Positions 1 to 64,000 of a stretch of DNA of 64,000 bases are shown here, one piece after another. The stretch lies in NCBI GenBank assembly GCA_977030845.1, contig OZ365118.1, positions 15,376,001-15,440,000 of the forward strand. Reading direction: 5' to 3'. The position numbers and the translations under genes are program-made. The notes under the pieces are model-generated. The model ran no database searches. It worked only from the letters and a program-made list of their open reading frames with translations, and was not told where the DNA came from. Source of the stretch: Fimbriosthenelais zetlandica. Lineage: Eukaryota. Within the stretch, counting starts at the first letter, position 1; every line of letters begins with the position of its first letter.

Positions 1-2304
1 GTACTGGAGGAACCGAGCAAGAGGAAGGGTGGATGTCTATTTCCATCGAAGCAGATTAGCTCGTGGGCCAGCTGCCTCTGTAATGGCTTAGCCTTAAAGC
101 CCGTGGACATGTTGGCTTTAATCACATCAAAGATTGTACTATGACCAATGTGGCAGCACTGTTTATTCAGATGGCCCACGTTATGCATGTTGTCAAGATG
201 GAGGACTGCCACCTCTCGGTCGTCTCCAGGAAATGTGGGCTGTCGGCGCTAACTGGGTTAAACACGTCTCTGAGAATACGAGCCTGTATAATCTAATTTA
301 AAGGTGACCGAAGGGACTTGTACGGCTCAAAGAAAGAGACTGATAGCCCAACTGGTGCCTAAGATTAGGACGCCGATATAACAGATTGGTGCTTTAATGC
401 CAGGCAGCATTTAACGAATAGCTCTGTTCATTTAATTGCTACTGCGACCATCCGTCCATATCCAATATACACGTCGCGGTCGATAGGCCTTGCATATTCC
501 TTACATTTCCATACATTTATGACACTTTACCGACCCACTCACAGCTCGGGTGGTCAGGGGTGGAGCTCTAAATCAGACACTCATTTCCACCCGTATGCCA
601 CTGTGCTGCGATCCCCGGGTCAGACAAACCGATAGTGTATTTGAACATAGACTGCGGCAGGCTGCTTGCTGCTGGCTTTGGAAGAGTTAATACTGGATGG
701 TTTGGACTGTGCTGAGCTATCTGTAGTACAGTCACATTGCTCAGGCCTGATCTATCTGAGCTCGCAGCCAGTGCCCGGTGATGATAGGACCAGAGGAAGG
801 TCAAGACAGGGAATGAATTATAACCGGGGTTTTGTAGGGGCTTTGAGAGAGCAAACCGTGATGCCACATCCAGCATACAGACCAGGGTCTCGCTTCATAT
901 TACAAACTGACTACTATGGTGTTTCACTAGTGAAATTACACTCAAATCATGGTCGAATAGCAGCAATTTGAGATTAGACATGAGGATTTGTAGTCTATGG
1001 GAGTTAGGGTTCCGAAACTGAAGGCCAAGAAACCCAAAATCCCATAGAGCTTGAAGCCTGAATGTCAACTGCTCTTTTCTCTTTAGTACACAAAACCTTG
1101 ACAAAGAAATCATAGAAAGTACCCTTTAACTAGATCGCTTCACTATATAACAGGTATCAGGAGCCAACTAGAAGAAGTACAGCTTTTCCCATCTCCTTGT
1201 TCAAACTTTTTCTGGCACAGAATACGCCATCTCGTGTTGCTTTCCCTTCACATAGTAAATTTGTCCCGTCTGTGAGAAAAAGCCTTGGAATGTTTCCTTT
1301 TTTGCCTTGGCAACACGAATATCAATGCAGGCCAGTGTCGATACTGTATACAGACTTGCAAACTGGAAACTGACTTTATGCTTGCCTGGGGAGCAATTGA
1401 TGTAGCCTTCCCACACGCATATACACATCAGTCAAACTTGACCAGTCCATCTTAGGTTAAATTTCAGAAAAAAAACTCCCAAACCTAGTAACTTATCATA
1501 GACTGCTGTTGCTGTCCAAACCAAGGTGACCTTAGAGCAAGATCCCACATGTATAAAGACCCCATTACATTAAGGACAGGCAACCAGAACTGGCCTCTTG
1601 AATTCCAGATGGGTTGCCTGAGGCATTTGCTCATTGGCAAGTTGGTTGAAGGTGCCCGGGCCAATCCCTCATTCTCCTATACTACTAACCCCCTCCAACC
1701 ACCATACACCAAAAGAAAAGTAAGGAAGATGGCCTCAACGTTAGGATGGGAAAAATGAATTTGCGCCAGGCAGCAATTTCCTTTCCCTGACTCCTCCTCT
1801 ATCATCACGCCTTGGTTAACATACTTAGGTTGAAAAATGAACATTTTGAAAGCCCCTTGATGGCCTCTAAAGGCGTGCTTCAAGTGGCACGGGCTCTTGT
1901 AACATCTGGCCGGGTGAGGGACTACGAGGCGAGTGGACCTGACATGGCCTTCCATATTGGGTACAGAGCTATATATCCAAGACAATAGCTACCGGGGCCT
2001 GCTACTCTAAGGAGCAGAGGTTAGCATAAACCTATAGTCCCTGCCGATGATTAATGGATGCTACTGTCTCTACAAAGGGGACCGTCTCAAAGGAAATCCA
2101 TCCCGCTTCAGTGACCATAGACTTAACATAGTGGAATGGTTGGAGATGTAGGAATCCTTCATAAAGGAGCAGTTCTCTGATATATGCTTTATTTAAATTT
2201 ATTGGCTCGTTAACCCATATAGCGTTGATTTAATATCGTACATTTTTTATGAGACAAGCTCCTGATGAGCAGTACAGGCTGGAGCCCACACATAGATCTA
2301 ACTG

Positions 2305-2311
2305 CTCTCTC

Positions 2312-2355
<44 letters not shown>
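2305..2355. repeat. (CT)n microsatellite
   Basis: Near-perfect CT dinucleotide run. Confidence 0.95.
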
Positions 2356-2358
<3 letters not shown>

Positions 2359-4946
2359 ACTGCTCTCTTTTCTCTCTCCTCGTTCTTGCCCGCATTGTAT
2401 TTAAACCATTGCTGTTAAAAACAGTACATGTGTCATTCATTTAATACATTGCAATGGCTTTGATAAATTCCATTGTTGCATCCGTACTGATGCAATTTAA
2501 CAAAACTATCTCTCCGGCATAAATTCACCTCATGCATTATCCAGTAGGAAATGAATATTTGCCCAACACGCCATATTGGCATACATGCTGTATTTATAAA
2601 GGAATATTTAGATAAATTAGAATTAGAGAAATCTTTAAGATATATTATATTCAAGAAGGTCTAAGGATAGCAATTTTGATTTTATATATCATATTAATCC
2701 ATCGTTACATTGAATGTTCAATAATCTGGGATCATGAACTTTGAAATGGCCCCAAGTATAGCCATTATAGGCCAATAGTTACAATATAAAATATAACCCT
2801 GCACACATTTTTTTTATGAAACGCACCTTATTATAGCTCATGATGTTTTATCTGTCAGTCAATCAGACGTCTATTAGATGCATCATTCCCTGTGATTATG
2901 ACACAAAACCTGCCATTCATTGGCCGTGTTGGCGGTTAGATAAGATCGATCCTTCCCTCAGGTATAAAGCATTGATGCAAATCGCTACTTGTAAATGCTT
3001 CAATTACGAGGTGGGGCACGCGAATGCATCACTCCCACCACGAAACAAATGGTCTGGCATAATTCAATTTGCAGCCCGTTTGTGCAATTGGCTGCCATGT
3101 CCCGCAGATAGGGATGAAATGGGAATTTGAACCAAATAATTGGAACAAAAAAGGTAATAACTTCGGGGAAAAAAGGTAATAACTCGATGCCTCATGATTT
3201 TGTAATGAACGAATACTATGATGCAGATGCTCTAATTCGTTTACGGCTTTCTTTTAATAAGAGAAGTGCTCTAAAAATTAGTGGCTGTCTTTTATCGTGT
3301 TGATTGGCAGAAAATGACTGACTGACTCAGAGAGAATATCGTAATTTCAAGTAGGCGGGGGGCTGCTGATTGCAATGTTCAAGTTGTGTTCGTTTTCTTC
3401 CCAGATTTGAACCTCCTCCCATGGCATTCGGTGCACCGTACTTCTCCCATAGACTTGGGAACCTCTATTAATTTCAGCTCAGGGTGTTAAAAAGCCCCTC
3501 TAGCTGTAGTGAATAATTTGTTTAGAAACAATAGAGGTGTAATGGATTTATGTTGAATTACCGCAGGCTTTGTTTAGGCAGCATGTGGTCTGGGGGGTGT
3601 GTGGTGGTAGAGAGGGGTACATGATATAAAGCATTAGGGGGGCAGTACTTGTGTTATTCTGAATAGTAAAAGACAGCCGTGGGAAACGATGCAAAAATAA
3701 TGACATAATATTGTGATTGCTCCTCTGCCAACCTACTGTGAAAGCACAGGATGAGCAGAAGCCATCTTTCATAAAACAAACCATTTGGATCAGAGAGACT
3801 TTAACTGAGGGTCCTAATTGCGCATTTCTATTAAAAGATATCTGACATTTTTACCGAGTTGAAACTTGCAAGTCTTTTGGCCTTGGGAATTGGGTCAGCC
3901 ATGACTTTAATGTGTCGAGGATCGAGGCACCTTCCCATACAACATGTACTTTACGGCTTTTCAAATTCATCAGATGGCTTTTGCCATTGGTACTGGCTTT
4001 GTCTGACGTGTGATATATCAGATATGCATTTGATACTACCAGTAGGGGGGCCTGGCTAATAGAGCGGCCAAAAGAGGGCGCTTTAATGGATTCGCCCAAT
4101 GAATTTTCAATACGGTAGAGAATAGAGTCTGTGCATCAAGCATTAGTGCCATAAATTTTTGACACCACCCAGCGTATAGGACACAGGATAGATGCATTAT
4201 TTAATTGCCCGTCAATCATACCTCCCAGTCATTGTAGGCCTCTATTAATCTATATAGATGCTATCCTAGATAAGCTCCGTTAAATAAGGCTTCCACATGC
4301 TGCCAGCAGCAGATATGGATCTTTCAAATGACTTTCGCTTCATACGGAATGCACAGATTGAGGCAGTCCATTCGATACCCCTCTCTTCATTAGCTGGCAT
4401 TCATTACACCTACTGAAACCCCCCACACATCCAACAAGTTTTACCCGAGCTATTTTTAAGAAGTGTGCCTACGAGCAATTCTGGCCTTTCATTGGCCTTA
4501 AATTCAAATATGGATGGCGGTTGGGGTATTGCTCTCGCAGGCGTATAGACGGGCTGCTTATATTGACAGGTTGGCTGGGAGGTAGAAAAGGGAAACGATG
4601 CAGAAGTCAGTCTGATCAAAATACACGCCTCCCTCTAACAATTACCTTCTCCCTCCTCTTCAATTTAGCGGCAGCAAGCCAATATCTAATGTCCCATTCA
4701 TTAGGCAATACTGGGATGCTACAATTGCAATTGATTTTCAATTTGTCCTCCGCACAAAGGAGCTGGAAAATAGTAGGGCCTGGGTGTTGGGGTGTGAAAG
4801 GAGAACTTGTGCCATAATGGGGAAGAGAATGGGAAATGTGGCAATGGATTAGTGATAGGGAGGTGGTGGTGGGGGATCAATTAACTATAGTGGCTGACCG
4901 CATCGGGTAGATCAAATGAGCGGGGGCGGTAATGAAAAGGAAGACC

Positions 4947-4952
4947 ACTCAC
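4947..4952 (-). other. 5' splice donor GTGAGT ending the protocadherin exon
   Basis: Plus strand reads actcac|ctg, i.e. minus strand CAG|GTGAGT, a consensus donor. The translated sequence beyond it loses recognisable features. Confidence 0.8.
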
Positions 4953-7784
4953 CTGTGAGATGACATTAGAGTTGGTGCGACTTATGGCCGGGCTGGGCAG
5001 GGATGTGGGCTTCTCATCAAGGTCACTCGTGTCCAGCTCGAAGCGCAAATGGGTTTTCAGTCCGTCGCCAGCGTCCGACTTGGACGTGGAGATATTACCC
5101 ACTTTTTCGTCGGTCTCAACTCTCCGCATGGTGGGGATATGTTTAGGACTGGGCGACTGGTGCTCCAAGTCCACTCGGCGCATGTATTTATAGCTATCAC
5201 GGTGGTTACGTTTCTTTTTCTTCCGGTGAACCAATATAATAGCAATTATGAGGAGGATTACTAGCACTGCACTGGCCACACCCATGGAAATGACAATGGT
5301 TTGGTTAGGAGCCATCTCCAAACTATTGCCATTTGCTCCGCCTTTCCTGTGAGAGATAATAGACATGGTTTTATTAACTATGATATTGATGTCGGATGAG
5401 GCCTGCCTGGGCGGGTGCCCATTATCAGTGACCCTCAGTAATAGTCGGTATCTACGGCCACCATACAACTCCAGGTTCTGATTGACAGTAAGGGTTCCCT
5501 TCATGGGATCTATAGCAAAAAGATCATCCAGGTTTCCCCGAGAGATGGCATAGTCCAAGCGAGCATTGATGGAATCGTCCCTATCACTGGCGATCATTCG
5601 GGTGATAACGTATCCCACAGGTGCCTGGTAGGACACCTGAACTGTGTTATTAATAGGGCTGGGATACGATATAATGGGGTCATTATCATTGATATCCACC
5701 ACTGAGATGGTCACACTCACTGAGCTAGTTGTAAATGGAAAGCCTTTATTAGACGCCATGACAGTGAGTCGATAGACTGCCTGGTACTCCCTGTCCAGCA
5801 TGCGTCTCGTCGTAATCATCCCTGTGTCTGGGTTGATCTGGAAAGCTCCCCTAGATCCCATGTTTGCCCTTAATGTGTAAGTGACTCTATTGTAGGGGCT
5901 CGAGTCGGGATCCACAGCTTTCACTGAGCCCACTTCTGTGCTGCCATCCGAGTTCTCCTCTATATTGAACTCGTAGGATGGCCGGCGGAACACCGGGGAC
6001 TCATCATTGATGTCCACTATTTTCAAGATAACAGTTGCCGTGGCCGATAACGGGGTCACGCCATTATCCGAGGCGATGACTCTGAATTGGAACTGATGCA
6101 TCTTTTCATAATCCAGGAGCGAGTTGGTACTGATGACCCCGGTTTTGGGGTCAACTTTGACCTGCCCCCTAGCGTCTGGGTGGAGAGAGTATGTGATATC
6201 TGAGTTGCGTCCTTCATCCTGATCTGTAGCATTCACTCGTAGGAGGTGCTCATTGATGCTACCGTTCTCCCTCACGGTCACACCATATACATCCTGGTTA
6301 AATATAGGAGCGTGGTCATTCTCATCTATTAGTTTGACCACGATGCGCTTGGTAGACTGTAAAGGGGGCATCCCATGGTCGTGACATTCCAAAGTCAGAC
6401 CAAAAGTTGCTTGCCTCTCTCTGTCAAAGGACCCACCCACTGTGAATATTGTATATTCATTCTGGTAGATTCTCGAAATATCAAAGTTCCGGTCTTTCAG
6501 GGAACATGTCACCTCGCCGTTTTCACCCTTGTCTGAGTCCTCCACTGAGATATGCGTCACAAATGTACTCGGCTCAGCATTCTCCGGGATCTGTACTTGA
6601 CCTGACGGGGTCAGTGAGTTGACAGTGATTTTGGGCGAGTGGTCGTTAATATCCATGACCTTGACCACGACTCTGGCATGGGTAGATACACTGTCTAGGC
6701 CACCCTGGTCGCTGGCGATAACAATCAAATGGTAGATTTTGTCTTTCTCATAATCCAAAGGACCCTTCAAGAAGATATCACCAGTTTGGTTGTTGATGCC
6801 AAAGAGGCTGCCAAAGCGATCAACAGTATCAGGAGATAGCATATAGGTCACCCGTCCATTGGGACCTCGGTCCTTATCAGTGGCGTGGACCCTGATAATC
6901 ATGGTTCCCACTCTAGCGTTCTCTCTCACTGACACGTCATAGCTCGCGTTATCAAACTTGGGGGGATTATCATTGGCGTCCACTACAGACACCTCTATAG
7001 TAAGCACGCCTGATTTAGATGGACTGCCCCCGTCCCTCGCTACGATTCGCATCATGTACATCGCCTTATCTTCACGATCGAGACGGTCTCGTAAAACCAG
7101 CTTCAGATCCCATGATCCATCTGATGTGTTTTGGGCGCGGAGCTCGAACTTTCGAGTTTGCGATCGAAAGTCATAGCTCTGGATGGTATTGCGGCCGCTA
7201 TCTGGATCCCGAGCTGCGGGAATGACAAAACTAACTCCAGGCATAACGCTCTCAGACACTGCCATTGACATTCTGGGCTTGGGGAAAGTAGGCGCGTTAT
7301 CGTTAATGTCTTCAACAAAAACCTTAACTGAAACCACTTCGAGATAGCTGACAGGCACTGGACTGATGGCCACATCAAACTGCAGCACACAAACTAGCAT
7401 TTGAGCACATATTTCCTCCCGATCAATGATCCTTTTGGTCCTTAATTCCCCCGTGGATGGGTCAATAGTAAAATAAGCCCTGTTCGGTTCATCCTTTTTC
7501 AGAAAGTCAAACTTGATATCCCCGTACACATCCGCCCCATACCTCTCGGCTATTTTCGCATCACTACCAATTTGCCCCACCATATTAGTGGCCGTGTTTT
7601 CCTCGGGCAGGGTGTATTCCAGTTTTATCCTTTCCTGTCGATCAGCCCTGGCTGCTGCTGGTCCCAGTGATAGGGTAAGTGCAACCAGGAGGGTCAATAC
7701 ATTGGTAATTGTCAACATGTTGTTATGACGCCTCCGCGGCCTGGGCTTAGCCACGGCTGCGTCCACTGGGATGCGACCATTCAT
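4953..7784 (-). CDS. Protocadherin, large coding exon (944 codons): signal peptide, 7 cadherin (EC) repeats, TM helix, start of cytoplasmic domain; the gene continues in downstream exon(s) not identified here
   Basis: Seven repeats carry the PEN/xEN, DxD, LDRE/LDYE and DxNDxxP motifs (ending DINDNAP, DANDNPP, DINDHSP, DENDHAP, DINDESP, DINDNDP, then a terminal repeat). EC1 has the protocadherin-type DREEIC-x4-C pair. There is a hydrophobic leader (LTLLVALTLSLG) and a TM segment (IVISMGVASAVLVILLIIAIILV) followed by HRKKKKR. In-frame ATGs lie at 7784 and 7718. The track ORF runs to 4881, but a CAG|GTGAGT donor after ...SNVISQ ends the exon at 4953 in phase 0. Confidence 0.95.
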
Positions 7785-9557
7785 CTCACAAGCTGTTATT
7801 GCCCGCTGGTCGGCCGGTCCCTACCACTGATAGGCGGGCTCCATATCGGTGATAACAGCGCCTCTACAGTAGCATTTCCCCTGGCCACTGATGATGCGTG
7901 AATGGACACGATTGTTGTACTTGCTCAGTCCTATCACCATACACAGGACTCCCTAGATCAACACACATGGTGCTCACTGAGCTGCTCCTGCTCCTCAGGC
8001 CCCATGCTCTGGTCACTCCTCCCTCTCTCTATCATTGAGATTATCACAGGTCAGTGGATTAGAGAGCAGCTCATCATTTGTATCGCTGTGTGGATTATCC
8101 GCTCACTTAATCAGGTCCAGCTAGAGACACGTGGCGCGGTCATATCTGTCAAAAACATAACATGGTTGGAATTAGTGACCAATAGACACTCTATGAGGCA
8201 TGCAGATGGTGGGCATTGATAGGATGTGGGGATTAAGCATCTGGTCAGCGGGGTGTATCAATAAATTAGAAGGGTTGTCACCAGGGACTTTGTCATGCTA
8301 ATGTTCAAAATAAATCTCTCACTGTTTAAATCTATCAGGTTTTCCTCTATTGAATGATGTATAGAACTGAGAATAGGTCTCACTTTTGTCCCTTTGTTTA
8401 TTGTAAAATACATTTATAAATTTTAGTATGGAAGATTGGTACAATGCCGAATACTGGCCCTAGTGGGCCGTAATCTTTGAAATTATATTGAAACCTTTTA
8501 TAGCATGAGATATTGTGTTCATTTTGAGACGTTATTCTATTTTTATTTCAGATGTTTCCTGTTCTAGCTGATCCAAATATAGGCAACATGAAGGTAAGAT
8601 TGAACTTTGATAACATCAATTGAAATATAAGCTTTTTTTACTTTTACTCTTGGAAAGGTAATGCATAATGAAAGATAATACCATGAAAGGGAATGAGTAA
8701 TGAAATAATCTGGAGAATAAGTGAAATAAAAGGAATAAGTCATGAAAGGGAATAGATGAATAGATAAGAATCTATCATCTACTCTTTCAATCTCTTGCAG
8801 TATAATTATAAATTCAAGAGCCTCCAGTTAAAAGTTCCATCTCTTTTATAATAGGCTATTGGATACCATCACTGAAATTGTATATGATCATATATATTGG
8901 CAATTTTCATCTGAGATAGCAGTTGTAGTGGTTTCCAGTGTCCCTTTATAAAAGAAAGGTGAGCATTTCCGCCCTTTACGTTGCGACTTGAAGCAATAGA
9001 TTAGTACCCCCTAACCCGACTAAACAAAACCATTGAACTGGCGACCATAAATCATATTAATAATCGAGCTCTGAAAAAGGAGCTAAGCTAGAGGATATCA
9101 AAAAGTCCCTTCTGAGGGAATTCAGCCCACATTATCATAACTCGGAGCTGTCACTAAAAAGACCTTTTCATTCACTTCACTGCTTGAATAAATCACCAGG
9201 GCATTGTAGTTTGCCATCAAAGGCCATCAAAGAAGCTTAAGTGGTCCGCGACTCAGAAGGCTTATTTTGATGCAAATTTGACAAATACAAGGCTGGACGC
9301 TTTAAAAGCGGCCCCTCGCTAATCTGTTGCTTTGGGGAATACTGGAAACAAAAGCAATCTGTCGTGAAATTAGTGGCTTTATCGGCGGAGGCGTAAGAGT
9401 TGTGAATAGTTGGAGGAGTCCCACTGAGGACTCTACGATAAGTTCGCTACACTGCGCCGTCTATTGGCCATCAAGGGACGACTCACACTGAGTTTTCTTG
9501 GGGGCTGTTTTTTTTAGATGGCGCCTCCTGCAGACGCCGAACGCAAGCTGTTGGCTT

Positions 9558-9611
9558 TGACGTCATCATCAATTTGAGCGGGGCAAATCATCACGTCACG
9601 CTCTGACGTGA
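9558..9611. promoter_or_regulatory. Cluster of three CRE/ATF-type sites in a CpG-rich patch ~1.8 kb upstream of the protocadherin ATG
   Basis: TGACGTCA at 9558-9565, TCACGTCA at 9591-9598, TGACGTGA at 9604-9611; ATTGG near 9463. Confidence 0.45.
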
Positions 9612-11084
9612 GGCCCCGATTAAAGCCATATTAACTCGGCGGGAGTTGGGTAGAGAATCACTCAATTTCCTCTCCGCGTTTCAACAAAGCCCCCCACTCC
9701 ACAAGGCCTCGCTCTCCGCTCCCCATAAAGGCCACATTTTTAAAGTGGATGCGAAAGACAAAATGCTATCGATTGATTAGAAATCGGTGCCAATTGCAGT
9801 CACTGCTGGGGAGATTTGGAGGTTGGAAGGGGACCTCTTTTCTTTCTTTTTTTACCCGGCGGAATGAATATCGCCTCGGTGCCTCTGGAAAGCTCCGAGG
9901 TATAGATGATCGCCGAGATGTCTGCTTTCTGCGATTGCGATGCTGTCATTCAGCTTTGTCGCGGGGAAGCCCAGAGGGTTATCTGACCATTGGCTCCTCC
10001 TCTGCTGTGGGCAAGCATTGAACACTCATCTAAAGCTATCTTGTTTGGCTGTCTGTAGTGGCCTGTCACTGGGCCTCATTGTGACATCTTTGAGGGTGGG
10101 ACAAGCAGCGTTTACATGGCAGTCTTATGGGTAATTGACAGTAGATGGCCGGAGGAAGAGCGAGCAATCAGTGCTGGCCTGCTGCAGGCTACCAATGACT
10201 GACTGACAGGCTGCTTTTCAACACTGCTTCTATACACTTACTCCTTTGTGCTCTGTCTATATAGGGGCTATATCCACTGGAGATGATGGCTTTTGTGATG
10301 CCTTAAAACAGGTTGTTGCTTAAGGGTTGGTCAACTGCTTTCGGTTATGCTTCAACATTGGCTGTTTCTATGCTCATATTCACTAATGCTAGTACCTTAA
10401 GACTCTTAATGCTATAGTAACACTGAATAGATTCTTTAGAAAGCCCCTGGGAGATTATAATATCAAGGGTTGTCCTATATTCCGTTTAGAATCTAAGATA
10501 CATGTAATATAATAGCAACGAATCAGCAATGGGAATTGAATCTAGTACCCCTTATATGTATTGGTGTACAACATGGTTTTATCATCATTTAATAGACTGT
10601 GACTATATTTCATATCGCCCCATTAAAATCTCTGCTCTGTGAGAACTTCCCTCATTAGGGGCATTAGCTCTATGTACAGTGACCGCTACAACAATCTGAC
10701 AGGGCTAAATGGGTATACTCTCAAACCATTTGAGATGCTTTGGCCACAAGAGGAAGATTTCCAATCCCTCAGAGTGCTTTCAAAAAACAGTTAGCCAGCC
10801 ATTAGCAGCTGAAGAGGCTACTTGAAGCTTGTTCTTGCTAGGACATGGCTGCTTTGTGCCCACTGGCAAATGCCGCTAAAAGTACTATAATATATAAAAT
10901 AGCCTGGAAAAGAGGGACAAGAACTGCCAGCTGTTTTTACAGTGGAGGCTGGGGTGAAATTATAGAACACGGGAAAATTTGAGAAACTCTGCTTTTTGGC
11001 GTGGAGTACCGTCTAGTTCTTTCATAAGATGAAATAATATAGTATACATTGTCAGTTTTAATTCCTCAGCAATATCCAGACTTG

Positions 11085-11228
11085 CCATTGTCCTTCTCCA
11101 CCCAGTGCTGCTATCTGGGATATCAAAGGTCAGCCATGTCTCCACTGTCTATGGTGAGAAGCACGTAAAAGAACCATTGCTGCCATTCGAGAAGAGCAAA
11201 CCGTTGTGTAGCCATAGGGTTTCATTCT
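11085..11228 (+). mobile_element. SINE-like dispersed repeat, central-domain relic (copy 1)
   Basis: 11085-11159 aligns by eye with 57163-57233 (cagtgctg..ctgggatatcaaag..cagccatgtct.ccactgtctatggt.aga). 11171-11228 aligns with 18830-18890 (accattgct.cc.at.cga..agagca...gggtttc). From recall it resembles the conserved core of invertebrate tRNA-derived SINEs; not verified by search. Confidence 0.6.
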
Positions 11229-14200
11229 CGTTCTGAGAGAGCTAGCTGATGGCTTAGCTCCACTGGCTTTTCTGCCGCATCTGCCACTACTGCAGCTACA
11301 CTAGCAGGGGCTTTCAAAAAGACCCCAGTCACCAGTGAGCTATACCCAATGAGAAATTGCTGACTGGGCATTAAACAACTATTCACTGTCTCACTCTATA
11401 CAGCGTCAGTAGTTTTTAGAGTGGAGGCTGGACCGGGAATTATAGATTTCTATCATACCTCGGTGCCACATTATCGGCGATTTCCCTACTGGTCGGGGCG
11501 GTGCGCCTGATTGAGTTTAATTTACAGTAAATGCCGGGACAGTGGACAACAATAGTCCCGAGTATGGAAAGGCTTTGTCACTGGTGTCAGTTGGACCAGC
11601 ATATCGGCTGGTGAACCCTCCCCACTGGGACCCTGGGACTTGTGGTATGGGGGAATGGTTTGGCTCATGCCACTTTCCCATTGCACTGTCAAACAGAGGG
11701 TAATTTCTGGGGGCTTTCATAAAAAATATCTGCAATGCTCTCTCATAACCCCAGCAGTGGTCGTTATGTCAAAAACATAATTTTATTACTTCCCCTGCAG
11801 TGCATTTTATTCCCTACTCATTTTGTCCTGTCCAATTAACTATTAAGTTCATGACTTTCTAGTACCTAATTCAGAATTCCATGCTCTATTCATTTTGTTT
11901 ATCATTTCCTTGTGAATTGGATTTTCACCTATTATCAATCAATTAGGACAATTACAGAAATTTACTTCATTTTTTCAAGAAATGTATTCGTTTTGTGAAA
12001 GTATTTTTCATGTTTTAGTAGCCTAGAATAATGTCAAAAACATACAAGGATAACCTATAGATTATTTCCATACATACTATAAAGATCCCAACTATAGAGT
12101 AGCCCATAGACCATTGTGATAAACACAGAGGAAATTCCATTACCCCAGCACCCGCCGTCATTTTTATAGTGTGGATCATATGTTGGAACCGAATCCCAGC
12201 GCTGACAAAACATTCTGACATCTGTACAACACAAAACCCAGTCCGCCATCCCACATCCCCGGCCCTGCCTCCAACATGGCCTCCTGCTCCCAGATAGCTT
12301 GTCCATTGACAAAAACCATCGGTATGCAATAGATATGAACTCCCCCCGCAGTTCATGCACCCTCCCAGCTCAATCTCTCCATATTGACAAATACCATCGG
12401 GGGGATGCTTTTCACTTACATGCCTGGCCGAAGGCAAGGGGATTTCATTTATAGTCGTCCATTCAATGTGTGCTGCTAGAAAATTGGACTGTCCAACAGA
12501 CTGCTGCATGGCTGCTGAGCGCTGCTTGGTGAATATACCTATAGACAGGTTCCCTCCAGTGTGGACCATTGAACAATGGTATATTATTATGGGCGACATG
12601 TGTCGAATTATCGCCTTTCCAGGGGATTAAGGGGTGGGATTATTTGAGGTTAATCTGTGAAGGAATATTTGATATGAGTCTAATAATTGCCTTAGTACAA
12701 TCCAGCACCTTTTTCTGTGCAATATAGCCATTCACCAAATCCTGAATTGCAGATTTACTTACCGGTGAAAACGGTTTTGGAGGGTTGGTACATTGGATGA
12801 TTACTTTGTCCAATTGTTGTGTATTAAAGAGAATACCATAAATTGACATTCAAGATTCCTATGTGTGGTTTATCTACATTCAACCTTCTCGCTCTATACA
12901 ATTATGGGTTTCTCGACCTTCGGCCTCCGAACCTTAAATCCCATAGAGCACGAGCTCTCATATCAACCTGTGCTCTAATTCACTAAATAGACAAAGGCCT
13001 ATATAGGCTTGATGTGCCATATGGTCTAGCCTGCTCATCCATCACCCCACACACACACCCCTTGCTCTGGTACCTATCAATACCAGCACCAATTATTCAT
13101 TCCCGGCCCAGTCTATATACTAATGCTCTCTCTTCATGTGTGGATGTACAAAGGTGGAAATGCGTGCAAAAAGGCATTGGTTACACTGGCCGATCCCACA
13201 ATTGAACAGCCAACGGACATTGCCTTTTCATTAGAGCACCAGTTCATTCACTGATTGAATGGTCGGTGGTTCAGTTCCCCTGAGCTGTCCAAGGCATTTT
13301 CACCGCATGTCGCCTTAATAGCTCCACTGGGGTTCTTATGCCTTGAGTATTGCAAGTATTGAGTATTGCAATTTTCTTGCGGTTGGCCCTTGTGGCTGAC
13401 TTTTCTATGACCTCAACTGCCATATCTGCCACACCACCCTCGAATAGAACACAATATAGGCAACCTTCCTCACCAATAGCAAGCCCCTGCTAGAGCTGTT
13501 ACACTTGCAAATGTGACGGGAAACCTTGTTGAGCTACTTCTTAATCAATTGCTCTAGAGCAATTGCACATGCATCTATGTTGATGCACTGAAGTCCACAT
13601 TCAATTGAATGAAAGAATGGTCATGCAATTGCATTTTGATGGAGCCAACGGCTGAAAAATCTCCCCCGATTTTGAGACCTAATACAAGATTGCTGCGATT
13701 GGTAATCAGTCCAACGACCGATTGCCCATCGGTTCAATGTACCCAGGGCTTATTATTGAAGAATCAATATGGACAAGAAGTAGCAACAAGAAGGTTACAT
13801 TGCGGTAAATCCATATGCAGTGTTCCCGGGGCTGTAAATGTCAATTATGTGGACGGATATTACTATGTGGAGGTGTGCTACAGCGGACATTAGATACCCT
13901 CCATGCCATGGTCAGATGCTGGAGACAAGGTCTGAATACACTCTCAAAAATAACTGCAAATTGACGAAATAAACTCTAAAAATACAGGAGAATTCCACTG
14001 GAAATTACAGTGAAAATCTACCAACAACATTGGAATGAAGGGCAATTACAATGGAGTTTAATTTCACCATTTTCGCCACCGATTTTAACAGGTCTCTGAA
14101 TCTTTGTGGGTAGAGTGGGTAGATATTGTTAGAATGAGAACTCATTGGGTGGGTTGGTGGGCGAATAAGGGCCTATATAACCAATATCATTCCACTCTCT

Positions 14201-16563
14201 AGATCAGCACCGGGGTTTGACCGGAATAAACCGGTCAAATCTGGGTCCTTTGACTGCTCCTGATAAAGAATAACGGCGCCGGGCCTGGCAATACCAGCCC
14301 TATCTCCTCCTTTCCACATTTTTCACACGATATCGGCTCTCTACGCATATTAGCCTGTATCAATACATTGGAGGTTGTGGGTGGGAGGTACGAGCTATAA
14401 GATAGAAGGTCCCTCTAGTTTTCTCTACGATTTATGGCCTGCTTCTATAGAGACCAGGTATGGCCCCCTTATAGTGAACGGGGCCCCCTAGTGAGTCCTA
14501 GCTTGGCCTAGTACAGGTGGGGGTCTGTGTAGATTAGCCCGGGCGGCGGGCGGGGGGCGGTATGGACACCTGTCCCCCCCCCCCTCTTTAGGCCTGTCAC
14601 TGCCTATTTCTTCTCCCTTGCAAACCTTTAATTAACCAGCAAAAGGTGTGGATGAAAAAGGCCCTCGGGCTATTGATGTTAGATGGTATTTCAAGAGTGA
14701 GTCAGACACGTGTGTTGAGATGACCCACATGTGAGGAGGGACACTTCATCCTCCTTTAACACCTCAAAAATTCAACCCCGGACCTGTTTGCTTTTCCCTT
14801 CCTTCAAATCACAGCCGCTGAACAAATACCGGGGAATTACCAGCGTGAAAAACAAGGAGTTTATCCACTGGTGGTAATTAAACGCGAATAACAAGCCGAA
14901 GAAAGGTTGGAAAGGTGCCATCACTAATTGGTAGGTCTATCTGGGGGGAGATATTTTTTAAATTTTGAATTAGAGACCTTGTTAATCTAGGGCTCTTCCC
15001 AGCACGCACGTGTAGGGCATACCCTGAAACCCACCCACCCCTTCCCATCCATTCATTGATTCGTGTTCACTAATCACCCTTCTTCTCGCCACTAATTAGC
15101 AAATCTTTGAATTGTCCTGCACTCTCCGAGCTTGCATGATGTTGGGAATAACAAAGGCTTGTGTTCCCAAGACTCGCTATAGAGTAACCGCACATTTCTC
15201 CGGACTCTTGGTTGTTCCCAGCCTTCCTCACCATTATGCTCGACTTAACAAGGCTTAACAAGATAATAAAGAGCTTTTTTGAAAACACCGAGTTCACCTG
15301 AGTTTGAGAAGCGATCGATGTTGAAGGTACTTGCCGGGGGTCCATCCATGTCCACAAAGAGTCAGTTATTTGTGAGGCAATGTCACCAAGGTGGTTTTTC
15401 TTTATTTAATGAGTACCCCTAAGTTTTCCTTTCACTCCCAGTTTTCTGTTCCGCTTCTCCAGGCCCTCTCTTCCTTTCCCCAGCCCCGCCTCCCCTCCCC
15501 CTCCCCCTCCCCCTCCCCAACACAACAATGCCATCTAAAATGTCCCCTGTGAACTCAAAGCACATCTCTTCACTGATCTTAGGGTCCTCCCCTTTAAAGA
15601 TAAAGTTTATGACGCAAAGAAAGCAATAAAGAAAGTGAACTCACAATAGCAATGCTATCCTACCTTTTCTTGGAGCATTTTATGTCAAGAATGGTGGGCG
15701 TTGGATAGATATAAACATCCTAATCGTAGAGGGCTAGTTTCACAATGAAAACCTTCCCTGTTACCTTATACCATTGGTGATAATGTGTCGGGCTTTTTTT
15801 ATGAAACACCACCTGGTTTTAGATGCAATGTTTAATGATGAACCCAGCCATATTTCCCTACTCAGACCCACTCGCGTCATAAAATATTAGCCCTAATTCT
15901 CATCCCTTGGATCTTTTATGCAACCTCTCAATCCTCTCCAAGGGGGATGCCAGGATATATAGTCCGATCCCCTGCCGTTTCCTATTTAATGAGCATGTTC
16001 TGAACATAAAAGACAAGCGCCAGACTAAAAAGAAACATATTCATCTGCGAAGCATCCCTTCAGTCATTGGCTTTGACAGACGAATAGAAATCTACATCGT
16101 TTAGAAGTCAAATCATGTGTGTATCCGTATGACATCCCTATATTCCCGCTCTCTGCCTCAATGCATTTAGTAAAACCTTTGCCATTTATCGACCTTATTC
16201 CCAGTCCTTATATTTCCCCCGAGAATGAAAAAGCAAATCCAATCTGCATTCAAAAATATCCATCCATTTCATTTCTTCTCCGTGTATCAGATGAGCACAT
16301 TTAATCCATTGATCAGATTTTAAGGGCTTAAGCCCCGCTTTCACAATGCATTGCCCGTCAGGGATTAGTCCAACATACAATAGTATGTGTGAGTCCTTCG
16401 CGGCTTGGACTAATCTTTCATCTGGGAATGCCCATCTGGGCTCCCCCCCCCCCGGAGCCCACCAAACCCCCACATCTACCATGTGATTGTGTTTCCTGAG
16501 TTTTGCCCTCCTGATTGGAAGCTTATTGCAGGTGGGTGACAGATTGGTCATCACCCACACCTG

Positions 16564-16741
16564 GGGGTCGTTTCAGAAAAGTTACGCACCTTTAACCAAC
16601 AGTAAATCTATTGGGAATATAATAAATCTCTTTCGAAAGTTGCCCATACATTAGTTACCACTGGCTGCTCGTTTCATAAAACTTTTCATAAATTGGTGGA
16701 TTTCCAGGGTAACAATAACGCACTTTTTATGAAACGGACCC
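16564..16741. mobile_element. 178-bp MITE, PIF/Harbinger-like, with CTG target-site duplication
   Basis: Left end GGGGTCGTTTCAGAAAAGT versus reverse complement of right end GGGTCCGTTTCATAAAAAGT. CTG flanks both sides (16561-16563, 16742-16744). No coding capacity. Confidence 0.6.
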
Positions 16742-17029
16742 CTGCTGATTGTGTCCAGTTGGAGATTAAAGGATCGCCACCTTTCAGTATGAAATAGGTT
16801 TAGCCTCACACCCCCGTGCTCCTGCTCAGATAATACGATTAATGCCTCATGATTTGTGTATACTTCCCTGCCCAGCCAGGCATCGGGTTGTCCTCTTACT
16901 GCCACGGCCATTTCCTGAAACAATCGGATTTTCCCCGGGCAAAAACGGCCCAGCTAAATGCAAGGGCTGCTGCTTTTCTTTTCTTTTGCCTCTGCTAAAA
17001 AGCAGACTGAGTGCTTGCTGGGGGAGGGG

Positions 17030-17370
17030 ATATGGCTGGAAGCGAGATGGGGAGAAAGCAAAAAGGGATAGATATAGGAGAGTGAGAGGGAAGGAACGAA
17101 AAGGTAGGGGAAGGGGGAGAGGAAGGAAAAGAGATAGCCGAAGAGATTGGGAGTGAGCTGGAGATCATAGGAAAAAAGAGAGATTCAGAGCAATAGGTAT
17201 ACCTAGGAGGGAAGTAGAGGAGAGAGGAAGGTAAGGGGATCGGATATAGGGAAATAGAAGCAGGAAGATGGAGGGAGAGAGCGAGAGTGAGGGAGGGAGA
17301 GCGAGAGACAGAGACAGAGAGATGAGAGAGACAGAGAGGACACAAGCACACAAGGCAGAGAGAGAAAAGA
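17030..17370 (+). repeat. Homopurine GA-rich tract ending in degenerate (GA)n
   Basis: Directly visible low-complexity purine run. Confidence 0.85.
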
Positions 17371-18829
17371 AGAAAGATCCATTAGGATTTTGTGATTTAT
17401 GTCGGATGGCGTGTGCTGGCCAAGATTGCAGGCTTTCCTTAATATTGACGCCACCAAGACAGCACAGCTAGGGTTCCAGGTGGGCAGTCCAGGCCTTATC
17501 TCCTGGTCAGCAGGGGTCCAGCAAGGTGTCCTTCCAGCTCCAGACCTAGTGGTCAGCACCAGTGACCACAAAGTTGACCTTTTGTCAGAAGCCATCGGAT
17601 ACAAAATGACCAGCTGTGCCACTATAGTCATTGCCTTTGGTTTTGTCTGCATGCCCCAATGGTATTTATAAAGCTATTAACCTTCTGTTGAATCCACCAG
17701 CAAAAAATCATTGCCCAGTGGGTCTATTTTGTCCCCCAATTCACAATTAAACTTCATCCATACAGATTTTCAGAGGGTGGGGTGGGGGTGAACAACTCCT
17801 GCGGCCTTTCAGATAGATTTCTTTACTGTGCAAATATGTCCGTCCCTTGATATCTCCAAGGCCCAAACGCATAGCACAAACTCATAAATAACACCAGACC
17901 AGCTTCATCCTATTCAGGGCTCCCTGCAAATCCCTGATATTACCATAAGGGAGCCATTTAAGAGGGTAATTTGTGGCCGGGGCATGCCGACTCGGACACG
18001 AGCAAAGGCAGAGGATCGGGGCCAGGGATCCAAGCCTAAACATGCACATAACACTATTATGACGGCCCACAACCACTCTCTCATCATCATTCCCAGCCAA
18101 TCCAGAGTTACGCGCGGATTAATCGTAATTGCCCTTCATTTCTGCCAATTCGCCCTTGTGTACAATGCAAATTGGATTCCCACTAGCGCCTCGATTGGGC
18201 CTTAATTGAAATGTACATGTATAAACGAAGCTTTGTCATGAAAGTGTCGAGAAGGAAATGATAAAGGGGGTCATAGCTTTCCTGTCCTGTCCCCATTACA
18301 AATATCCTCATATTCTCCCGGCAGACCTAAATGGGGCCTGCATGCATGTTTCGTAACAAAACCCATTACTCATTTCCTAATTATCTTCGGTCTGTAAAAA
18401 TGCGAATATGAGACAAATCTCCTTTGAAACATGCCCTGCGAGCTTTGTCACCCAAGTCCGCATTGCTATCATATGTTTTACTTCTCATGTTTCCTATATG
18501 AAACAACCCGCTGAAAACTGAATCCTTTTCCAATAGACTTCACTCCCTCGACCATCTATCATAAAGCAAAGTCAAGAAAGGCCGAATAAACATTTGCTTT
18601 GAGGTGTTGTCACATGTTTTGAGTCGCTTTTTCTTCTTTAAAAGCCTTAAGTAAGCTATTCATTTCCCAGAGCATCTCGACCTTTCTTCTCTTCTTTTTG
18701 AAGAGTTCCGCTCTTTGACGTTTGAATGTCTATACAAGATTCAACACGCTGCCAATCCTCCCCCTACACTGTCTGTCGTAAAGCCATAAATCTTACAAAT
18801 CTCGTATCTAGCTGAGAGAGAACTCTCCC

Positions 18830-19045
18830 AACCATTGCTACCCATCGAACAGAGCAGGGCATTCAGAGCCGACAGCGGGTTTCCTACTTGTTCAATGTGA
18901 GTAAATTTTCTTGTAGTGAGATAGTAGAACAACTGTTGACTGGACGTCAAGGAACCCATTCATTCACTCACTCAGTCACTCACTCACTCAACACTCACTC
19001 ACTCAATGACTGACTCCCTCGATCACTCATTCACTCACTCCCCCA
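18830..19045 (+). mobile_element. SINE-like relic (copy 2) with 3' tail and (CACT)n microsatellite
   Basis: Similar to 11171-11228. It continues through gccgacagcgggtttcct and tgttgactggacgtcaag into (CACT)n at ~18960-19045, a SINE-tail-like layout. Confidence 0.55.
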
Positions 19046-20189
19046 CATCCCTCTACCCAACCCTCCCAACCCCATCTACCCCACCCACATCACCCCCTCC
19101 CCCTTCTCCCTCCCTTCCCTCCCCACCCTCCCACACCCCATGTCTTTCCCCTTGTGGATCTCTTGCGGTAGAATCACAGTCCAATGCATCACCACCCTCT
19201 CCTACCATTGACAAGCAGTAGACTGGTGGGTAAGTCTTGGAGGGGGCCCGCAATCATGAAATGAACTTAGACCACTCTAGTCTACACGCTTTTCCCATCC
19301 CTGAGGCTGCGCCAACCAAACATATCCCTTTTCTGCCAAGAAGAGTTTATGACATTTTCGCATGAACGCCGTTTGAAATAACGTGAGTGTTAAAGCTTGG
19401 TCGCATCGATTTTTTCCGCCGCCTCAGTGAATCTTCCTCACTGAATCTTCCTCACTAGTAGGTCTTTCTCTGTAATGAAGTGAGTCTTCTCAACTTGCTC
19501 TCTATATAGAATTTCGGAAACGACATCACTCTATCGACGATTATTCCATAATCACTAATATTATAGAGTTGAATCTCCCTTAATATAAGAGCCATTCCAT
19601 TTATATGATTCCTCCATTAAGTATGAAAGATACCTTTTGTTTGCCATAAGATTACATAGAAATTAAAAGTAGAATGTGTCAACGGCCATATTGGGTAGCT
19701 CGACTCGGGTTATTTGGAAATGGAGAGTTATTGCTTACTAATCCATCCATTTCCGAGACATACAAATCTAACTCTAAGTTCTTATACATTTCAACACCGG
19801 ACCCAACCCATCAAATTGATGGATGTTTTTTCAGCACAAATACTCCAAGGTTTGCCAATTCAAACAGTCAGATGAGACGCCTGAAGGGGAAAGGCTATAA
19901 GTGGGAATAGATGTATGGACCTTGGTCATATATACCTCCACACTTACAGTGGAGAGTTTCAAACAATAATTGGCAGAATTGATAAGTACATTTGACAGTT
20001 GGACATACCTACACATCATACGCCTGTCATGGCGGGTCTCCACAGATCATGTACCATATGGCAAGGTCAACCAGCAGTTTGACTGTGGCGCGCCTATAGC
20101 CATTTGACAATGTATAGAGTTACTATTTGTTTTTGATCTCTCCTGAAGCACTCTCCCCTCACCTGTCGCATGTACACATGACCCCTCTG

Positions 20190-20195
20190 CTCTCG

Positions 20196-20226
<31 letters not shown>

Positions 20227-20243
20227 TATCTCTCTCTCTCTCT
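20190..20243. repeat. (CT)n microsatellite ~90 nt from the retrotransposon insertion site
   Basis: CT run with CTAT interruptions. Confidence 0.9.
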
Positions 20244-20709
20244 GCTTTCTCTGTCCCCCCTATACCATCTCTGTTCCTATACCAGTTTATATTCGTCTCC
20301 ATCTCTCTCTCACTCTAATTCCAACTGATATTGTAGTAAATTCGCTGCATGCAGCTCCTTTACCGTGGTTTTACACCAGGCAAGACCATGAGTTTCCCCT
20401 AGAGCCTTTGGCTACACCCTGCCGAGCGGTGTCGTTGCAACGCTGGATGTGTTTTAGTTAATCTCGTTTTTAAGGACAATGTGTTTACGAATAGATCTAC
20501 TTTCAGTTAAGGACCTTATTTATGGAACTCATTTAGATGATGTGTTAAATACTCATTAAAGGACATTCCAGGAACACTGAGACATAGTCTCCTCATCTTC
20601 AGGCTGGACAATAGACTCCTGCTATATGCGGACTAAATCCGGGAATATTCCGGAAAGGTTATCTGCGCCATCTGCGGTGCTTTATGGAACTTCGGTTCCA
20701 AACGATTAT

Positions 20710-20742
20710 TATAAATGACAAGTTTGTGTGTTACTTTTCAGA
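20710..20742 (+). promoter_or_regulatory. Predicted LTR core promoter (TATA box + Inr, TSS ~20740)
   Basis: TATAAA at 20710 and TTCAG with A at 20740, matching canonical TATA-to-Inr spacing. Confidence 0.5.
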
Positions 20743-21422
20743 GGTGAAACTTAGAGTCATAATTATGTATAATGTACTTGTATATTATGCCGTGTGTGAA
20801 TTATGTCATTTTCGACTTGTATCTGTGATATTGTCCGTTAGACGGTCTGAATGTCTGAGAACACCTCAGCCATTCATGTAGGACTCCGTATGGGTCCCGC
20901 CTCTCACCAACACAAGGGGGCCTTCACAGGAGTGTTGGTCCGGGACTAGCCACGACCGGTTAGTCTGAGTCTGCTGCTTCAATCGTTCTCGGCCAGTTGG
21001 CCTCGAGTCCGGATCTTTGCAAGATCCTCGAATGAACCATGCTGGGTTCACGGGCCTAAGTGGAGACGTGTAGTCTTCCCGGGTATGCTACCCGCCTCGC
21101 ATTCCCACGCAACTACACCAGACCTGGGTCTGGTACCGAGCAAGTCCGTGTAGGACAAACTACCCGGGGCATCTTCCAAGGCCGGTTCCCGGCCGGGATT
21201 GCTATCCCGGATCTTCCACGTTTACGGGTCATTTACGGAGCGCTCGTCAAATCCGGAACTCCGGATTCCGGTTTGACTGTGCTCAGGGTTTGGCTGGGTA
21301 CCCATCCAGTTGACCTTGTGAGCGCCTGTAGCTTCCCTTATTGTACGATCACACGCGTTCTGGGTGCGCATTCATCACTGTCTATTGAATACCTGTTTGT
21401 TCTCCTGTATGGATCTACACTA

Positions 21423-21428
21423 AATAAA
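21423..21428 (+). terminator. LTR polyadenylation signal AATAAA (3' copy at 31116-31121)
   Basis: AATAAA followed by GT/T-rich sequence, ~120 nt from the LTR end in both copies. Confidence 0.7.
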
Positions 21429-21547
21429 TGAGCAACACTGCATAAGTTTTAAACTGTATCTGATTGCCTTTTGGTTCCTTCAATTATTGCCGAATTGTAT
21501 TTGGGTATTAGTTTTTAGTCTCTTTACTTTAGCCGGTTCATTACAAT

Positions 21548-21565
21548 TGGTGCCGTGACCAGGAT
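21548..21565 (+). other. Primer-binding site complementary to tRNA-His 3' end
   Basis: TGGTGCCGTGACCAGGAT starts two bases after the LTR end. It is complementary to ...ATCCTGGTCACGGCACCA, the invertebrate tRNA-His(GUG) 3' end as recalled. Confidence 0.85.
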
Positions 21566-21709
21566 ACCTTCTGTGCAGAAGGAGAAGCAGATGGTATCGT
21601 GAGAAAACTACGTGAACGAACAGTGGTATAGACTGTCCAAATACCTTGGTATTCGTGGAAGGGCGATTTCCGGATTGTTCCGGATAGTTTGTCGTGTAGA
21701 CAAAAGAAG

Positions 21710-23833
21710 ATGGAGGAAGACGCGGACCATGGCGTTGAGGCCGAAGTGGTCCTTAGTGAAAATGCAAGACGCGCGCTGCGCCGCGCTAGTAATCGAGCAG
21801 CAGATGAAGTCGGCATAGCCAAGGCACGATACGTTGCTCGAAAGCAAGAAATACTAGAAGCGGTGCAAGGTCATACGCCTCGGCATCCTCCCTCTGGAGG
21901 AAGGGCCGCCCCGGGTCATTTCCGGGATGACACAGACGTGTTCCTTGCGGAAGTTGAGCAGTTCGAAGAAAGCCTGGAGGCTGAACAAATAAGATACGGA
22001 GAAGAAGAAGACGACTCGGACGGGGAAGGGAGGTCGCACTACAGCATAGCGGATGATGAGGCTGCTTCCTTTGATGGGAGGATAGCCCCCGACCAGACCC
22101 CGGTGGGTGGCGATCTAGTGACCGTCCGCCCGCGAAGGTTGGAAGGTACGCTCCGCGAAGTGCCCCCCGGTTCCGGATGGGACGACCGAAGAGTGGTGTC
22201 AAGTACCCGTACGGGTGAGTTGGGTGACGAAGATCAGACGGATTCCGAGGAACGTGATGCAGTTCCCCGGAGGTACCGCGAAGGTCCGGGGGTGCGGTTT
22301 GCACCCAGTCCTGCGGCTGCGGGACCCCGAAGAATCGATCACCCAACTCCTGTCGTCCACGGGGAGGTGAGTCCTGTGGGCTCGCCATACCCGCGGCGGG
22401 AAAGACGCCCCAGTGGTCCCATACGTCCGGCAGCAACTCCGAGAAGGGATATCCCGGATCCGAGACCCGATGGTCACGTTCCGGGAATATGCCCGGAAGA
22501 GAGAAGAGCCTCTGCGCAGGCGCGAGATAGGCCGTTTACGAGTCCGGTGGTAATGGCCCCGGATTTGGCCCCGCGGTTGCTGACGGAGGATGCTATCTCC
22601 CGAAGTCCTTCGGAAGTTCCATCTCCAGGCATGTCCGGCGGACATGTAACCCCTTCTGTCTACACCACGGGCGTATCTCGGGAAGAAGTTGTATCGCCCC
22701 CGGCAGCCCCGGGATCGGTCTGTCGAACGGCGGGGATATCGGCGTTCGATTTGGACTTATCTCCGGAGCGGCCGCGGGGGAAAGGTAAATCGGCTTTGGA
22801 TTTGTCTCCCTGCGAAACGGGAGAGCAGGAACGAAGAGAAAGAGAAAGACAAGACCAGCCCCGGGGCCCGCGGGCTCTCCGGGAGTTACGGAGGGCAGGT
22901 GCAAATTCCGCAGGTGCGGAACGAGGATTGCCCCCGCGGCCACCCCCTTTTCCTGTGTGGGACGAATCCAAAGAGACGTGGGAAGATTACGAGTTGCGGA
23001 TTAATAGCTACTTAGCCAGGGGCACCCTGAGCGATGCAGAATTGAAAGACTACTTGACCGGCGGTCTGGGACGCCATCCCCAGATCGTCGCGGCTTTGGA
23101 CTTTTCCAAACCAGTAGAAGAGTTGTTGGAGTTATGTCGAACTTACTTCAGCGACCTGACGGAGCTGGATTTGCGCTTGCAGTTAGAAGCCTGTCGGCAG
23201 ACGAAAGACCAGTCCGTGAAACAGTTTGGGAGGGAATTTGCTGCTAAGGTGGATCGTGTCCACCGTCCCATGGATGAGAAGACTCGGGACCAAATGATCC
23301 ATCAGTTCACGATGGGTCTCCTTGACCGGAAGGTCGCGGATTATGTCCGCATGGCGGAACCGAGATCTATCTGGTCGGCTGTAACCTTGGCTTGTAAGGC
23401 GGAGGCATCGCGGAAAGCTTGGCAGTATAGGCAGGCTAAGGCGGCTGCGTACGCTCTTGCCCTGGAAACTGCCGAGCCATGGGACAATATGGGCGACTAC
23501 GGCGAAGAGGCGGGAGCAACGTTGGCGGCTGTTGACGTGGCGAAACGACCTCGACCGGACCGTCCTAAACCTAAGACATCTGGCGGACACGATAAATCGG
23601 CTGCCGCGCCCCGTCCGGCCGGACGCGGGCGTGGAGGTGCAAAGTCCAAACGCCGGACACCAGGGTGCTGGTGTTGTGGGGATCCCGGGCATTTCATGGC
23701 GGATTGCCCATCCCGGACCTCCATACCAAAAGAGATGATCGCTATGTTGCGAGAACAGATGGCAGGGGTTTTCCAGGAGGCTAGGGGAGAGAAGCCGGAA
23801 AACGCCCCGGGCTCCCTAACAGAAGCGGTTTAG
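21710..23833 (+). CDS. gag: Gag polyprotein, 707 aa: long acidic/Pro-Arg-rich N-terminal extension, capsid domain, CCHC zinc knuckle
   Basis: First ATG at 21710 in strong context (aagATGG); the track start 21689 is a TTG. MHR-like RQTKDQSVKQFGREF; CWCCGDPGHFMADC (Cx2Cx4Hx4C) at 23666-23707; TAG at 23831-23833. Confidence 0.92.
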   Translation: MEEDADHGVEAEVVLSENARRALRRASNRAADEVGIAKARYVARKQEILEAVQGHTPRHPPSGGRAAPGHFRDDTDVFLAEVEQFEESLEAEQIRYGEEEDDSDGEGRSHYSIADDEAASFDGRIAPDQTPVGGDLVTVRPRRLEGTLREVPPGSGWDDRRVVSSTRTGELGDEDQTDSEERDAVPRRYREGPGVRFAPSPAAAGPRRIDHPTPVVHGEVSPVGSPYPRRERRPSGPIRPAATPRRDIPDPRPDGHVPGICPEERRASAQARDRPFTSPVVMAPDLAPRLLTEDAISRSPSEVPSPGMSGGHVTPSVYTTGVSREEVVSPPAAPGSVCRTAGISAFDLDLSPERPRGKGKSALDLSPCETGEQERRERERQDQPRGPRALRELRRAGANSAGAERGLPPRPPPFPVWDESKETWEDYELRINSYLARGTLSDAELKDYLTGGLGRHPQIVAALDFSKPVEELLELCRTYFSDLTELDLRLQLEACRQTKDQSVKQFGREFAAKVDRVHRPMDEKTRDQMIHQFTMGLLDRKVADYVRMAEPRSIWSAVTLACKAEASRKAWQYRQAKAAAYALALETAEPWDNMGDYGEEAGATLAAVDVAKRPRPDRPKPKTSGGHDKSAAAPRPAGRGRGGAKSKRRTPGCWCCGDPGHFMADCPSRTSIPKEMIAMLREQMAGVFQEARGEKPENAPGSLTEAV

Positions 23834-26800
23834 GAGAGCCGGAGCCGGGCCGGGGGTTGGCGGGATTACCCGTAAACCCGGGCCCGGGAACGCTTCAACA
23901 ACCATCGGCAGCACGAAGTAACTCGGCGTCGGTAGTAGGGACTTCCGCGGAGGCGCGGGCGCCCGCTCAAGTTCAGAAGACCTCTGTACGGCCGCGGGCG
24001 GAGCCCGAAGTTGTGTCTATCACGGACGGTGGTACCCGGAACGCGCCCGCGAGGCGTCATGAACCTCGCGTGGGGAATGAAGTGATCACTGGAGAGGCGC
24101 CCCGACTGGTTTCCGTAACGTCCGAGTACGGAGCGGAACCGGTGCGGATAGCGATAATAGACCCAACCGACGTAAGCCGACATACTTTACGACTCCCTAG
24201 CCAGAAGGCTATGGTGAAGGACCGATGGTATGTTACCGTAGAAGTTAACCAGCAGGGAGCAGAGTTGTTATTGGACACAGGGGCTACTACTTCGCTTGTG
24301 TCTAAAGAATTCTACGACTCCTTGCGCCGCCCACCCCCTGTGCAGCCAACGCACACGGAGGTTATGGTCGCGGATGGGGACACGCTGCGGACGGAAGGCA
24401 TTGGCTGCTTTCCTTTTCGGATCGGTGGACACGTATTTGTAATGCCATGTTTGGTGGTTTCCGGACTGATCGACGGAGAAGAGGGCATTCTGGGAGCTGA
24501 TTTTTATCACGTCCACCGATGCTGCTTGGACTGGTCGGGACGACTTACACTCGGGAATGGGGAGGTGACAGTGGCGTGTCATGCCCGGAGGGCTGCGGCG
24601 AAGGCCCGGCTTTCCGAGGACGTGACCCTGGGCGCCTACCGAGCTGTGCTTTGTAAGGTTACGATCCCGCGGGATAACCCGCGCGGGTTGTTGTACATCC
24701 CGGACCATGAGAATTTGGCGGAATTGACAGTGGGGAGCCTCAGCACGTATGTAGCCGGAGAAGATAAAGAACCCCGTGTCATTCTGTCTAACCCCACGCC
24801 ATTGCCGATCCGACTGCAGCGAGAGACGCCGGTCGGAGATCTTCACGTGGTGGAGGTTACGGATGAGGACTTGATGTGCCCGGATTTGGTAGTACCCCCC
24901 GCAGATGAATGTCCGCTGGAGAAGGCGGTCAAGGAATCGCACATCAAGAATATCGGTCAGAAAGAACGGGCACTGGCACTATTACGAGAGTATTCCGGGT
25001 GTTTCGCGATGCCCGGAGACGAGTTGGGACAGACCGATCGGGTGAAGCATCGGATTACCTTAAAGAATCCGGACCCGATTCGGCAGCCTTACAGACGGCT
25101 TCCGGTTTCCCGGAGGGAAATATGTGAGGCGGAAATACAGAAGATGTTGGACAAAGGAGTGATCGAACCCAGTGAGAGCTCGTGGAGTTCCCCCATTGTC
25201 ATGGTCAAGAAGAAGGACGGATCGATGCGGTTCTGCGTAGACTATAGACGGCTGAACCAGGCAACCCAGACGGACAGTTACCCCCTGCCGCGAATTGACG
25301 AAGCGCTTGATGCGTTAGGCGGGAACCAGTGGTTCTGCTCGTTGGACTTGGAAAGCGGTTACTGGCAGATAGCGATGGAAGAAGAAAGTAAAGATAAGAC
25401 TGCGTTCATCAGCAGTCTTGGGTTATTTCAGTTCAAAGTTATGAGCTTTGGCCTGTGTAACGCGCCTGCAACGTTCGAGAGAATGATGGAGACGATGTTG
25501 TCGGGCTTAAGATGGAAGAAGTGTCTCGTTTACATCGATGATGTGATCGTGTACGGAAAGACGTTTGGGGATCTTCTGGATAATCTCCGGGAAGTTCTCG
25601 AGCGGGTCAGAAGCTATGGATTGAAGTTGAAACCTAAAAAATGTAAAATGTTCCGCCGTCGGGTGGAATATCTAGGCCGGATAGTTTCCGGAGCCGGGAT
25701 TGAGCCGGATCCCGCAAAGATACGGGCAGTGCAGTATTGGCCTCGCCCGGAGACCACGAAGGAAGTGAGGAGCTTCCTCGGGTTCACATCATACTACCGA
25801 GAATTCGTCCCACAGTTTGCAACTGTGGCGGGTCCGCTCCAGGAGTCGGTGGTGCTGGCAATGAAGAAGAGTGGAGGTCGTGCCTCCCGAGTCGAATGGA
25901 CTCCGGAGTGCGAGGTGGCCTTCCGCGAATTGAAGAGTTTGCTGGTCCGGGCCCCGGTTTTGGGTTACGCGAATTCTACGGGGACGTTCATTCTCGACAC
26001 AGACGCAAGCAACATCGGCATGGCCGGCGTGTTGTCCCAGATGCAGGACGGCCATGAACGGGTGCTGTGTTATGCAAGTAATTCCTTAAGTGGAAGCCAA
26101 AGAAACTACTGCACGACGAAGAAAGAGCTTCTTGCGATAGTGACCTATCTGCGGAAGTTCCGCCACTACTTGTTGGGGTGTGAAGATTTCTTCGTTCGTA
26201 CCGACCACGCTTCGCTGAAGTGGTTGGTGAACTTTAAAGAACCTCAAGATTTGTTGGCACGATGGCTGACGACCATACAAGAATACGGGATTAGTTCGGG
26301 CTTAATCCGGCATCGGGCAGGCGCCAAACATCAGAACGCGGATGCCCTGTCGAGGTTGGTAAAGAAGAAATGCCCGCGCCCGGGTTGTCAGCAATGTCAG
26401 CAGGCAGTAGGACCACCAGTCGTAGCCTCCCTAGCTGTGCTAGAGGATGAGGGGCGTATGCCGGGGGCGCAGAAGAACGACCCGGACATTTCCCGGATCA
26501 TCCGGCTGAAGCAGTCGGGTGCGGATGTTCCTTCGCGTGAGAAGTTGCGCGGAGAATCCGCGGAATATCAGACCCTTGCGGGAATGTATGACGATCTGGA
26601 AGTTGGAGAGGACGGTATTCTGCGTGCTAAGTGGCACAGAAAGGCCACCGGTTATACAAGATGGAGGATAGTCGTTCCCTACGCGCTCCGTGAGGAGATC
26701 TTCCGGGCCCTTCACGGGTCCCGGATTTGCGGACATTTCGGGAACTTCAAGTCGGTGTGGAAAATCAAACTGCGGTTTTACTGGCCCGGATTGAAGAGGG

Positions 26801-28254
26801 ACGTGGAACGATGGGTGAAAGCATGCCCGGAGTGTGCTATGCGGAAGTCTCGTGCTGGTGGGGGTCTAGCCCCCTTGAAGAAAGAGATTCACGGCACATC
26901 CTTTTCGCGGATCTCGTTGGATATCATCGGTCCGTTTTCCACAACCCCGCGTGGGAAGACTTGTGTTCTTGTCATTACGGACTTCTTCACGAAGTGGGTT
27001 GAGGCTATCCCGCTGCCAGACCATAAGGCAGAGACCGTGGCGCACGCCCTATTCTACGAATGGATTCTGAAGTACGGCCCACCTGTTTCCTTGCAGACGG
27101 ACGGTGCTCCAGAGTTCCGGGGTCATCTACTCACCGAACTATGTGAATTAATGGGCATGGAAAAGTTGTTGACGTTGCCTTACCGGCCCGTAAGTAATGG
27201 CCAGGTGGAACGTTTTAACAGAGTGCTCGTAGAGCAGCTTTCCTGCATCATTAACTATGACCAGAACCATTGGGACTTGTTGGTGCCATGTATTGCGAGC
27301 GCGTACCGAGGTACGGTTCACGCCAGTACAATGGTTACTCCGAATAGTGCACTATTCGGCTCGGAAGTAATCACTCCGGCGGATCTCCTTTACGGGGTTT
27401 ACCCGGGAATGTTGGATTTTCCGTGTCGGACGGTGTACGTTGAAGAAGTGAAGAAGCAGTTACGGAATGGCCATCGGTTCATCCGTGAACAGCTCGGGAA
27501 GTCCGCCGTGCATCAGAAACGATACTTCGATGCCCGGTCTCGCCCGCGGGAATACCCGCCGGGGACGGTGGTGTACAAGTATGACAACGTAAGGGCCAAG
27601 CACAAATATGATAGAAAATGGGACGGCCCATTCGTGGTCGTTCGAAATTACGGAGGGACAACTTACGAACTTCGCTCCGAGAGCGGTCTCCTACGATGTC
27701 ATGTGGACTACTTGAAGCCAGCGTTCGGGAAGGACGGGGCCGTGCAGACTGTGAATCTGCATGCAGCGCCGGAATATAGAGCTCAACAAGCGAAGGGGGT
27801 TGAATATGTTACGACGGATTTGATGGGTCGAACTATTCGCGGGAAAGACGCGCCGGAGCCAGCGGAACCCCGTGAGAGGGTGGTTCGCCGGCGTGGAAGG
27901 AAGAAGCGGCGCTCTGTCCCCCCGCAGAGCAGGGCGAGAACGAAGCTCCGCCCGAATCCGGACCCGGATTTCGTGGTTCCCACATCTGTTACGGATGTCC
28001 GGAAACCCGCGAACCGTGTCACCAGGGCTACGACGGCCCGTAAAAAGGCCGTGGAACGAGATGTAGGAGGTACAGATGTGCCTCGCGTTGAAGTTGAGCC
28101 GCGGACGAGAGTCGCGGGAAAACGCAGCATCCGGGCCCCGGAGAGGTTTGGGAATCTCGCCCCGGAACGTGAGAAGGGAAGGAAGAAACGTGTGACGAAA
28201 ACGCCTATACGACCGTTGCACGGTAAATATAAACAAACACAACGAGAAGTCTAA
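23785..28254 (+). CDS. pol: Pol polyprotein (aspartic protease, RT, RNase H, DDE integrase with GPY/F motif), -1 frame relative to gag
   Basis: LLDTGA at ~24274; YIDD 25531-25542; DTDAS 25996-26010; HHCC (HGSRICGH...CPEC); catalytic D 26920, D 27100, E 27208 (D-x35-E); WDGPF. The frame opens after TAG at 23782-23784, overlaps the gag end and has no ATG before the protease region. No chromodomain is evident. Confidence 0.97.
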   Translation, partial: GREAGKRPGLPNRSGLGEPEPGRGLAGLPVNPGPGTLQQPSAARSNSASVVGTSAEARAPAQVQKTSVRPRAEPEVVSITDGGTRNAPARRHEPRVGNEVITGEAPRLVSVTSEYGAEPVRIAIIDPTDVSRHTLRLPSQKAMVKDRWYVTVEVNQQGAELLLDTGATTSLVSKEFYDSLRRPPPVQPTHTEVMVADGDTLRTEGIGCFPFRIGGHVFVMPCLVVSGLIDGEEGILGADFYHVHRCCLDWSGRLTLGNGEVTVACHARRAAAKARLSEDVTLGAYRAVLCKVTIPRDNPRGLLYIPDHENLAELTVGSLSTYVAGEDKEPRVILSNPTPLPIRLQRETPVGDLHVVEVTDEDLMCPDLVVPPADECPLEKAVKESHIKNIGQKERALALLREYSGCFAMPGDELGQTDRVKHRITLKNPDPIRQPYRRLPVSRREICEAEIQKMLDKGVIEPSESSWSSPIVMVKKKDGSMRFCVDYRRLNQATQTDSYPLPRIDEALDALGGNQWFCSLDLESGYWQIAMEEESKDKTAFISSLGLFQFKVMSFGLCNAPATFERMMETMLSGLRWKKCLVYIDDVIVYGKTFGDLLDNLREVLERVRSYGLKLKPKKCKMFRRRVEYLGRIVSGAGIEPDPAKIRAVQYWPRPETTKEVRSFLGFTSYYREFVPQFATVAGPLQESVVLAMKKSGGRASRVEWTPECEVAFRELKSLLVRAPVLGYANSTGTFILDTDASNIGMAGVLSQMQDGHERVLCYASNSLSGSQRNYCTTKKELLAIVTYLRKFRHYLLGCEDFFVRTDHASLKWLVNFKEPQDLLARWLTTIQEYGISSGLIRHRAGAKHQNADALSRLVKKKCPRPGCQQCQQAVGPPVVASLAVLEDEGRMPGAQKNDPDISRIIRLKQSGADVPSREKLRGESAEYQTLAGMYDDLEVGEDGILRAKWHRKATGYTRWRIVVPYALREEIFRALHGSRICGHFGNFKSVWKIKLRFYWPGLKRDVERWVKACPECAMRKSRAGGGLAPLKKEIHGTSFSRISLDIIGPFSTTPRGKTCVLVITDFFTKWVEAIPLPDHKAETVAHALFYEWILKYGPPVSLQTDGAPEFRGHLLTELCELMGMEKLLTLPYRPVSNGQVERFNRVLVEQLSCIINYDQNHWDLLVPCIASAYRGTVHASTMVTPNSALFGSEVITPADLLYGVYPGMLDFPCRTVYVEEVKKQLRNGHRFIREQLGKSAVHQKRYFDARSRPREYPPGTVVYKYDNVRAKHKYDRKWDGPFVVVRNYGGTTYELRSESGLLRCHVDYLKPAFGKDGAVQTVNLHAAPEYRAQQAKGVEYVTTDLMGRTIRGKDAPEPAEPRERVVRRRGRKKRRSVPPQSRARTKLRPNPDPDFVVPTSVTDVRKPANRVTRATTARKKAVERDVGGTDVPRVEVEPRTRVAGKRSIRAPERFGNLAPEREKGRKKRVTKTPIRPLHGKYKQTQREV
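23797..23840 (+). promoter_or_regulatory. Predicted -1 programmed ribosomal frameshift signal (G_GAA_AAC + stem-loop)
   Basis: Heptamer 23797-23803 is in gag phase inside the 49-nt gag/pol overlap, followed by a 6-nt spacer and a 10-bp stem with one bulge (GGCTC-CCTAA / TTAGG-A-GAGCC, 23810-23840). Confidence 0.65.
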
Positions 28255-28590
28255 CCCTCGGACTCCCAGTAGTCTTAAGTGCGGGTCCGGGAGTTGGCTT
28301 TATCCCAGTGGATTCCGTGCAGGCTACATCCCGTGTAGGGGTATTTTCCGAGTCAAGTCGGTGGTGACACGTCGTGAAGACGATAGCCCGTGGATACCGC
28401 GGGTAATCAGTCCCTAAGCCGGGTTTTCGAAGAAGGAAGTTCCCTCCACGTTGTTCCGGAATATGAGCGAGGTGCTGTGCTGTATTCCGTCACCTTTGCG
28501 GGAAAAGAGTCCTGCCGGCCGGGGAGTGCTAGGATCGCTGGTTCGGGTTCTGGCCGTGTCTCCGGGGACGTTCCGAGGCGCTCGGGAGGC

Positions 28591-28776
28591 TGACGTCAGT
28601 CTCTGACCTAGATTAGGCTCCTTCGCTTCCTCTGGCCTCGACCTACATTCCATCTCATCAATATTCATGGCGCATGAATCACGTGAAAAGTAGTCCCTGC
28701 AGAAGCAAGACGGGGATTGGATGAATGAAGTCACGTGCCCGAAAGTAGATCGGCTTGCGCCATCAGCCCTATAAGA
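28591..28776 (+). promoter_or_regulatory. Candidate internal promoter upstream of ORF3
   Basis: TGACGTCA 28591-28598, TCACGTGA 28679-28686, ATTGG 28716-28720, GTCACGTG 28730-28737, TATAAGA 28770-28776. Confidence 0.5.
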
Positions 28777-29092
28777 GGGCCTGCATCCCCAGTCTCGTTC
28801 CCCTTTGTCATCAGTGGTTCCTCGGATGGAGGAACCTGGGCTACGCTGAAGGCGGGAAGAGTTCCCGCGCTCGCGCAGCGTAAACAAGTCACGAGGTTGG
28901 CTTGGTCATCTAAGACTCCGCTGCTAGATTGCATCTAGTAAGAGCAAATCTCGACACAACTTACCCCCACTACAGCAGTAGAAGAGAGTAACTTGAATTC
29001 TCGTCGTTCTGTGATATCGTGGAAGGAAGGAAGTTTGCGAAGTTCCTGATTGTGACATCTCACACGTTACGGATTCTTCTCCGGATTCCGTC

Positions 29093-30661
29093 ATGGCTGA
29101 ACGCCATAGTGAACCCCGTTCCTTTGAACCACCACAGGGCGTCGGTGACTATAGGTCCCATAGAAGTAAGTCTAGGGATTCCTCTCATTCCTCACGATCC
29201 TCCGGATCGCGAAAGAAGGATGATAAGTCTCGGAGGAAGTACGAAAGGCGTGCAAGGTCTCGCTCGCTCTCGCCTCCGGGCAAAGATGGAGAAGTTGCCA
29301 GATTCTCCCCGCTTAAGGCCGTGAGGACGCCTGGAATACGTCGTCTTCGCTACGAGGATGTGGGACATCTGCGGCCTAAGGACTTCATCGAGGTTGTGCC
29401 CCGAACGGCGCGCCCCGCGAACAGTGATCCCCGTGAAACTGATCCGGATTTAGACGCGTTCATAGAGGGAATGACTTACGAAGGTCTCTTCCACGAGATC
29501 CAAGCAACCACAGGTCCCACGTTCCGTGGGCTCGCCCTCCCTACCGTGGAAGTGTCTCATCTAGAGCGTCTCCAGCGGGTCGAAAAGATTTGGGCCCCTC
29601 CGGAAAGGTGCCCTTTCCTCATTTGCCGGTCTAGGACCCAGAGTAAGGGCATCATGTGTGTTCTGCGCAACCGTGAATGGTTCTACCGACATCTGGTTGA
29701 GATACACACTCCTGTTACCGTGGTATGGTATTGTCCGATTCGGCAGTGCCTACACCGCACCGATCGTCCGGATGAGATGCAGGACCATATTTCGTCCGGA
29801 CACAAACAAAGTAAGAAGGATGCTTTGTCCAGGGTTAGAAGAGACGGCAGGTGGGAGTATGTGATAAATCCCTATTTCGCCAGCACTCTCTGGATGGATG
29901 ACGCGGACTACTTCGGCTATTTGAAGTCGCGATCATATCCCGACCACCGTCAACCCGGATCGCCTCCAGAACAGCCGGCCAAACGCCGTCATGAAGACAG
30001 GTCTCCGGAATCCATCCGGGCAATCCCCGCTGCTGCGGGAGCACCTCCTGCCATTGTGGCTACTGCCCCTGAGGAAGTCCCCTCTACTTCCGTGGCGCCT
30101 ACCCCTGAGGGAGTCCCCTCTACTTCAGTTGGACATCTGGAAGACGTGACGAATGACAGTCAGTTAGCGGAACCTCCCGCCGAGTCGAGTGTTCGATCCC
30201 CGGAAGTGCCGGGCACCTCCTCTATGGCTGGTTCCCCCTCCGCTTGTTCAGTCAGTGGGACTGATGATGATGAAAGTATGGACGGTTACATAACGGATTC
30301 GGTGAATTCGATCGCGGCAACCGCGCGCGAGGTCTTACGATCTCAGGTCCGTGCTTGCCGTGAACAATCGCGTCGTGAGGACGCTGGAGCCATCTCCCGA
30401 TTACACGCGGAGAATGTTCAACTCCGGAAAGACTATGAGCAAGCGCTCATTCAACTGAGGGAGGTCACCCGTTCCCGGGAAACGCTTCGGCAGCAAGCCG
30501 CCGGATTCGAGGAAATAATGAAAGTAGCCCGTAGAGTGGATGTCCCTACTAAACCAGCCACTCGAATGGGCCCGGACTCCGTATGGGTCCCGCCTCTCAC
30601 CAACACAAGGGGGCCTTCACAGGAGTGTTGGTCCGGGACTAGCCACGACCGGTTAGTCTGA
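29093..30661 (+). CDS. ORF3, 522 aa accessory protein of unknown function (RS-rich region, two C2H2 zinc fingers, NLS-like motif, Pro/Ser/acidic linker, coiled coil); not an envelope protein
   Basis: Uninterrupted ORF with good Kozak context (gtcATGG). C-x4-C-x21-H-x4-H at 29609-29707 and C-x4-C-x12-H-x4-H at 29732-29803; PAKRRH ~29975-29992; 36-nt tandem duplication (30066-30090 / 30102-30126); heptad-like region ~30320-30530. No signal peptide or TM segment. The last ~29 codons lie within the 3' LTR. Confidence 0.85.
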   Translation: MAERHSEPRSFEPPQGVGDYRSHRSKSRDSSHSSRSSGSRKKDDKSRRKYERRARSRSLSPPGKDGEVARFSPLKAVRTPGIRRLRYEDVGHLRPKDFIEVVPRTARPANSDPRETDPDLDAFIEGMTYEGLFHEIQATTGPTFRGLALPTVEVSHLERLQRVEKIWAPPERCPFLICRSRTQSKGIMCVLRNREWFYRHLVEIHTPVTVVWYCPIRQCLHRTDRPDEMQDHISSGHKQSKKDALSRVRRDGRWEYVINPYFASTLWMDDADYFGYLKSRSYPDHRQPGSPPEQPAKRRHEDRSPESIRAIPAAAGAPPAIVATAPEEVPSTSVAPTPEGVPSTSVGHLEDVTNDSQLAEPPAESSVRSPEVPGTSSMAGSPSACSVSGTDDDESMDGYITDSVNSIAATAREVLRSQVRACREQSRREDAGAISRLHAENVQLRKDYEQALIQLREVTRSRETLRQQAAGFEEIMKVARRVDVPTKPATRMGPDSVWVPPLTNTRGPSQECWSGTSHDRLV

Positions 30662-31238
30662 GTCTGCTGCTTCAATCGTTCTCGGCCAGTTGGCCTCGAG
30701 TCCGGATCTTTGCAAGATCCTCGAATGAACCATGCTGGGTTCACGGGCCTAAGTGGAGACGTGTAGTCTTCCCGGGTATGCTACCCGCCTCGCATTCCCA
30801 CGCAACTACACCAGACCTGGGTCTGGTACCGAGCAAGTCCGTGTAGGACAAACTACCCGGGGCATCTTCCAAGGCCGGTTCCCGGCCGGGATTGCTATCC
30901 CGGATCTTCCACGTTTACGGGTCATTTACGGAGCGCTCGTCAAATCCGGAACTCCGGATTCCGGTTTGACTGTGCTCAGGGTTTGGCTGGGTACCCATCC
31001 AGTTGACCTTGTGAGCGCCTGTAGCTTCCCTTATTGTACGATCACACGCGTTCTGGGTGCGCATTCATCACTGTCTATTGAATACCTGTTTGTTCTCCTG
31101 TATGGATCTACACTAAATAAATGAGCAACACTGCATAAGTTTTAAACTGTATCTGATTGCCTTTTGGTTCCTTCAATTATTGCCGAATTGTATTTGGGTA
31201 TTAGTTTTTAGTCTCTTTACTTTAGCCGGTTCATTACA
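30574..31238 (+). repeat. 3' LTR, 5'-truncated (665 nt)
   Basis: No mismatch found against 20881-21545 (offset 9693). Ends TTACA|ATAT. It does not begin with TG and has no upstream polypurine tract. Confidence 0.92.
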
Positions 31239-34081
31239 ATATATTCACATGAAATTGTGTAGAAATGAAAATGACTTGAGTGCATAAAAAAATCCACCAG
31301 ACGGCAGACACTTTGAACTAAATTAAAGACTTCACAAGCATCATTATTTCAATAATGAAGACGAAGCAGCACCCAATATTAGACGAATCTCTCAATTAAA
31401 ATCGCTTGAATCTTTAAGAAAGGTTGAGGTCCAAATTTTCAAATTTAAGAATTTTCATTTCCAACTCACTTTTAATTCCCTCTGAGTAGATGACAGACAG
31501 ATGGACTGATCAAAATTTCTCCAAAAAACTCCAAATTGAATTTCCCAAGATTGGCTTAAGTTTATGAGAATGGATTTTCCCAATTATTTGTTAAGCATGA
31601 CGTCACGTCTTGTGAACGAAAGAGGAAATAGGGGAATAGGCTTTGTCCCTTTTAATAATAAAGGGACCATTTTAAGTGATCAACGGCCGTTTCTTATCGC
31701 TGTTTGATTTGGGCAAAGGTTAAGAAAGCCTCTATTGTGAGAGGTTTGTCTAAAGATAGCCCTTACCCTCGATGGTGGTACTCAAGAGGGCTTGTCTCAC
31801 AATTAGGATGTACTTCTTTATAAGTCCCCATGGACTTACCATTGGTTCTAGCTTTGTAGTGAAACACGCCCAAAATGTAAGACCCTCCAAGGGTGGGGGG
31901 CTGAAGGACATAGCTATACATTTGTTGCATTGTTCGTCAGTGTCTCAAGTCTATTGTTGGCGACAGTTAATAGCTACTATTATATACTCCAAACTGTCGA
32001 CATCTTAATTGGGCAGGGGAAAGATGAATAACATTTCAATTAATTGTACAGATAAGATTTTAAGTGAATTAAGAATGATCCTGCTTCAGAAGCAAGGTAC
32101 CGATAATATAGCTAGGTCTAAATAAACAAGTTTATATATCACTAATGTATAATTGTAAAGTTCTACGATACAGCTGTGAGATTGCAATGGTTTATCACCT
32201 ATAAAATCATTTAGAAACTTAAAGCCATTTTTGGTCAAATCACCAAGCCAATAATAACCCCTGATGAGGCCCATTCCGTCGCGAAAATAAACAGCCTTAT
32301 ATAAGCTTATAGATTTCTGGAAGATGCATAGAACTGTAGATTCATCCTTCGATGGAACCCAATACCCAGTCAAGCTTATTATAAGCCCTCGCCTATATAC
32401 CAGTGCTAAAAAACCTCCAGTTTATCAGCTTCCCTGCGTCTCATAAATGCTTTAGCATAAAGCTTTAATAGACGACTGGAAGCAGTTGAGCCAGGACCAT
32501 GGACCACCCCGGCTAATGTGCCCCGATGTGCTCTTCCTTCCATAACCCTGCCTACCTATATACTCTATGTCAATAGCATTTTCATAGTCCCTCACAATGG
32601 TTGGGAAATAGCCTGCACCACTCCTCGGTGGCCACGATTCAAAGAAGGGGACCTGGATATTGGCGATAAAGCAGTCGCAAGGAAATTGCTATGTCTTTGC
32701 CTTTTATGTGGCCTCCGCCCCTCCCGACCGACGAAGCATCTTTTAATACGCTGCCATATAGACTAGGTAATAGTTACCTACAAGAAGGCAGGTGTAGTAA
32801 CATAGCTATACCTTATAAAAAAGACAAGCAAGAACTCTTAATTCCCTCCTTGAGCTTAATCACTTAAAATTCTATTATAGTACATTATAAATATAGATAA
32901 ATTGTCAAAGATATACCATTGTGTAGCTCCCCAAAGGACCAATACCTCACATGGTTATTTTTTCCCTTTAAAGCGGGGGTGGGTTAAAAATAGGTGGGAA
33001 CCATAATGCATTTATGTAAGAAGAAAGAAATGAATTGATTTCCCAGCGCATATGTTAGACGACGAGGGAGGGGGAGATGGAGAGATGGTTTGTTTCTATA
33101 ACAGGTATGGATTGGGGAAGGGTATAAGAAGCACTAATGCTATCATTCAAATGAATCGGCTGGCAGAGCTGGCATTTTACGCGGCAATGCTTTCACATAT
33201 GAGCCATAGTTGATAGCGTTTAAAGCAAACACACCCCACCAGTGATACATCATGGCGGCAGACAGCTTCCCTGCGTGCTGCATTTCAACAACATTAAGAG
33301 GCGGAAAACATTCAAGCTACTGCCTCTCCAAATTCCTATCCTTCCAAGTGAAAAGAAGGTGGTGGAGGAATGGAATAAGAAGAAGAACTGGTCGCCAGTG
33401 GCAACAGAACAATATTGTTCTAGTTATCATATCGCCGGAGCCAAAGGACAAAAATTCCTTAAGCTCGCATGACCAAAAGCTGTATTTCATTTGGCACCTT
33501 TTTTAGGATCCGTTAGCAGGTTGCTAAATCAGGGAGGCGAAGAGGAGATGGCGAAATTGCTCATTACGAGCTGAGACTAGGCAGGAATAATACTTCAAGG
33601 CCCTTTCTCATTGTTGAACATTACCCAGTGGGGGTGTAGGGGGGTCCAGGAACCCACTAGTACCCCCCTTTTCATGATTAATGATAGCACCATTGTCCTC
33701 TGCGTGATCACGACTTTCTCTATCAAGGTGGCAACTTCTTGAAGTCTGGCTTTACCCGAGGAAGAAGAATGCTTTACATGCGAAGAGAGGGAAATGCTTG
33801 TAAGCAATCCAATTAAATGTTTGTCTTTTGTAAGACTTGCTATCGTCTGTGGTGGTGTAATAAGCATCATTAAAGCTAGTAGGGAGGGGGTGATATGTTC
33901 TTCCTCCTTAAAGCAGTCTCCCTCGTTAAAGCCAGGGTTGTCATGAACGAGGATCAAGCCTTCTGCGGTCAGTGTGGGTGTGTGCGTGTGATTTTTAAGG
34001 TGCGAAGAAAAAGAAGGGGTGGGGTTAATTAACAAGGGAACTGGGCGAAGGAAGGGAGTGTGAGAAGGGGCTTCTGGGAGA

Positions 34082-34216
34082 NNNNNNNNNNNNNNNNNNN
34101 NNNNNNNNNNNNNNNNNNNNNNNNNNNNNNNNNNNNNNNNNNNNNNNNNNNNNNNNNNNNNNNNNNNNNNNNNNNNNNNNNNNNNNNNNNNNNNNNNNNN
34201 NNNNNNNNNNNNNNNN
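34082..34216. other. Assembly gap (135 N) in purine-rich low-complexity sequence
   Basis: Run of N flanked by GA-rich sequence. Confidence 1.
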
Positions 34217-37200
34217 GAGAGAAAGCGAGAGAGCCCAATAGAGGGAGAGAGGGTGTGAGTGAGGCAGGGGGAGAGGGGGCTGTCATGCAAAAGATGTCTC
34301 GGTGAAGAGTCATCAGCGATCATCCCTACTCGCAAACGAGCAAAAATCCCCAGTACCCCATCATCAAAAACCTAGCCCTTTTTATGAAACGCCTTCCTGA
34401 GGCGTTACGCAACACCTCTTTGTCTTTCATAGACATCCTGCATGTCAAGTAAATGGAACAAACAGGTTTATGATGTAGTCTTATGAAACAGATCTCAGAC
34501 CCATTTCATAATGGGTTATACAACGTATATATGCGTAAATGTTTCATAAGTGCCCTAAAGCTATTATTAACAGACACTGGGCTCATTTGGAATGCAACAT
34601 CTTTGCCTTTCCACCTCAACTTTCGTCCTCGGAGCTACTCTTGCAGCAGCCACCTTATAGTCTCGAGTTGCTTGGAGAAGCCCATGTCAACCATATAGAG
34701 TGGCTGCATGTATAAATGCGCCACGCCAGCTTAAAGACTACAACTCGTACATACACCACAACATATACCTATAAGCTGCCTACATTACTAAAAGCTTCCT
34801 CCATGGGATGAGGTGCCTAATGTGAATATATAGTTTCAGTTCCTCTCTGCCCACCTTCCACTTCCTCCTAGCTAGTCTATTAAGCACTAGATAGATCCTC
34901 ATCCCCGGCGAACCTTCAGGGAAAAGCATCCATTCACTCAGGAGAGCTTTTCCCTTTCCTCCAATAAAACTGCTGTTGCTGGTTTGTCTACTTGTAAATG
35001 GATTTCGCCTTAGCGTCTGGAAGAGTTTAAAAGAAGAAATGGACTTTTTTCGCTTTACATATGTTTCCTTAAAGATGCCTGCTTTGGCATTTAGGTCTGT
35101 ACGGTTTCTTCACAAAGGTGCCAAGAGGAATTTGCTGTTCCAAGGCCTAAGATAAGCTGCACAAACATTCGAAATGTGCAGAATCTAATGTGACATTTGC
35201 AGAATAAATCATTATTCGACATCCTATGTATAATATGAATAATATAAGCCTTTTCGAAAGTTTACTGCCTTATATATTATATAGCGCTTTTTTATGAAAT
35301 GGGATGTGGCGTAACTTTCTCATGGAACAGGCAGACAAGGGCTAACATATAGGCATAGCTCTTATTTTATATGGAATGTATTGAGAGGATTCACAGACAT
35401 ATGAAAAAGTGAATCCACATTCACTGAGGATGTAATGCAAGACAGTGCAGCATATTGTGGAATTCAATTTAGAACGCCAGCCAAACTTGCTGATGAATCA
35501 TCTTTTGAAATATGATAGAATCATAACCGTCAATACATCAAAGAGAAATCAAAACACATTCCCTCTCTGGCATCGTTATATCTGGCTGTCTCCTATTTCT
35601 CTCTACCTTCTCTTTCAATTACAATCTTCAGTTAGGATCCGATTCATATATAATACGTGCCATATTAGACAATATCAAATCTATGGGATAATCTAACATA
35701 GCACCCTATCCTTATGAAATGCCCCCCTCCCCTCAGATTTTCATTTTGAAGATTTTCTAGTCTACAGAGATAGCACCCAACAGAACTTTGCTAGATCGAT
35801 TCATTTAACCTAGTGCAACAGAGACTCGCTTCATTAAATAGTGAAGCAAATGCATTAGCACCCCTCTCAGCCCACCTCCCACTCAGTGCGCAAATGAAGT
35901 GTTTTATAAATCCATGCAGATAATCCCAGGTGCTATAAATACAGTTGCCAGGGACGCTCGGCTGTGGCTGCGGTGGAATTCTGGGCCGGAGGGGCTTACT
36001 AACAATGCATATGAAATGATTGCATGTCCGTCTACTCTACCTTGCATACACGATGTCTTGAGGTCGTGCCCTCTACTGTCCTTTCACCTTGAGTTGTGGG
36101 CGGTGAGCCTCAATGGGTCAAATCAAACTTGGCCTTGCAAAAGAGAAATTATATGGACACCGTCCCAACTCTGTGAATCGACGCGTCACTATAACTGGTC
36201 CAAGTCGTGTCACAAGTACAGCTATATGTGAACAAGGCCGATAACGGTTGCAAGACACGTCAGTCCAACTCACTAGAGTGTCCAAATTCATTCAGTCCAG
36301 TCCACTAGGGAGACGTGCCACGTCTTTGTCTCAGTTAAATAGATTTAACAGGAGCTCTTGTGCAAGCGACAAAAGGTAGCCGCGGCCCTCTCCAGCAAAG
36401 AAGCTCTGGCTATAGGTTTGGCTATAGGCTGGTTGGAGCATGTGTTGAAGTTGGGGGTTTTCAGCGGGGGTCTGGCGGTTTTGGGTCCATTCAGTAAAAT
36501 TGGACAATGTCATAATAACCAGTCATCTGTTGCATAAACGACATCCCCATTATTTTGTTAAAACATATGTTTTATACAAAACCCTCCAGTTCACAGACTT
36601 TTCATAAAATCCCTGGAGATTTGATATTTTTATGAAATGACTAACCATCCCTGATCCATCACCTATAAGGACATCCTCAGACAACCCCCCGTGTAGTCCC
36701 CACCTCCACTTTCACACCCCCATCTACCTTACTGTATACCGCGACTAAATTCCACCTCACAAAAGCCCCACTTCACGCTCCATGCAGTTTCGATCCAGCC
36801 TATTTTCTCATGATCCCAGATCCCCAACTTCATCTGATTCACCTCCCACAAAAAGACCAGATCATCGACTTAATCTCCTCACAATATCTCCCCTTTCATG
36901 ACCACTCGAGCCTTAAACACCAAGCTGAGACGAGCCCAACTCACGGGGCGGCTTTCCCCCTCTCCCTCTCCCACTCTCCCTCTCCCCTCTCCACTCTCCC
37001 CTCTCCACTCTCTCACTCTCCCCCAGGCGTTTACCAATTAAACACCAGAAGCAAAGAGAAAACTGACGAACGTTGACATACCCCCTATGTCGCCAGCCTT
37101 CATTATTGCAATCCGAGAAAAAATTCCTGCCCCGAGGGGGAAGGCCAATTATTATTTGCCCAAAGGACATGGCCCGACAGCTGAGTGTTGGATTTCTAAA

Positions 37201-39589
37201 AGCATTCGACAAAACTGACATGGTGTTGGTCATACGATTGCAGTGTCCACTTACCTACTAGAAGGACCTCTCGATCTCTCCAAGTAATAGTATCCTCCCA
37301 TGTTTATGAGTGTTGTCTTATGGATTGAATGTCACAAGGTGTACAATAGCCTTGTGGGGGTGCTGCACAGACCTGTGTTAGGCCTACTACTAATATAAGC
37401 GGCGATTCGTACTCCCGGCACACCTATATCACTTCGTTTTTTGTATTATTAAGTTTTTCCTCTGTCGGAACACTCATGGGTCTTTGACTTTACACTGAGA
37501 TGGACGCCTGCATCTATGATCATTTAGTTAAGTTCCGCGACACAACTACCTTTACTGCTTGGCCAACTCACGATAGATACTCCTTCCACCGCGCTCCTCC
37601 TCCCTCAACTCTCCTCCTCACTTCTCCCCCAGCTGACTACATTCATGGGCTCAGCAGCCGAGCTGCCAGGCATTGACTGGAGCGCCACCTCATGTGGCAA
37701 GAGGGAAACAGGCAGCATCCTCCGAGTGCCAATAGTGAAGCGGTGTGGACAGCTGTCTCTGTGTGTGTCAGGGGTGGAACATTTGGAGACGGATCAATAG
37801 CATTGGCCATTCAATGGCTGTGTTGGGGTGTTGCCTCAACTTGCTTTCCTATCCCATCCAGGCAAACTCTCGTATGTAAACACTTTGGGATCGCTTCGCT
37901 ATCTGGGGAGCCTAAGGAGGGATCCCTTTTCATAGGTTAACATTGCATGAGCTGTTTCATGAATGATCCATGCAAATGACTTCAACTCATGGACATGATA
38001 TAGTGCATTTTTTATGACACAATGCTCTTTCATCTTTTTTACAAATCGCAAATGACATGCACCTTTTTATGAAGCATCTCTCTGGGAAGTTTGGGTACTG
38101 TTCCAAACAAACAAAATGGCATTTTATTCAATGGATTTTACCATTGAAACAACCGCTATACCATTGAGCAACAACAGATATAGCAAGAAGTCATTTAATA
38201 CTGCACAAAGTCGCGCAAACTTTATTATGAAACCAGCCCTGTTATAGACCCCACCACCCAGATAGAGAACACTTACCAACCCACCTTCAGTCCAGCCCTT
38301 TGTGTGTCTATTGAAATCCCTTGTCTACAGAGACGTATACCTATAATAGCCTGGTGTTTCCCACTGTATTGGCACTGTATCCACCAATTGTACTTAACAA
38401 ACCATAGTGGAAAGATCCACCTGTAAGAGTCCATCAGATCCTATGCATGTTTCATGCCGAGTGAACGCCATAAAGGAAAAATGCTTTATTGATGTCGACC
38501 AGTGGTCTTTTGTATGCTTAACACTATCTAAATCTATCACCTGCCGGCGTTGCTCTTGGCCCCGGGCCATCCTCGGTATTTCAATCATCGATAAAGGTGT
38601 TTCATTCATATACATAATGTACGAGTCTCTGTAACGATCGTAAACCTGGTCGGATATATCCTTTTAAACTGTAGATTGTCCCGTTCGTTTTCTAACCTCG
38701 GACCACCCACCTTTAAAGGACAACACAACACCTTTCCGTGGGACGTCGCTCCACCATAAGGTCCCCCGCTGGTGTAATACAGTCCCCCCGCGGTGCATCC
38801 TTATACAAGGCTCGTTAAACATTGATTCTAATGGAGAAAAGAGTGAATAAATACCCTCTGAAGTAGACAGGCGATCGCTAAACTGAAAACCTCTCCTTTT
38901 ATCTAAAAATACCCGCGGACAAGGTGAATGGCATGAGCTTTTGCAATATAGATTGCAATTCCTTCACCACTGAGGGGAGCTATAGGAAACACATGCACCG
39001 ATACTTGACCTTAGCTGACTGCACCGCTCGAAAATGAAACCAGGAAAACAATAGCCCAACCAACCACCCATAAAAATATCGTCGGGGGCGAGATGATCAT
39101 TTTTGTCAATTTCCCCCGGCTTGGATCCCTGGGGTACTGCATGTCATTCAACACCCAGACAATTAAAGTTGTCACTCCACCTATTGGCTCGGTGAAAACC
39201 AAACCGGTTAATCTCTATCATTGCCTCTGCCAATCGCCATAAATCAGACGTTTGGAGATTAACATCTATTCTGTTCTCTCTGATAAAAGGCCAGGAGAAC
39301 ACCCCAAAACATCTTGTCAGACATGAGCTTGGTCTTATCTGTCATGAATTATAGTTTGGGAGCCGCGGTAATCCCCCCTTCTAACTCATTGAACCCTCTC
39401 ATAGTGACCCGCCCATTGCCTACTTCTTCTTTCCCCTGCTCTTCCATCACCCTAATCCAATTCTAATGCTCATAGATCAAGTGCAGAGTAAAGTCGATAC
39501 CTATAGCTGGGAGCATATATTCTTTATGGACTCGAGTCATACAATGGCAATGGGAAGTGATTGGTTCTGCCATGCACAGAGGTAGAGCT

Positions 39590-39850
39590 TCATGATGGAA
39601 GGGAGGGAAGGGAGACGGGGGAGCAGGAAAGGGAGAGGGAGAGATGAGTGACAGGTAAGAGAGAGGGAAGAGAGGAGAGGATGGAAAGAGGGAGAGAAAG
39701 GAGAAAGAATTGAAAGATTGGTCGAGAAGTAAGATGGGAAATAGTGATTGAAGGGATGGGGAGAGGGAAGGAGGGAGTGGGAGAAAATAAAGAGTGAGGA
39801 GAGAGAGAGAGAGAGATGGATGGATAGGGAGAAAGAGGGGATGAAGGGAC
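39590..39850 (+). repeat. Homopurine GA/GGA-rich tract
   Basis: About 260 nt almost entirely A/G. Confidence 0.85.
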
Positions 39851-42800
39851 AATTTCATTTGTTTTTACTAAGTCAAAAACTATAAAAAATATCCATATAA
39901 ATTTGCAAATGAACTTCCAACAGGATGACATAGACAGATACATTAAGAGAGGAACAGAAAGTGAGAGATGCGAGTTAGAGAGAGTGGTTCCGTTGGCATG
40001 GGCAACTTGCCCATTAACGTTTGTCTCGTGTCCAAGCTAGCAATATGACAGCTTCCTGAGTAGAACTGGGGCTTGATTCAAAAGTTATATTGGCAATGCT
40101 AAGTCTATGACTAATATTCGTTTTGAAACAAGTTCCAAGATTGGTATCATAGAACTATCGGACAAAATACCTCTCCTTTCTCTGAAACTTTCAGGTGGAA
40201 TAGAAATGCCCATTCCCAAAACTCTTTTCCGAAAGGTGTAGCACCCTTTTTCAATCATTTGCCATGGTAAAATCTCTTTGACACTGGTATTATTTTGAAA
40301 GAGTCCCTTGGATACAACAAAAATATCTTGGCACGCTCTCTCTCCGTGTTTTCCTACTCTCCTTTTAACTGTATATATAGACTCTTCGACACTTATTGTT
40401 ATTCACACCAGCACTCTCCTTAATTATATGCATATAAATCATATTATGCATACATTAAAGTGTAACTAGTTTACCTTTACACTGTTATGCATACAAAGCC
40501 GACGCCAAAGAGTTTACCATCACCCATGGCAATTCACCAACAAGGGGCCTTTTCGAGTAACTGTATGCATTTTAATTCTGATGATACAAAGGGATGCATA
40601 CAATTAATGAATGGTTTATAAAGTCTGATGGAATTATATGTGAGATTCATTCTTATCTTTTATGAAACAGTCTCCCGATTGAATTAGTTATAACGTCGCG
40701 CCACATGTACTGTTGAATAGAATTTCGGTTTATAGATTAATTTAATAATCTAGTAGTGGATATTAAGAATGTATCATTCAAATCGAGATGAATTAGCTCA
40801 GGACCTACGCCTAAATCAGAGTGTATAATTATGCTGTTCCACTTGCCATCCCTGAATTAGAAAGAACATTATTTTAAAACTTTTAAAAGGCTTTAAGTAT
40901 GGGTGTCATAGAAAATCCAGTGGAGGAACCCAATTGCATTTATGTAGTATCAGGTTTTGCAACTGAAGGATAACTTTGATATATAATGAACAAATAAGAC
41001 TTTAGTATAAAGAGTAATGAATGAAATGCGATCTTTCTTGCAGGTGATGATCATAGACAGAACCATGGAGGCGAGGAAACCATGAAGGTGTCTGATGCAA
41101 CAACAAAAAGGTAAGACAAAACCTAGAGCTTACTCCTACCCATGCATGCTCATAAGATGGTATTCTCATGTCTTTTGTTTCGATATCAGATTCTTCTCTC
41201 TCCACGCTCTCTTCTTTTATCTCTGTGTCCTCTCGCTCTTCTCTCACCCTCTCTCTCTCCCTGTCTCACCAACACAATATTATTACATTTAGTCTACAGC
41301 AATGATTTGATGTGAATTTTGCTTCTTTTAAAACTCTGCCCTAACATACATAATTATGTAGGCATTGTCAGTTGTCGCCATTGCTTCTTCCATTGATATA
41401 TAACCATACAATATTCATCGGTACAAATGACATATCATTCTACTAACACATGTTTGTTTGCTATAGGGATGATCACATGCCATTTTCCATGCCATAAATC
41501 GCTGAATCCCGCCCCTCCAATCTCACAATTAGCTTTAACTCTATCCCCGTTCATTTGAGAGAGGCAGGGAGTATGTGTGGCGTTTATTATTTCATTATGT
41601 TATAAATCCCCCGTCTGGGGCCTTGTCTCCTTCATTTCTCCATCAATAATTTCACACCGTTCCATCTTTCCATCCATCTAATCTTCAAGGACCACGAGCC
41701 AGACCTACACCGTTGTTTTTTCATTTTGTGCCAGCTCGACTGGGGTTCTTTTGCCGTGTGAATGTTGCGATTTTGCTGCAGCTAGCCCTTATGGCTTCAA
41801 CTGCAATGTCAGCCACACCACTGGCAATGCCCCTGCTAGTGCAGTTACACTTGCGGCAATTGCGGCAGAAAATCCAGTGGAGCTACCCTATCCCCATATA
41901 TAGCTCCCCGGTTGGCCCTAGCTCCCTTCCTTCCTTCAGACATTGTGAATTTTGATCTATACAATGTTTTACACTCCACACGGAGGAAATAATGATTTTT
42001 CCATGCTTGTCACCTCGCGGGGGATTTAGTCATTAGCCAGTAGAAAGATCCCTCTGTCACTGGGAGGATAACGCCACTGTTTCAAATGGAAATCATTAGC
42101 GCTTTCCAAACTTGGCGATAAAGAGAATTACTGCTGCCTAAGCCTGGTGCTGCAATTGTGCTGTCATCTGCACTTTGTTGGGCGATCGGGCAAATTAAGT
42201 GTACAGGGAGTGTGCAGTGCACATGTGTGCAGGATCTTACATGGTGGAAGGGTGGGGGTGCGTATAGGATAGGCCAGGGGTTTGGGAGGGTGGGGGGAGG
42301 GGGGGTGGATGGAGCAGGGGGTATTGACTACGCCTGAGGCATTGGACACGCACATGCAATCAGCCCTCATTATGTTATTACTAACGCGCGAAAGGTTACC
42401 AACTCAATCCATCCCACTCAGCCTCAAGCAGAAGGGCTTTCGTTTTAAAAAAAAATCATCCCACCGACCTCCACTGATAATTTTCCCACCACAAAGGCAT
42501 CATGGACCTTGCAATTACATCGAGAAATGTGTACAATTACCTACACCATATGTCCCAGAAAGTGTTATTACATTTTTAGGGTGGCTCCAATGGATCTTCT
42601 GCCGCAACTTTAAACTCTGCTGGTCTTGCTATTTGTGTGGGGTGCTGTGCTCTATTGCGAAAGGCAGTTGAGGCCCTAGAGAAGTCAGCCACAAGGGCTA
42701 TCGCAAGACAATCGCAACACTCGCAAGGCAGAAGATTCCCTGTGGAACAACCCCAAAATGAGAATTCATTAGGAAATCTTGTGAATGGATTTGGCTATAC

Positions 42801-45800
42801 ATGTAGAAGCTTTTCAGTACACATTATCTGTTAGAAACCCACTGTATATAGCCTTGCATGACTAGGCTGATGTTTCATCATCCAAGATGGCAGCCAAAGT
42901 CACGTGGTGTGTGACCCTCCAATCAGATCTCAGCTTTATCTGATTGTGTTGGCTGGGTGAAAGGAAAGCACAGAACATGCGAGATCCCAGTTTGCTGCTG
43001 GCTTTTCACCCTTTTTTCTACTTTTGCTCTGGTTAATTTTTAAACCGGCCTTGAACTTTTAAACCCAGCCATTCCACCATGGCATGATTTCAATATATCT
43101 TGTTCAATTAGCCACGCCGTACTTTAAGACATATTTCAAAATGGCGTTCCTGTTCCCCAAGCGTTCCTACATAGGTCGGAGTACGGAGTGGTCTTTTCCT
43201 TGATTTCTCGCAGACATGCGACCAGGGGTTTGTTTCAAGAGGAAAAAATAATGCAATGTTAGTCCATAGATTGAACATTGGCCAATATAACGGATCTTTA
43301 TTATGCAACGCGCCCCTCTGGCAAGCTATTCTCAACCCTCTGTGCCTGATTCATTGATTCCGTGCCTTTGCTATTTAATTCTCAAAGCTCAATGCTTCTC
43401 AATAGTTCAATCGATGGCTAAACATCCTTCATCCTGACGCCTCTCTGAGTTCACGCCTTTGAAACACCTTGAAATATTCCTTTTGGTGGAGGAAAAATCC
43501 ATTCAAAACTGTTTACACTTGCAATATTCTCAGTTCATGGGTACGGGTAAATAACCTCGCGGGTATGGGCTGTTTCATAACAGAAATAATTAAGTCCTTT
43601 GAGTTTTTTTGAAACGGGCCATTTTACTTTGATATCTATGGATATCCTTAACCAAATATGTGTCGCCAACATTTTCAAATTAATGACACAATTTGACCCA
43701 TTACTACACTTTGCATGCTGAGGGCGTTTCATAAAAATACGCAGGTAATTTCCATGAACAAAGCAATGGCTAAAGGCATGCTTATTGTGTAAGGAAGACA
43801 TTACCCTGGATGATACAATTAATATATTACTTTGTCCTCGGGCTCTTATTAGAGACAATGTTGAGGAAATGATATATTATGCAACAATAAGCCAGGTGCG
43901 TTCAATGTCCATCTTGGGCCCCTTCATTGCCGACAGGTGCAACAAATGTGTGCTACACTTAAACATAAGAGTGCTCTTCCGTACCATATTTAACTGAGAG
44001 CGTCTAATAGTCCTGGGGCTATATACTGAATGCATTAGATAGTCGCATTTAAATAGGTTATCCGCATCATGTCGCATTTAGTATGTTTTCTCTAACGGCC
44101 ACCAGTAACTGCCCTAGGTCTCTATCTCGTTGTCTCTCAACGGTTAGGATCCCAAGGGGTTCATTTCATAAAAAATAATGCCTTTTCTGGCTTCAAGCAA
44201 CTGTCCAAGCTTCATATTAAGTGGGCTTTGAGCCAGGGTTTGTTCCATAAAAACAGTACCAACCTATGGGGTATTTTAAGTACATTTTTATCAAACACTG
44301 GAGATGCTCAAAACTATGGATCCTTGACCATATTTAATAAAAAAATCAGTATACCATACCATTGGCAAAATCACTGGAGTTAATACAGTGAAGATATTTT
44401 TCGTTTTCTGAACCAATCCCTGCCTGTTAGCTGGTATCATTTATTGGAGTGAGTGGGGAGGGGAGGGTAGTGGGGGGGGGGGGGGGAGCTGGGTGGGGGA
44501 AGCCTTGATCCTTGGCCAAGATGTGACGGGCGTCAGTGGCAGTGACACCGCCGGATGGTATCTCTCACTGGTTGACACACAAATGCCATGTCTCGTTTGG
44601 GAGTAGCGTGTGGTGGCAGTGGTGGGCACAGGCACTGGAGCAATAGGAAAGTGGGCCTACATGGCCAGTACCTGCCTTAAGTAGGGTGTGAGGCGACAGA
44701 TAGCTTGGCAACTTGTGTGGGCAATCGGAGGAAATCAATTGGAATGACCATGGATAAGAGATGCCTGGAAAACTATCCAAGAGCCAGTATTATGTTTTCC
44801 CATTAATTGTAAGAGACCATGCGTAGAAAAAACCACAATACTACCACTGGACTGACTATAAATGGACCATTAATAGTCCCAAATTGCCGGAAATGTACCT
44901 TCGATTTTGACTTCTCCCTCTGTTTATTCCGAATGTTTTAACGGTTACACCGAGTAGGCCTAAGTATTACAAAAATGGCAATTCATACATAAAAAGACCA
45001 CACTTTAAAATCATGGTTATCCTCTACTAACCCTTTTAAAGGACAAAATCCAAAAACTTGAAATGACTACGCAGATGAGATTTGGGTGTCATATCTGGAT
45101 TTAAATAGGTCATCCCATGGCGACCTCAGATGAGGGCCAATTAGACCAATGATGACCAGGTCCACTATAGGAAACCTGCCTTTAATAAGAGTACCAACCA
45201 ATGTCATTACAAGGACTTACATGAAGCTAGGGCAGCTCTATGACACCGACGCCATCTTTAATTAGCTTCCCCTGATTAATTATCAATGCTCTGAGGTAGA
45301 TCCAGGTAGATCTCTTTGAAGAAGCAACATTAGCAATATTAATACATCCCCGAATTTCATAATCACCAATGTCTCTAATTTCCGATCCATCCTATACATG
45401 AATCTACCCTTGTAGGACTCTGTATATATCCGATTAGTTCGGATATCCATTCGATATAAGCAGCGGAAATAATGTACTCTTTAATGAAATTAGATTCTTG
45501 CTTGTGGGGGCGAAGAAGCAAGGAGCATACTTATCAGCTGCATAAGCTATTGTCCCGCTGATAGGACCTGAAGCTAATTTCATTGAGCGTTCCGATAAGA
45601 TATACGCGGAACTTCCCTCAAACGACTTTACGTTGCGGTGGACCTTTTTTTTTGGTTAACCCTGGTCAGTGGAGTTCATTAGAAAGGTTGTCACGTAGAC
45701 TCATGGAATGGGAGCGTAGTTTAAGGGATCCAATCCCTGGATCTCATTAGTGGGGCGGTTGTAAGTCGTGATAAGACCAAGTTTATCCCGTCTCCCAGGC

Positions 45801-48800
45801 TGGCTCATGGCTAAGTAAAGAGCCTGGTAAGCTAACCATAGGACGAGTTCCTTACACAATATTACAGGCTATAAAGTATTCACCTGACAAAGCCGTGTCT
45901 CCTCCCTGGACCAGGTGATCCCCCCTGGGGGATGCCGTCCTCCATGCCCTCCTCCTGTGACTCCCTATTATAAGGGTGCGTTTCATAAAATGTGCGTTTC
46001 ATAAAAGTGAACTAATTGACTCGCATCACTCTATAGCAATGTGTATATCCCCTAGGGATACATATCCCCATCTATATTACTATATTGTTAATATGACAAG
46101 GGCGTTGCATAAAACATACGCACACAATTGCACCATTCCTTCAGCCCTATCAACTAACACATCTTCGAACTATAATAGTTCATTTTTATCATAACTTCGG
46201 CACGTGCCTTCTCAAGCTCTTGTCACTCAAATCTCTGCATACCACAATATGGTATTCCATAAAGATGCGCCAAACATCCCATCGTTTAAGGTGCGCAATT
46301 TAGACTGCATTGTAAACAGATTTCAAGTAGAACATAGGCTATAATTGCAGAATGATTGTAAGTAGTATATGGCATCAGGACATAGACCCAGGCTACGGCT
46401 TGTAGAGGGTCAACCTGCGACCATATTACAACATGCGCGTCCCTACTAATTACATGTGAATGGGACAAGCAGGTGGCCGAGGTAGGTCCCTGATTACCTG
46501 TACCGAGGTAAGTAGGCAATGGTCATGTATCCAATCAATGCTTACAATACTTCATGTCCTTCTCACAGCAAGCAAGCCGTGCCTTTCCTACATATAACTT
46601 CATTGACTGCATTCATTAATGTAGAGATGCAAAGTTCTTGCAAATGTCAGACAAGGAAACCTAAGTAAATATGTTGTAGCATATATATCATATATCCCTG
46701 TATATGTGTATTGTTAATGTATGACCTTCATATTATATATATCTCTCCTCAAAACATCATATCCCTTCTCCTACGCAAGGCTCTGTTTTCTGTATGTGCA
46801 GTTTGCAAAAAGATAGGCACAACTCCTTCAAAGAGGACGGGGAATATGATATATGTAATATGTTGTTGGCAATGCCATGGTCGGCTAGAGAATGCCAGAG
46901 ATAAGATGGGGAAAGATGAAAAGTATACATATGGTGTAGAAAAAGGTATTGGAATGGTTGAAAGACTGGGTGTTGGGGTGGATTCCTACAATGTAGTCTG
47001 ACTAGGTTTATACAGTGAACCTACCTGTTACTTTGTTCCCAATCTATCCAAAAGATAGCTGCTTCACAAGTGTATATCAATGCGGGGATGGTCCAATCGT
47101 ACTCCTATATCCTATACTGTTTCACTCCATTCTCTGGCCTTGATGGCTTGTAGGCTGAAGGGAGAAAACATCCACTTTCAAACTCTGCCCATGTGGTCAC
47201 GGGCACTGCTGGGGAAAAACTGAGCCTGCAGGAAGGAGGAGAGGAGGAGGAGAGGAAGGAAGGTGGTGCTTTTCCCTCCCAGACTGCTGGTGCGCTGTGA
47301 AGCATCTATCTGCGCGCCACCACCGTGCGCCTTGCTTGTTCTCCGCTCTTTCCTACTGTTTCCCACTCACTTCTCCCCTGGAGGTGGCTTTGCCAGGTGT
47401 CGGGAGGACTAAAAACCTACCTTTGTACCTGATAGAAGGAAGGTGGACCTTAAGAAAGTGTTTGGGAATTGATTATGTTGTTTGGATTATGAAATATATC
47501 GCTGAATATGATAGCGAATGTCGGGGTGCATTATTTACTATTGGCTTTCTGTTAACAGGCAAGGGTGCAGTGAAACTCATTATGCACTCGCTCCAAGCTT
47601 TCCCTCCAAGCTCTCCCTCTCCAAGCCTTCAGGGCGCGGAGAATGGATGAAGGAGAGTGGGTTGAGAAGCAAGAGAAAGGAGGGTTTTTCAAGGGAGTAG
47701 GGCGGACAGGTATTAAGGAAAGGGATTTGGGAAAAAGGGAAGAAAAAGACTCAAAGGGGCTATGGGAGGAGGTATATGGAGATTGAATTAGGGGGGAGAA
47801 GACGGTGCTTGGGGGGATATGGGGGAGGAATGTGAGAGCTGAGGCTGAAGATGGCTTCAGGTAAAAATGGTGACTCGACGGGAAAGTAAGACTGGTAAAC
47901 CGAGGTGACTTGTATTTTTTTGTCTAATACTCACACCTGAAAAGGTGACTTATTTATGGCATTCTGAGTTTACATCTCAAAGCCAGACGTGCTTGTAAAA
48001 GGGGGCCATTACAATCAACTCAGAGAGCAGTTACTTTTGCTGGTATGCGATAGAGAAAACTATGTATTCACATCCAAATTAATTGTATTTGGAAAGTGTC
48101 GAAATGAATGTTGGTTACAGTCTATGGCCCAAGAATGGGGCCTGTTCCAAAAGAATATGTGCCACAGTATACAAAATCCAGTGGTGGGTATATGACGGAC
48201 TATTACAGCCCATTTGTCTTCTCAAATGAACCCCAGGAGACGCATTCATTATTGCTGCTTTAAAAAATGTATGTTTAGAATTCAAAATAGTACTTCGAGC
48301 AACTCTCTAGTGAAGTGAGTAGCTCCCAGGCTACAGAACAAACGTCATGGCAACTATTTGGGCTTCATGAGTTAGAGGATATATATGAATATTATATACA
48401 AAAAGCCCATCCTGAATATAGGACAATGGAGCCTGACTAAAGCCACTTATTACCCACTGTCACAAAAGGTTGACAGAAGGTCGCGTATTGACGCAACTCG
48501 CTGGGTTTCCAGTCGTGAGTTTACACTGTCAATGCCCTATGGGAATATTAACACCTGACAGCTGAAACGACTCGATAGTTGCCCGTATAATTTCACAAAG
48601 TGTATGGGCGCGTGTATCCGCGCCCCTCAGTGGAAACTAGAAACCGGGCTGTGAAAATGGTATTATGATGCTTTCACACTCAGGGAAAGACCAATACAGC
48701 AACAAGACAAATACAAAATAGATGAGAGTACTAGGACTGGTCGGCCTGGTGTTAATATAATGTGACCTGGTGAGGTATCATTGCACATGATACCTCAGTG

Positions 48801-51030
48801 AGGCAGCACTATGAGATAACTGAAAAAATATTGAAAGTTAATTTCTTTTGCATTAATTTTGCCTTGTCTAGACTTTGTCTTTCTCTGGTGTGAAAACACC
48901 ATTATGCCAATACCGACTCTACCAGTGCCAATGCTTCCACTGGTTAAAAGCATCCTCCAATGGGGCCTGTTTCATAACAATAGCTCTGCTTTTCACAGTA
49001 ACCAATGTTAAGTCTATGAGTTGATGCAGCCAGCACATCTTCCCTGTGAAACGACTCCACATCTCATAATGTTTCGATCACGGCAGTCAGCCGTAGCTAA
49101 CATCCTATTTGTCTGAATATCATTAGCAATTCCTGAATGCATCCAGTGTTTGAGAGTAAAAATACAATAGCTCCGGCATAACTAAATGAAGGACGTCGAT
49201 GAAATAGGATTAAGGCGATATTGAAAATTTGGAACATAATAAGGCTTTTGTCTCCCGGGGCTGGAATTCTTGTACACTTGTCGCACGGCTTGATGTGGTT
49301 CTCCAAAGATCGAGCAAGGAAATGTCCCGTAATGCTCTCATTCCAATCGATTGTGACTGGGAAAGATTTGATAAATAATTCTTCAAAGTTCTAATCCCAT
49401 AGATTATACTGAACGAGCCTTCTGAGCTTGGTTTCTTGGTCCATACTTAATTGTTTGCCACTGGCAAATTGTTCCTCGTCGGCAAATGCAAATCTATAGA
49501 TCTATATAATAGTGGAGGCATTTTGCTAATACATGGTACAGAATATATTTTGCAAATGTTTTCGTGTGGCGATGTTATACTCTTATGTATAAAACTGCAA
49601 CTCTCACGGATAGATGGTTGCATGCTTAATTTCATGCGAGCCTTTTGTGGGCCGGGATAAACTGAGCAAGAAAATATTCATTTTTTAAAAATCATTTGTC
49701 CCAAGATTTGTCCCAATATTTTGGTGTCACTGTAACCATCCAGCATTCAGGTGGAAATGTTATTTGATAGGTAACATTTTTGAGTGTTTGGCAACACGAG
49801 CATGGTAACATTTGTTGGAGTGTAGGTGGGTTCGTCGTGCATACAATAGACACGCCCCTTTGGGGAGTAGAATTCCAGGTGGTGACTTGACGCTCAGTTC
49901 TCAATTAATTAACGTCTCCCCCCGTCATTAAAAATGAACAAACTGAATCTGTTCACCTGTTACTGCAGTGACATTATTAGCCTGGTTTACTTCACTGACT
50001 TTTGCTAATATCACGTCCCGCTAATCTACTGTTTATCGACTAATTATTACTCACTGATGATTAGTGGGTTTTTGCCGTGGATTCTTCATGGTAGGTGTAC
50101 AGTTCATTTAGATTCTGACATGTCGTGACCAAAACAACTCTCAGAACATAGGGAAGAATTCATTCCATAGGCAGAGCACTTCTTTTTATTGAGCACTAAT
50201 CAATAAACTTTATTCCTTGATTGTGACTGAGAAAAACCCCCATCGATTCTTAGCCATTGATCTCCGAGTTTGTTTAAATTGACCCTGGCCCAGGAAAAAG
50301 CATATTAGGTGCTGGGGTAGGTCGATACAGTACTTAAACTATAGAGGGAATGTTGATGGAACAGTGTTATTGTACGTGAGACAGATAATAGTGGAATAGA
50401 GCACCAGCATGTTTGAGTTGGTATCAAAGGGATCTCACTTCTTATCATCTATAGGTGTTTTGGTATGTTTGAGGTAATGATTATTTTAGTGATCTATTAT
50501 TCATGTATGTTTGTGTTTAAGTGCTTGCAATCATCAGAGAAATGGGTGGGAAATGGAAGTTAAACAGGTGGTGGATGTTCTGTTGTTAAACAGAGAGTGG
50601 AGAGAAAGATAGAAAGGTATTAGGATACAAGGAATAAAGAGAAATGAAGAGAGGTTGGAGCATTACAAAAAAAGACAAATGAGAGAATCAATTGAGTTAT
50701 CTGCTCAATATATATATGCCCCCTTTTGACCTAATCACCAAGTAGTCGGCTCTTTCAATATGTATCTAGTCTGCTCTTTTAGAATAACACAGAGAATAAC
50801 TATACTCTCTCAAGTTTCCACAAGTCTATGGTAATAATCCTATCTACTCTGCTATTAATTACAAAAGTAATATCCAGCCCCATGCTTGGCTGAACTCCTA
50901 TAATATGCCTGCCACATTCGTACAATACTCTCTAGGACGACACACACTCTTTCGTCTTTTATGCCGATTTGGCATTCAGGGGGAAGTCGGGAGTCCAAAA
51001 TCGGTAATGTGTAAATCGGGTCTGATTCTG

Positions 51031-51179
51031 CTTGCGACACTACTGCGACAAATGTGATGCTTGCGTCGCAATAAAATTAATATATTGCGGTCCAAGTGTC
51101 CAAGGCCTTAAGGCCATCCTCCACTGGTACATTTTTCAGTGCGACACAAACATCACCTTTGTCGCAGTGGTGTCGCAAG
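51031..51179. repeat. Foldback inverted repeat centred near GGCCTTAAGGCC; probably two head-to-head TTAA-type MITE fragments
   Basis: 51031-51059 versus reverse complement of 51151-51179 matches at 27/29 and extends inward ~12 nt. A 12-bp palindrome lies at 51104-51115 and a second TTAA at 51207-51210. Confidence 0.75.
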
Positions 51180-54100
51180 CCAAATCGCAGCAGTGGAGTA
51201 CAAGCTTTAAAGATCGCGCCCAATGTCAGGATAGTGTATTTCGCCCTTATAATATTCAGCCTTTCCTCCCAAGTATGGGATCATCATCATCATTATTGTG
51301 AGACAAAACCCGCGCTGTGATAATACATAATTACCACCCATATATATGTATGTGTGAGGATGTATCGTTCCCTTGAAATATACATTTCTTTCCCTCATTA
51401 ACAAGGACTCGTTTTTCTTATTGTTCATATCCCAAATTGCCTGTGAATGATTGCATATCGCATATATATGTATATGTGTATGAGTCCCAGGCATTGCATT
51501 TCACCCACGTATTATGGACTTCTTGCAAGGATTGTTTTCGCAATCAAAAAATCTCCATTACTATAGTGATACAGAAGGATATATGTGGAGGATGCAGATT
51601 GTCGAATAAAGCCTGGAACACACTAATCCGATTCTTCTATCCGTCGCCATCCGATACCCTAGTTCTAATGACATCTAAAGATTATGAAATTTCGTCAGTA
51701 GTTAACCGCATAAAGGACTGTCCTAATTACTTGGTGTATTTGGTGTGAATGGAAGTATAGTTTCGGACAGCTGTCAGATGGAGCCGGATAGAGAATCGGT
51801 GTGTGGCTTATCGGGCTTATACATGTATTTGAAAGGGAAGGATATAGATTGTGCTCTAGTACTAATAATGAGGGGCCATTTGAAGGATACACATATACAG
51901 CTCTATAAGGTATATTGAGTATTAATTGCTTTTAGAATACTCCTTTGAAGATGTATCCGAAGGTAAAATACACCGGAATATATTCCCTGAAGTGGCTATG
52001 AGCTAGAGGAAACTTTATCTTCAATATTTCATTGCTATCAAAGTCATTTTTATGAATTCTATGAATCAGAAAATTTGATTCTGGTTCTCTTTTTCAGTAC
52101 TTGGTTTCAAATGATATTTTAACCTGAAACATGAATTCAAAATCGAAAGAATTTGAATCGCACATGCAAGTACTTGATCCCCTGGCCAAATTAAAATCAA
52201 AACCTATATTTCTTTTGAAGAACCTGAAAATATCTATTTCAAATTGGCCAACAAGAATACTCCAATTCTCATTCCCAAAATCTGAGCTCCCCAGCGATAT
52301 TCGAGAATGCGATAACAAATCTCTAGTTCTCAAATATAGCACTGCCTTAGCACTGGAGCTCTACGAAAGTGAACCATTTTTCTTCAAACCTCTCTAAAAT
52401 GACTTACCCTTGGCATCTTGAGTATATGGCGGTATATTGCTTGAGGTAGGTTCCTTTGAAAGCACCTTAGATTATAACTGCCTTGGCCTCGCGTATCCTG
52501 GATGTTTTATTAGCCATATACCAGACGTTTCCTGACCTTCCTTTTAGAGCCTCACTATAGAAGGTCTCTGACCCATAGTATTGTTGGGTAAGTACCAGCG
52601 TAGACTTGTCAAACGTGATAAGTCACCCTGGTTACTGGAAGATACTGAGAAAACTGAGAGAACTCGGACCCCCTCTAGATATAGAGAGACCCTCGCTGCC
52701 ATGGACCAATGCTTTCATGACCCTTGCCCTTGTCATAAGCCCTCATCGATCCAGACCCCTGCCAAATCCACCACCACCATTACTTCCGCTAGGCAGTGTC
52801 CTAGGTGTGGGCTTTGACATCCAAATTACAGCTATCTCACTATATTTTATCTTCACCACTTCTGAAGCAGCTGGCCGCCCCTGTTATTTGATACACTATT
52901 GGTGTCGTGGGACCTATATCATTACTCTCTCTTTCTTCCGTTCCCGCATCGAAAGAAAAACTCCCTAAATTACACAGTCCAGTCGGAGGTTTTGCATTTG
53001 CCGGCCCTTGTGATTTACTGGAGTTGACTGCGCACACTTTCAACAGGTAAACCTTTGTCAGGAGGTGTGACAGTTCATTCATACGCTGTCCCCACCAATG
53101 AATACCGATCATGTAAAATGCATAGGAAAGAGAGAGCGAGCAGTACGGTGATCGGCTAAATGGAGAGCTACATAGAGGGATGTCTTTTTTGTGTTAAGTC
53201 CCCGGGAACAATCTGCTAACGAGCATGTACGGTGACTAGAGCCTGCTTTTGCGATTTGCTGATTAGACGCGGAAGGTCAAGGATCACCGCCCTATTGTTC
53301 AGCCTATCCATGCGTTTTTTAAGCACTGTGCTTCCTTCTAAACAAGGAGGCCATTATGTGTGTTTTTAACCCTTCTAGTACAAAACCAGTTGTGGTTTTA
53401 ATCCAGTATCCCGTTTCTGGGGGCTCTTCTCAAAGGATTAACCCCCCAGCTAACCCACCCCCACTTGACATCTTTAATAAAGTGGTCCTGATCATGTTCC
53501 TATAGTCTAGACTACTACTAAAGGCTTAGATATACGTCCGATAGCCTTGCTTTTCCATTGACACAAACCCACATTGCACTATCAGTGTCTGTGCGATTTC
53601 AAGCCATATTTCATGAGGAATTTCACAATGAAATCAGGGGACAGCCCCCTATTTTCACGCTTGGCTTGGTCCTTGGTGGCCTTGACAAGTAGCGGACAAT
53701 CGGGTTAAAGGGTCGCGTCCATGGTCCAACCCCTCATTATGTGGTCATAAAATAAGATATGTCAAAGGTCAGATTTCCCTCGGGGTTTCAGCCCCAGAAG
53801 TAACACGATTACCTTTTAACTCTATGTATTCTATTTGTGCTCAAGGTTGTTCTTGTTTGCCTGAATAGTTCTAATTTCAACAGCAAAAGTTACTCAGTTT
53901 CCATATGCCACACACTTTTCCTTGGCAATATGGTTTATAGAATGCGTTTCTGATTTGGAATGGGACAAATCGGAAGTAATTTAATAGGAATTTTCCAAAT
54001 TATTGCAGGTTGAAGCAATTTGTCTATTTTGCATGGATGTACCTATTGCTAGAAACATAGACCTCGGGTTTGTTTCAGAAGAACAACCCACTATATTTCG

Positions 54101-57100
54101 ATGGTATTATAGACAAATAGCTCCATATATAGCTAGATCTGCGGAGTTACATAAACGTCCCAGACAATCTAGGCTATAAAGAATGTAAAAGAATGCTAGA
54201 TGATGGAATATGCCATTAGCATGTTGTTTGATCAAATAGTAGGGCCTGCATGCTGTTAGAGTTTGGTATAAGGAGCTAAAACATCTGATCATAAGGCCTC
54301 CACACGCGAGATGAATAAGAGAGGACAGGGCAATATAGGACCGGCCTAGAGGCGTCCTCAACTGTTGTCCTAGCCAAGCTGAAGGCTGTATAAAGGCAGC
54401 GAGTACAAAACTAAAGATAGGATTGTATTCATCTACTTGTTTCTTAAAGATATGGACAATTTCTTATCACTGGGACCCAGTAGTCGATCAATTGCCTGTT
54501 TCCACAAATGGCCCCGCCAATTCCCAAGATAATACCATTTTTCTTTCTTCCGCATTGTTTTCTCCGCCAGCCCTGGCAATGGTTGCAAATTGCAGCTGGA
54601 ATTCTATATTCATTGTACGAGAGAAATGTCTTTTAGCCCAGTGGGGCATCCAATTTTAGAGAACGGATTTCTATCATGTTTTTTGGTGTTCTCAGATTAA
54701 ATTGCGATCTTTTCTACACAGCTTTGCTTTCCCAGGCCTTGTTACAGCTGGTGTCAATGAACTCCAGTGCATACTCTAAAAGAACTGAGAATTTTGAATA
54801 ACAGACAAAACGGTCCAATTTCGCTCAAAAATCCAGTGGAACTACCCCATTAGGGACTATATATTGGAGAGAAAATGATTTATGTAAAGTGGCGGACGAT
54901 CAAGGTGCATGGCTATATGATGGATTAGCGAGGCCTACCATTGTGCCCCTGTTATCTCTCCTAGGTTACCTAAATGGATGTTCAAGCCCTCAAGCCACTA
55001 TATACACGCTCCACCTATATACCCCGCCCTCCATCTCCACCTCCCCCCCATCGCCCCCAACCCCCCAACCCCCTCAGGCGAGCTCCCCAAATCCCTATAA
55101 AAGTATTACACAAATTGAATTTACAGAATTAACACCTTTGGCCCTGGCTAACTTGCCTGGGGTACTTTGACGGGTGTGGTCGGTTGGGACCAGATCGCTC
55201 CTCAGCAAATATGGCCTAAGTGGCCACCTAACAGCAAGAGGTGTAAACTATCGCAGAGGCACTTTGGAAAGTGATGCCACCATGACACGGTCTATGAGTT
55301 TAATGCACCTCAGTGGGCATTAGTCTTAAAATCGAAGGGAAACTGCATTCATATGCATGTCAAAGTGTCCACACGCTAATGGATATCCATGCATTTCTTA
55401 TCAGAATTTTGTCTATGTCTATTTAAATTTTCTATCAGAACTTTATAGTCATGTTCAAAAGCTTGTTCATACACCTGTTTTTCTGTTCTTGTATCAGCTG
55501 GGGACTTTTTTGATGTATTACTATGTTGCTTTCTGTGCAAGAGATATTTCTTATATGCAGGTGGTCTAGGACATTTGTAATACACCCAATTCTTATGCCT
55601 GGAACAGACTGTGAATGTATCTTGATGCTTCCGTTTTTATGTCGTGCAACTTCAGAAGCCAGCAAAGGCTATGTGTATGTGTTCACTTGGTTTCAATAAT
55701 TTCAACGAATTTCATGCTGTCATGGGAATCCTAGATTGTAAAAAACACATGTATATATATCATCCAATCCCCTTGGGTCCCATTGCCTCAGGCCTGGAAT
55801 TATGACCTTCCCTGAAGCTATTTTAAAACAGTCCCCCAATTCTTCAGCATTGAATGTCCACATTTTAGTGGCATATAGTTTCACACATTACCGACTCTAT
55901 GACATAGCAATGTCACGACTTTGAGGTCTCCAATGGTCAGATGTGCATCTATAATTTCACCGCTAATATAGCATTACCTAAAGAATGGCAACCCATGGAA
56001 TCATAGAGCACATTCTGAGCTCTCACATCTCCCTGTATAATACTTACTATACGCTACGCACAAAGTAGAATTTTATTACATACTCATGAAAAAATCTACC
56101 TTTGTAAGTGGGTTTTTTGGAGGGCCATTAAAATGTCGAAGCATTGTTATTAGTGTAGGAGTATTGCCCGGGGGTATGTGATAGATGTTAGGACAGACAG
56201 AACGTGTGACCATTCTGACCCAGGGTTAGTGTGGAGGTGGCCATTCAACACCTGCGCTACAAACGCCATGCTGAGAGCTACAACATTAGCCAGGCCTATT
56301 ATGACAGCAATGGCACCTTGCACGTCTGCTGTGTCATTTAAGACAGGGCCTAAACTCTCACATAGTTGTGGCCAGACCTTATTTTGTTTCATATATAGGA
56401 AACAATTGCGGAAAACACTCACAATTCCTGGTTGCGAACAACTTGCAAAATCTGCTAAGAATGTATATGAAATCGCATTATTCCTTTTGTGTCCAAAGTC
56501 CATTAGCAACCGTCTCAATTATCATTGGATTGGATAAAGGAGGAAATTCGCTGTTGGCACTATGTCCTGATCTTATCAATAGCCCATAGGCCTAATACTT
56601 CTTTGAAGCAGTTTTTCTAAAGTATACAAATGGATTCTGGCTATATTGTAGATCAATGTTTTCTTTATCACAGAATCTATCTAAATTGTCCATCGTGGTA
56701 GTGGATATCCCTTTTTGAATAGATTGTCTGTTCGGCTAGTGTATCTATGGCTTACCAACACAAGCGGAAGTGGGTACAGAGGTGCCGCATCCAGCTCCCT
56801 GCCTTCCCCCATGTCAGCCCCCGTCCTGCCCCCATGTCAGCCCCTCCCATCATCAGGGGTCAGTCATTGACTGGGCCCATCTCTTCCCTCCTCCATTGAC
56901 CCTATAAAGACTATCACCGCTTTTCAACATCGCCCTGGCCCATAGCCTTTTTCACTACAGGGAAAAGGTGTTATTGCCTCAATTTCTACACGCATCTACT
57001 TAATTCTCCCGAGTCCCTTGTTGCAAGTATAGCCCCAGGCTCATTGGTCCACCTTTCAAATAAAGCGCCCACGGCACCACGGATAACCCCAGCCACTTTT

Positions 57101-57162
57101 TTCGCATCCGACGGTCAATAAATTTAGCTGGCATCTCAACACTATCAACCCATAAACATTTA

Positions 57163-57233
57163 CCATTACCCTTCTCAGTGCTGTTAACTGGGATATCAAA
57201 GACCAGCCATGTCTCCCACTGTCTATGGTTAGA
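57163..57233 (+). mobile_element. SINE-like relic (copy 3)
   Basis: High by-eye similarity to 11085-11159. Confidence 0.6.
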
Positions 57234-58329
57234 GGCTTGTAGTCCGAGGAGAGTAGTACATTGTGTTCCGATAGCTTGTTTTCTCTAGTACTGAGATAGA
57301 TGCACAAACAGTATACACACAAACAATCCCACCAACCTCACTCTCCTTCTTCAAGTGGCAAAACCTTTTTTTTCACCACTAAACCTTGGAGTATTCGATA
57401 CCCTATTTTGACAATGAGCCTTCGGATGAAATCTAAAAGGCAGTTAACACAGTCCTCATAGAAATGGCGTATTCCCTCGTCACCCATCTGTCTTTGTTGC
57501 AGATTAAGTTAGCAAGAAAACTAGGGTTACATGCTTTACAGTTGAAACCGCCCGGCACTTGTGCCTGGTACAATCCTCGCTCCGGTGAGAATAGCAAGGT
57601 TTGAAGTGACGGATCCAGCGAACATTAGCCCTTTCACATCCCAATCCCCCGCTGAGTCTTTTTGTATCGGTTGTCAAAGAACATTGCTCGGCGCTTCTTT
57701 TGATCTTTTTCCCACTCCTTGTTCTATTACAGCATTTTGGTATGGTATGGGTTGAGGGCTAACCACTCCCCATCAATCTATCTGTCTACAGCACCCTCCC
57801 TCCCTGCTCGCTTCCCGTTTCAATTCTCCCGCTTATCTATATATCTTTCGCTCCCTTTCCTTTCCTGATCCCTAAATTTCTCCCTCGCTCTCTCCCTTCA
57901 TCATTCCCTCGCTTGTCTCTCTCCCCCTTCCACCCTCTCTTCCCTGCTCTCTCTAGCTCTCTCATTGAAAATTAGAAATATTTTTTTTACGAATCCAGCC
58001 AGGAAATTCACTGACTCTATTACAACTTCCATGGCAACTTTGTTCAAGATACTCTTATGATACACTCCCCCACCCACCCACATCCTAAGAGCAGAGACAA
58101 ACCTCTCACGTATGAAGCACATGTTGTTCCCCTCCCACGTCAACTCCTACATGTAGATACCCATTATTTACGTGCACGTTCTTTATTAGGCCTCCACCTG
58201 TTTGTCGGGGGGAGCCTCCCCCACCAGATGATCGCTTCTTTGATCTGTGTAGGATAATCACGAGCTAATATCCTACCACATGTATACGTCTTATATATTC
58301 ACTCCACATTCTACTTCCTCATTTCCTTC

Positions 58330-58385
58330 CTCTCTCTTTCTCCCTCTCTCTCTCTCTCTCTCTGTCTCTCTCTTTCGCTCTCTCT
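58330..58385. repeat. (CT)n microsatellite
   Basis: CT run with few interruptions. Confidence 0.9.
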
Positions 58386-61300
58386 TTAGGGATAGATCCA
58401 TCCTGGTCCTAAGGGCCTAAGGCAGTTCTTACGATTCCAATTAATAATATATATAAATAATATATATAAATTTATATAAGACCAATTCGTTTTAGAACTT
58501 ATCCTGTTTACGGAAATGATTCTTAAGGCAAGTAATAAGGGCTTACGACTCCCAAGGATCAAGTATTTGGTCCTTAAGAATTCAGTGGGTCGACCACCAA
58601 CTCTTCTGGGTCAAGGAGATGGATTTGTTAAGGAAGGCAACACGACTTCAGAAACAAGTCCTAAGACCTCAAGACTTCTTAACTGGATCTAGTTCCTATA
58701 TTCTGAGACTGGGTCAAGGAGGCTTCAGTACATGATAAGGCAATGACACCACGTAATGCATTCTGGGGGCGGGGTGGGGGTTATGGAATGAGCAGCTCTA
58801 TTTGATGTGAGAGCAGCTCGCCAAGTGGGTTGAGAGACAGTGAGAGGGGAGGCAATGGGGGAAATGGGTCAAAGAAAAGGCTACATGGACGTGATAGGAG
58901 TCTGAGGCAATTATCACGTAAACAGTGATGGTGGGAACAAACAAATACATGCCTCCCTGCCCGCATTCAGCTGGCATGGGGCTTGTGTCATAAAAAAGTA
59001 CCTTTAAGCTTGTGCAAATGTACCTTTAACTGCACTAGCAGGGCTTGGTCTTTGTGAGGGGTGCCTTCATTGTGCTCTATTTTCGAGTGGTGTGGCCGAC
59101 ATGACAGTTGAGGCCATGGAAAATTCAGCCAAATGGACTAACTGGCCGTGACAAAATCGCAACACTCGCAAGGCAAAAGAACCACCTTCCATCGTCTAAG
59201 CATAACTTTTTTTTATTAAACAAACCCCTAGTTACATATGGAAATACACCTGCCAGGAACCCATGCAAGTAGGAAGAGGCAAAGAGACATGCACTGAGAT
59301 CATTATAGTGCGGGTGGGGAGGTTGGGATGGGGGTGGGGAGGTAGGGGTGGGGAGCTGCCTTTCATTTTCTCATTATCTTCAGGAAGGATTTGGGTTATG
59401 TGGAGAGAGAACTTCATACCTTATCATCTTCACGTCACTACACATTTACCGCTACACCGTATTACTTTAATTGCATTTTTTTTCTTAAGCTCACAAACAT
59501 GCTATGGTTTGTTGTACTTTGGAGTAGCACACTAGCTTCCTTGAGTCTTGCACTAGAATAATGTCCATGTAACAGATTGCATGTATTGTTGATTATAACT
59601 TGGATGTGCATGGGAGGTTCTAAAGGATTTAATGAACGCTTTCAATGAGTGCAAAATGAATTGAGGGCAATTTACTATTCCCTCTCACGACCCGTGCATT
59701 TATGAACAAAGCCCAGATAAATTGCTAAGTCATCAGTGTCGAAAGGGTTTATGCACAATATACAAAATCATTTTGTCATATAGGATAAATCTCGGCATCT
59801 CAAAACTATAATCCCAGTATAATTGGTTAATCGATTGATTAATTAAATGTCATTTGGCAGTGTTTTCATTACATTCCATGTTTTGAAGCAGATTGCACTC
59901 AGCACAGTGTTTCAAGTGCAAATGTCCAACCCTTTTCACCCCAAGAAAGATTAAATGTGAACTGTCTGTCTTTTTTTGGAAATGCACTACTCCAATTGAC
60001 CTTTCTGAAGTTTAAATATTCAGATTGAAATGAGAGTCTCAGTATCTGTTTCCAACTCAAAATTATTTTTCCTTGATCCTTGTTGATAATTTCTTGTTCC
60101 TCTTCCCCCTATTCCCTCTGCTCTTTGGCTTCTTGTATTCCCTTTTATCTTATGCCCTTCTACCTTCTCTTCCTACCCATCGTGGGGACCATTTCTGAAA
60201 AGAATGCTGTTTCATTATACTACTAATGTACAAAACAAGCAAAATCATCTTTACCTCTCTTCTCCATACTTTTCCTTCCTGACATATCTTCCTTTATTCC
60301 TCCCCTTCCCCTCTCTTCTCTTCCACCACCTCTCCCTCTCAGCCCACCCACCCACCACCATGAGCCCATTTCACACTCAGTGCCTCTCCACACATGGAGC
60401 CTGGCATGTAGATAATTGCTCATCGTTTCCCTCATTACTTATATACCATCTTCATTACTTAATACGCCCGTCATAATACCCACTGTGAGCTCGCCTTAAT
60501 TGTCTTTTGTCTCGGCAAAATATTCTTCATCAAATACAGGTACATTTGAGTGGGCGGATAGCAAATGGTATTATACACGTATAAGTGCAGGGTACTGGGA
60601 ATAAACCCAAGTAGTATCTAATCGAACATTGCATTAGTGAATATTCGCAGGTATAATTCGCTATAATATTCGCTAGATATATTGCACACTTCTTACAAAT
60701 TTTGAATAATATTGAACAATATATTATGTTCTTCAGGCACAGGCCCGATTCAGAAGAAATTGCGCTTCGTTATAACTCAAATATTCTAATTCTATTAGAA
60801 GCGAATAGACCCTATGATTCTTCATTTTACTCCCTTAACCCCACCTGACTTTTAGAAGTATTTTTTTCTATCTGCTGAAAATAGACTGTACTAAATTCCC
60901 TGATGCAGATCGAGAGCACCTGGTTCACACGTTTTTAATGAACCTTCCTCCCAAAGCGGGTTTAATTACACTTTTGCATGATCCGGGATAGCCATGCAGT
61001 TTATATGAACCAACTTCTACAACTATTTCACATTTATAGTAACACTAATGGAGCACTGGTCGCCCTTCTAAGTATCCATTACAACATTATGGATTTCATT
61101 GAAAAAAATAAAAGGAGGATACATCCTAGGTTGTTTTTAAAAGATATGTACTGTACTGTTGAAAAGATAATTGCTTTCAACACCTTAAAGTAAGACAAGA
61201 CCTTGGTCCGGTTCATGGTGCAATGTTGTTCACTCTATTAGCCAGAGATAATTGTTTACGTAGTGCACTTACTACTTGTGATACAGTACTTATGTGTTTT

Positions 61301-61949
61301 TGCACATATTGCTTTCAATATGGTCCATATATTATTTCTTATTACATTTGCAACATACCTAGGATGTATGGTACATTATCTATTGGTAACTCCCATATTA
61401 TGTGCCCATACTCTATGTGCATTTTTTCATTTTTCACACTTGGAGAACACATTGTTCTTCCATCCATGTATCACACGCTTAAATACCCAAATCACTTTCA
61501 TTGTTCAGTTTCCTGACCAACACTGGTAAATTAACATACAATTGCTTAATAGTTAATAGTAGTATAATAGTAGAGAAAAAGAAAGAACATAATATGTTCT
61601 TTACATATTATGAGAACAGCAATCTCTCAGAAGTTGAGAATGTCCACATTGATCTGAGCGTTTTGTTGTATTCTATCATGAGCGACATTACAACCAATGG
61701 CACACATTGGTAGCAAATAACGTATGCGTGTCGCGTGCACGTAGTCAGCTTAGGACCAGGCAGTAATCCCACGTGTGGTATCCACTAGAATATTGGCGGA
61801 ATAATTGCTATTAGGTGAAGGTCATGAAAGAGTGAGCAGCTCCTAACGGCAGTGGCAGACATAGCTCACTAACTGCTCACTGCTCACTGATGGCAGCTGT
61901 ACACGCCACAACATAGAGAAATGGTAGATGAGGACGGCTCCCAATGTCC

Positions 61950-62119
61950 CCACACAACAATACACAAACAATGGTGGAGGCCTCCAAACATAACCACACA
62001 ACAATACACAAACAATGGTGGAGGCCTCCAAACATAACCACACAACAATACACAAACAATGGTGGAGGCCTCCAAACATAACCACACAACAATACACAAA
62101 CAATGGTGGAGGCCTCCAA
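61950..62119. repeat. 44-bp minisatellite, ~3.9 identical copies
   Basis: Unit CCACACAACAATACACAAACAATGGTGGAGGCCTCCAAACATAA starts at 61950, 61994, 62038 and 62082 (partial). Confidence 0.95.
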
Positions 62120-62139
62120 CTATACTAATTCTTCTCACG

Positions 62140-62650
62140 CTGATATTTGTTGTTGCTATTGTTGTTGTTGGTAGTGGTGCTGTTGTTGTGTTTTTGTTGA
62201 TCTTGCTCTTGTTGCTCTTGCTCATGTTCATGTTGCAATGCCCTTGTTGCTTTTTTGCTCTTGCTGTTCTTGGTCTTGTTGCTGTTCTTGCTCTTGCTGT
62301 TCTTGCTCTTGCTGTTCTTGGTCTTGTTGTTCTTGCTTTTCGTCCTATTGCTCTTCCTTCTCTTCTTGATCTTCCCTTCCTCTTTCCTCTTTTGCTCTCA
62401 TCGTTGCTCCTCTTGCTCTTATTTCCCTCGCTCTTTTTACTGTTGCTTTTCTTGCTCTTGCTCTAAAACTTTTAGTTGCTGTTGCCTTTCTTTCTCATGA
62501 TCTTGTATACATAGTTGTTCTTCCTTATCTTCTTGCTTTCTCTTCCTTGTCTTGTCTTGTTCTTGCTCTCTCTTCCTTGTCTTGTTCTTGCTCTCTCTTC
62601 CTTGCTCTTGCTCTTGCTCTTGCTCTCTCTTGTTGCCTCCTTCTCCTCCT
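62140..62650. repeat. Degenerate simple repeat region (TTG)n / (CTTGCT)n / (CTTGTT)n
   Basis: Directly visible. The overlapping Leu-rich and Glu/Gln-rich ORFs follow from the repeat. Confidence 0.9.
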
Positions 62651-64000
62651 TGTTCACACTTTGCAGCTGGCATGTATTCGTGACATTTTATGAATCCCCA
62701 AAGATCTTTCAATCAACTGCCTGACATTTGTTTTTTGATAACTTCCTGATTTTCACATGAGTTTTATACCCTTGCCCCAAATTTCCAGTTCCCAGCGATC
62801 ATTCAGTCAACTGAATGACATGTAAAAACTAAATTCTCACAATTTTTCTTTCCTTGACCCAAATTCTCAGTGAATTGAGAAAGACCAGAATTCAAATATG
62901 CCAGGGATAATACTTTCAAAAAGTTCTATACACGTCTCTAAAAATACTGCCCTTAAAACATGTTCATGAAATTCCTCAGACGTTTTTCAACTGCCTGAAT
63001 TTCATCTGATAAACACTGAGCCAAAAAAGTGATTTGATGCTTTGGATTATTATTGCATAGGTATTTTTTTTCATATTCCATATATATATCGGACTTGTTG
63101 ACAAATGTATGGCCCCACTTTATATAGATGACATCGGTTTTTCCCACTATAGTATGACCTGGCCTATAATGATCCAATAACCCATCTCCATGTTAAGTCA
63201 CCATATAGCGGTGGGTAGTTAGAGTAGAGATATTGGTGCTATGATCTATATACCATGGCGGTGTGTGCATACAATCAATAACGGGAGTGGCCGTAATTGC
63301 CGGCAGTCTAACGGCAATCATCATTCATCTTCCCCGTGAGGAGATGACTTGTGAAAATTACAAACAACAAAGTGTCAGTAATAGGGGCTGAGTGCTGGTG
63401 TAGGGGGTAATTGTCTGCTGAACGTGCTAGATCTACTTAATACATGAGGTCTTAAGAGCATACGGCAGTCTAAAGTGGTCCTTACGAGTAGATGGAGGAC
63501 CTTGGACGAAGCTTCTGTCTGTGGTGGTTCGTTGCTGCTTAAGACACTCTTAGGATTTGTTTGAAGAGCTGTCTTATGTCCATAAGAGTCTACCATGTAA
63601 CAGAACCATTGCTGCAGTTTTATAATCTCTTGGACTAGTTATTGTGGGAGTGTTTCGTCTGCTAAATCAAGACTCTTATTTTCCAATATTTGGAAGGCCA
63701 CAATGGTCTCCTTAATTTTACCATCTCAGATCTGCATTTGTGGTATTTTGTGCATCCCATTTACCAATGGTAAATTCACAAATAGTTTTGTAGAAGCACT
63801 GGAAAGTGGGCATTTTCCAGATATAATAATCTCGTGAATCTGTTGTCTGCATGGACCATAGTTTTACACTTTCAGACCGGCTCATTTTTAACTCTCACAC
63901 TCTCCTCTAGAAATTCCTCAACGTGTCATATCAATTATGCAGGCGAGGAATGGATTTTGAAGGAAGCCCTGCGCCAGGCGTGGAAGCGATGATTAAAGGG

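Follow-up and report, generated by a model that had tools for sequence, protein, structure and literature searches.

A hairpin chain in the LTRs of a young Ty3/Gypsy retrotransposon, read as RNA shape kept under selection, with a function proposed by analogy

The middle of the long terminal repeat (LTR) of a Ty3/Gypsy retrotransposon, which lies in the window (i.e. the whole stretch of 64,000 nucleotides that was analysed), carries a chain of hairpins that are real. From the comparison of LTR copies within the genome, the chain is read as being under selection for its shape as + strand RNA, with local refolding. What the structure would do is a matter of analogy: the region 20812-21325 may be a redundant, shape-read element of the R region that would serve export and translation of the full-length RNA via host proteins, a proposal that we consider possible but short of probable.

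The element that hosts the chain is, by its sequence, a young Ty3/Gypsy LTR retrotransposon, here called family A, with the domain order of that group (gag, then pol with protease, RT, RNase H and integrase) and with the LTR hallmarks, namely TG...CA ends, a primer-binding site (PBS), a polypurine tract and a short target-site duplication (TSD). Its features lie on the + strand. The 5′ LTR is complete (20332-21545; 1214 bp, TGTAG...TTACA), as homology stops at these bases in 30 loci among the 40 scored matches (98-100% identical) of 235 candidates; it includes an AT-rich stretch at 20701-20811, a putative core promoter with the TATA-like TATATTA at 20781-20787, and an AATAAA poly(A) signal at 21423-21428, with an unstructured stretch (folding z +2.1 for 21360-21479) and then a T/GT-rich one. 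The PBS, TGGTGCCGTGACC..., follows at 21548-21565 and is presumably that of tRNA-His. Next come gag (21710-23833), with one CCHC knuckle and with Pfam matches that are below curated cut-offs, pol (23785-28254) in the Ty3/Gypsy order, and ORF3 (29093-30573), with a basic/RS-rich start, two C2H2-like fingers and a coiled-coil-like part, its end being deleted. The 3′ LTR (30574-31238) lacks its first 549 bases by comparison with other copies, in which a PPT-like GGGGG run precedes the 3′ LTRs: a 1496-bp deletion with a 3-base microhomology took the end of ORF3, the polypurine tract and the 549 LTR bases. Since the TSD (ATAT, 4 bp, at 20328-20331 and 31239-31242, by sequence comparison) is intact and the remaining parts of the two LTRs are identical, the deletion probably came after an insertion that is itself very recent. 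The array listed by a sequence-only reading of the same DNA begins at 20881, which is not the LTR start but the edge of the deletion in the 3′ copy; the hairpins, therefore, lie mid-LTR. Elsewhere in the element, strong local folding (z -4.2) covers the gag-pol overlap at 23582-23831, where pol is in the -1 frame, and is likely a frameshift signal; 29582-29831, over the finger-coding stretch of ORF3, reached z -4.8 (one window of 42, with 20 shuffles). A large exon on the minus strand (4881-7820), some 12.5 kb away from the insertion, encodes cadherin repeats and a transmembrane stretch, and we take its product to be a protocadherin-like protein; 61888-62151 holds a 44-bp tandem repeat in 5 copies, adjoining a TCTTGC-type low-complexity array (62141-62645).

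The inverted repeats listed by the sequence-only reading are all present where it had placed them, and in both LTR copies, which are without a mismatch across 20881-21547 at an offset of 9693. A strand-neutral scan of 20881-21277 found 11 strong hairpins against 4.0±1.4 in 100 dinucleotide shuffles, none of which reached as high a count; in U3 the same scan gave 1 against 2.3. The folding energy, which the reading had named as a check, is also low for the interval, with z -2.15 on the + strand (2/100 shuffles as low), -3.5 on the minus strand, and -3.5 for 20805-21350. The best 250-nt window of the chain reached -3.4 and two 250-nt coding windows of the element -4.2 and -4.8, folding energy alone being a modest signal of the chain. 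The proposed run of about 11 consecutive hairpins stands as a count of strong stems, but these cannot all form together, as H2 (20907-20938) has a pairing probability of 0.00-0.02 in 6/6 copies folded with two span settings and H7 (21068-21118) of 0.0-0.54 in 6 copies folded; H3, H5, H13 and a hairpin at 20855-20869 reach 0.65-1.0 in 6 copies with two span settings. Likewise, stems do fill the interval 20881-21277, but the structure begins near 20812 and extends to about 21325.

From 5′ to 3′ on the + strand, the region opens with a four-way junction (20812-20920), predicted by RNAalifold to consist of two closing stems and three hairpins, of which H1 (20881-20897), with a variable loop, is the third arm. 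H3 (20944-20965) derives from a 25-nt tandem duplication and has a complete stem in younger copies only; H4 (20991-21002) is a short GGCC/GGCC stem that is kept in family A. H5 (21011-21027) ends in a UGC triloop in young copies (44/85) and in GGAG, GGY or AGT in older ones, with a change of the closing pair from C-G to U-A, and H6 (21033-21050) has a conserved stem with a predicted six-base loop containing TGC (53/85), TGT or TGA. RNAalifold favours a hairpin with a GUGUA loop at 21062-21078 over the previously listed H7. There follow H8 (21080-21094), with a UGC triloop in 58/85 copies and AGC in 26/85; H9 (21117-21134), a CUGG tetraloop hairpin kept in family A; H10 (21144-21156), with a GUGUA loop that is invariant in 85/85 copies; and a long hairpin (21164-21210) that encloses the former H11a and H11, its long form being found in the old and in the newest copies and a two-hairpin form being preferred in intermediate ones. 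H12 (21238-21284) is a long hairpin, the shape of which is common to families A and B with different pairs, and H13 (21286-21325), past the end of the array as first drawn, has one pair that shows C-G, U-G and U-A states.

Searches with the LTR and with ORF3 recovered a graded series of family A copies that are 73-100% identical, with single-step intermediates. The LTRs pooled were 94 (two truncated copies, L107 and L108, having been left out earlier), and 85 were kept once near-identical ones had been removed, young copies being over-represented. Changes in at least 3 copies were called shared and were compared with private ones, and the helices for the pairing test were picked after viewing the alignments, leaving out H2, H3, H7, H11a, H11, the closing pair of H8 and one pair of H13. 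In the helices so picked, shared changes kept or broke pairing in the ratio 18:1 and private ones in the ratio 26:42 (Fisher p=1e-5), the corresponding values without CpG-type changes being 10:1 and 13:34 (p=2e-4). Taken unselected, the 84 pairs of the sequence-only reading give 19:24 for shared vs 29:54 for private changes (p=0.34), with G-U:A-C at 16:7; they fail the test because several of the stems are recent or refolding. Shared breaks are absent from H1, H4, H6, H9 and H10 and occur in H2, H3, H7, H8 (at its closing pair), H11a, H11 and H12; the A-C in H5 we read as a register effect of a 3-base indel. In a pair count on 28 copies and 87 pairs, 96.4% of cells were paired and 6 pairs had changed two-sidedly, values as high being found in 3/500 shuffles; some two-sided changes are of CpG type. 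In an alignment-free check, z lay between -2.2 and -4.8 in 15/15 copies, down to 77% identity, and was -1.1±1.5 in random-decay controls (n=12, 22% change), a comparison that is noisy, with few shuffles and with overlapping ranges. Entire hairpins have been lost or duplicated between subfamilies, which fits redundancy.

The same counts bear on a DNA-level or neutral origin, according to which palindromic factor sites, cruciforms, or quasi-palindrome errors together with CpG decay would have produced the chain, with no RNA function. In agreement with it, CCGG palindromes number 12 in the chain region vs 2 in U3, the minus strand folds equally well or better, also across copies in the alignment-free check, part of the two-sided changes are CpG-type, and the intermediate form of H11 is a perfect palindrome. 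However, shared changes in the picked helices led to G-U pairs 16 times and never to A-C pairs (10:0 when CpG-type changes are removed), and a DNA palindrome would have no reason to prefer G-T; this also bears out the earlier view that G-U pairs favour function as + strand RNA. Private changes likewise lean to G-U, by 21:11 over A-C. Furthermore, family B keeps its shapes with many G-U pairs, and we regard an origin at the DNA level as very improbable.

The junction at 20812-20920 is, on comparison of the sequences, the block best conserved between families A and B (71-76% identity), and shows the lowest density of private changes among LTR sections; most single copies of A and B fold into it on their own. 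Across 14 copies of A and 7 of B, 99.4% of the junction is paired, and the two families are separated by 4 two-sided changes, a measure that was equalled by 449/500 shuffles and that reflects at most 4 events, 3 of which could be CpG decay. Two private changes of the window copy (20917-20918) break the outer stem, the 3′ arm of which is identical in 55/65 young LTRs. The arm loop AACAC (20860-20864) and the H10 loop GTGTA (21148-21152) are both invariant in 85/85 copies and contain the complementary ACAC and GTGT; a second GTGTA loop is found at 21068-21072. A loop-loop contact between AACAC and GTGTA is possible, from the complementarity of their letters; no covariation was seen for it, and it is not obviously kept in family B. 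When 14 loci of further families that share the PBS were scanned with a covariance model of the junction, no match had an E below 0.048, and a DNA search of the genome with the B junction as query yielded, among the 40 scored of 340 matches, identical B copies only. Derivation of the LTR from a tRNA, a 5S RNA or a known ribozyme was considered and rejected, as ARAGORN found no tRNA and Rfam no match above gathering, with 2 weak matches on the window region (E 0.62 and 9, far below gathering) and 0 on 5 loci.

In the sister family B, the RT is 93% identical to that of A and the ORF3 fingers only 46-48%. Its LTR has a hairpin chain at the matching position, of different sequence (z -5.1), in which the shapes of H5, H6 and H12-H13 match those of A with different letters. 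Within single sequences, G-T and A-C mismatches number 7 and 2 in family B, leaning to the + strand, and 1 and 3 in family A, which is uninformative. An open frame of 209 codons runs through the chain of one B copy (L062, 4589-5218) and is probably, from its composition, a by-product of G+C richness. [quoted passage not shown] The PBS pattern, which has 290 matches across the genome, led to families C-H through 100 listed sites, 40 of which were fetched along with others; among the loci fetched, LTRs of these families measure 500-850 bp. Families C, D and G have no chain (z on the + strand 0.2, -0.3 and 1.0) and yet multiply. In family F, with an LTR of 849 bp (L181, L176), long hairpins precede AATAAA too, with z -5.1 on the + strand, and families E and H (L164, L179) show weaker folding there (-3.6 and -3.3, respectively).

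Where the chain would sit in the transcript depends on the start site. The AT-rich stretch upstream ends at 20811; in the copies of family B that were printed, TATATAA lies 17-18 bases before the junction, and A has a weaker TATATTA at 20781. From the position of the AT-rich/TATA stretch and of AATAAA at 21423, we infer a start at 20810-20830 and an R of about 630 nt, so that the chain probably lies in R and, hence, at both ends of the RNA. Thus, its earlier assignment to the 3′ UTR of every transcript holds insofar as it is upstream of AATAAA, but is incomplete, since it would probably be part of the 5′ leader as well. Processed copies with a poly(A) tail gave 0 matches to the search pattern. 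Retroviral R regions measure 15-250 nt in the available part of one source (PMC12789967), and, with the start as placed here, R would be more than twice the longest of these (about 630 vs 250 nt). Excerpts of two others link the conservation of long R regions to stem-loops (PMC3601003, PMC2664473).

Our preferred reading of 20812-21325 starts from this position and from the way in which the region changes. The junction and about a dozen predicted hairpins have pairing that is largely kept and loops that are free to change; double-stranded-RNA-binding or helicase proteins of the host would be recruited by this RNA shape, and, once bound, would export the full-length transcript from the nucleus and promote its translation. 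The Gag leader, as placed here, is 898 nt long and holds 9 upstream ATGs, and plain scanning would read it poorly. The likeness to the retroviral post-transcriptional control element (PCE), described in the accessible text of PMC2657110 as a redundant stem-loop structure at the 5′ end to which RHA/DHX9 binds, and to the R stem-loop of MLV (PMC2664473) is drawn because shape is kept, loops are free, hairpins are redundant, the region is probably cap-proximal and the leader is hard to scan. That four loops are moving to UGC is unexplained by a reading of shape only.

A protective structure would be a different use of the same region: a G+C-rich and A-poor R could shield the nascent RNA from early termination, early polyadenylation or small RNAs, and its fast loop changes would let it evade recognition by the host. 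The base A makes up 18% of 20810-21335 vs 26% of U3, and retroviral LTRs are described in PMC3601003 as poor in A from TATA to AATAAA; the loops, moreover, have the highest density of shared changes. Against such shielding, AATAAA is not within a hairpin, as reflected in the positive z of its surroundings, three related families have no chain, and loops that evade recognition would diverge, whereas these converge on one triplet. We hold protection to be quite unlikely.

The loops themselves had been proposed as the core of the signal, i.e. four hairpins capped by a TGC loop that would be conserved as a binding motif. Of the four, H5 and H8 are predicted triloops, but H6 and H11 are not: in H6 the triloop closure has a probability of at most 0.01 and a six-base loop is predicted, and in H11 the TGC has GCA at 21169-21171 as an alternative partner within the long hairpin, with probability 1.0 for the segment alone and 0.39-0.65 in context, the two-hairpin form with a TGC loop being preferred in intermediate copies (0.67-0.84) and the forms being mixed in context. 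Conservation of the motif did not survive the comparison, for TGC is found in 44 (H5), 53 (H6), 58 (H8) and 48 (H11) of the 85 copies, in all four loops of 38/85, young only, and in none of the B loops compared. Loops are, indeed, the fastest-changing sites of the LTR, with 0.53 shared changes per base vs 0.12-0.38 in LTR sections. Stepwise paths to UGC can be followed, one of the underlying comparisons having left out copies below 89% identity or with fewer than 1150 aligned bases: TGA to TGT to TGC in H6, with a reversion to TGT in 7/65 young LTRs; AGC to TGC in H8; CGGA to TGCA to TGCT in H11; and, in H5, GGAG to GGY or AGT to TGC, followed by the switch of the closing pair. In three triloops (20839, 21018, 21086) the first base changed from a purine to U. 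The static chance that some triplet is common to 4 or more of 14 loops is 0.12, and that of 4 of 7 short loops starting with it is 3e-4, the latter being post hoc and counting H6 and H11 as short. Convergence on UGC is recent and possibly selected, judging from these paths, and the UGC loops would be recent tuning rather than the core signal; avidity for a protein that did not itself change may have been gained recently.

Such tuning could be towards decay factors, the young UGC triloops acting as constitutive decay elements (CDEs) of the Roquin type, which would direct the RNA to deadenylation or P-body-like sites and tune the passage from translation to packaging. H5 and H8 of young copies meet the CDE definition of a YRN triloop on at least 6 Watson-Crick pairs, as given in the accessible text of PMC6294493; the window has 2 triloops of this type, whereas the 4 oldest copies tested have 0 in their chain and family B has 0; at least 2 occur in 0.02% of 5000 shuffles, and the purine-to-U changes point the same way. 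Moreover, Ty1 and Ty3 need P-body proteins (excerpt of PMC4974528). The shuffle test, however, disregards that the stems already exist, strong Roquin loops are YAU, with UGC unmentioned in the available part of PMC6294493, and the triloops are absent in older subfamilies and in family B. It would also cover two hairpins only. We judge a Roquin-type role improbable.

Alternatively, in the lead given by the sequence-only reading, exposed loops containing G would bind the zinc knuckle of Gag as a multivalent docking or dimerisation signal for packaging. The stepwise moves to UGC with intermediates, the palindromic nature, exact or to within one base, of H5, H8 and the TGCA form through which H11 passed, and two precedents, i.e. 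the binding of a UGCG tetraloop by RSV NC through its knuckle (PMC5035970, in part) and the dependence of Ty3 packaging on UTRs or POL (PMC4974528, in part), are in its favour. However, the knuckle core, which was detected in 7 copies among 16 loci, is identical in 7/7, 4 of these having a non-TGC H5, and older subfamilies and family B have spread widely without UGC loops. In the same partial texts, the selectivity of RSV Gag survived mutation of UGCG and depended on stems (PMC5035970), and Ty1 R was dispensable for retrosome localisation (PMC4974528). The chain is inside the LTR, in both copies, rather than unique to genomic RNA and outside repeats as a psi would be; if ORF3 is made by splicing, as assumed, an R element would also sit on spliced RNA, so that it would give no selection of the genomic RNA. 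Gag docking is, in our estimate, unlikely.

The other candidate ligand is ORF3, which would bind the junction or the chain as a response element of the TAR or RexRE type and drive elongation or the export of unspliced RNA. The protein has a start rich in basic and RS residues, two C2H2-like fingers and a coiled-coil-like part; its fingers, like the chain, have diverged quickly between A and B, with RT at 93%; and the junction would be at a TAR-like position if the start is near 20812, with its arm loop AACAC invariant in A. Three older copies differ in finger 1, so that earlier loop switches are not cleared by the constancy of the finger helices, which stay the same on both sides of the H5 and H11 switches (55 loci; finger positions are numbered by a scheme that we assumed). 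This constancy nevertheless speaks against ORF3 as the reader of the loops, as does family C, in which the finger domain is present (25-29% identity) and neither the chain nor a match to the junction model is found, i.e. chain and accessory protein do not co-occur there. Neither ORF3 nor the Gag knuckle, in sum, has gained positive support as the ligand. Families A, B and C share an ORF3 family with an invariant W-x-P-x2-R-C-P and two C2H2-like fingers (L062, L142). A profile search found 29 relatives at E<=0.001, none of the 6 looked up being named; a word-indexed search and metagenome contigs gave 0 matches each, the window protein had no Pfam match, and the Atlas gave C2H2 leads only. The fold search (model with mean pLDDT 66) returned nothing at E<=0.001, its weak matches being DNA-binding fingers, and ORF3 may, therefore, act on promoter DNA or on proteins. 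A response element for ORF3 seems rather unlikely. A literature search of limited coverage (without most subscription papers, Repbase or supplements) found no description of the LTR structure or of ORF3.

A bolder proposal would combine several of these elements in an RNA switch like that of complex retroviruses, with a cap-proximal cloverleaf read by ORF3 and an array converging on UGC, base by base, in four hairpins for a new partner, Gag or Roquin; we deem it unlikely. If it were true, the copies in this genome would record, in datable steps and with each intermediate preserved, how a multivalent RNA binding site came into being. Much is known of structured R regions from vertebrate retroviruses and hardly anything from animal Gypsy elements, and the graded series of copies allows a direct test of how an RNA keeps its shape while stems and loops are rewritten, and also lets loop convergence be tested as a sign of a new partner.

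We know of no PCE in a Gypsy element. Several known systems are, in part, similar. The LTRs of Helenus, Ajax and Cassandra, which derive from small RNAs, resemble the present one in a cloverleaf-like fold, an animal LTR and a 4-bp TSD (PMC10886601, available portion), but here there is neither a tRNA nor an Rfam match and the element is autonomous rather than a TRIM. The UGCG tetraloop of RSV muPsi shares with the chain a loop containing UGC and a Gag with a CCHC knuckle; the loops here are, instead, triloops or a hexaloop, lie within the LTR and not in a unique leader, and are not conserved, while the knuckle is unchanged. With the CDEs of Roquin, the young H5 and H8 have in common a YRN triloop on 6-7 Watson-Crick pairs (PMC6294493, in part), here recent, with UGC rather than the preferred YAU, and in a retrotransposon. 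HIV-1 TAR and HTLV-1 RexRE are also structured LTR RNAs accompanied by an accessory ORF, and the junction would be cap-proximal as well; no loop or bulge that could be a contact motif is conserved across A and B save CAC in one arm, only the junction-arm and H10 loops being invariant within A, no Rfam match exists, and, unlike in RexRE, AATAAA is downstream of the chain, so that bridging is not needed, and family C has ORF3 without the structure. Finally, the PCE of retroviruses (SNV, MPMV, HTLV-1 and HFV RU5) and the R stem-loop of MLV, as described in the accessible text of PMC2657110 and PMC2664473, differ from the present case in that the predicted structure here spans about 510 nt and belongs to a Ty3/Gypsy element of an invertebrate-type genome, and a PCE acts on the translation of unspliced RNA, which it raises in an orientation-dependent way; they are like it in having redundant LTR stem-loops, predicted computationally here on the sense RNA and probably transcribed at the 5′ end, in a structure that is kept better than sequence, and in a long leader that is hard to scan.

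Follow-up and report, generated by a model that had tools for sequence, protein, structure and literature searches.

The question raised by this locus is how a young LTR retrotransposon came to have a complete 5′ LTR and a 3′ LTR that lacks its beginning, together with the polypurine tract that should precede it. The element, of the Gypsy type, spans positions 20332–31238 of the window (the whole 64,000-nt stretch of DNA analyzed here) and lies between two copies of the target-site duplication ATAT (20328–20331 and 31239–31242); 4-nt duplications are also found in its sister copies. All other features of the element described below are on the plus strand. The 5′ LTR (20332–21545) comprises 1,214 nt with TG...CA termini and is followed by a primer-binding site (21548–21565), 18 nt complementary to the 3′ end of the host tRNA-His. 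The tRNA-complementary pattern has 65 genomic matches, and two of the three loci scanned were called tRNA-His(GTG). An open gag ORF (21710–23833), with a visible Cys-His knuckle and no Pfam match, is overlapped by an open pol ORF in a different frame (23785–28254), whose Pfam matches (residues 150–240, 474–632, 705–834, and 964–1135) follow the order protease-RT-RNase H-integrase. ORF3 (29093–30661) runs into the shortened 3′ LTR (30574–31238), which consists of 665 nt equal to 20881–21545 and keeps AATAAA (31116) as well as the CA end. The order of the pol domains, the TG...CA termini, the short target duplication, and the tRNA primer site are those of Gypsy elements, whereas the purine tract and complete 3′ LTR also typical of them are absent from this copy and present in its family. 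Judged by its sequence, the focal copy is a deleted derivative of a family with a normal purine tract and 3′ LTR. Elsewhere in the window, an ORF of 979 codons that resembles protocadherins and contains seven cadherin repeats occupies 4881–7820 on the minus strand, identifying the host as an animal, and a 44-nt tandem repeat in five copies (61888–62151) adjoins low-complexity sequence.

The left end of the element, placed by the earlier note at 20332, is borne out; it follows one ATAT, and the right end at 31238 precedes the other. In all 20 sister 3′ ends examined, the LTR opens with the same TGTAGTAA, as it does at 61 junctions between purine tract and LTR across the genome, where a short G-run comes before the LTR. 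A left end at 20877, considered as an alternative, is ruled out, the sisters beginning at the equivalent of 20332. The other structural claims of that note hold as well: the 3′ LTR starts at the base matching 20881, the shared 665 nt (20881–21545 and 30574–31238) contain no mismatch, both junction sequences were quoted correctly, and no purine run of at least 10 nt is present from 29221 to the 3′ LTR. The identity of the two repeats extends over 667 nt, with two flanking bases that match by chance. The 549 nt that the 3′ LTR lacks (20332–20880 in the 5′ LTR) appear to be U3.

Alignment with the sisters defines what has been lost. The junction lies at 30574–30576, in a 3-nt microhomology, GGA, and the missing segment amounts to ~1,498 nt, of which ~949 (947–953) are internal, comprising the end of ORF3 and the purine tract, and 549 belong to the LTR. 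In 18 of 20 sister 3′ ends, 1,496–1,502 nt absent from the focal copy are in place, and the remaining two have deletions of their own. Recurrence of the junction in independent insertions, raised earlier as a possible sign of splicing, was not found, the only genomic match being the focal copy itself. A partial search for other U3-less copies looked for R motifs without the usual preceding LTR base; apart from the focal copy, it returned a single solo LTR with a substitution there. Of truncations that leave the exact R motif in place, this search detects about three in four.

The explanation put forward first in the earlier note was that the copy derives from a spliced RNA without a purine tract, in which a donor in ORF3 had been joined to the AG at 20880–20881 of the 3′ LTR. 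In one register, the point at which the LTR resumes does follow an AG, and splicing-type excision is known elsewhere in the LTR of this family, as described below. No GT or GC donor, however, is found at the break in the 52 sister ends that could be aligned (53 examined). After ATGGGCCC, the sequence continues as GGATCC in 20 of 20 sister 3′ ends; in the wider set of 53 ends, 43 read GGATCC and nine AGATCA, and one could not be aligned, so that the excised piece would have been GA..AG rather than GT..AG. The four registers of the junction (GG..TA, GA..AG, AT..GG, and TC..GA) include no canonical splice pair on either strand, and the nearest sister, which matches the focal copy at every one of the last 473 nt ahead of the break, has no donor either. 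Pyrimidines make up 12 of the 20 positions before the AG, compared with 16 of 20 at the candidate LTR intron, and the junction is not recurrent. In four diverged copies a GT is located just upstream of the break position, where the focal copy reads GCCC. The splice reading is refuted by these alignments, with practically no probability left to it; a G|G overlap with an upstream AG can imitate a splice junction. Of the earlier model, the half that invoked splicing falls; the other half, in which a co-packaged RNA comes to the rescue, is still a rival explanation and needs no splicing.

The frame of ORF3 does stay open for 28 LTR-derived codons past the join, as had been described, but the other two frames are open for 22 and 26 codons, and since random entry into the LTR gives at least 28 open codons in 33% of cases, the in-frame fusion is no more than expected by chance. 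A functional ORF3–LTR fusion was rejected, all three frames being open to similar length. In the sisters, ORF3 continues for 97 codons from the Met at 30567, as seen in 37 of 39, and is kept open across the family. By this comparison, ORF3 of the focal copy is shortened by ~94 codons, not extended. No Pfam domain matches ORF3, and the ORF is not recognizably env; its Atlas matches, all below 0.9, include several C2H2 clusters and provide a lead only. Two Cys/His finger-like motifs were spotted in it by eye, and a candidate splice acceptor is located at 28975, ~120 nt upstream of ORF3.

Whether such a loss is exceptional depends on the family, which is young, high in copy number (132 genomic matches to the R motif), and 97–99% identical. 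A census of deletions of at least 25 nt covered 51 copies with both LTRs; it left out the focal copy, the spliced sister L073/L037 described below, three unscorable copies, one of a near-identical pair, and five copies whose 5′ LTR was not recovered whole. For about half of these copies, the scoring relied on the LTR spacing and a 3′ piece, or on the spacing alone. Twenty of the 51 copies bear 33 deletions. Private deletions are common, with no mapped internal deletion shared by two copies, and a diverged subfamily can be recognized by a 25-nt LTR indel. At 29 deletion junctions, the median microhomology is 2 nt. Some sister junctions hold short insertions; templated insertions, a scar of polymerase theta, were not clearly seen at four of them. 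The number of deletions per copy is 0.38 (24 copies), 0.56 (16 copies), and 1.36 (11 copies) at 0, 1, and at least 2 LTR mismatches, respectively, an age trend with p = 0.006 by permutation that is weaker by rank (Spearman p = 0.067). A latent-age model fits best with zero deletions at birth and allows up to ~0.4 per copy. When deletions of the observed sizes are placed at random, 1.4 are expected across the purine tract, with one seen, and 1.4 across the primer site, with two seen (L051 and L141). A copy like the focal one is thus expected by chance.

In both L051 (equivalent of 21223 to 22294) and L141 (equivalent of 20525 to 23437), the deletion is a mirror image of the focal one, taking away the last part of the 5′ LTR together with the primer site and some of gag. 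Other rearrangements were also observed in the family. L086, L032, and L132 have internal tandem duplications of 2,093 nt (across the purine tract and the LTR start), 1,440 nt, and 1,694 nt, respectively, the last being repeated at three junctions. In a copy of the diverged subfamily (L092:2040-3300, oriented), an LTR without its first 25 nt lies inside ORF3, ~27 nt from the position of the focal break, and L097 appears to be nested within an older LTR of the same family. L040/L121 and L041/L120 (both in G000:C15) have identical LTRs and are located ~150 kb apart in opposite orientation; their different target duplications identify them as sibling insertions, not a segmental duplicate.

The position of the break within the LTR matters for the explanation, as it is close to the likely border between U3 and R. 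This border probably falls between nt 556 and 557 of the LTR (20887–20888), as judged from sequence variation among the family LTRs, with errors of strand transfer (PMC5399748) taken as the basis. At nt 556 (20887), all four bases occur, each in at least two of 64 haplotypes, making it the column of highest entropy within the most conserved block of the LTR; four alleles are likewise found at nt 447, where two are singletons. Among 31 non-independent pairs that are near-identical over nt 750–1214, many U3 sites differ, with nt 556 differing in 19 pairs and nt 614 or 618 in six. A DPE-like motif lies 28 nt after nt 557. On the other side, the homoplasy at nt 556 is not exceptional (7–8 steps, retention index ~0.8), and an r2 scan of the family LTRs for a recombination break gave no sharp border. 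A transcription start behind the TATAAA near 20711 is disfavored because nt 350–450 are the most variable part of the LTR. The break is 4–7 nt upstream of the border thus placed; random deletions spanning the purine tract would end in LTR nt 549–557 in 0.7% of cases and in nt 540–572 in 2.4%.

The U3 region (equivalent of 20332–20887) is shuffled among copies that share R-U5 and the end of ORF3 (for example, L029/L030, L026/L034, and L044/L103), a pattern suggesting that strand transfer between unlike RNAs is frequent. The focal copy is distinguished by three changes that both of its LTRs share and that are found in none of 94 other LTRs. In both LTRs, three rare or private changes fall within 16 nt at the presumed start of R (20903–20918 and 30596–30611), in a block that is near-invariant in other copies. 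The 5′ promoter, described earlier as intact, may not be so: two bases of the DPE-like motif differ from those of nearly all sisters in both LTRs, and the activity of this promoter is uncertain.

A different kind of LTR asymmetry is seen in the sister L073/L037 (G000:C10, ~2,899,000–2,911,500, minus strand). Its 5′ LTR alone shows an exact GT..AG excision of 168–169 nt that takes in the poly(A) signal, pyrimidines filling 16 of the 20 positions ahead of the AG; its 3′ LTR and target duplication are intact. The corresponding candidate intron in R/U5 of the focal copy (21364–21532), spanning AATAAA at 21423, is retained. The three LTR mismatches of L073/L037 are grouped within the 80 nt preceding the excision and represent common family alleles (10, 11, and 22 of ~58 haplotypes); nearly all LTR mismatches in other copies are private. 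The primer site of this sister is a variant seen in one of 35. The excision is likely a patch from the spliced RNA of another copy, introduced either by reverse transcription of two RNAs or by cDNA conversion. It is a single case, and since some GT..AG register among ~30 junctions is not rare by chance, the argument is carried by the foreign alleles and the pyrimidine tract.

The asymmetry of the focal copy might, alternatively, have been present at birth. Following the first strand transfer, synthesis would have proceeded 4–7 nt into U3, fallen off, and been primed again at the GGA of ORF3, skipping U3 and the purine tract; plus-strand strong-stop DNA of a co-packaged RNA would have provided the full 5′ LTR, and integrase would have inserted the product normally. 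The architecture is of this type, with an intact 5′ LTR, a deletion running from upstream into U3/R, and a normal right end; the 4-nt duplication and the two att ends show nothing abnormal, pairing continues imperfectly past GGA, and the proximity of the break to the U3/R border has the chance of 0.7–2.4% given above. Ty3 releases repeated plus-strand strong-stop DNAs (PMC5371799), the same structure occurs in HIV-1 proviruses with the same mechanism proposed (PMC9278108), and L073/L037 provides an LTR pair that appears to come from two templates within the family itself. However, two minus strands should often differ in R-U5, and here 0 of 665 positions differ, including the three private changes; two templates, if there were two, would have to be RNAs of one parent. 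The border that lends this origin much of its appeal is itself placed by variation at a site of unremarkable homoplasy, deletions in the family track age, and there is no excess of 3′ over 5′ cases (one versus two), unlike in HIV-1 (24 versus two; PMC9278108). A birth in reverse transcription is, on balance, unlikely. The wider proposal, that the focal copy is the fossil of a failed first strand transfer and that, together with L073/L037, it reveals a family that builds LTRs from two RNAs and splices the poly(A) signal out of the 5′ LTR, is if anything more doubtful. If true, the origin in reverse transcription would give the two-RNA rescue proposed for HIV-1 a natural counterpart in an animal LTR retrotransposon, and would be a caution for dating by LTR identity. 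An assembly error, with the 1.5 kb present in the animal and absent from the contig, is very improbable: a high-copy family at 97–99% identity is hard to assemble, but collapses join long stretches of homology whereas this join uses 3 nt, the flanks and target duplication are coherent, and the 79-contig assembly resolves dozens of sisters individually.

The best reading, at a probability of roughly 65%, is a microhomology deletion after insertion, an option that the earlier note had listed second. The copy would have been inserted with two full LTRs, the chromosome would later have broken within it, and microhomology-mediated repair at GGA would have removed ~1,498 nt, taking the end of ORF3 and the purine tract along with nt 1–549 of the 3′ LTR. 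The comparisons show how large the deletion is, where it ends, that it is joined at a microhomology, that it is unique, and that no splice donor is present; we infer the timing after insertion and a repair pathway of the polymerase-theta-type end-joining kind. A unique junction at 3 nt of microhomology, against a family median of 2 nt, is what such a deletion would leave, and ordinary deletions abound in the family and become more numerous with LTR age, which lends the timing indirect support. The three private changes in both LTRs fit one strong-stop DNA, even though unlike RNAs often appear to be combined. Counted against deletion after insertion are the 4–7 nt between break and border, the very young age of the copy (no mismatch in 665 nt), the weaker rank test, the up to ~0.4 deletions per copy that may be present at birth, the lack of clear templated insertions at four sister junctions, the two-template sister, and the same architecture in HIV-1 being ascribed to reverse transcription (PMC9278108).

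As a deletion, the event has little import: the focal copy is genuine but unremarkable, a degenerate member of a family with dozens of decaying copies. It retains the primer site, R, U5, and the poly(A) signal, and its RNA, if transcribed, is predicted to be able to supply Gag and Pol; with neither purine tract nor U3 end, that RNA could not complete an integrable cDNA alone. The term self-inactivating, applied to it earlier, is overstated: without the purine tract and the left U3 end, the RNA would be a dead end on its own, unlike that of a self-inactivating vector. The asymmetry of L073/L037 is of more interest. For the mechanics of strand transfer, the family offers a good natural data set, in which the copies are young, U3 is shuffled, and one LTR is both spliced and two-template.

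Among known systems, the closest are Ty3/Gypsy elements (Metaviridae) with an extra 3′ ORF, which share gag and a pol in the order protease-RT-RNase H-integrase, TG...CA LTRs, a tRNA-His primer site, and a 4-nt duplication; the focal copy differs in having no purine tract or U3 at its 3′ end, and in an ORF3 without a Pfam match. Self-inactivating (SIN) retroviral vectors lack U3 in the 3′ LTR and have a complete 5′ LTR; their design retains the purine tract as well as the att end of U3, which lets a single round be completed. The focal copy resembles them in its 3′ loss of U3 and complete 5′ LTR, whereas its purine tract and U3 att end were both lost inside the deletion. No report of asymmetric or U3-less LTRs in LTR retrotransposons was found among titles and abstract openings, which is no proof of absence. 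The HIV-1 proviruses with asymmetric LTRs described by Joseph et al. (2022, PMC9278108) number 24 of 88, with a strong 3′ bias that is ascribed to reverse transcription; in contrast, the family described here has one such case and two mirror 5′ cases, is in the germline, and has deletions that grow with age. Deletions by microhomology-mediated, polymerase theta end joining (PMC7165422) are likewise non-recurrent and marked by short microhomology, as at the focal junction, and the insertions at some sister junctions extend this likeness.

What the first reader, a model, noticed from the sequence alone, without database searches (positions are those of the whole stretch)
29093..30661. Gypsy retrotransposon carries an RS-domain / double C2H2 zinc-finger / coiled-coil protein in the env position
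Seen: a 522-codon sense ORF between pol and the 3' LTR, with no signal peptide or TM segment, so it is not Env. It has an N-terminal Arg/Ser-rich block (RSHRSKSRDSSHSSRSS...RARSRSLSPP), two C-x4-C...H-x4-H fingers (one with canonical 12-residue spacing, one with a 21-residue spacer), PAKRRH, several SP sites and a C-terminal heptad-rich helix. Established: third ORFs of animal Ty3/Gypsy elements are typically env-like; RS domains typify splicing/RNA-processing factors; C2H2 fingers bind nucleic acids; complex retroviruses encode nuclear regulators (Tat, Rev, foamy virus Tas) and some transposons encode anti-silencing proteins. Inference: an element-encoded nuclear regulator (trans-activator, RNA export/splicing factor or silencing suppressor), which would make this a 'complex' retrotransposon. 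I do not recognise the protein, and I could not check whether it is already described.
Basis: partly seen in the sequence, partly recalled or inferred. Interest (0 to 1): 0.85.

Follow-up and report, generated by a model that had tools for sequence, protein, structure and literature searches.

The report
Zinc-finger accessory gene of a Gypsy retrotransposon clade
A young, intact Ty3/Gypsy retrotransposon carries, where an envelope gene would sit, a non-membrane protein with two conserved zinc fingers; the same gene follows pol in every sufficiently sequenced relative of one clade, so it is a real, selected accessory gene whose function is still unknown.

Summary
[quoted passage not shown] The element has 100% identical 667-bp LTRs and unbroken gag, pol and ORF3. 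ORF3 has no membrane-type hydrophobic segment. It has an Arg/Ser-rich N-terminus, two Cys2-His2 units and a long predicted C-terminal helix.

New here:
- ORF3 is not an orphan. An exhaustive profile search found five remote homologues.
- Contigs of related elements (pol 40-59% identical) show a homologous ORF 0.6-1.4 kb downstream of pol.
- In an RT-RNase H tree all carriers form one clade. Eight of 8 clade members with enough downstream DNA have the gene; no outgroup locus does.
- All eight Cys/His ligands are kept in 8 of 9 aligned members.
- Codon positions 1 and 2 are more conserved than position 3.

No Pfam, PDB or fold match is significant. The weak matches are all classical tandem C2H2 fingers (Zif268, CTCF, Tramtrack).

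The best reading is a clade-specific, probably nuclear, nucleic-acid-binding regulator of the element. It resembles Cer1 CERV in position and logic but is unrelated in sequence. That function is inferred, not shown. The Arg/Ser tract is not conserved in position, so the link to splicing factors is weak.

The parts
20881..21547 (+). 5' LTR (667 bp)
   Evidence: Exact 667-nt match to 30574-31240. Ends read. The true end may be the CA at 21545.
21548..21564 (+). Putative primer-binding site (starts TGG directly after the LTR)
   Evidence: Read. Inference from the usual Ty3/Gypsy layout; not matched to a tRNA.
21710..23833 (+). gag, 707 aa from the first ATG, unbroken
   Evidence: Weak zf-CCHC (E 0.013) and Ty3_capsid (E 0.026) matches, both below Pfam cut-offs. 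22-23% identical to the gag of L004.
23785..28254 (+). pol reading frame (PR-RT-RNaseH-IN), unbroken; -1 relative to gag and overlapping gag's last 49 nt
   Evidence: 56% identical to the L001 pol, 59% to L004, 42-44% to L005 and L006.
28255..29092 (+). Non-coding spacer between pol and ORF3 (838 nt, six ATGs)
   Evidence: Not alignable with relatives' spacers. Fold z-score -1.3. One crude splice-acceptor-like site, no strong donor in the leader.
29093..30661 (+). ORF3, 522 aa, unbroken: the accessory gene
   Evidence: ATG in a G-3/G+4 context. Remote homologues E 4e-12 to 9e-5.
29153..29278 (+). Arg/Ser-rich low-complexity block (residues 21-62)
   Evidence: pLDDT about 32-51 by 10-residue block; AlphaFold2 puts a short helix at residues 43-56. 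Its position is not conserved in the family.
29405..29917 (+). Conserved family core (residues about 105-275): acidic stretch, two fingers, following beta-hairpin
   Evidence: Alignments A1, A2, A4. Profile hits to new members E 1e-26 and 7e-19. Codon-position identity 0.44/0.46/0.31.
29609..29707 (+). Finger 1: C173-x4-C178-x21-H200-x4-H205
   Evidence: All four ligands present in 9 of 9 aligned members. Predicted beta-beta-alpha topology at low confidence.
29732..29803 (+). Finger 2: C214-x4-C219-x12-H232-x4-H237 (classical C2H2 spacing)
   Evidence: C219 is kept in 9 of 9 members and the other three ligands in 8 of 9; the exception is the broken copy L009. The family profile aligns in register with Zif268 finger 1, E about 0.01.
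29918..30277 (+). Pro/Ser/Thr/Ala-rich linker (residues 276-395) with PAKRRH and SP sites
   Evidence: 52-60% P/S/T/A/G in the 40-residue blocks from residue 281 to 400. pLDDT below 50. Not conserved.
30278..30535 (+). Long predicted helix (residues 396-481) with heptad pattern
   Evidence: AlphaFold2 helix 396-481, 10-residue block means of pLDDT 67-90. Heptad score 1.00. A comparable segment is in L001, and plausibly in L007 and L008.
30574..31240 (+). 3' LTR; its first 88 nt encode the last 29 residues of ORF3

Best explanation
ORF3 is a lineage-specific accessory gene of one clade of Ty3/Gypsy retrotransposons. It encodes a soluble, mostly disordered protein built around a conserved pair of classical-type Cys2-His2 zinc fingers. 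Basic Ser-rich tracts flank the fingers, and several members, including this one, have a long helix suited to oligomerisation.

The most likely mode of action is as follows. The protein is made from a subgenomic message. It enters the nucleus through its basic tracts. It binds the element's own nucleic acid (RNA or LTR DNA) through the finger pair and multimerises through the helix. In this way it regulates the element's expression, by RNA export or processing, or by transcription.

Shown: the gene, its conservation, its fixed position after pol, the ligand pattern, and the absence of membrane features.

Inferred: zinc binding, nucleic-acid binding, nuclear location, oligomerisation, and every step of the regulatory role.
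For: - The ORF is intact in a very young copy: LTRs 100% identical, and CpG o/e 1.05 against 0.5 in the flanks.
- Homologous ORFs lie 0.6-1.4 kb downstream of pol in L001, L005, L007, L008, L009, L010 and L012.
- All carriers form one clade in the RT-RNase H tree. Eight of 8 clade members with enough downstream DNA have the gene, and no outgroup locus does.
- Eight ligands are kept in 8 of 9 members.
- Identity by codon position is 0.44/0.46/0.31 in the core.
- The ORF3 core (26-35% identity) is at least as conserved as gag (22-23%) between the same lineages.
- All weak structural and profile matches are tandem C2H2 DNA- or RNA-binding fingers.
- By eye, the window's finger 2 shares with Zif268 finger 1 the residues at the positions that contact bases in that protein. 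The contact positions are from established knowledge.
- No hydrophobic anchor is present.
- Six upstream ATGs in the spacer make translation from genomic RNA unlikely.
- Precedent: Cer1 CERV (PMC10309623).
Against: - No experimental or expression data of any kind are available.
- The structure models are of low confidence (mean pLDDT 47-49).
- No fold or profile match is significant (best Foldseek E 0.047; best PDB profile E 0.009).
- No Pfam C2H2 model matches the window's protein, even at E 5.
- The Arg/Ser tract and the helix are not conserved in position or presence across the family.
- No splice donor or internal promoter could be identified.
- The spacer shows no conserved sequence or unusual folding.
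- A two-finger unit does not distinguish DNA from RNA binding, nor regulation from, for example, integration targeting.
Confidence: 0.5

Rival explanations
1. ORF3 is a structural or chaperone component of the particle: a second nucleic-acid-binding protein that coats or packages the element's RNA in the cytoplasm. This would resemble LINE-1 ORF1p, which combines a disordered N-terminus, a coiled coil and an RNA-binding domain. In this reading it is not a nuclear regulator.
For: The architecture is a disordered basic region, a nucleic-acid-binding module and a long helix. Nothing here fixes the cellular compartment.
Against: The element already has a full-length gag with capsid-like and CCHC-like parts. 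The helix is missing from some intact members (L002, L003). The order here, fingers then helix, is the reverse of LINE-1 ORF1p (own knowledge).
Confidence: 0.12
2. ORF3 is a sequence-specific DNA-binding factor that tethers the pre-integration complex to preferred chromosomal sites. It would be an integration-targeting adaptor, doing what chromodomains do in chromoviruses.
For: Finger 2 resembles a DNA-reading C2H2 finger in register, with matching contact-position residues. No chromodomain is found in pol.
Against: Only one insertion is available, next to nothing distinctive. No clean target-site duplication could be read; at best there is a 4-of-5 match. No target preference can be tested here.
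Confidence: 0.1
3. ORF3 is a host gene fragment captured recently by this element and carried along without any function for the element.
For: LTR retrotransposons do capture ORFs downstream of pol (review PMC6431247).
Against: The gene is present throughout a clade whose pol proteins are only 40-59% identical. The ligands are conserved and the codon-position pattern is that of coding constraint. An exhaustive search of 1.84 billion representative proteins gave only five hits; two lie in retroelement contigs and none is a named host gene. An ancient capture that was then kept remains possible, and that is compatible with the main explanation.
Confidence: 0.03
4. ORF3 is a degenerate or unconventional envelope or cell-to-cell transmission protein.
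For: [quoted passage not shown] Some Env-less elements use other small membrane proteins (abstract of PMC11952523).
Against: No signal peptide or TM-like segment occurs in any of nine members (maximum hydropathy 0.85-1.35). No Pfam envelope or fusion family matches. The composition is highly charged and disordered.
Confidence: 0.02

Closest known systems
CERV of Cer1 (Ty3/Gypsy, Caenorhabditis elegans), PMC10309623
   Same: An ORF in the env position of a Ty3/Gypsy element that is not Env and has no homologues outside its own lineage. A Cys-containing finger-like motif, a multimerisation region and proline-directed Ser sites. The protein is nuclear and is needed for export of unspliced genomic RNA. 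It is the best functional analogy.
   Different: The exhaustive search returned no Caenorhabditis protein, so no sequence relationship was found. CERV's motif is a short Cys loop, not a pair of C2H2 fingers. CERV is made by splicing gag-derived exons onto the env-position exon. ORF3 here has its own ATG in a good context, and no splice could be shown.
Classical tandem C2H2 zinc fingers (Zif268/EGR1, Tramtrack, CTCF, TFIIIA)
   Same: Finger 2 has C-x4-C-x12-H-x4-H spacing. The family profile aligns in register with Zif268 finger 1 (E about 0.01). The predicted topology is beta-beta-alpha for both fingers. All top Foldseek matches are tandem C2H2 proteins, including the two-finger Tramtrack domain.
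   Different: No match is significant. Pfam zf-C2H2 does not match the window protein. Finger 1 has a 21-residue spacer, and finger 2 carries insertions of variable length in relatives. The inter-finger linker is 8 residues rather than the canonical 7.
Regulatory proteins of complex retroviruses (Rev/Rex-type RNA export factors, Tas/Tax-type trans-activators)
   Same: A small element-encoded non-structural protein downstream of pol that overlaps U3 of the 3' LTR. It has basic Arg-rich tracts and an oligomerisation helix. This is the same logic of an extra gene that needs its own message.
   Different: None came back as a hit in the PDB sequence or fold searches. Those proteins have no C2H2 fingers (own knowledge). 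The host element is a Metaviridae-type retrotransposon, not a retrovirus.
Extra ORFs downstream of pol in other LTR retrotransposons (plant Tat/Ogre/Retand lineages and others)
   Same: The general phenomenon is described: ORFs in lieu of env whose function is mostly unknown (PMC6431247; introduction of PMC10309623; PMC11963269 listed).
   Different: No sequence relationship was found. Those are plant lineages. No published third ORF with paired C2H2 fingers was found in three literature searches.
RS-domain RNA-processing factors with zinc fingers (SR proteins such as SRSF7, ZRANB2, U2AF small subunit)
   Same: An Arg/Ser-rich tract combined with a zinc-binding module. This comparison rests on own knowledge and is a lead only.
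   Different: No RRM or other Pfam domain is present. The tract is short (about 42 residues) and not conserved in position within the family. Those factors use different finger types (CCHC, RanBP2, CCCH).

Membership tests
Ty3/Gypsy (Metaviridae) LTR retrotransposon | Two long terminal repeats in direct orientation flanking the coding region | tested here: met
   667-bp LTRs, 100% identical, 9693 nt apart.
Ty3/Gypsy (Metaviridae) LTR retrotransposon | pol domain order protease - RT - RNase H - integrase | tested here: met
   Pfam Asp_protease_2 at 126-216, RVT_1 at 450-608, RT_RNaseH at 708-810, Integrase_H2C2 at 940-999 and rve at 1017-1111.
Ty3/Gypsy (Metaviridae) LTR retrotransposon | gag with capsid and CCHC nucleocapsid | tested here: inconclusive
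   zf-CCHC E 0.013 and Ty3_capsid E 0.026, both below Pfam cut-offs. The gag proteins of relatives L004 and L006 match zf-CCHC with E-values of 3e-7 and 1e-3.
Ty3/Gypsy (Metaviridae) LTR retrotransposon | Target-site duplication and TG...CA LTR termini | tested here: inconclusive
   The LTR starts GG. Only a 4-of-5 match of flanking pentamers is found, and only if the LTR ends at its CA.
Retroviral / errantiviral Env | Signal peptide and at least one transmembrane anchor | tested here: not met
   Maximum 19-residue hydropathy is 1.10 in the window and at most 1.35 in eight relatives.
Retroviral / errantiviral Env | Sequence or profile similarity to known envelope or fusion families | tested here: not met
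   No Pfam family at E up to 0.1 for the whole ORF3 or up to 5 for its core. No PDB hit.
Classical C2H2 zinc finger (Pfam zf-C2H2) | C-x2-4-C-x12-H-x3-5-H ligand spacing | tested here: met
   Met by finger 2, C214-x4-C219-x12-H232-x4-H237. Finger 1 has x21 instead of x12.
Classical C2H2 zinc finger (Pfam zf-C2H2) | Significant match to the family profile or to solved C2H2 structures | tested here: inconclusive
   Pfam: no match for the window, and one relative at E 0.57. PDB profile search E 0.009-0.047 to Zif268 finger 1, in register. Foldseek best E 0.047, on a low-confidence model.
Classical C2H2 zinc finger (Pfam zf-C2H2) | Ligands conserved among homologues | tested here: met
   Five ligand columns are kept in 9 of 9 members and three in 8 of 9. 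The exception is a broken copy.
Classical C2H2 zinc finger (Pfam zf-C2H2) | Zinc actually bound; beta-beta-alpha fold | not testable with these tools
   Only a low-confidence prediction of the topology.
SR-protein / RS-domain splicing factor | RNA-recognition motif plus a C-terminal RS domain | tested here: not met
   No RRM or any other Pfam domain. The Arg/Ser tract is N-terminal, about 42 residues long, and sits elsewhere in relatives.
Cer1 CERV-like export factor | Sequence homology to CERV | tested here: inconclusive
   The exhaustive search gave five hits and no named Caenorhabditis protein. Whether CERV is in that library was not verified.
Cer1 CERV-like export factor | Encoded in the env position, non-Env, lineage-restricted | tested here: met
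   Compared with PMC10309623.
Cer1 CERV-like export factor | Spliced message; nuclear protein; required for genomic RNA export | not testable with these tools
   No transcript or localisation data are available. A crude splice scan was uninformative.

The most novel reading that the evidence does not exclude
This clade of Ty3/Gypsy elements, found so far in this genome and in metagenome and sequencing-run assemblies (some from Tara marine samples), would be a second, independent case after Cer1 of a 'complex' LTR retrotransposon. Its third gene would encode a sequence-specific, zinc-finger-based regulator that binds the element's own RNA or LTR DNA in the nucleus and controls its export, splicing or transcription. 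That would be a Rev/CERV/Tas-like function built from a classical C2H2 pair.
Probability: 0.3. Interest if true: 0.75.

Novelty: new variant of a known kind. Interest (0 to 1): 0.55.

Why it matters
Non-Env third genes of LTR retrotransposons are widespread but almost none has a known function. Cer1 CERV is the one worked-out animal case. Here a third gene is defined as a protein family, with at least 13 members so far. It has a recognisable nucleic-acid-binding module, fixed synteny, and a clear clade boundary.

That turns an orphan ORF into a testable candidate for an element-encoded regulator. It also gives a conserved domain (residues about 105-275) that could be modelled, annotated and searched for in animal genomes.

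The copy in this window is unbroken and very young, so the family is probably still active in its host. This matters for annotating that genome, where the ORF could be mistaken for a host zinc-finger gene.

Tried and rejected
- Word-index protein searches with ORF3 alone and with alignment A2 found nothing. Even known members were missed, probably because low-complexity words filled the candidate list. This says little about absence.
- Exact-sequence look-ups of ORF3 and of neighbouring ORFs: not on record.
- Pattern scans for the ORF3 core in JGI metagenomes and IMG/VR gave no confirmed relative. pol scans of IMG/VR also gave none.
- Pfam on ORF3 and on eight relatives: nothing significant.
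- PDB by sequence: nothing for ORF3 alone.
- Foldseek against the PDB: nothing significant. The viral library was not tried because the model is poor.
- dN/dS: all available pairs are 42% identical or less, so synonymous sites are saturated. Identity by codon position was used instead.
- The pol-ORF3 spacer shows no conservation with relatives apart from one patch of about 67 nt shared by L008, L009 and L010. It shows no unusual RNA folding (z = -1.3).
- A crude splice scan found no strong donor in the leader and one acceptor-like site.
- The LTR and leader have no repeated short motif that could serve as a finger target.
- Rfam and tRNA scans of the window were empty.
- Host identification failed. 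A single-exon protocadherin and flank CpG o/e of about 0.5 do not fix the taxon.
- The idea that contig L002 is a spliced subgenomic RNA was considered. Its 5' end matches pol just after RNase H and the integrase region is absent. It was not adopted, because contigs L090 and L093 from the same project show no such junction.
Full report
**Observation**

It runs from 29093 to 30661 on the + strand, ATG to TGA, 522 codons. The same frame is open from 29015, and the ATG has G at -3 and G at +4.

- An Arg/Ser-rich block lies at residues 21-62; 30 of the 40 densest residues are R/K/S.
- There are two Cys2-His2 units: C173-x4-C178-x21-H200-x4-H205 and C214-x4-C219-x12-H232-x4-H237. These are nt 29609-29803.
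- PAKRRH is at residues 295-300, and there are six SP sites.
- The highest 19-residue hydropathy mean is 1.10, in a Pro/Ala-rich stretch, so there is no signal- or TM-like segment.

One correction is needed. The ORF does not end before the 3' LTR. Its last 88 nt (29 codons) lie inside it.

**The element**

Two 667-bp LTRs (20881-21547 and 30574-31240) are 100% identical. A TGG-initiated primer-binding-like site follows the 5' LTR directly.

- gag is 707 aa from its first ATG, at 21710-23833.
- The pol frame is -1 relative to gag, is open from 23785 and overlaps gag's last 49 nt. It runs to 28254 with PR-RT-RNaseH-IN in Ty3/Gypsy order.
- gag, pol and ORF3 have no breaks.
- CpG o/e is 1.05 in the element against 0.51-0.54 in the flanks. 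This is consistent with a very recent insertion.
- I could not read a clean target-site duplication. At best the flanking pentamers match 4 of 5, and only if the LTR ends at its CA.
- Between pol and ORF3 lie 838 non-coding nt with six ATGs. ORF3 therefore probably needs its own message.

**Relatives**

Word-index searches failed. An exhaustive phmmer search of 1.84 billion representative proteins gave five remote hits, P0121-P0125. Their E-values run from 4e-12 to 9e-5 at 27-38% identity, and all cover the finger region.

Genomic context:
- The contig of P0121 (L001) has a Ty3/Gypsy pol 56% identical to ours, and 730 nt later the 784-aa ORF3 homologue.
- Among contigs of other pol relatives, L005, L007, L008 and L009 each carry a large ORF after pol.
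- A profile built without L007, L008 and L009 matches the L008 ORF at E 7.5e-15, a second reverse-strand copy in L008 at 3e-6, L009 at 2e-5 and L007 at 1e-3.
- A scan of metagenome contigs with a pol alignment returned 80 further Ty3/Gypsy loci. Only two of them, L010 and L012, contain the core, at E 1e-26 and 7e-19.

Clade boundary:
- I built a neighbour-joining tree from single, uninterrupted RT-RNase H matches in 86 loci. All carriers fall in one clade, together with L004, L006 and L011.
- The contigs of those three end before the core could appear.
- So 8 of 8 clade members with enough downstream DNA have the gene.
- No outgroup locus has it, although many outgroup loci have 3-10 kb of downstream sequence and some carry other large ORFs.

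State of the ORF across the family:

| State | Members |
|---|---|
| Complete and open (6) | window, L001, L002, L003, L007, L008 |
| Open but cut by a contig end (4) | L005, the second L008 copy, L010, L012 |
| Broken into three pieces (1) | L009 |
| Short variants (2) | P0123, P0125 |

P0122, P0123 and P0125 come from the same sequencing project. Several relatives come from Tara marine metagenomes.

**Constraint**

In the nine-member core alignment, five ligand columns are kept in 9 of 9 members and the other three in 8 of 9. The exception is the broken copy.

Pairwise identity by codon position is 0.44/0.46/0.31 in the core and 0.35/0.40/0.28 in its flanks. This is the pattern of protein-level constraint with saturated third positions.

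The core is 26-35% identical between lineages whose gag is 22-23% identical and whose pol is 42-59% identical. Classical dN/dS was not possible, because no pair exceeds 42% identity.

**What the protein looks like**

Domain and fold evidence:
- No Pfam family matches ORF3 or its relatives.
- AlphaFold2 with the shallow family alignment gives low-confidence models (mean pLDDT 49 and 47). Both fingers are still drawn as hairpin plus helix. The model also shows a further hairpin at residues 245-258 and one long helix at 396-481, with 10-residue block means of pLDDT 67-90.
- About 357 of the 522 residues are below pLDDT 50, which suggests disorder.
- Foldseek finds nothing significant. All top matches are tandem C2H2 proteins: CTCF, WT1, TFIIIA and the two-finger Tramtrack domain.
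- A profile of the family core hits Zif268/EGR1 finger 1 at E 0.009-0.047, in register for both Cys and the first His.
- Comparing the window's finger 2 with that chain as printed, five of the twelve residues between the second Cys and the first His are identical. These include the positions known to contact bases in Zif268 (established knowledge).

Other features:
- Arg/Lys/Ser-rich tracts occur in every member but at different places.
- A heptad-type helix downstream of the fingers is clear in the window and in L001. It is plausible in L007 and L008 and absent in L002 and L003.
- The overlap of ORF3 with the LTR is not shared by L009.

**Mechanism**

Shown:
- a conserved, clade-defining, non-membrane gene after pol;
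- a conserved two-finger core.

Inferred:
- zinc and nucleic-acid binding, from the C2H2 pattern;
- nuclear entry, from the basic tracts;
- oligomerisation, from the helix;
- a regulatory role for the element.

I commit to a nuclear, nucleic-acid-binding regulator of the element's expression, with confidence about 0.5. I cannot choose between RNA export or processing and LTR-directed transcription.

Rivals are a packaging or chaperone protein (0.12), an integration-targeting adaptor (0.10), a passively carried host capture (0.03) and an unconventional Env (0.02).

**Comparison with what is known**

The closest functional precedent is CERV of Cer1. It is an env-position ORF, not Env, lineage-restricted, nuclear, carries a Cys motif and a multimerisation region, and is needed for export of genomic RNA (PMC10309623). 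No sequence relationship to it was found.

Extra ORFs after pol are a described phenomenon (PMC6431247). Three literature searches found no third ORF with paired C2H2 fingers. Repbase, Dfam and GyDB could not be consulted.

I therefore rate this a new variant of a known kind. It is a new accessory-protein family in a known architectural slot.

- The host organism is unknown.
- The relatives are metagenome or run-assembly contigs of unknown origin.
- The tree is a quick distance tree without support values.
- My script outputs list stop-to-stop ORF bounds for the pieces of the broken ORF3 copy in L009. These bounds indirectly bracket its interruptions. I did not use them further and do not repeat them here.

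Noticed in passing
window 4881-7784 (-): Single-exon protocadherin ORF of 967 aa. It has seven cadherin repeats, a Cadherin_2 N-terminus and a weak protocadherin cytoplasmic match. The best solved relatives are Pcdh10 and Pcdh-gammaB4 (about 368 bits), so it is a host gene 13 kb from the insertion.
   Followed up: partly
window 20881-31240 against its flanks: The element has GC 0.56 and CpG o/e 1.05. The flanks have GC 0.42-0.45 and CpG o/e 0.51-0.54. The copy shows no CpG decay, which fits its identical LTRs.
   Followed up: partly
window 34082-34216: A run of 135 N, an assembly gap or masked stretch. A mechanical ORF (33595-34335, -) runs across it and should be ignored.
   Followed up: no
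window 61950-62119: A perfect 44-bp tandem repeat, 3.9 copies at 100% identity. It is followed by degenerate 15- and 25-bp repeats up to 62631.
   Followed up: no
window 21154-21261 with 21649-21693: Three short stretches in the 5' LTR are complementary to three stretches in the leader just upstream of the gag ATG (12-14 nt, 85-93% complementary). This could be a long-range leader structure or chance.
   Followed up: no
window 21786-22436, 22199-22645, 23183-23692, 24268-24942, 27691-28242, 28414-28887 (-): Several antisense ORFs of about 150-220 codons lie inside gag, pol and the pol-ORF3 spacer. They are probably a by-product of the element's high GC content. None was tested.
   Followed up: no
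L002 1-500 (Logan ERR14368245): The contig begins with about 33 codons matching pol just after RNase H. A stop follows, and the ORF3 homologue starts about 360 nt later, so the integrase region is absent. This may be an internally deleted copy, an assembly join or a processed RNA. Sister contigs L090 and L093 show no such junction.
   Followed up: partly
L007 1-17182 (Tara metagenome scaffold): The whole element (gag, pol, 904-aa ORF3) is repeated head to tail with a period of 12183 nt. This is either a tandem array sharing an LTR or an assembly wrap-around of a multicopy element.
   Followed up: no
L008 12689-14641 (-): A second member of the ORF3 family lies on the opposite strand, next to the first element and cut by the contig end. 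Two elements of the clade therefore lie tail to tail.
   Followed up: no
L008, L009, L010 spacers (about 170-260 nt after pol): A patch of about 67 nt is conserved at 76% between L008 and L010, and partly in L009, in otherwise unalignable pol-ORF3 spacers. It is a candidate cis element of that sub-clade and is not found in the window.
   Followed up: no
L029, L033, L034, L045, L048, L051 (outgroup Ty3/Gypsy loci): Other large ORFs of about 500-1100 codons follow pol in outgroup elements and do not match the finger core. These are other, uncharacterised third genes, or neighbouring elements.
   Followed up: no
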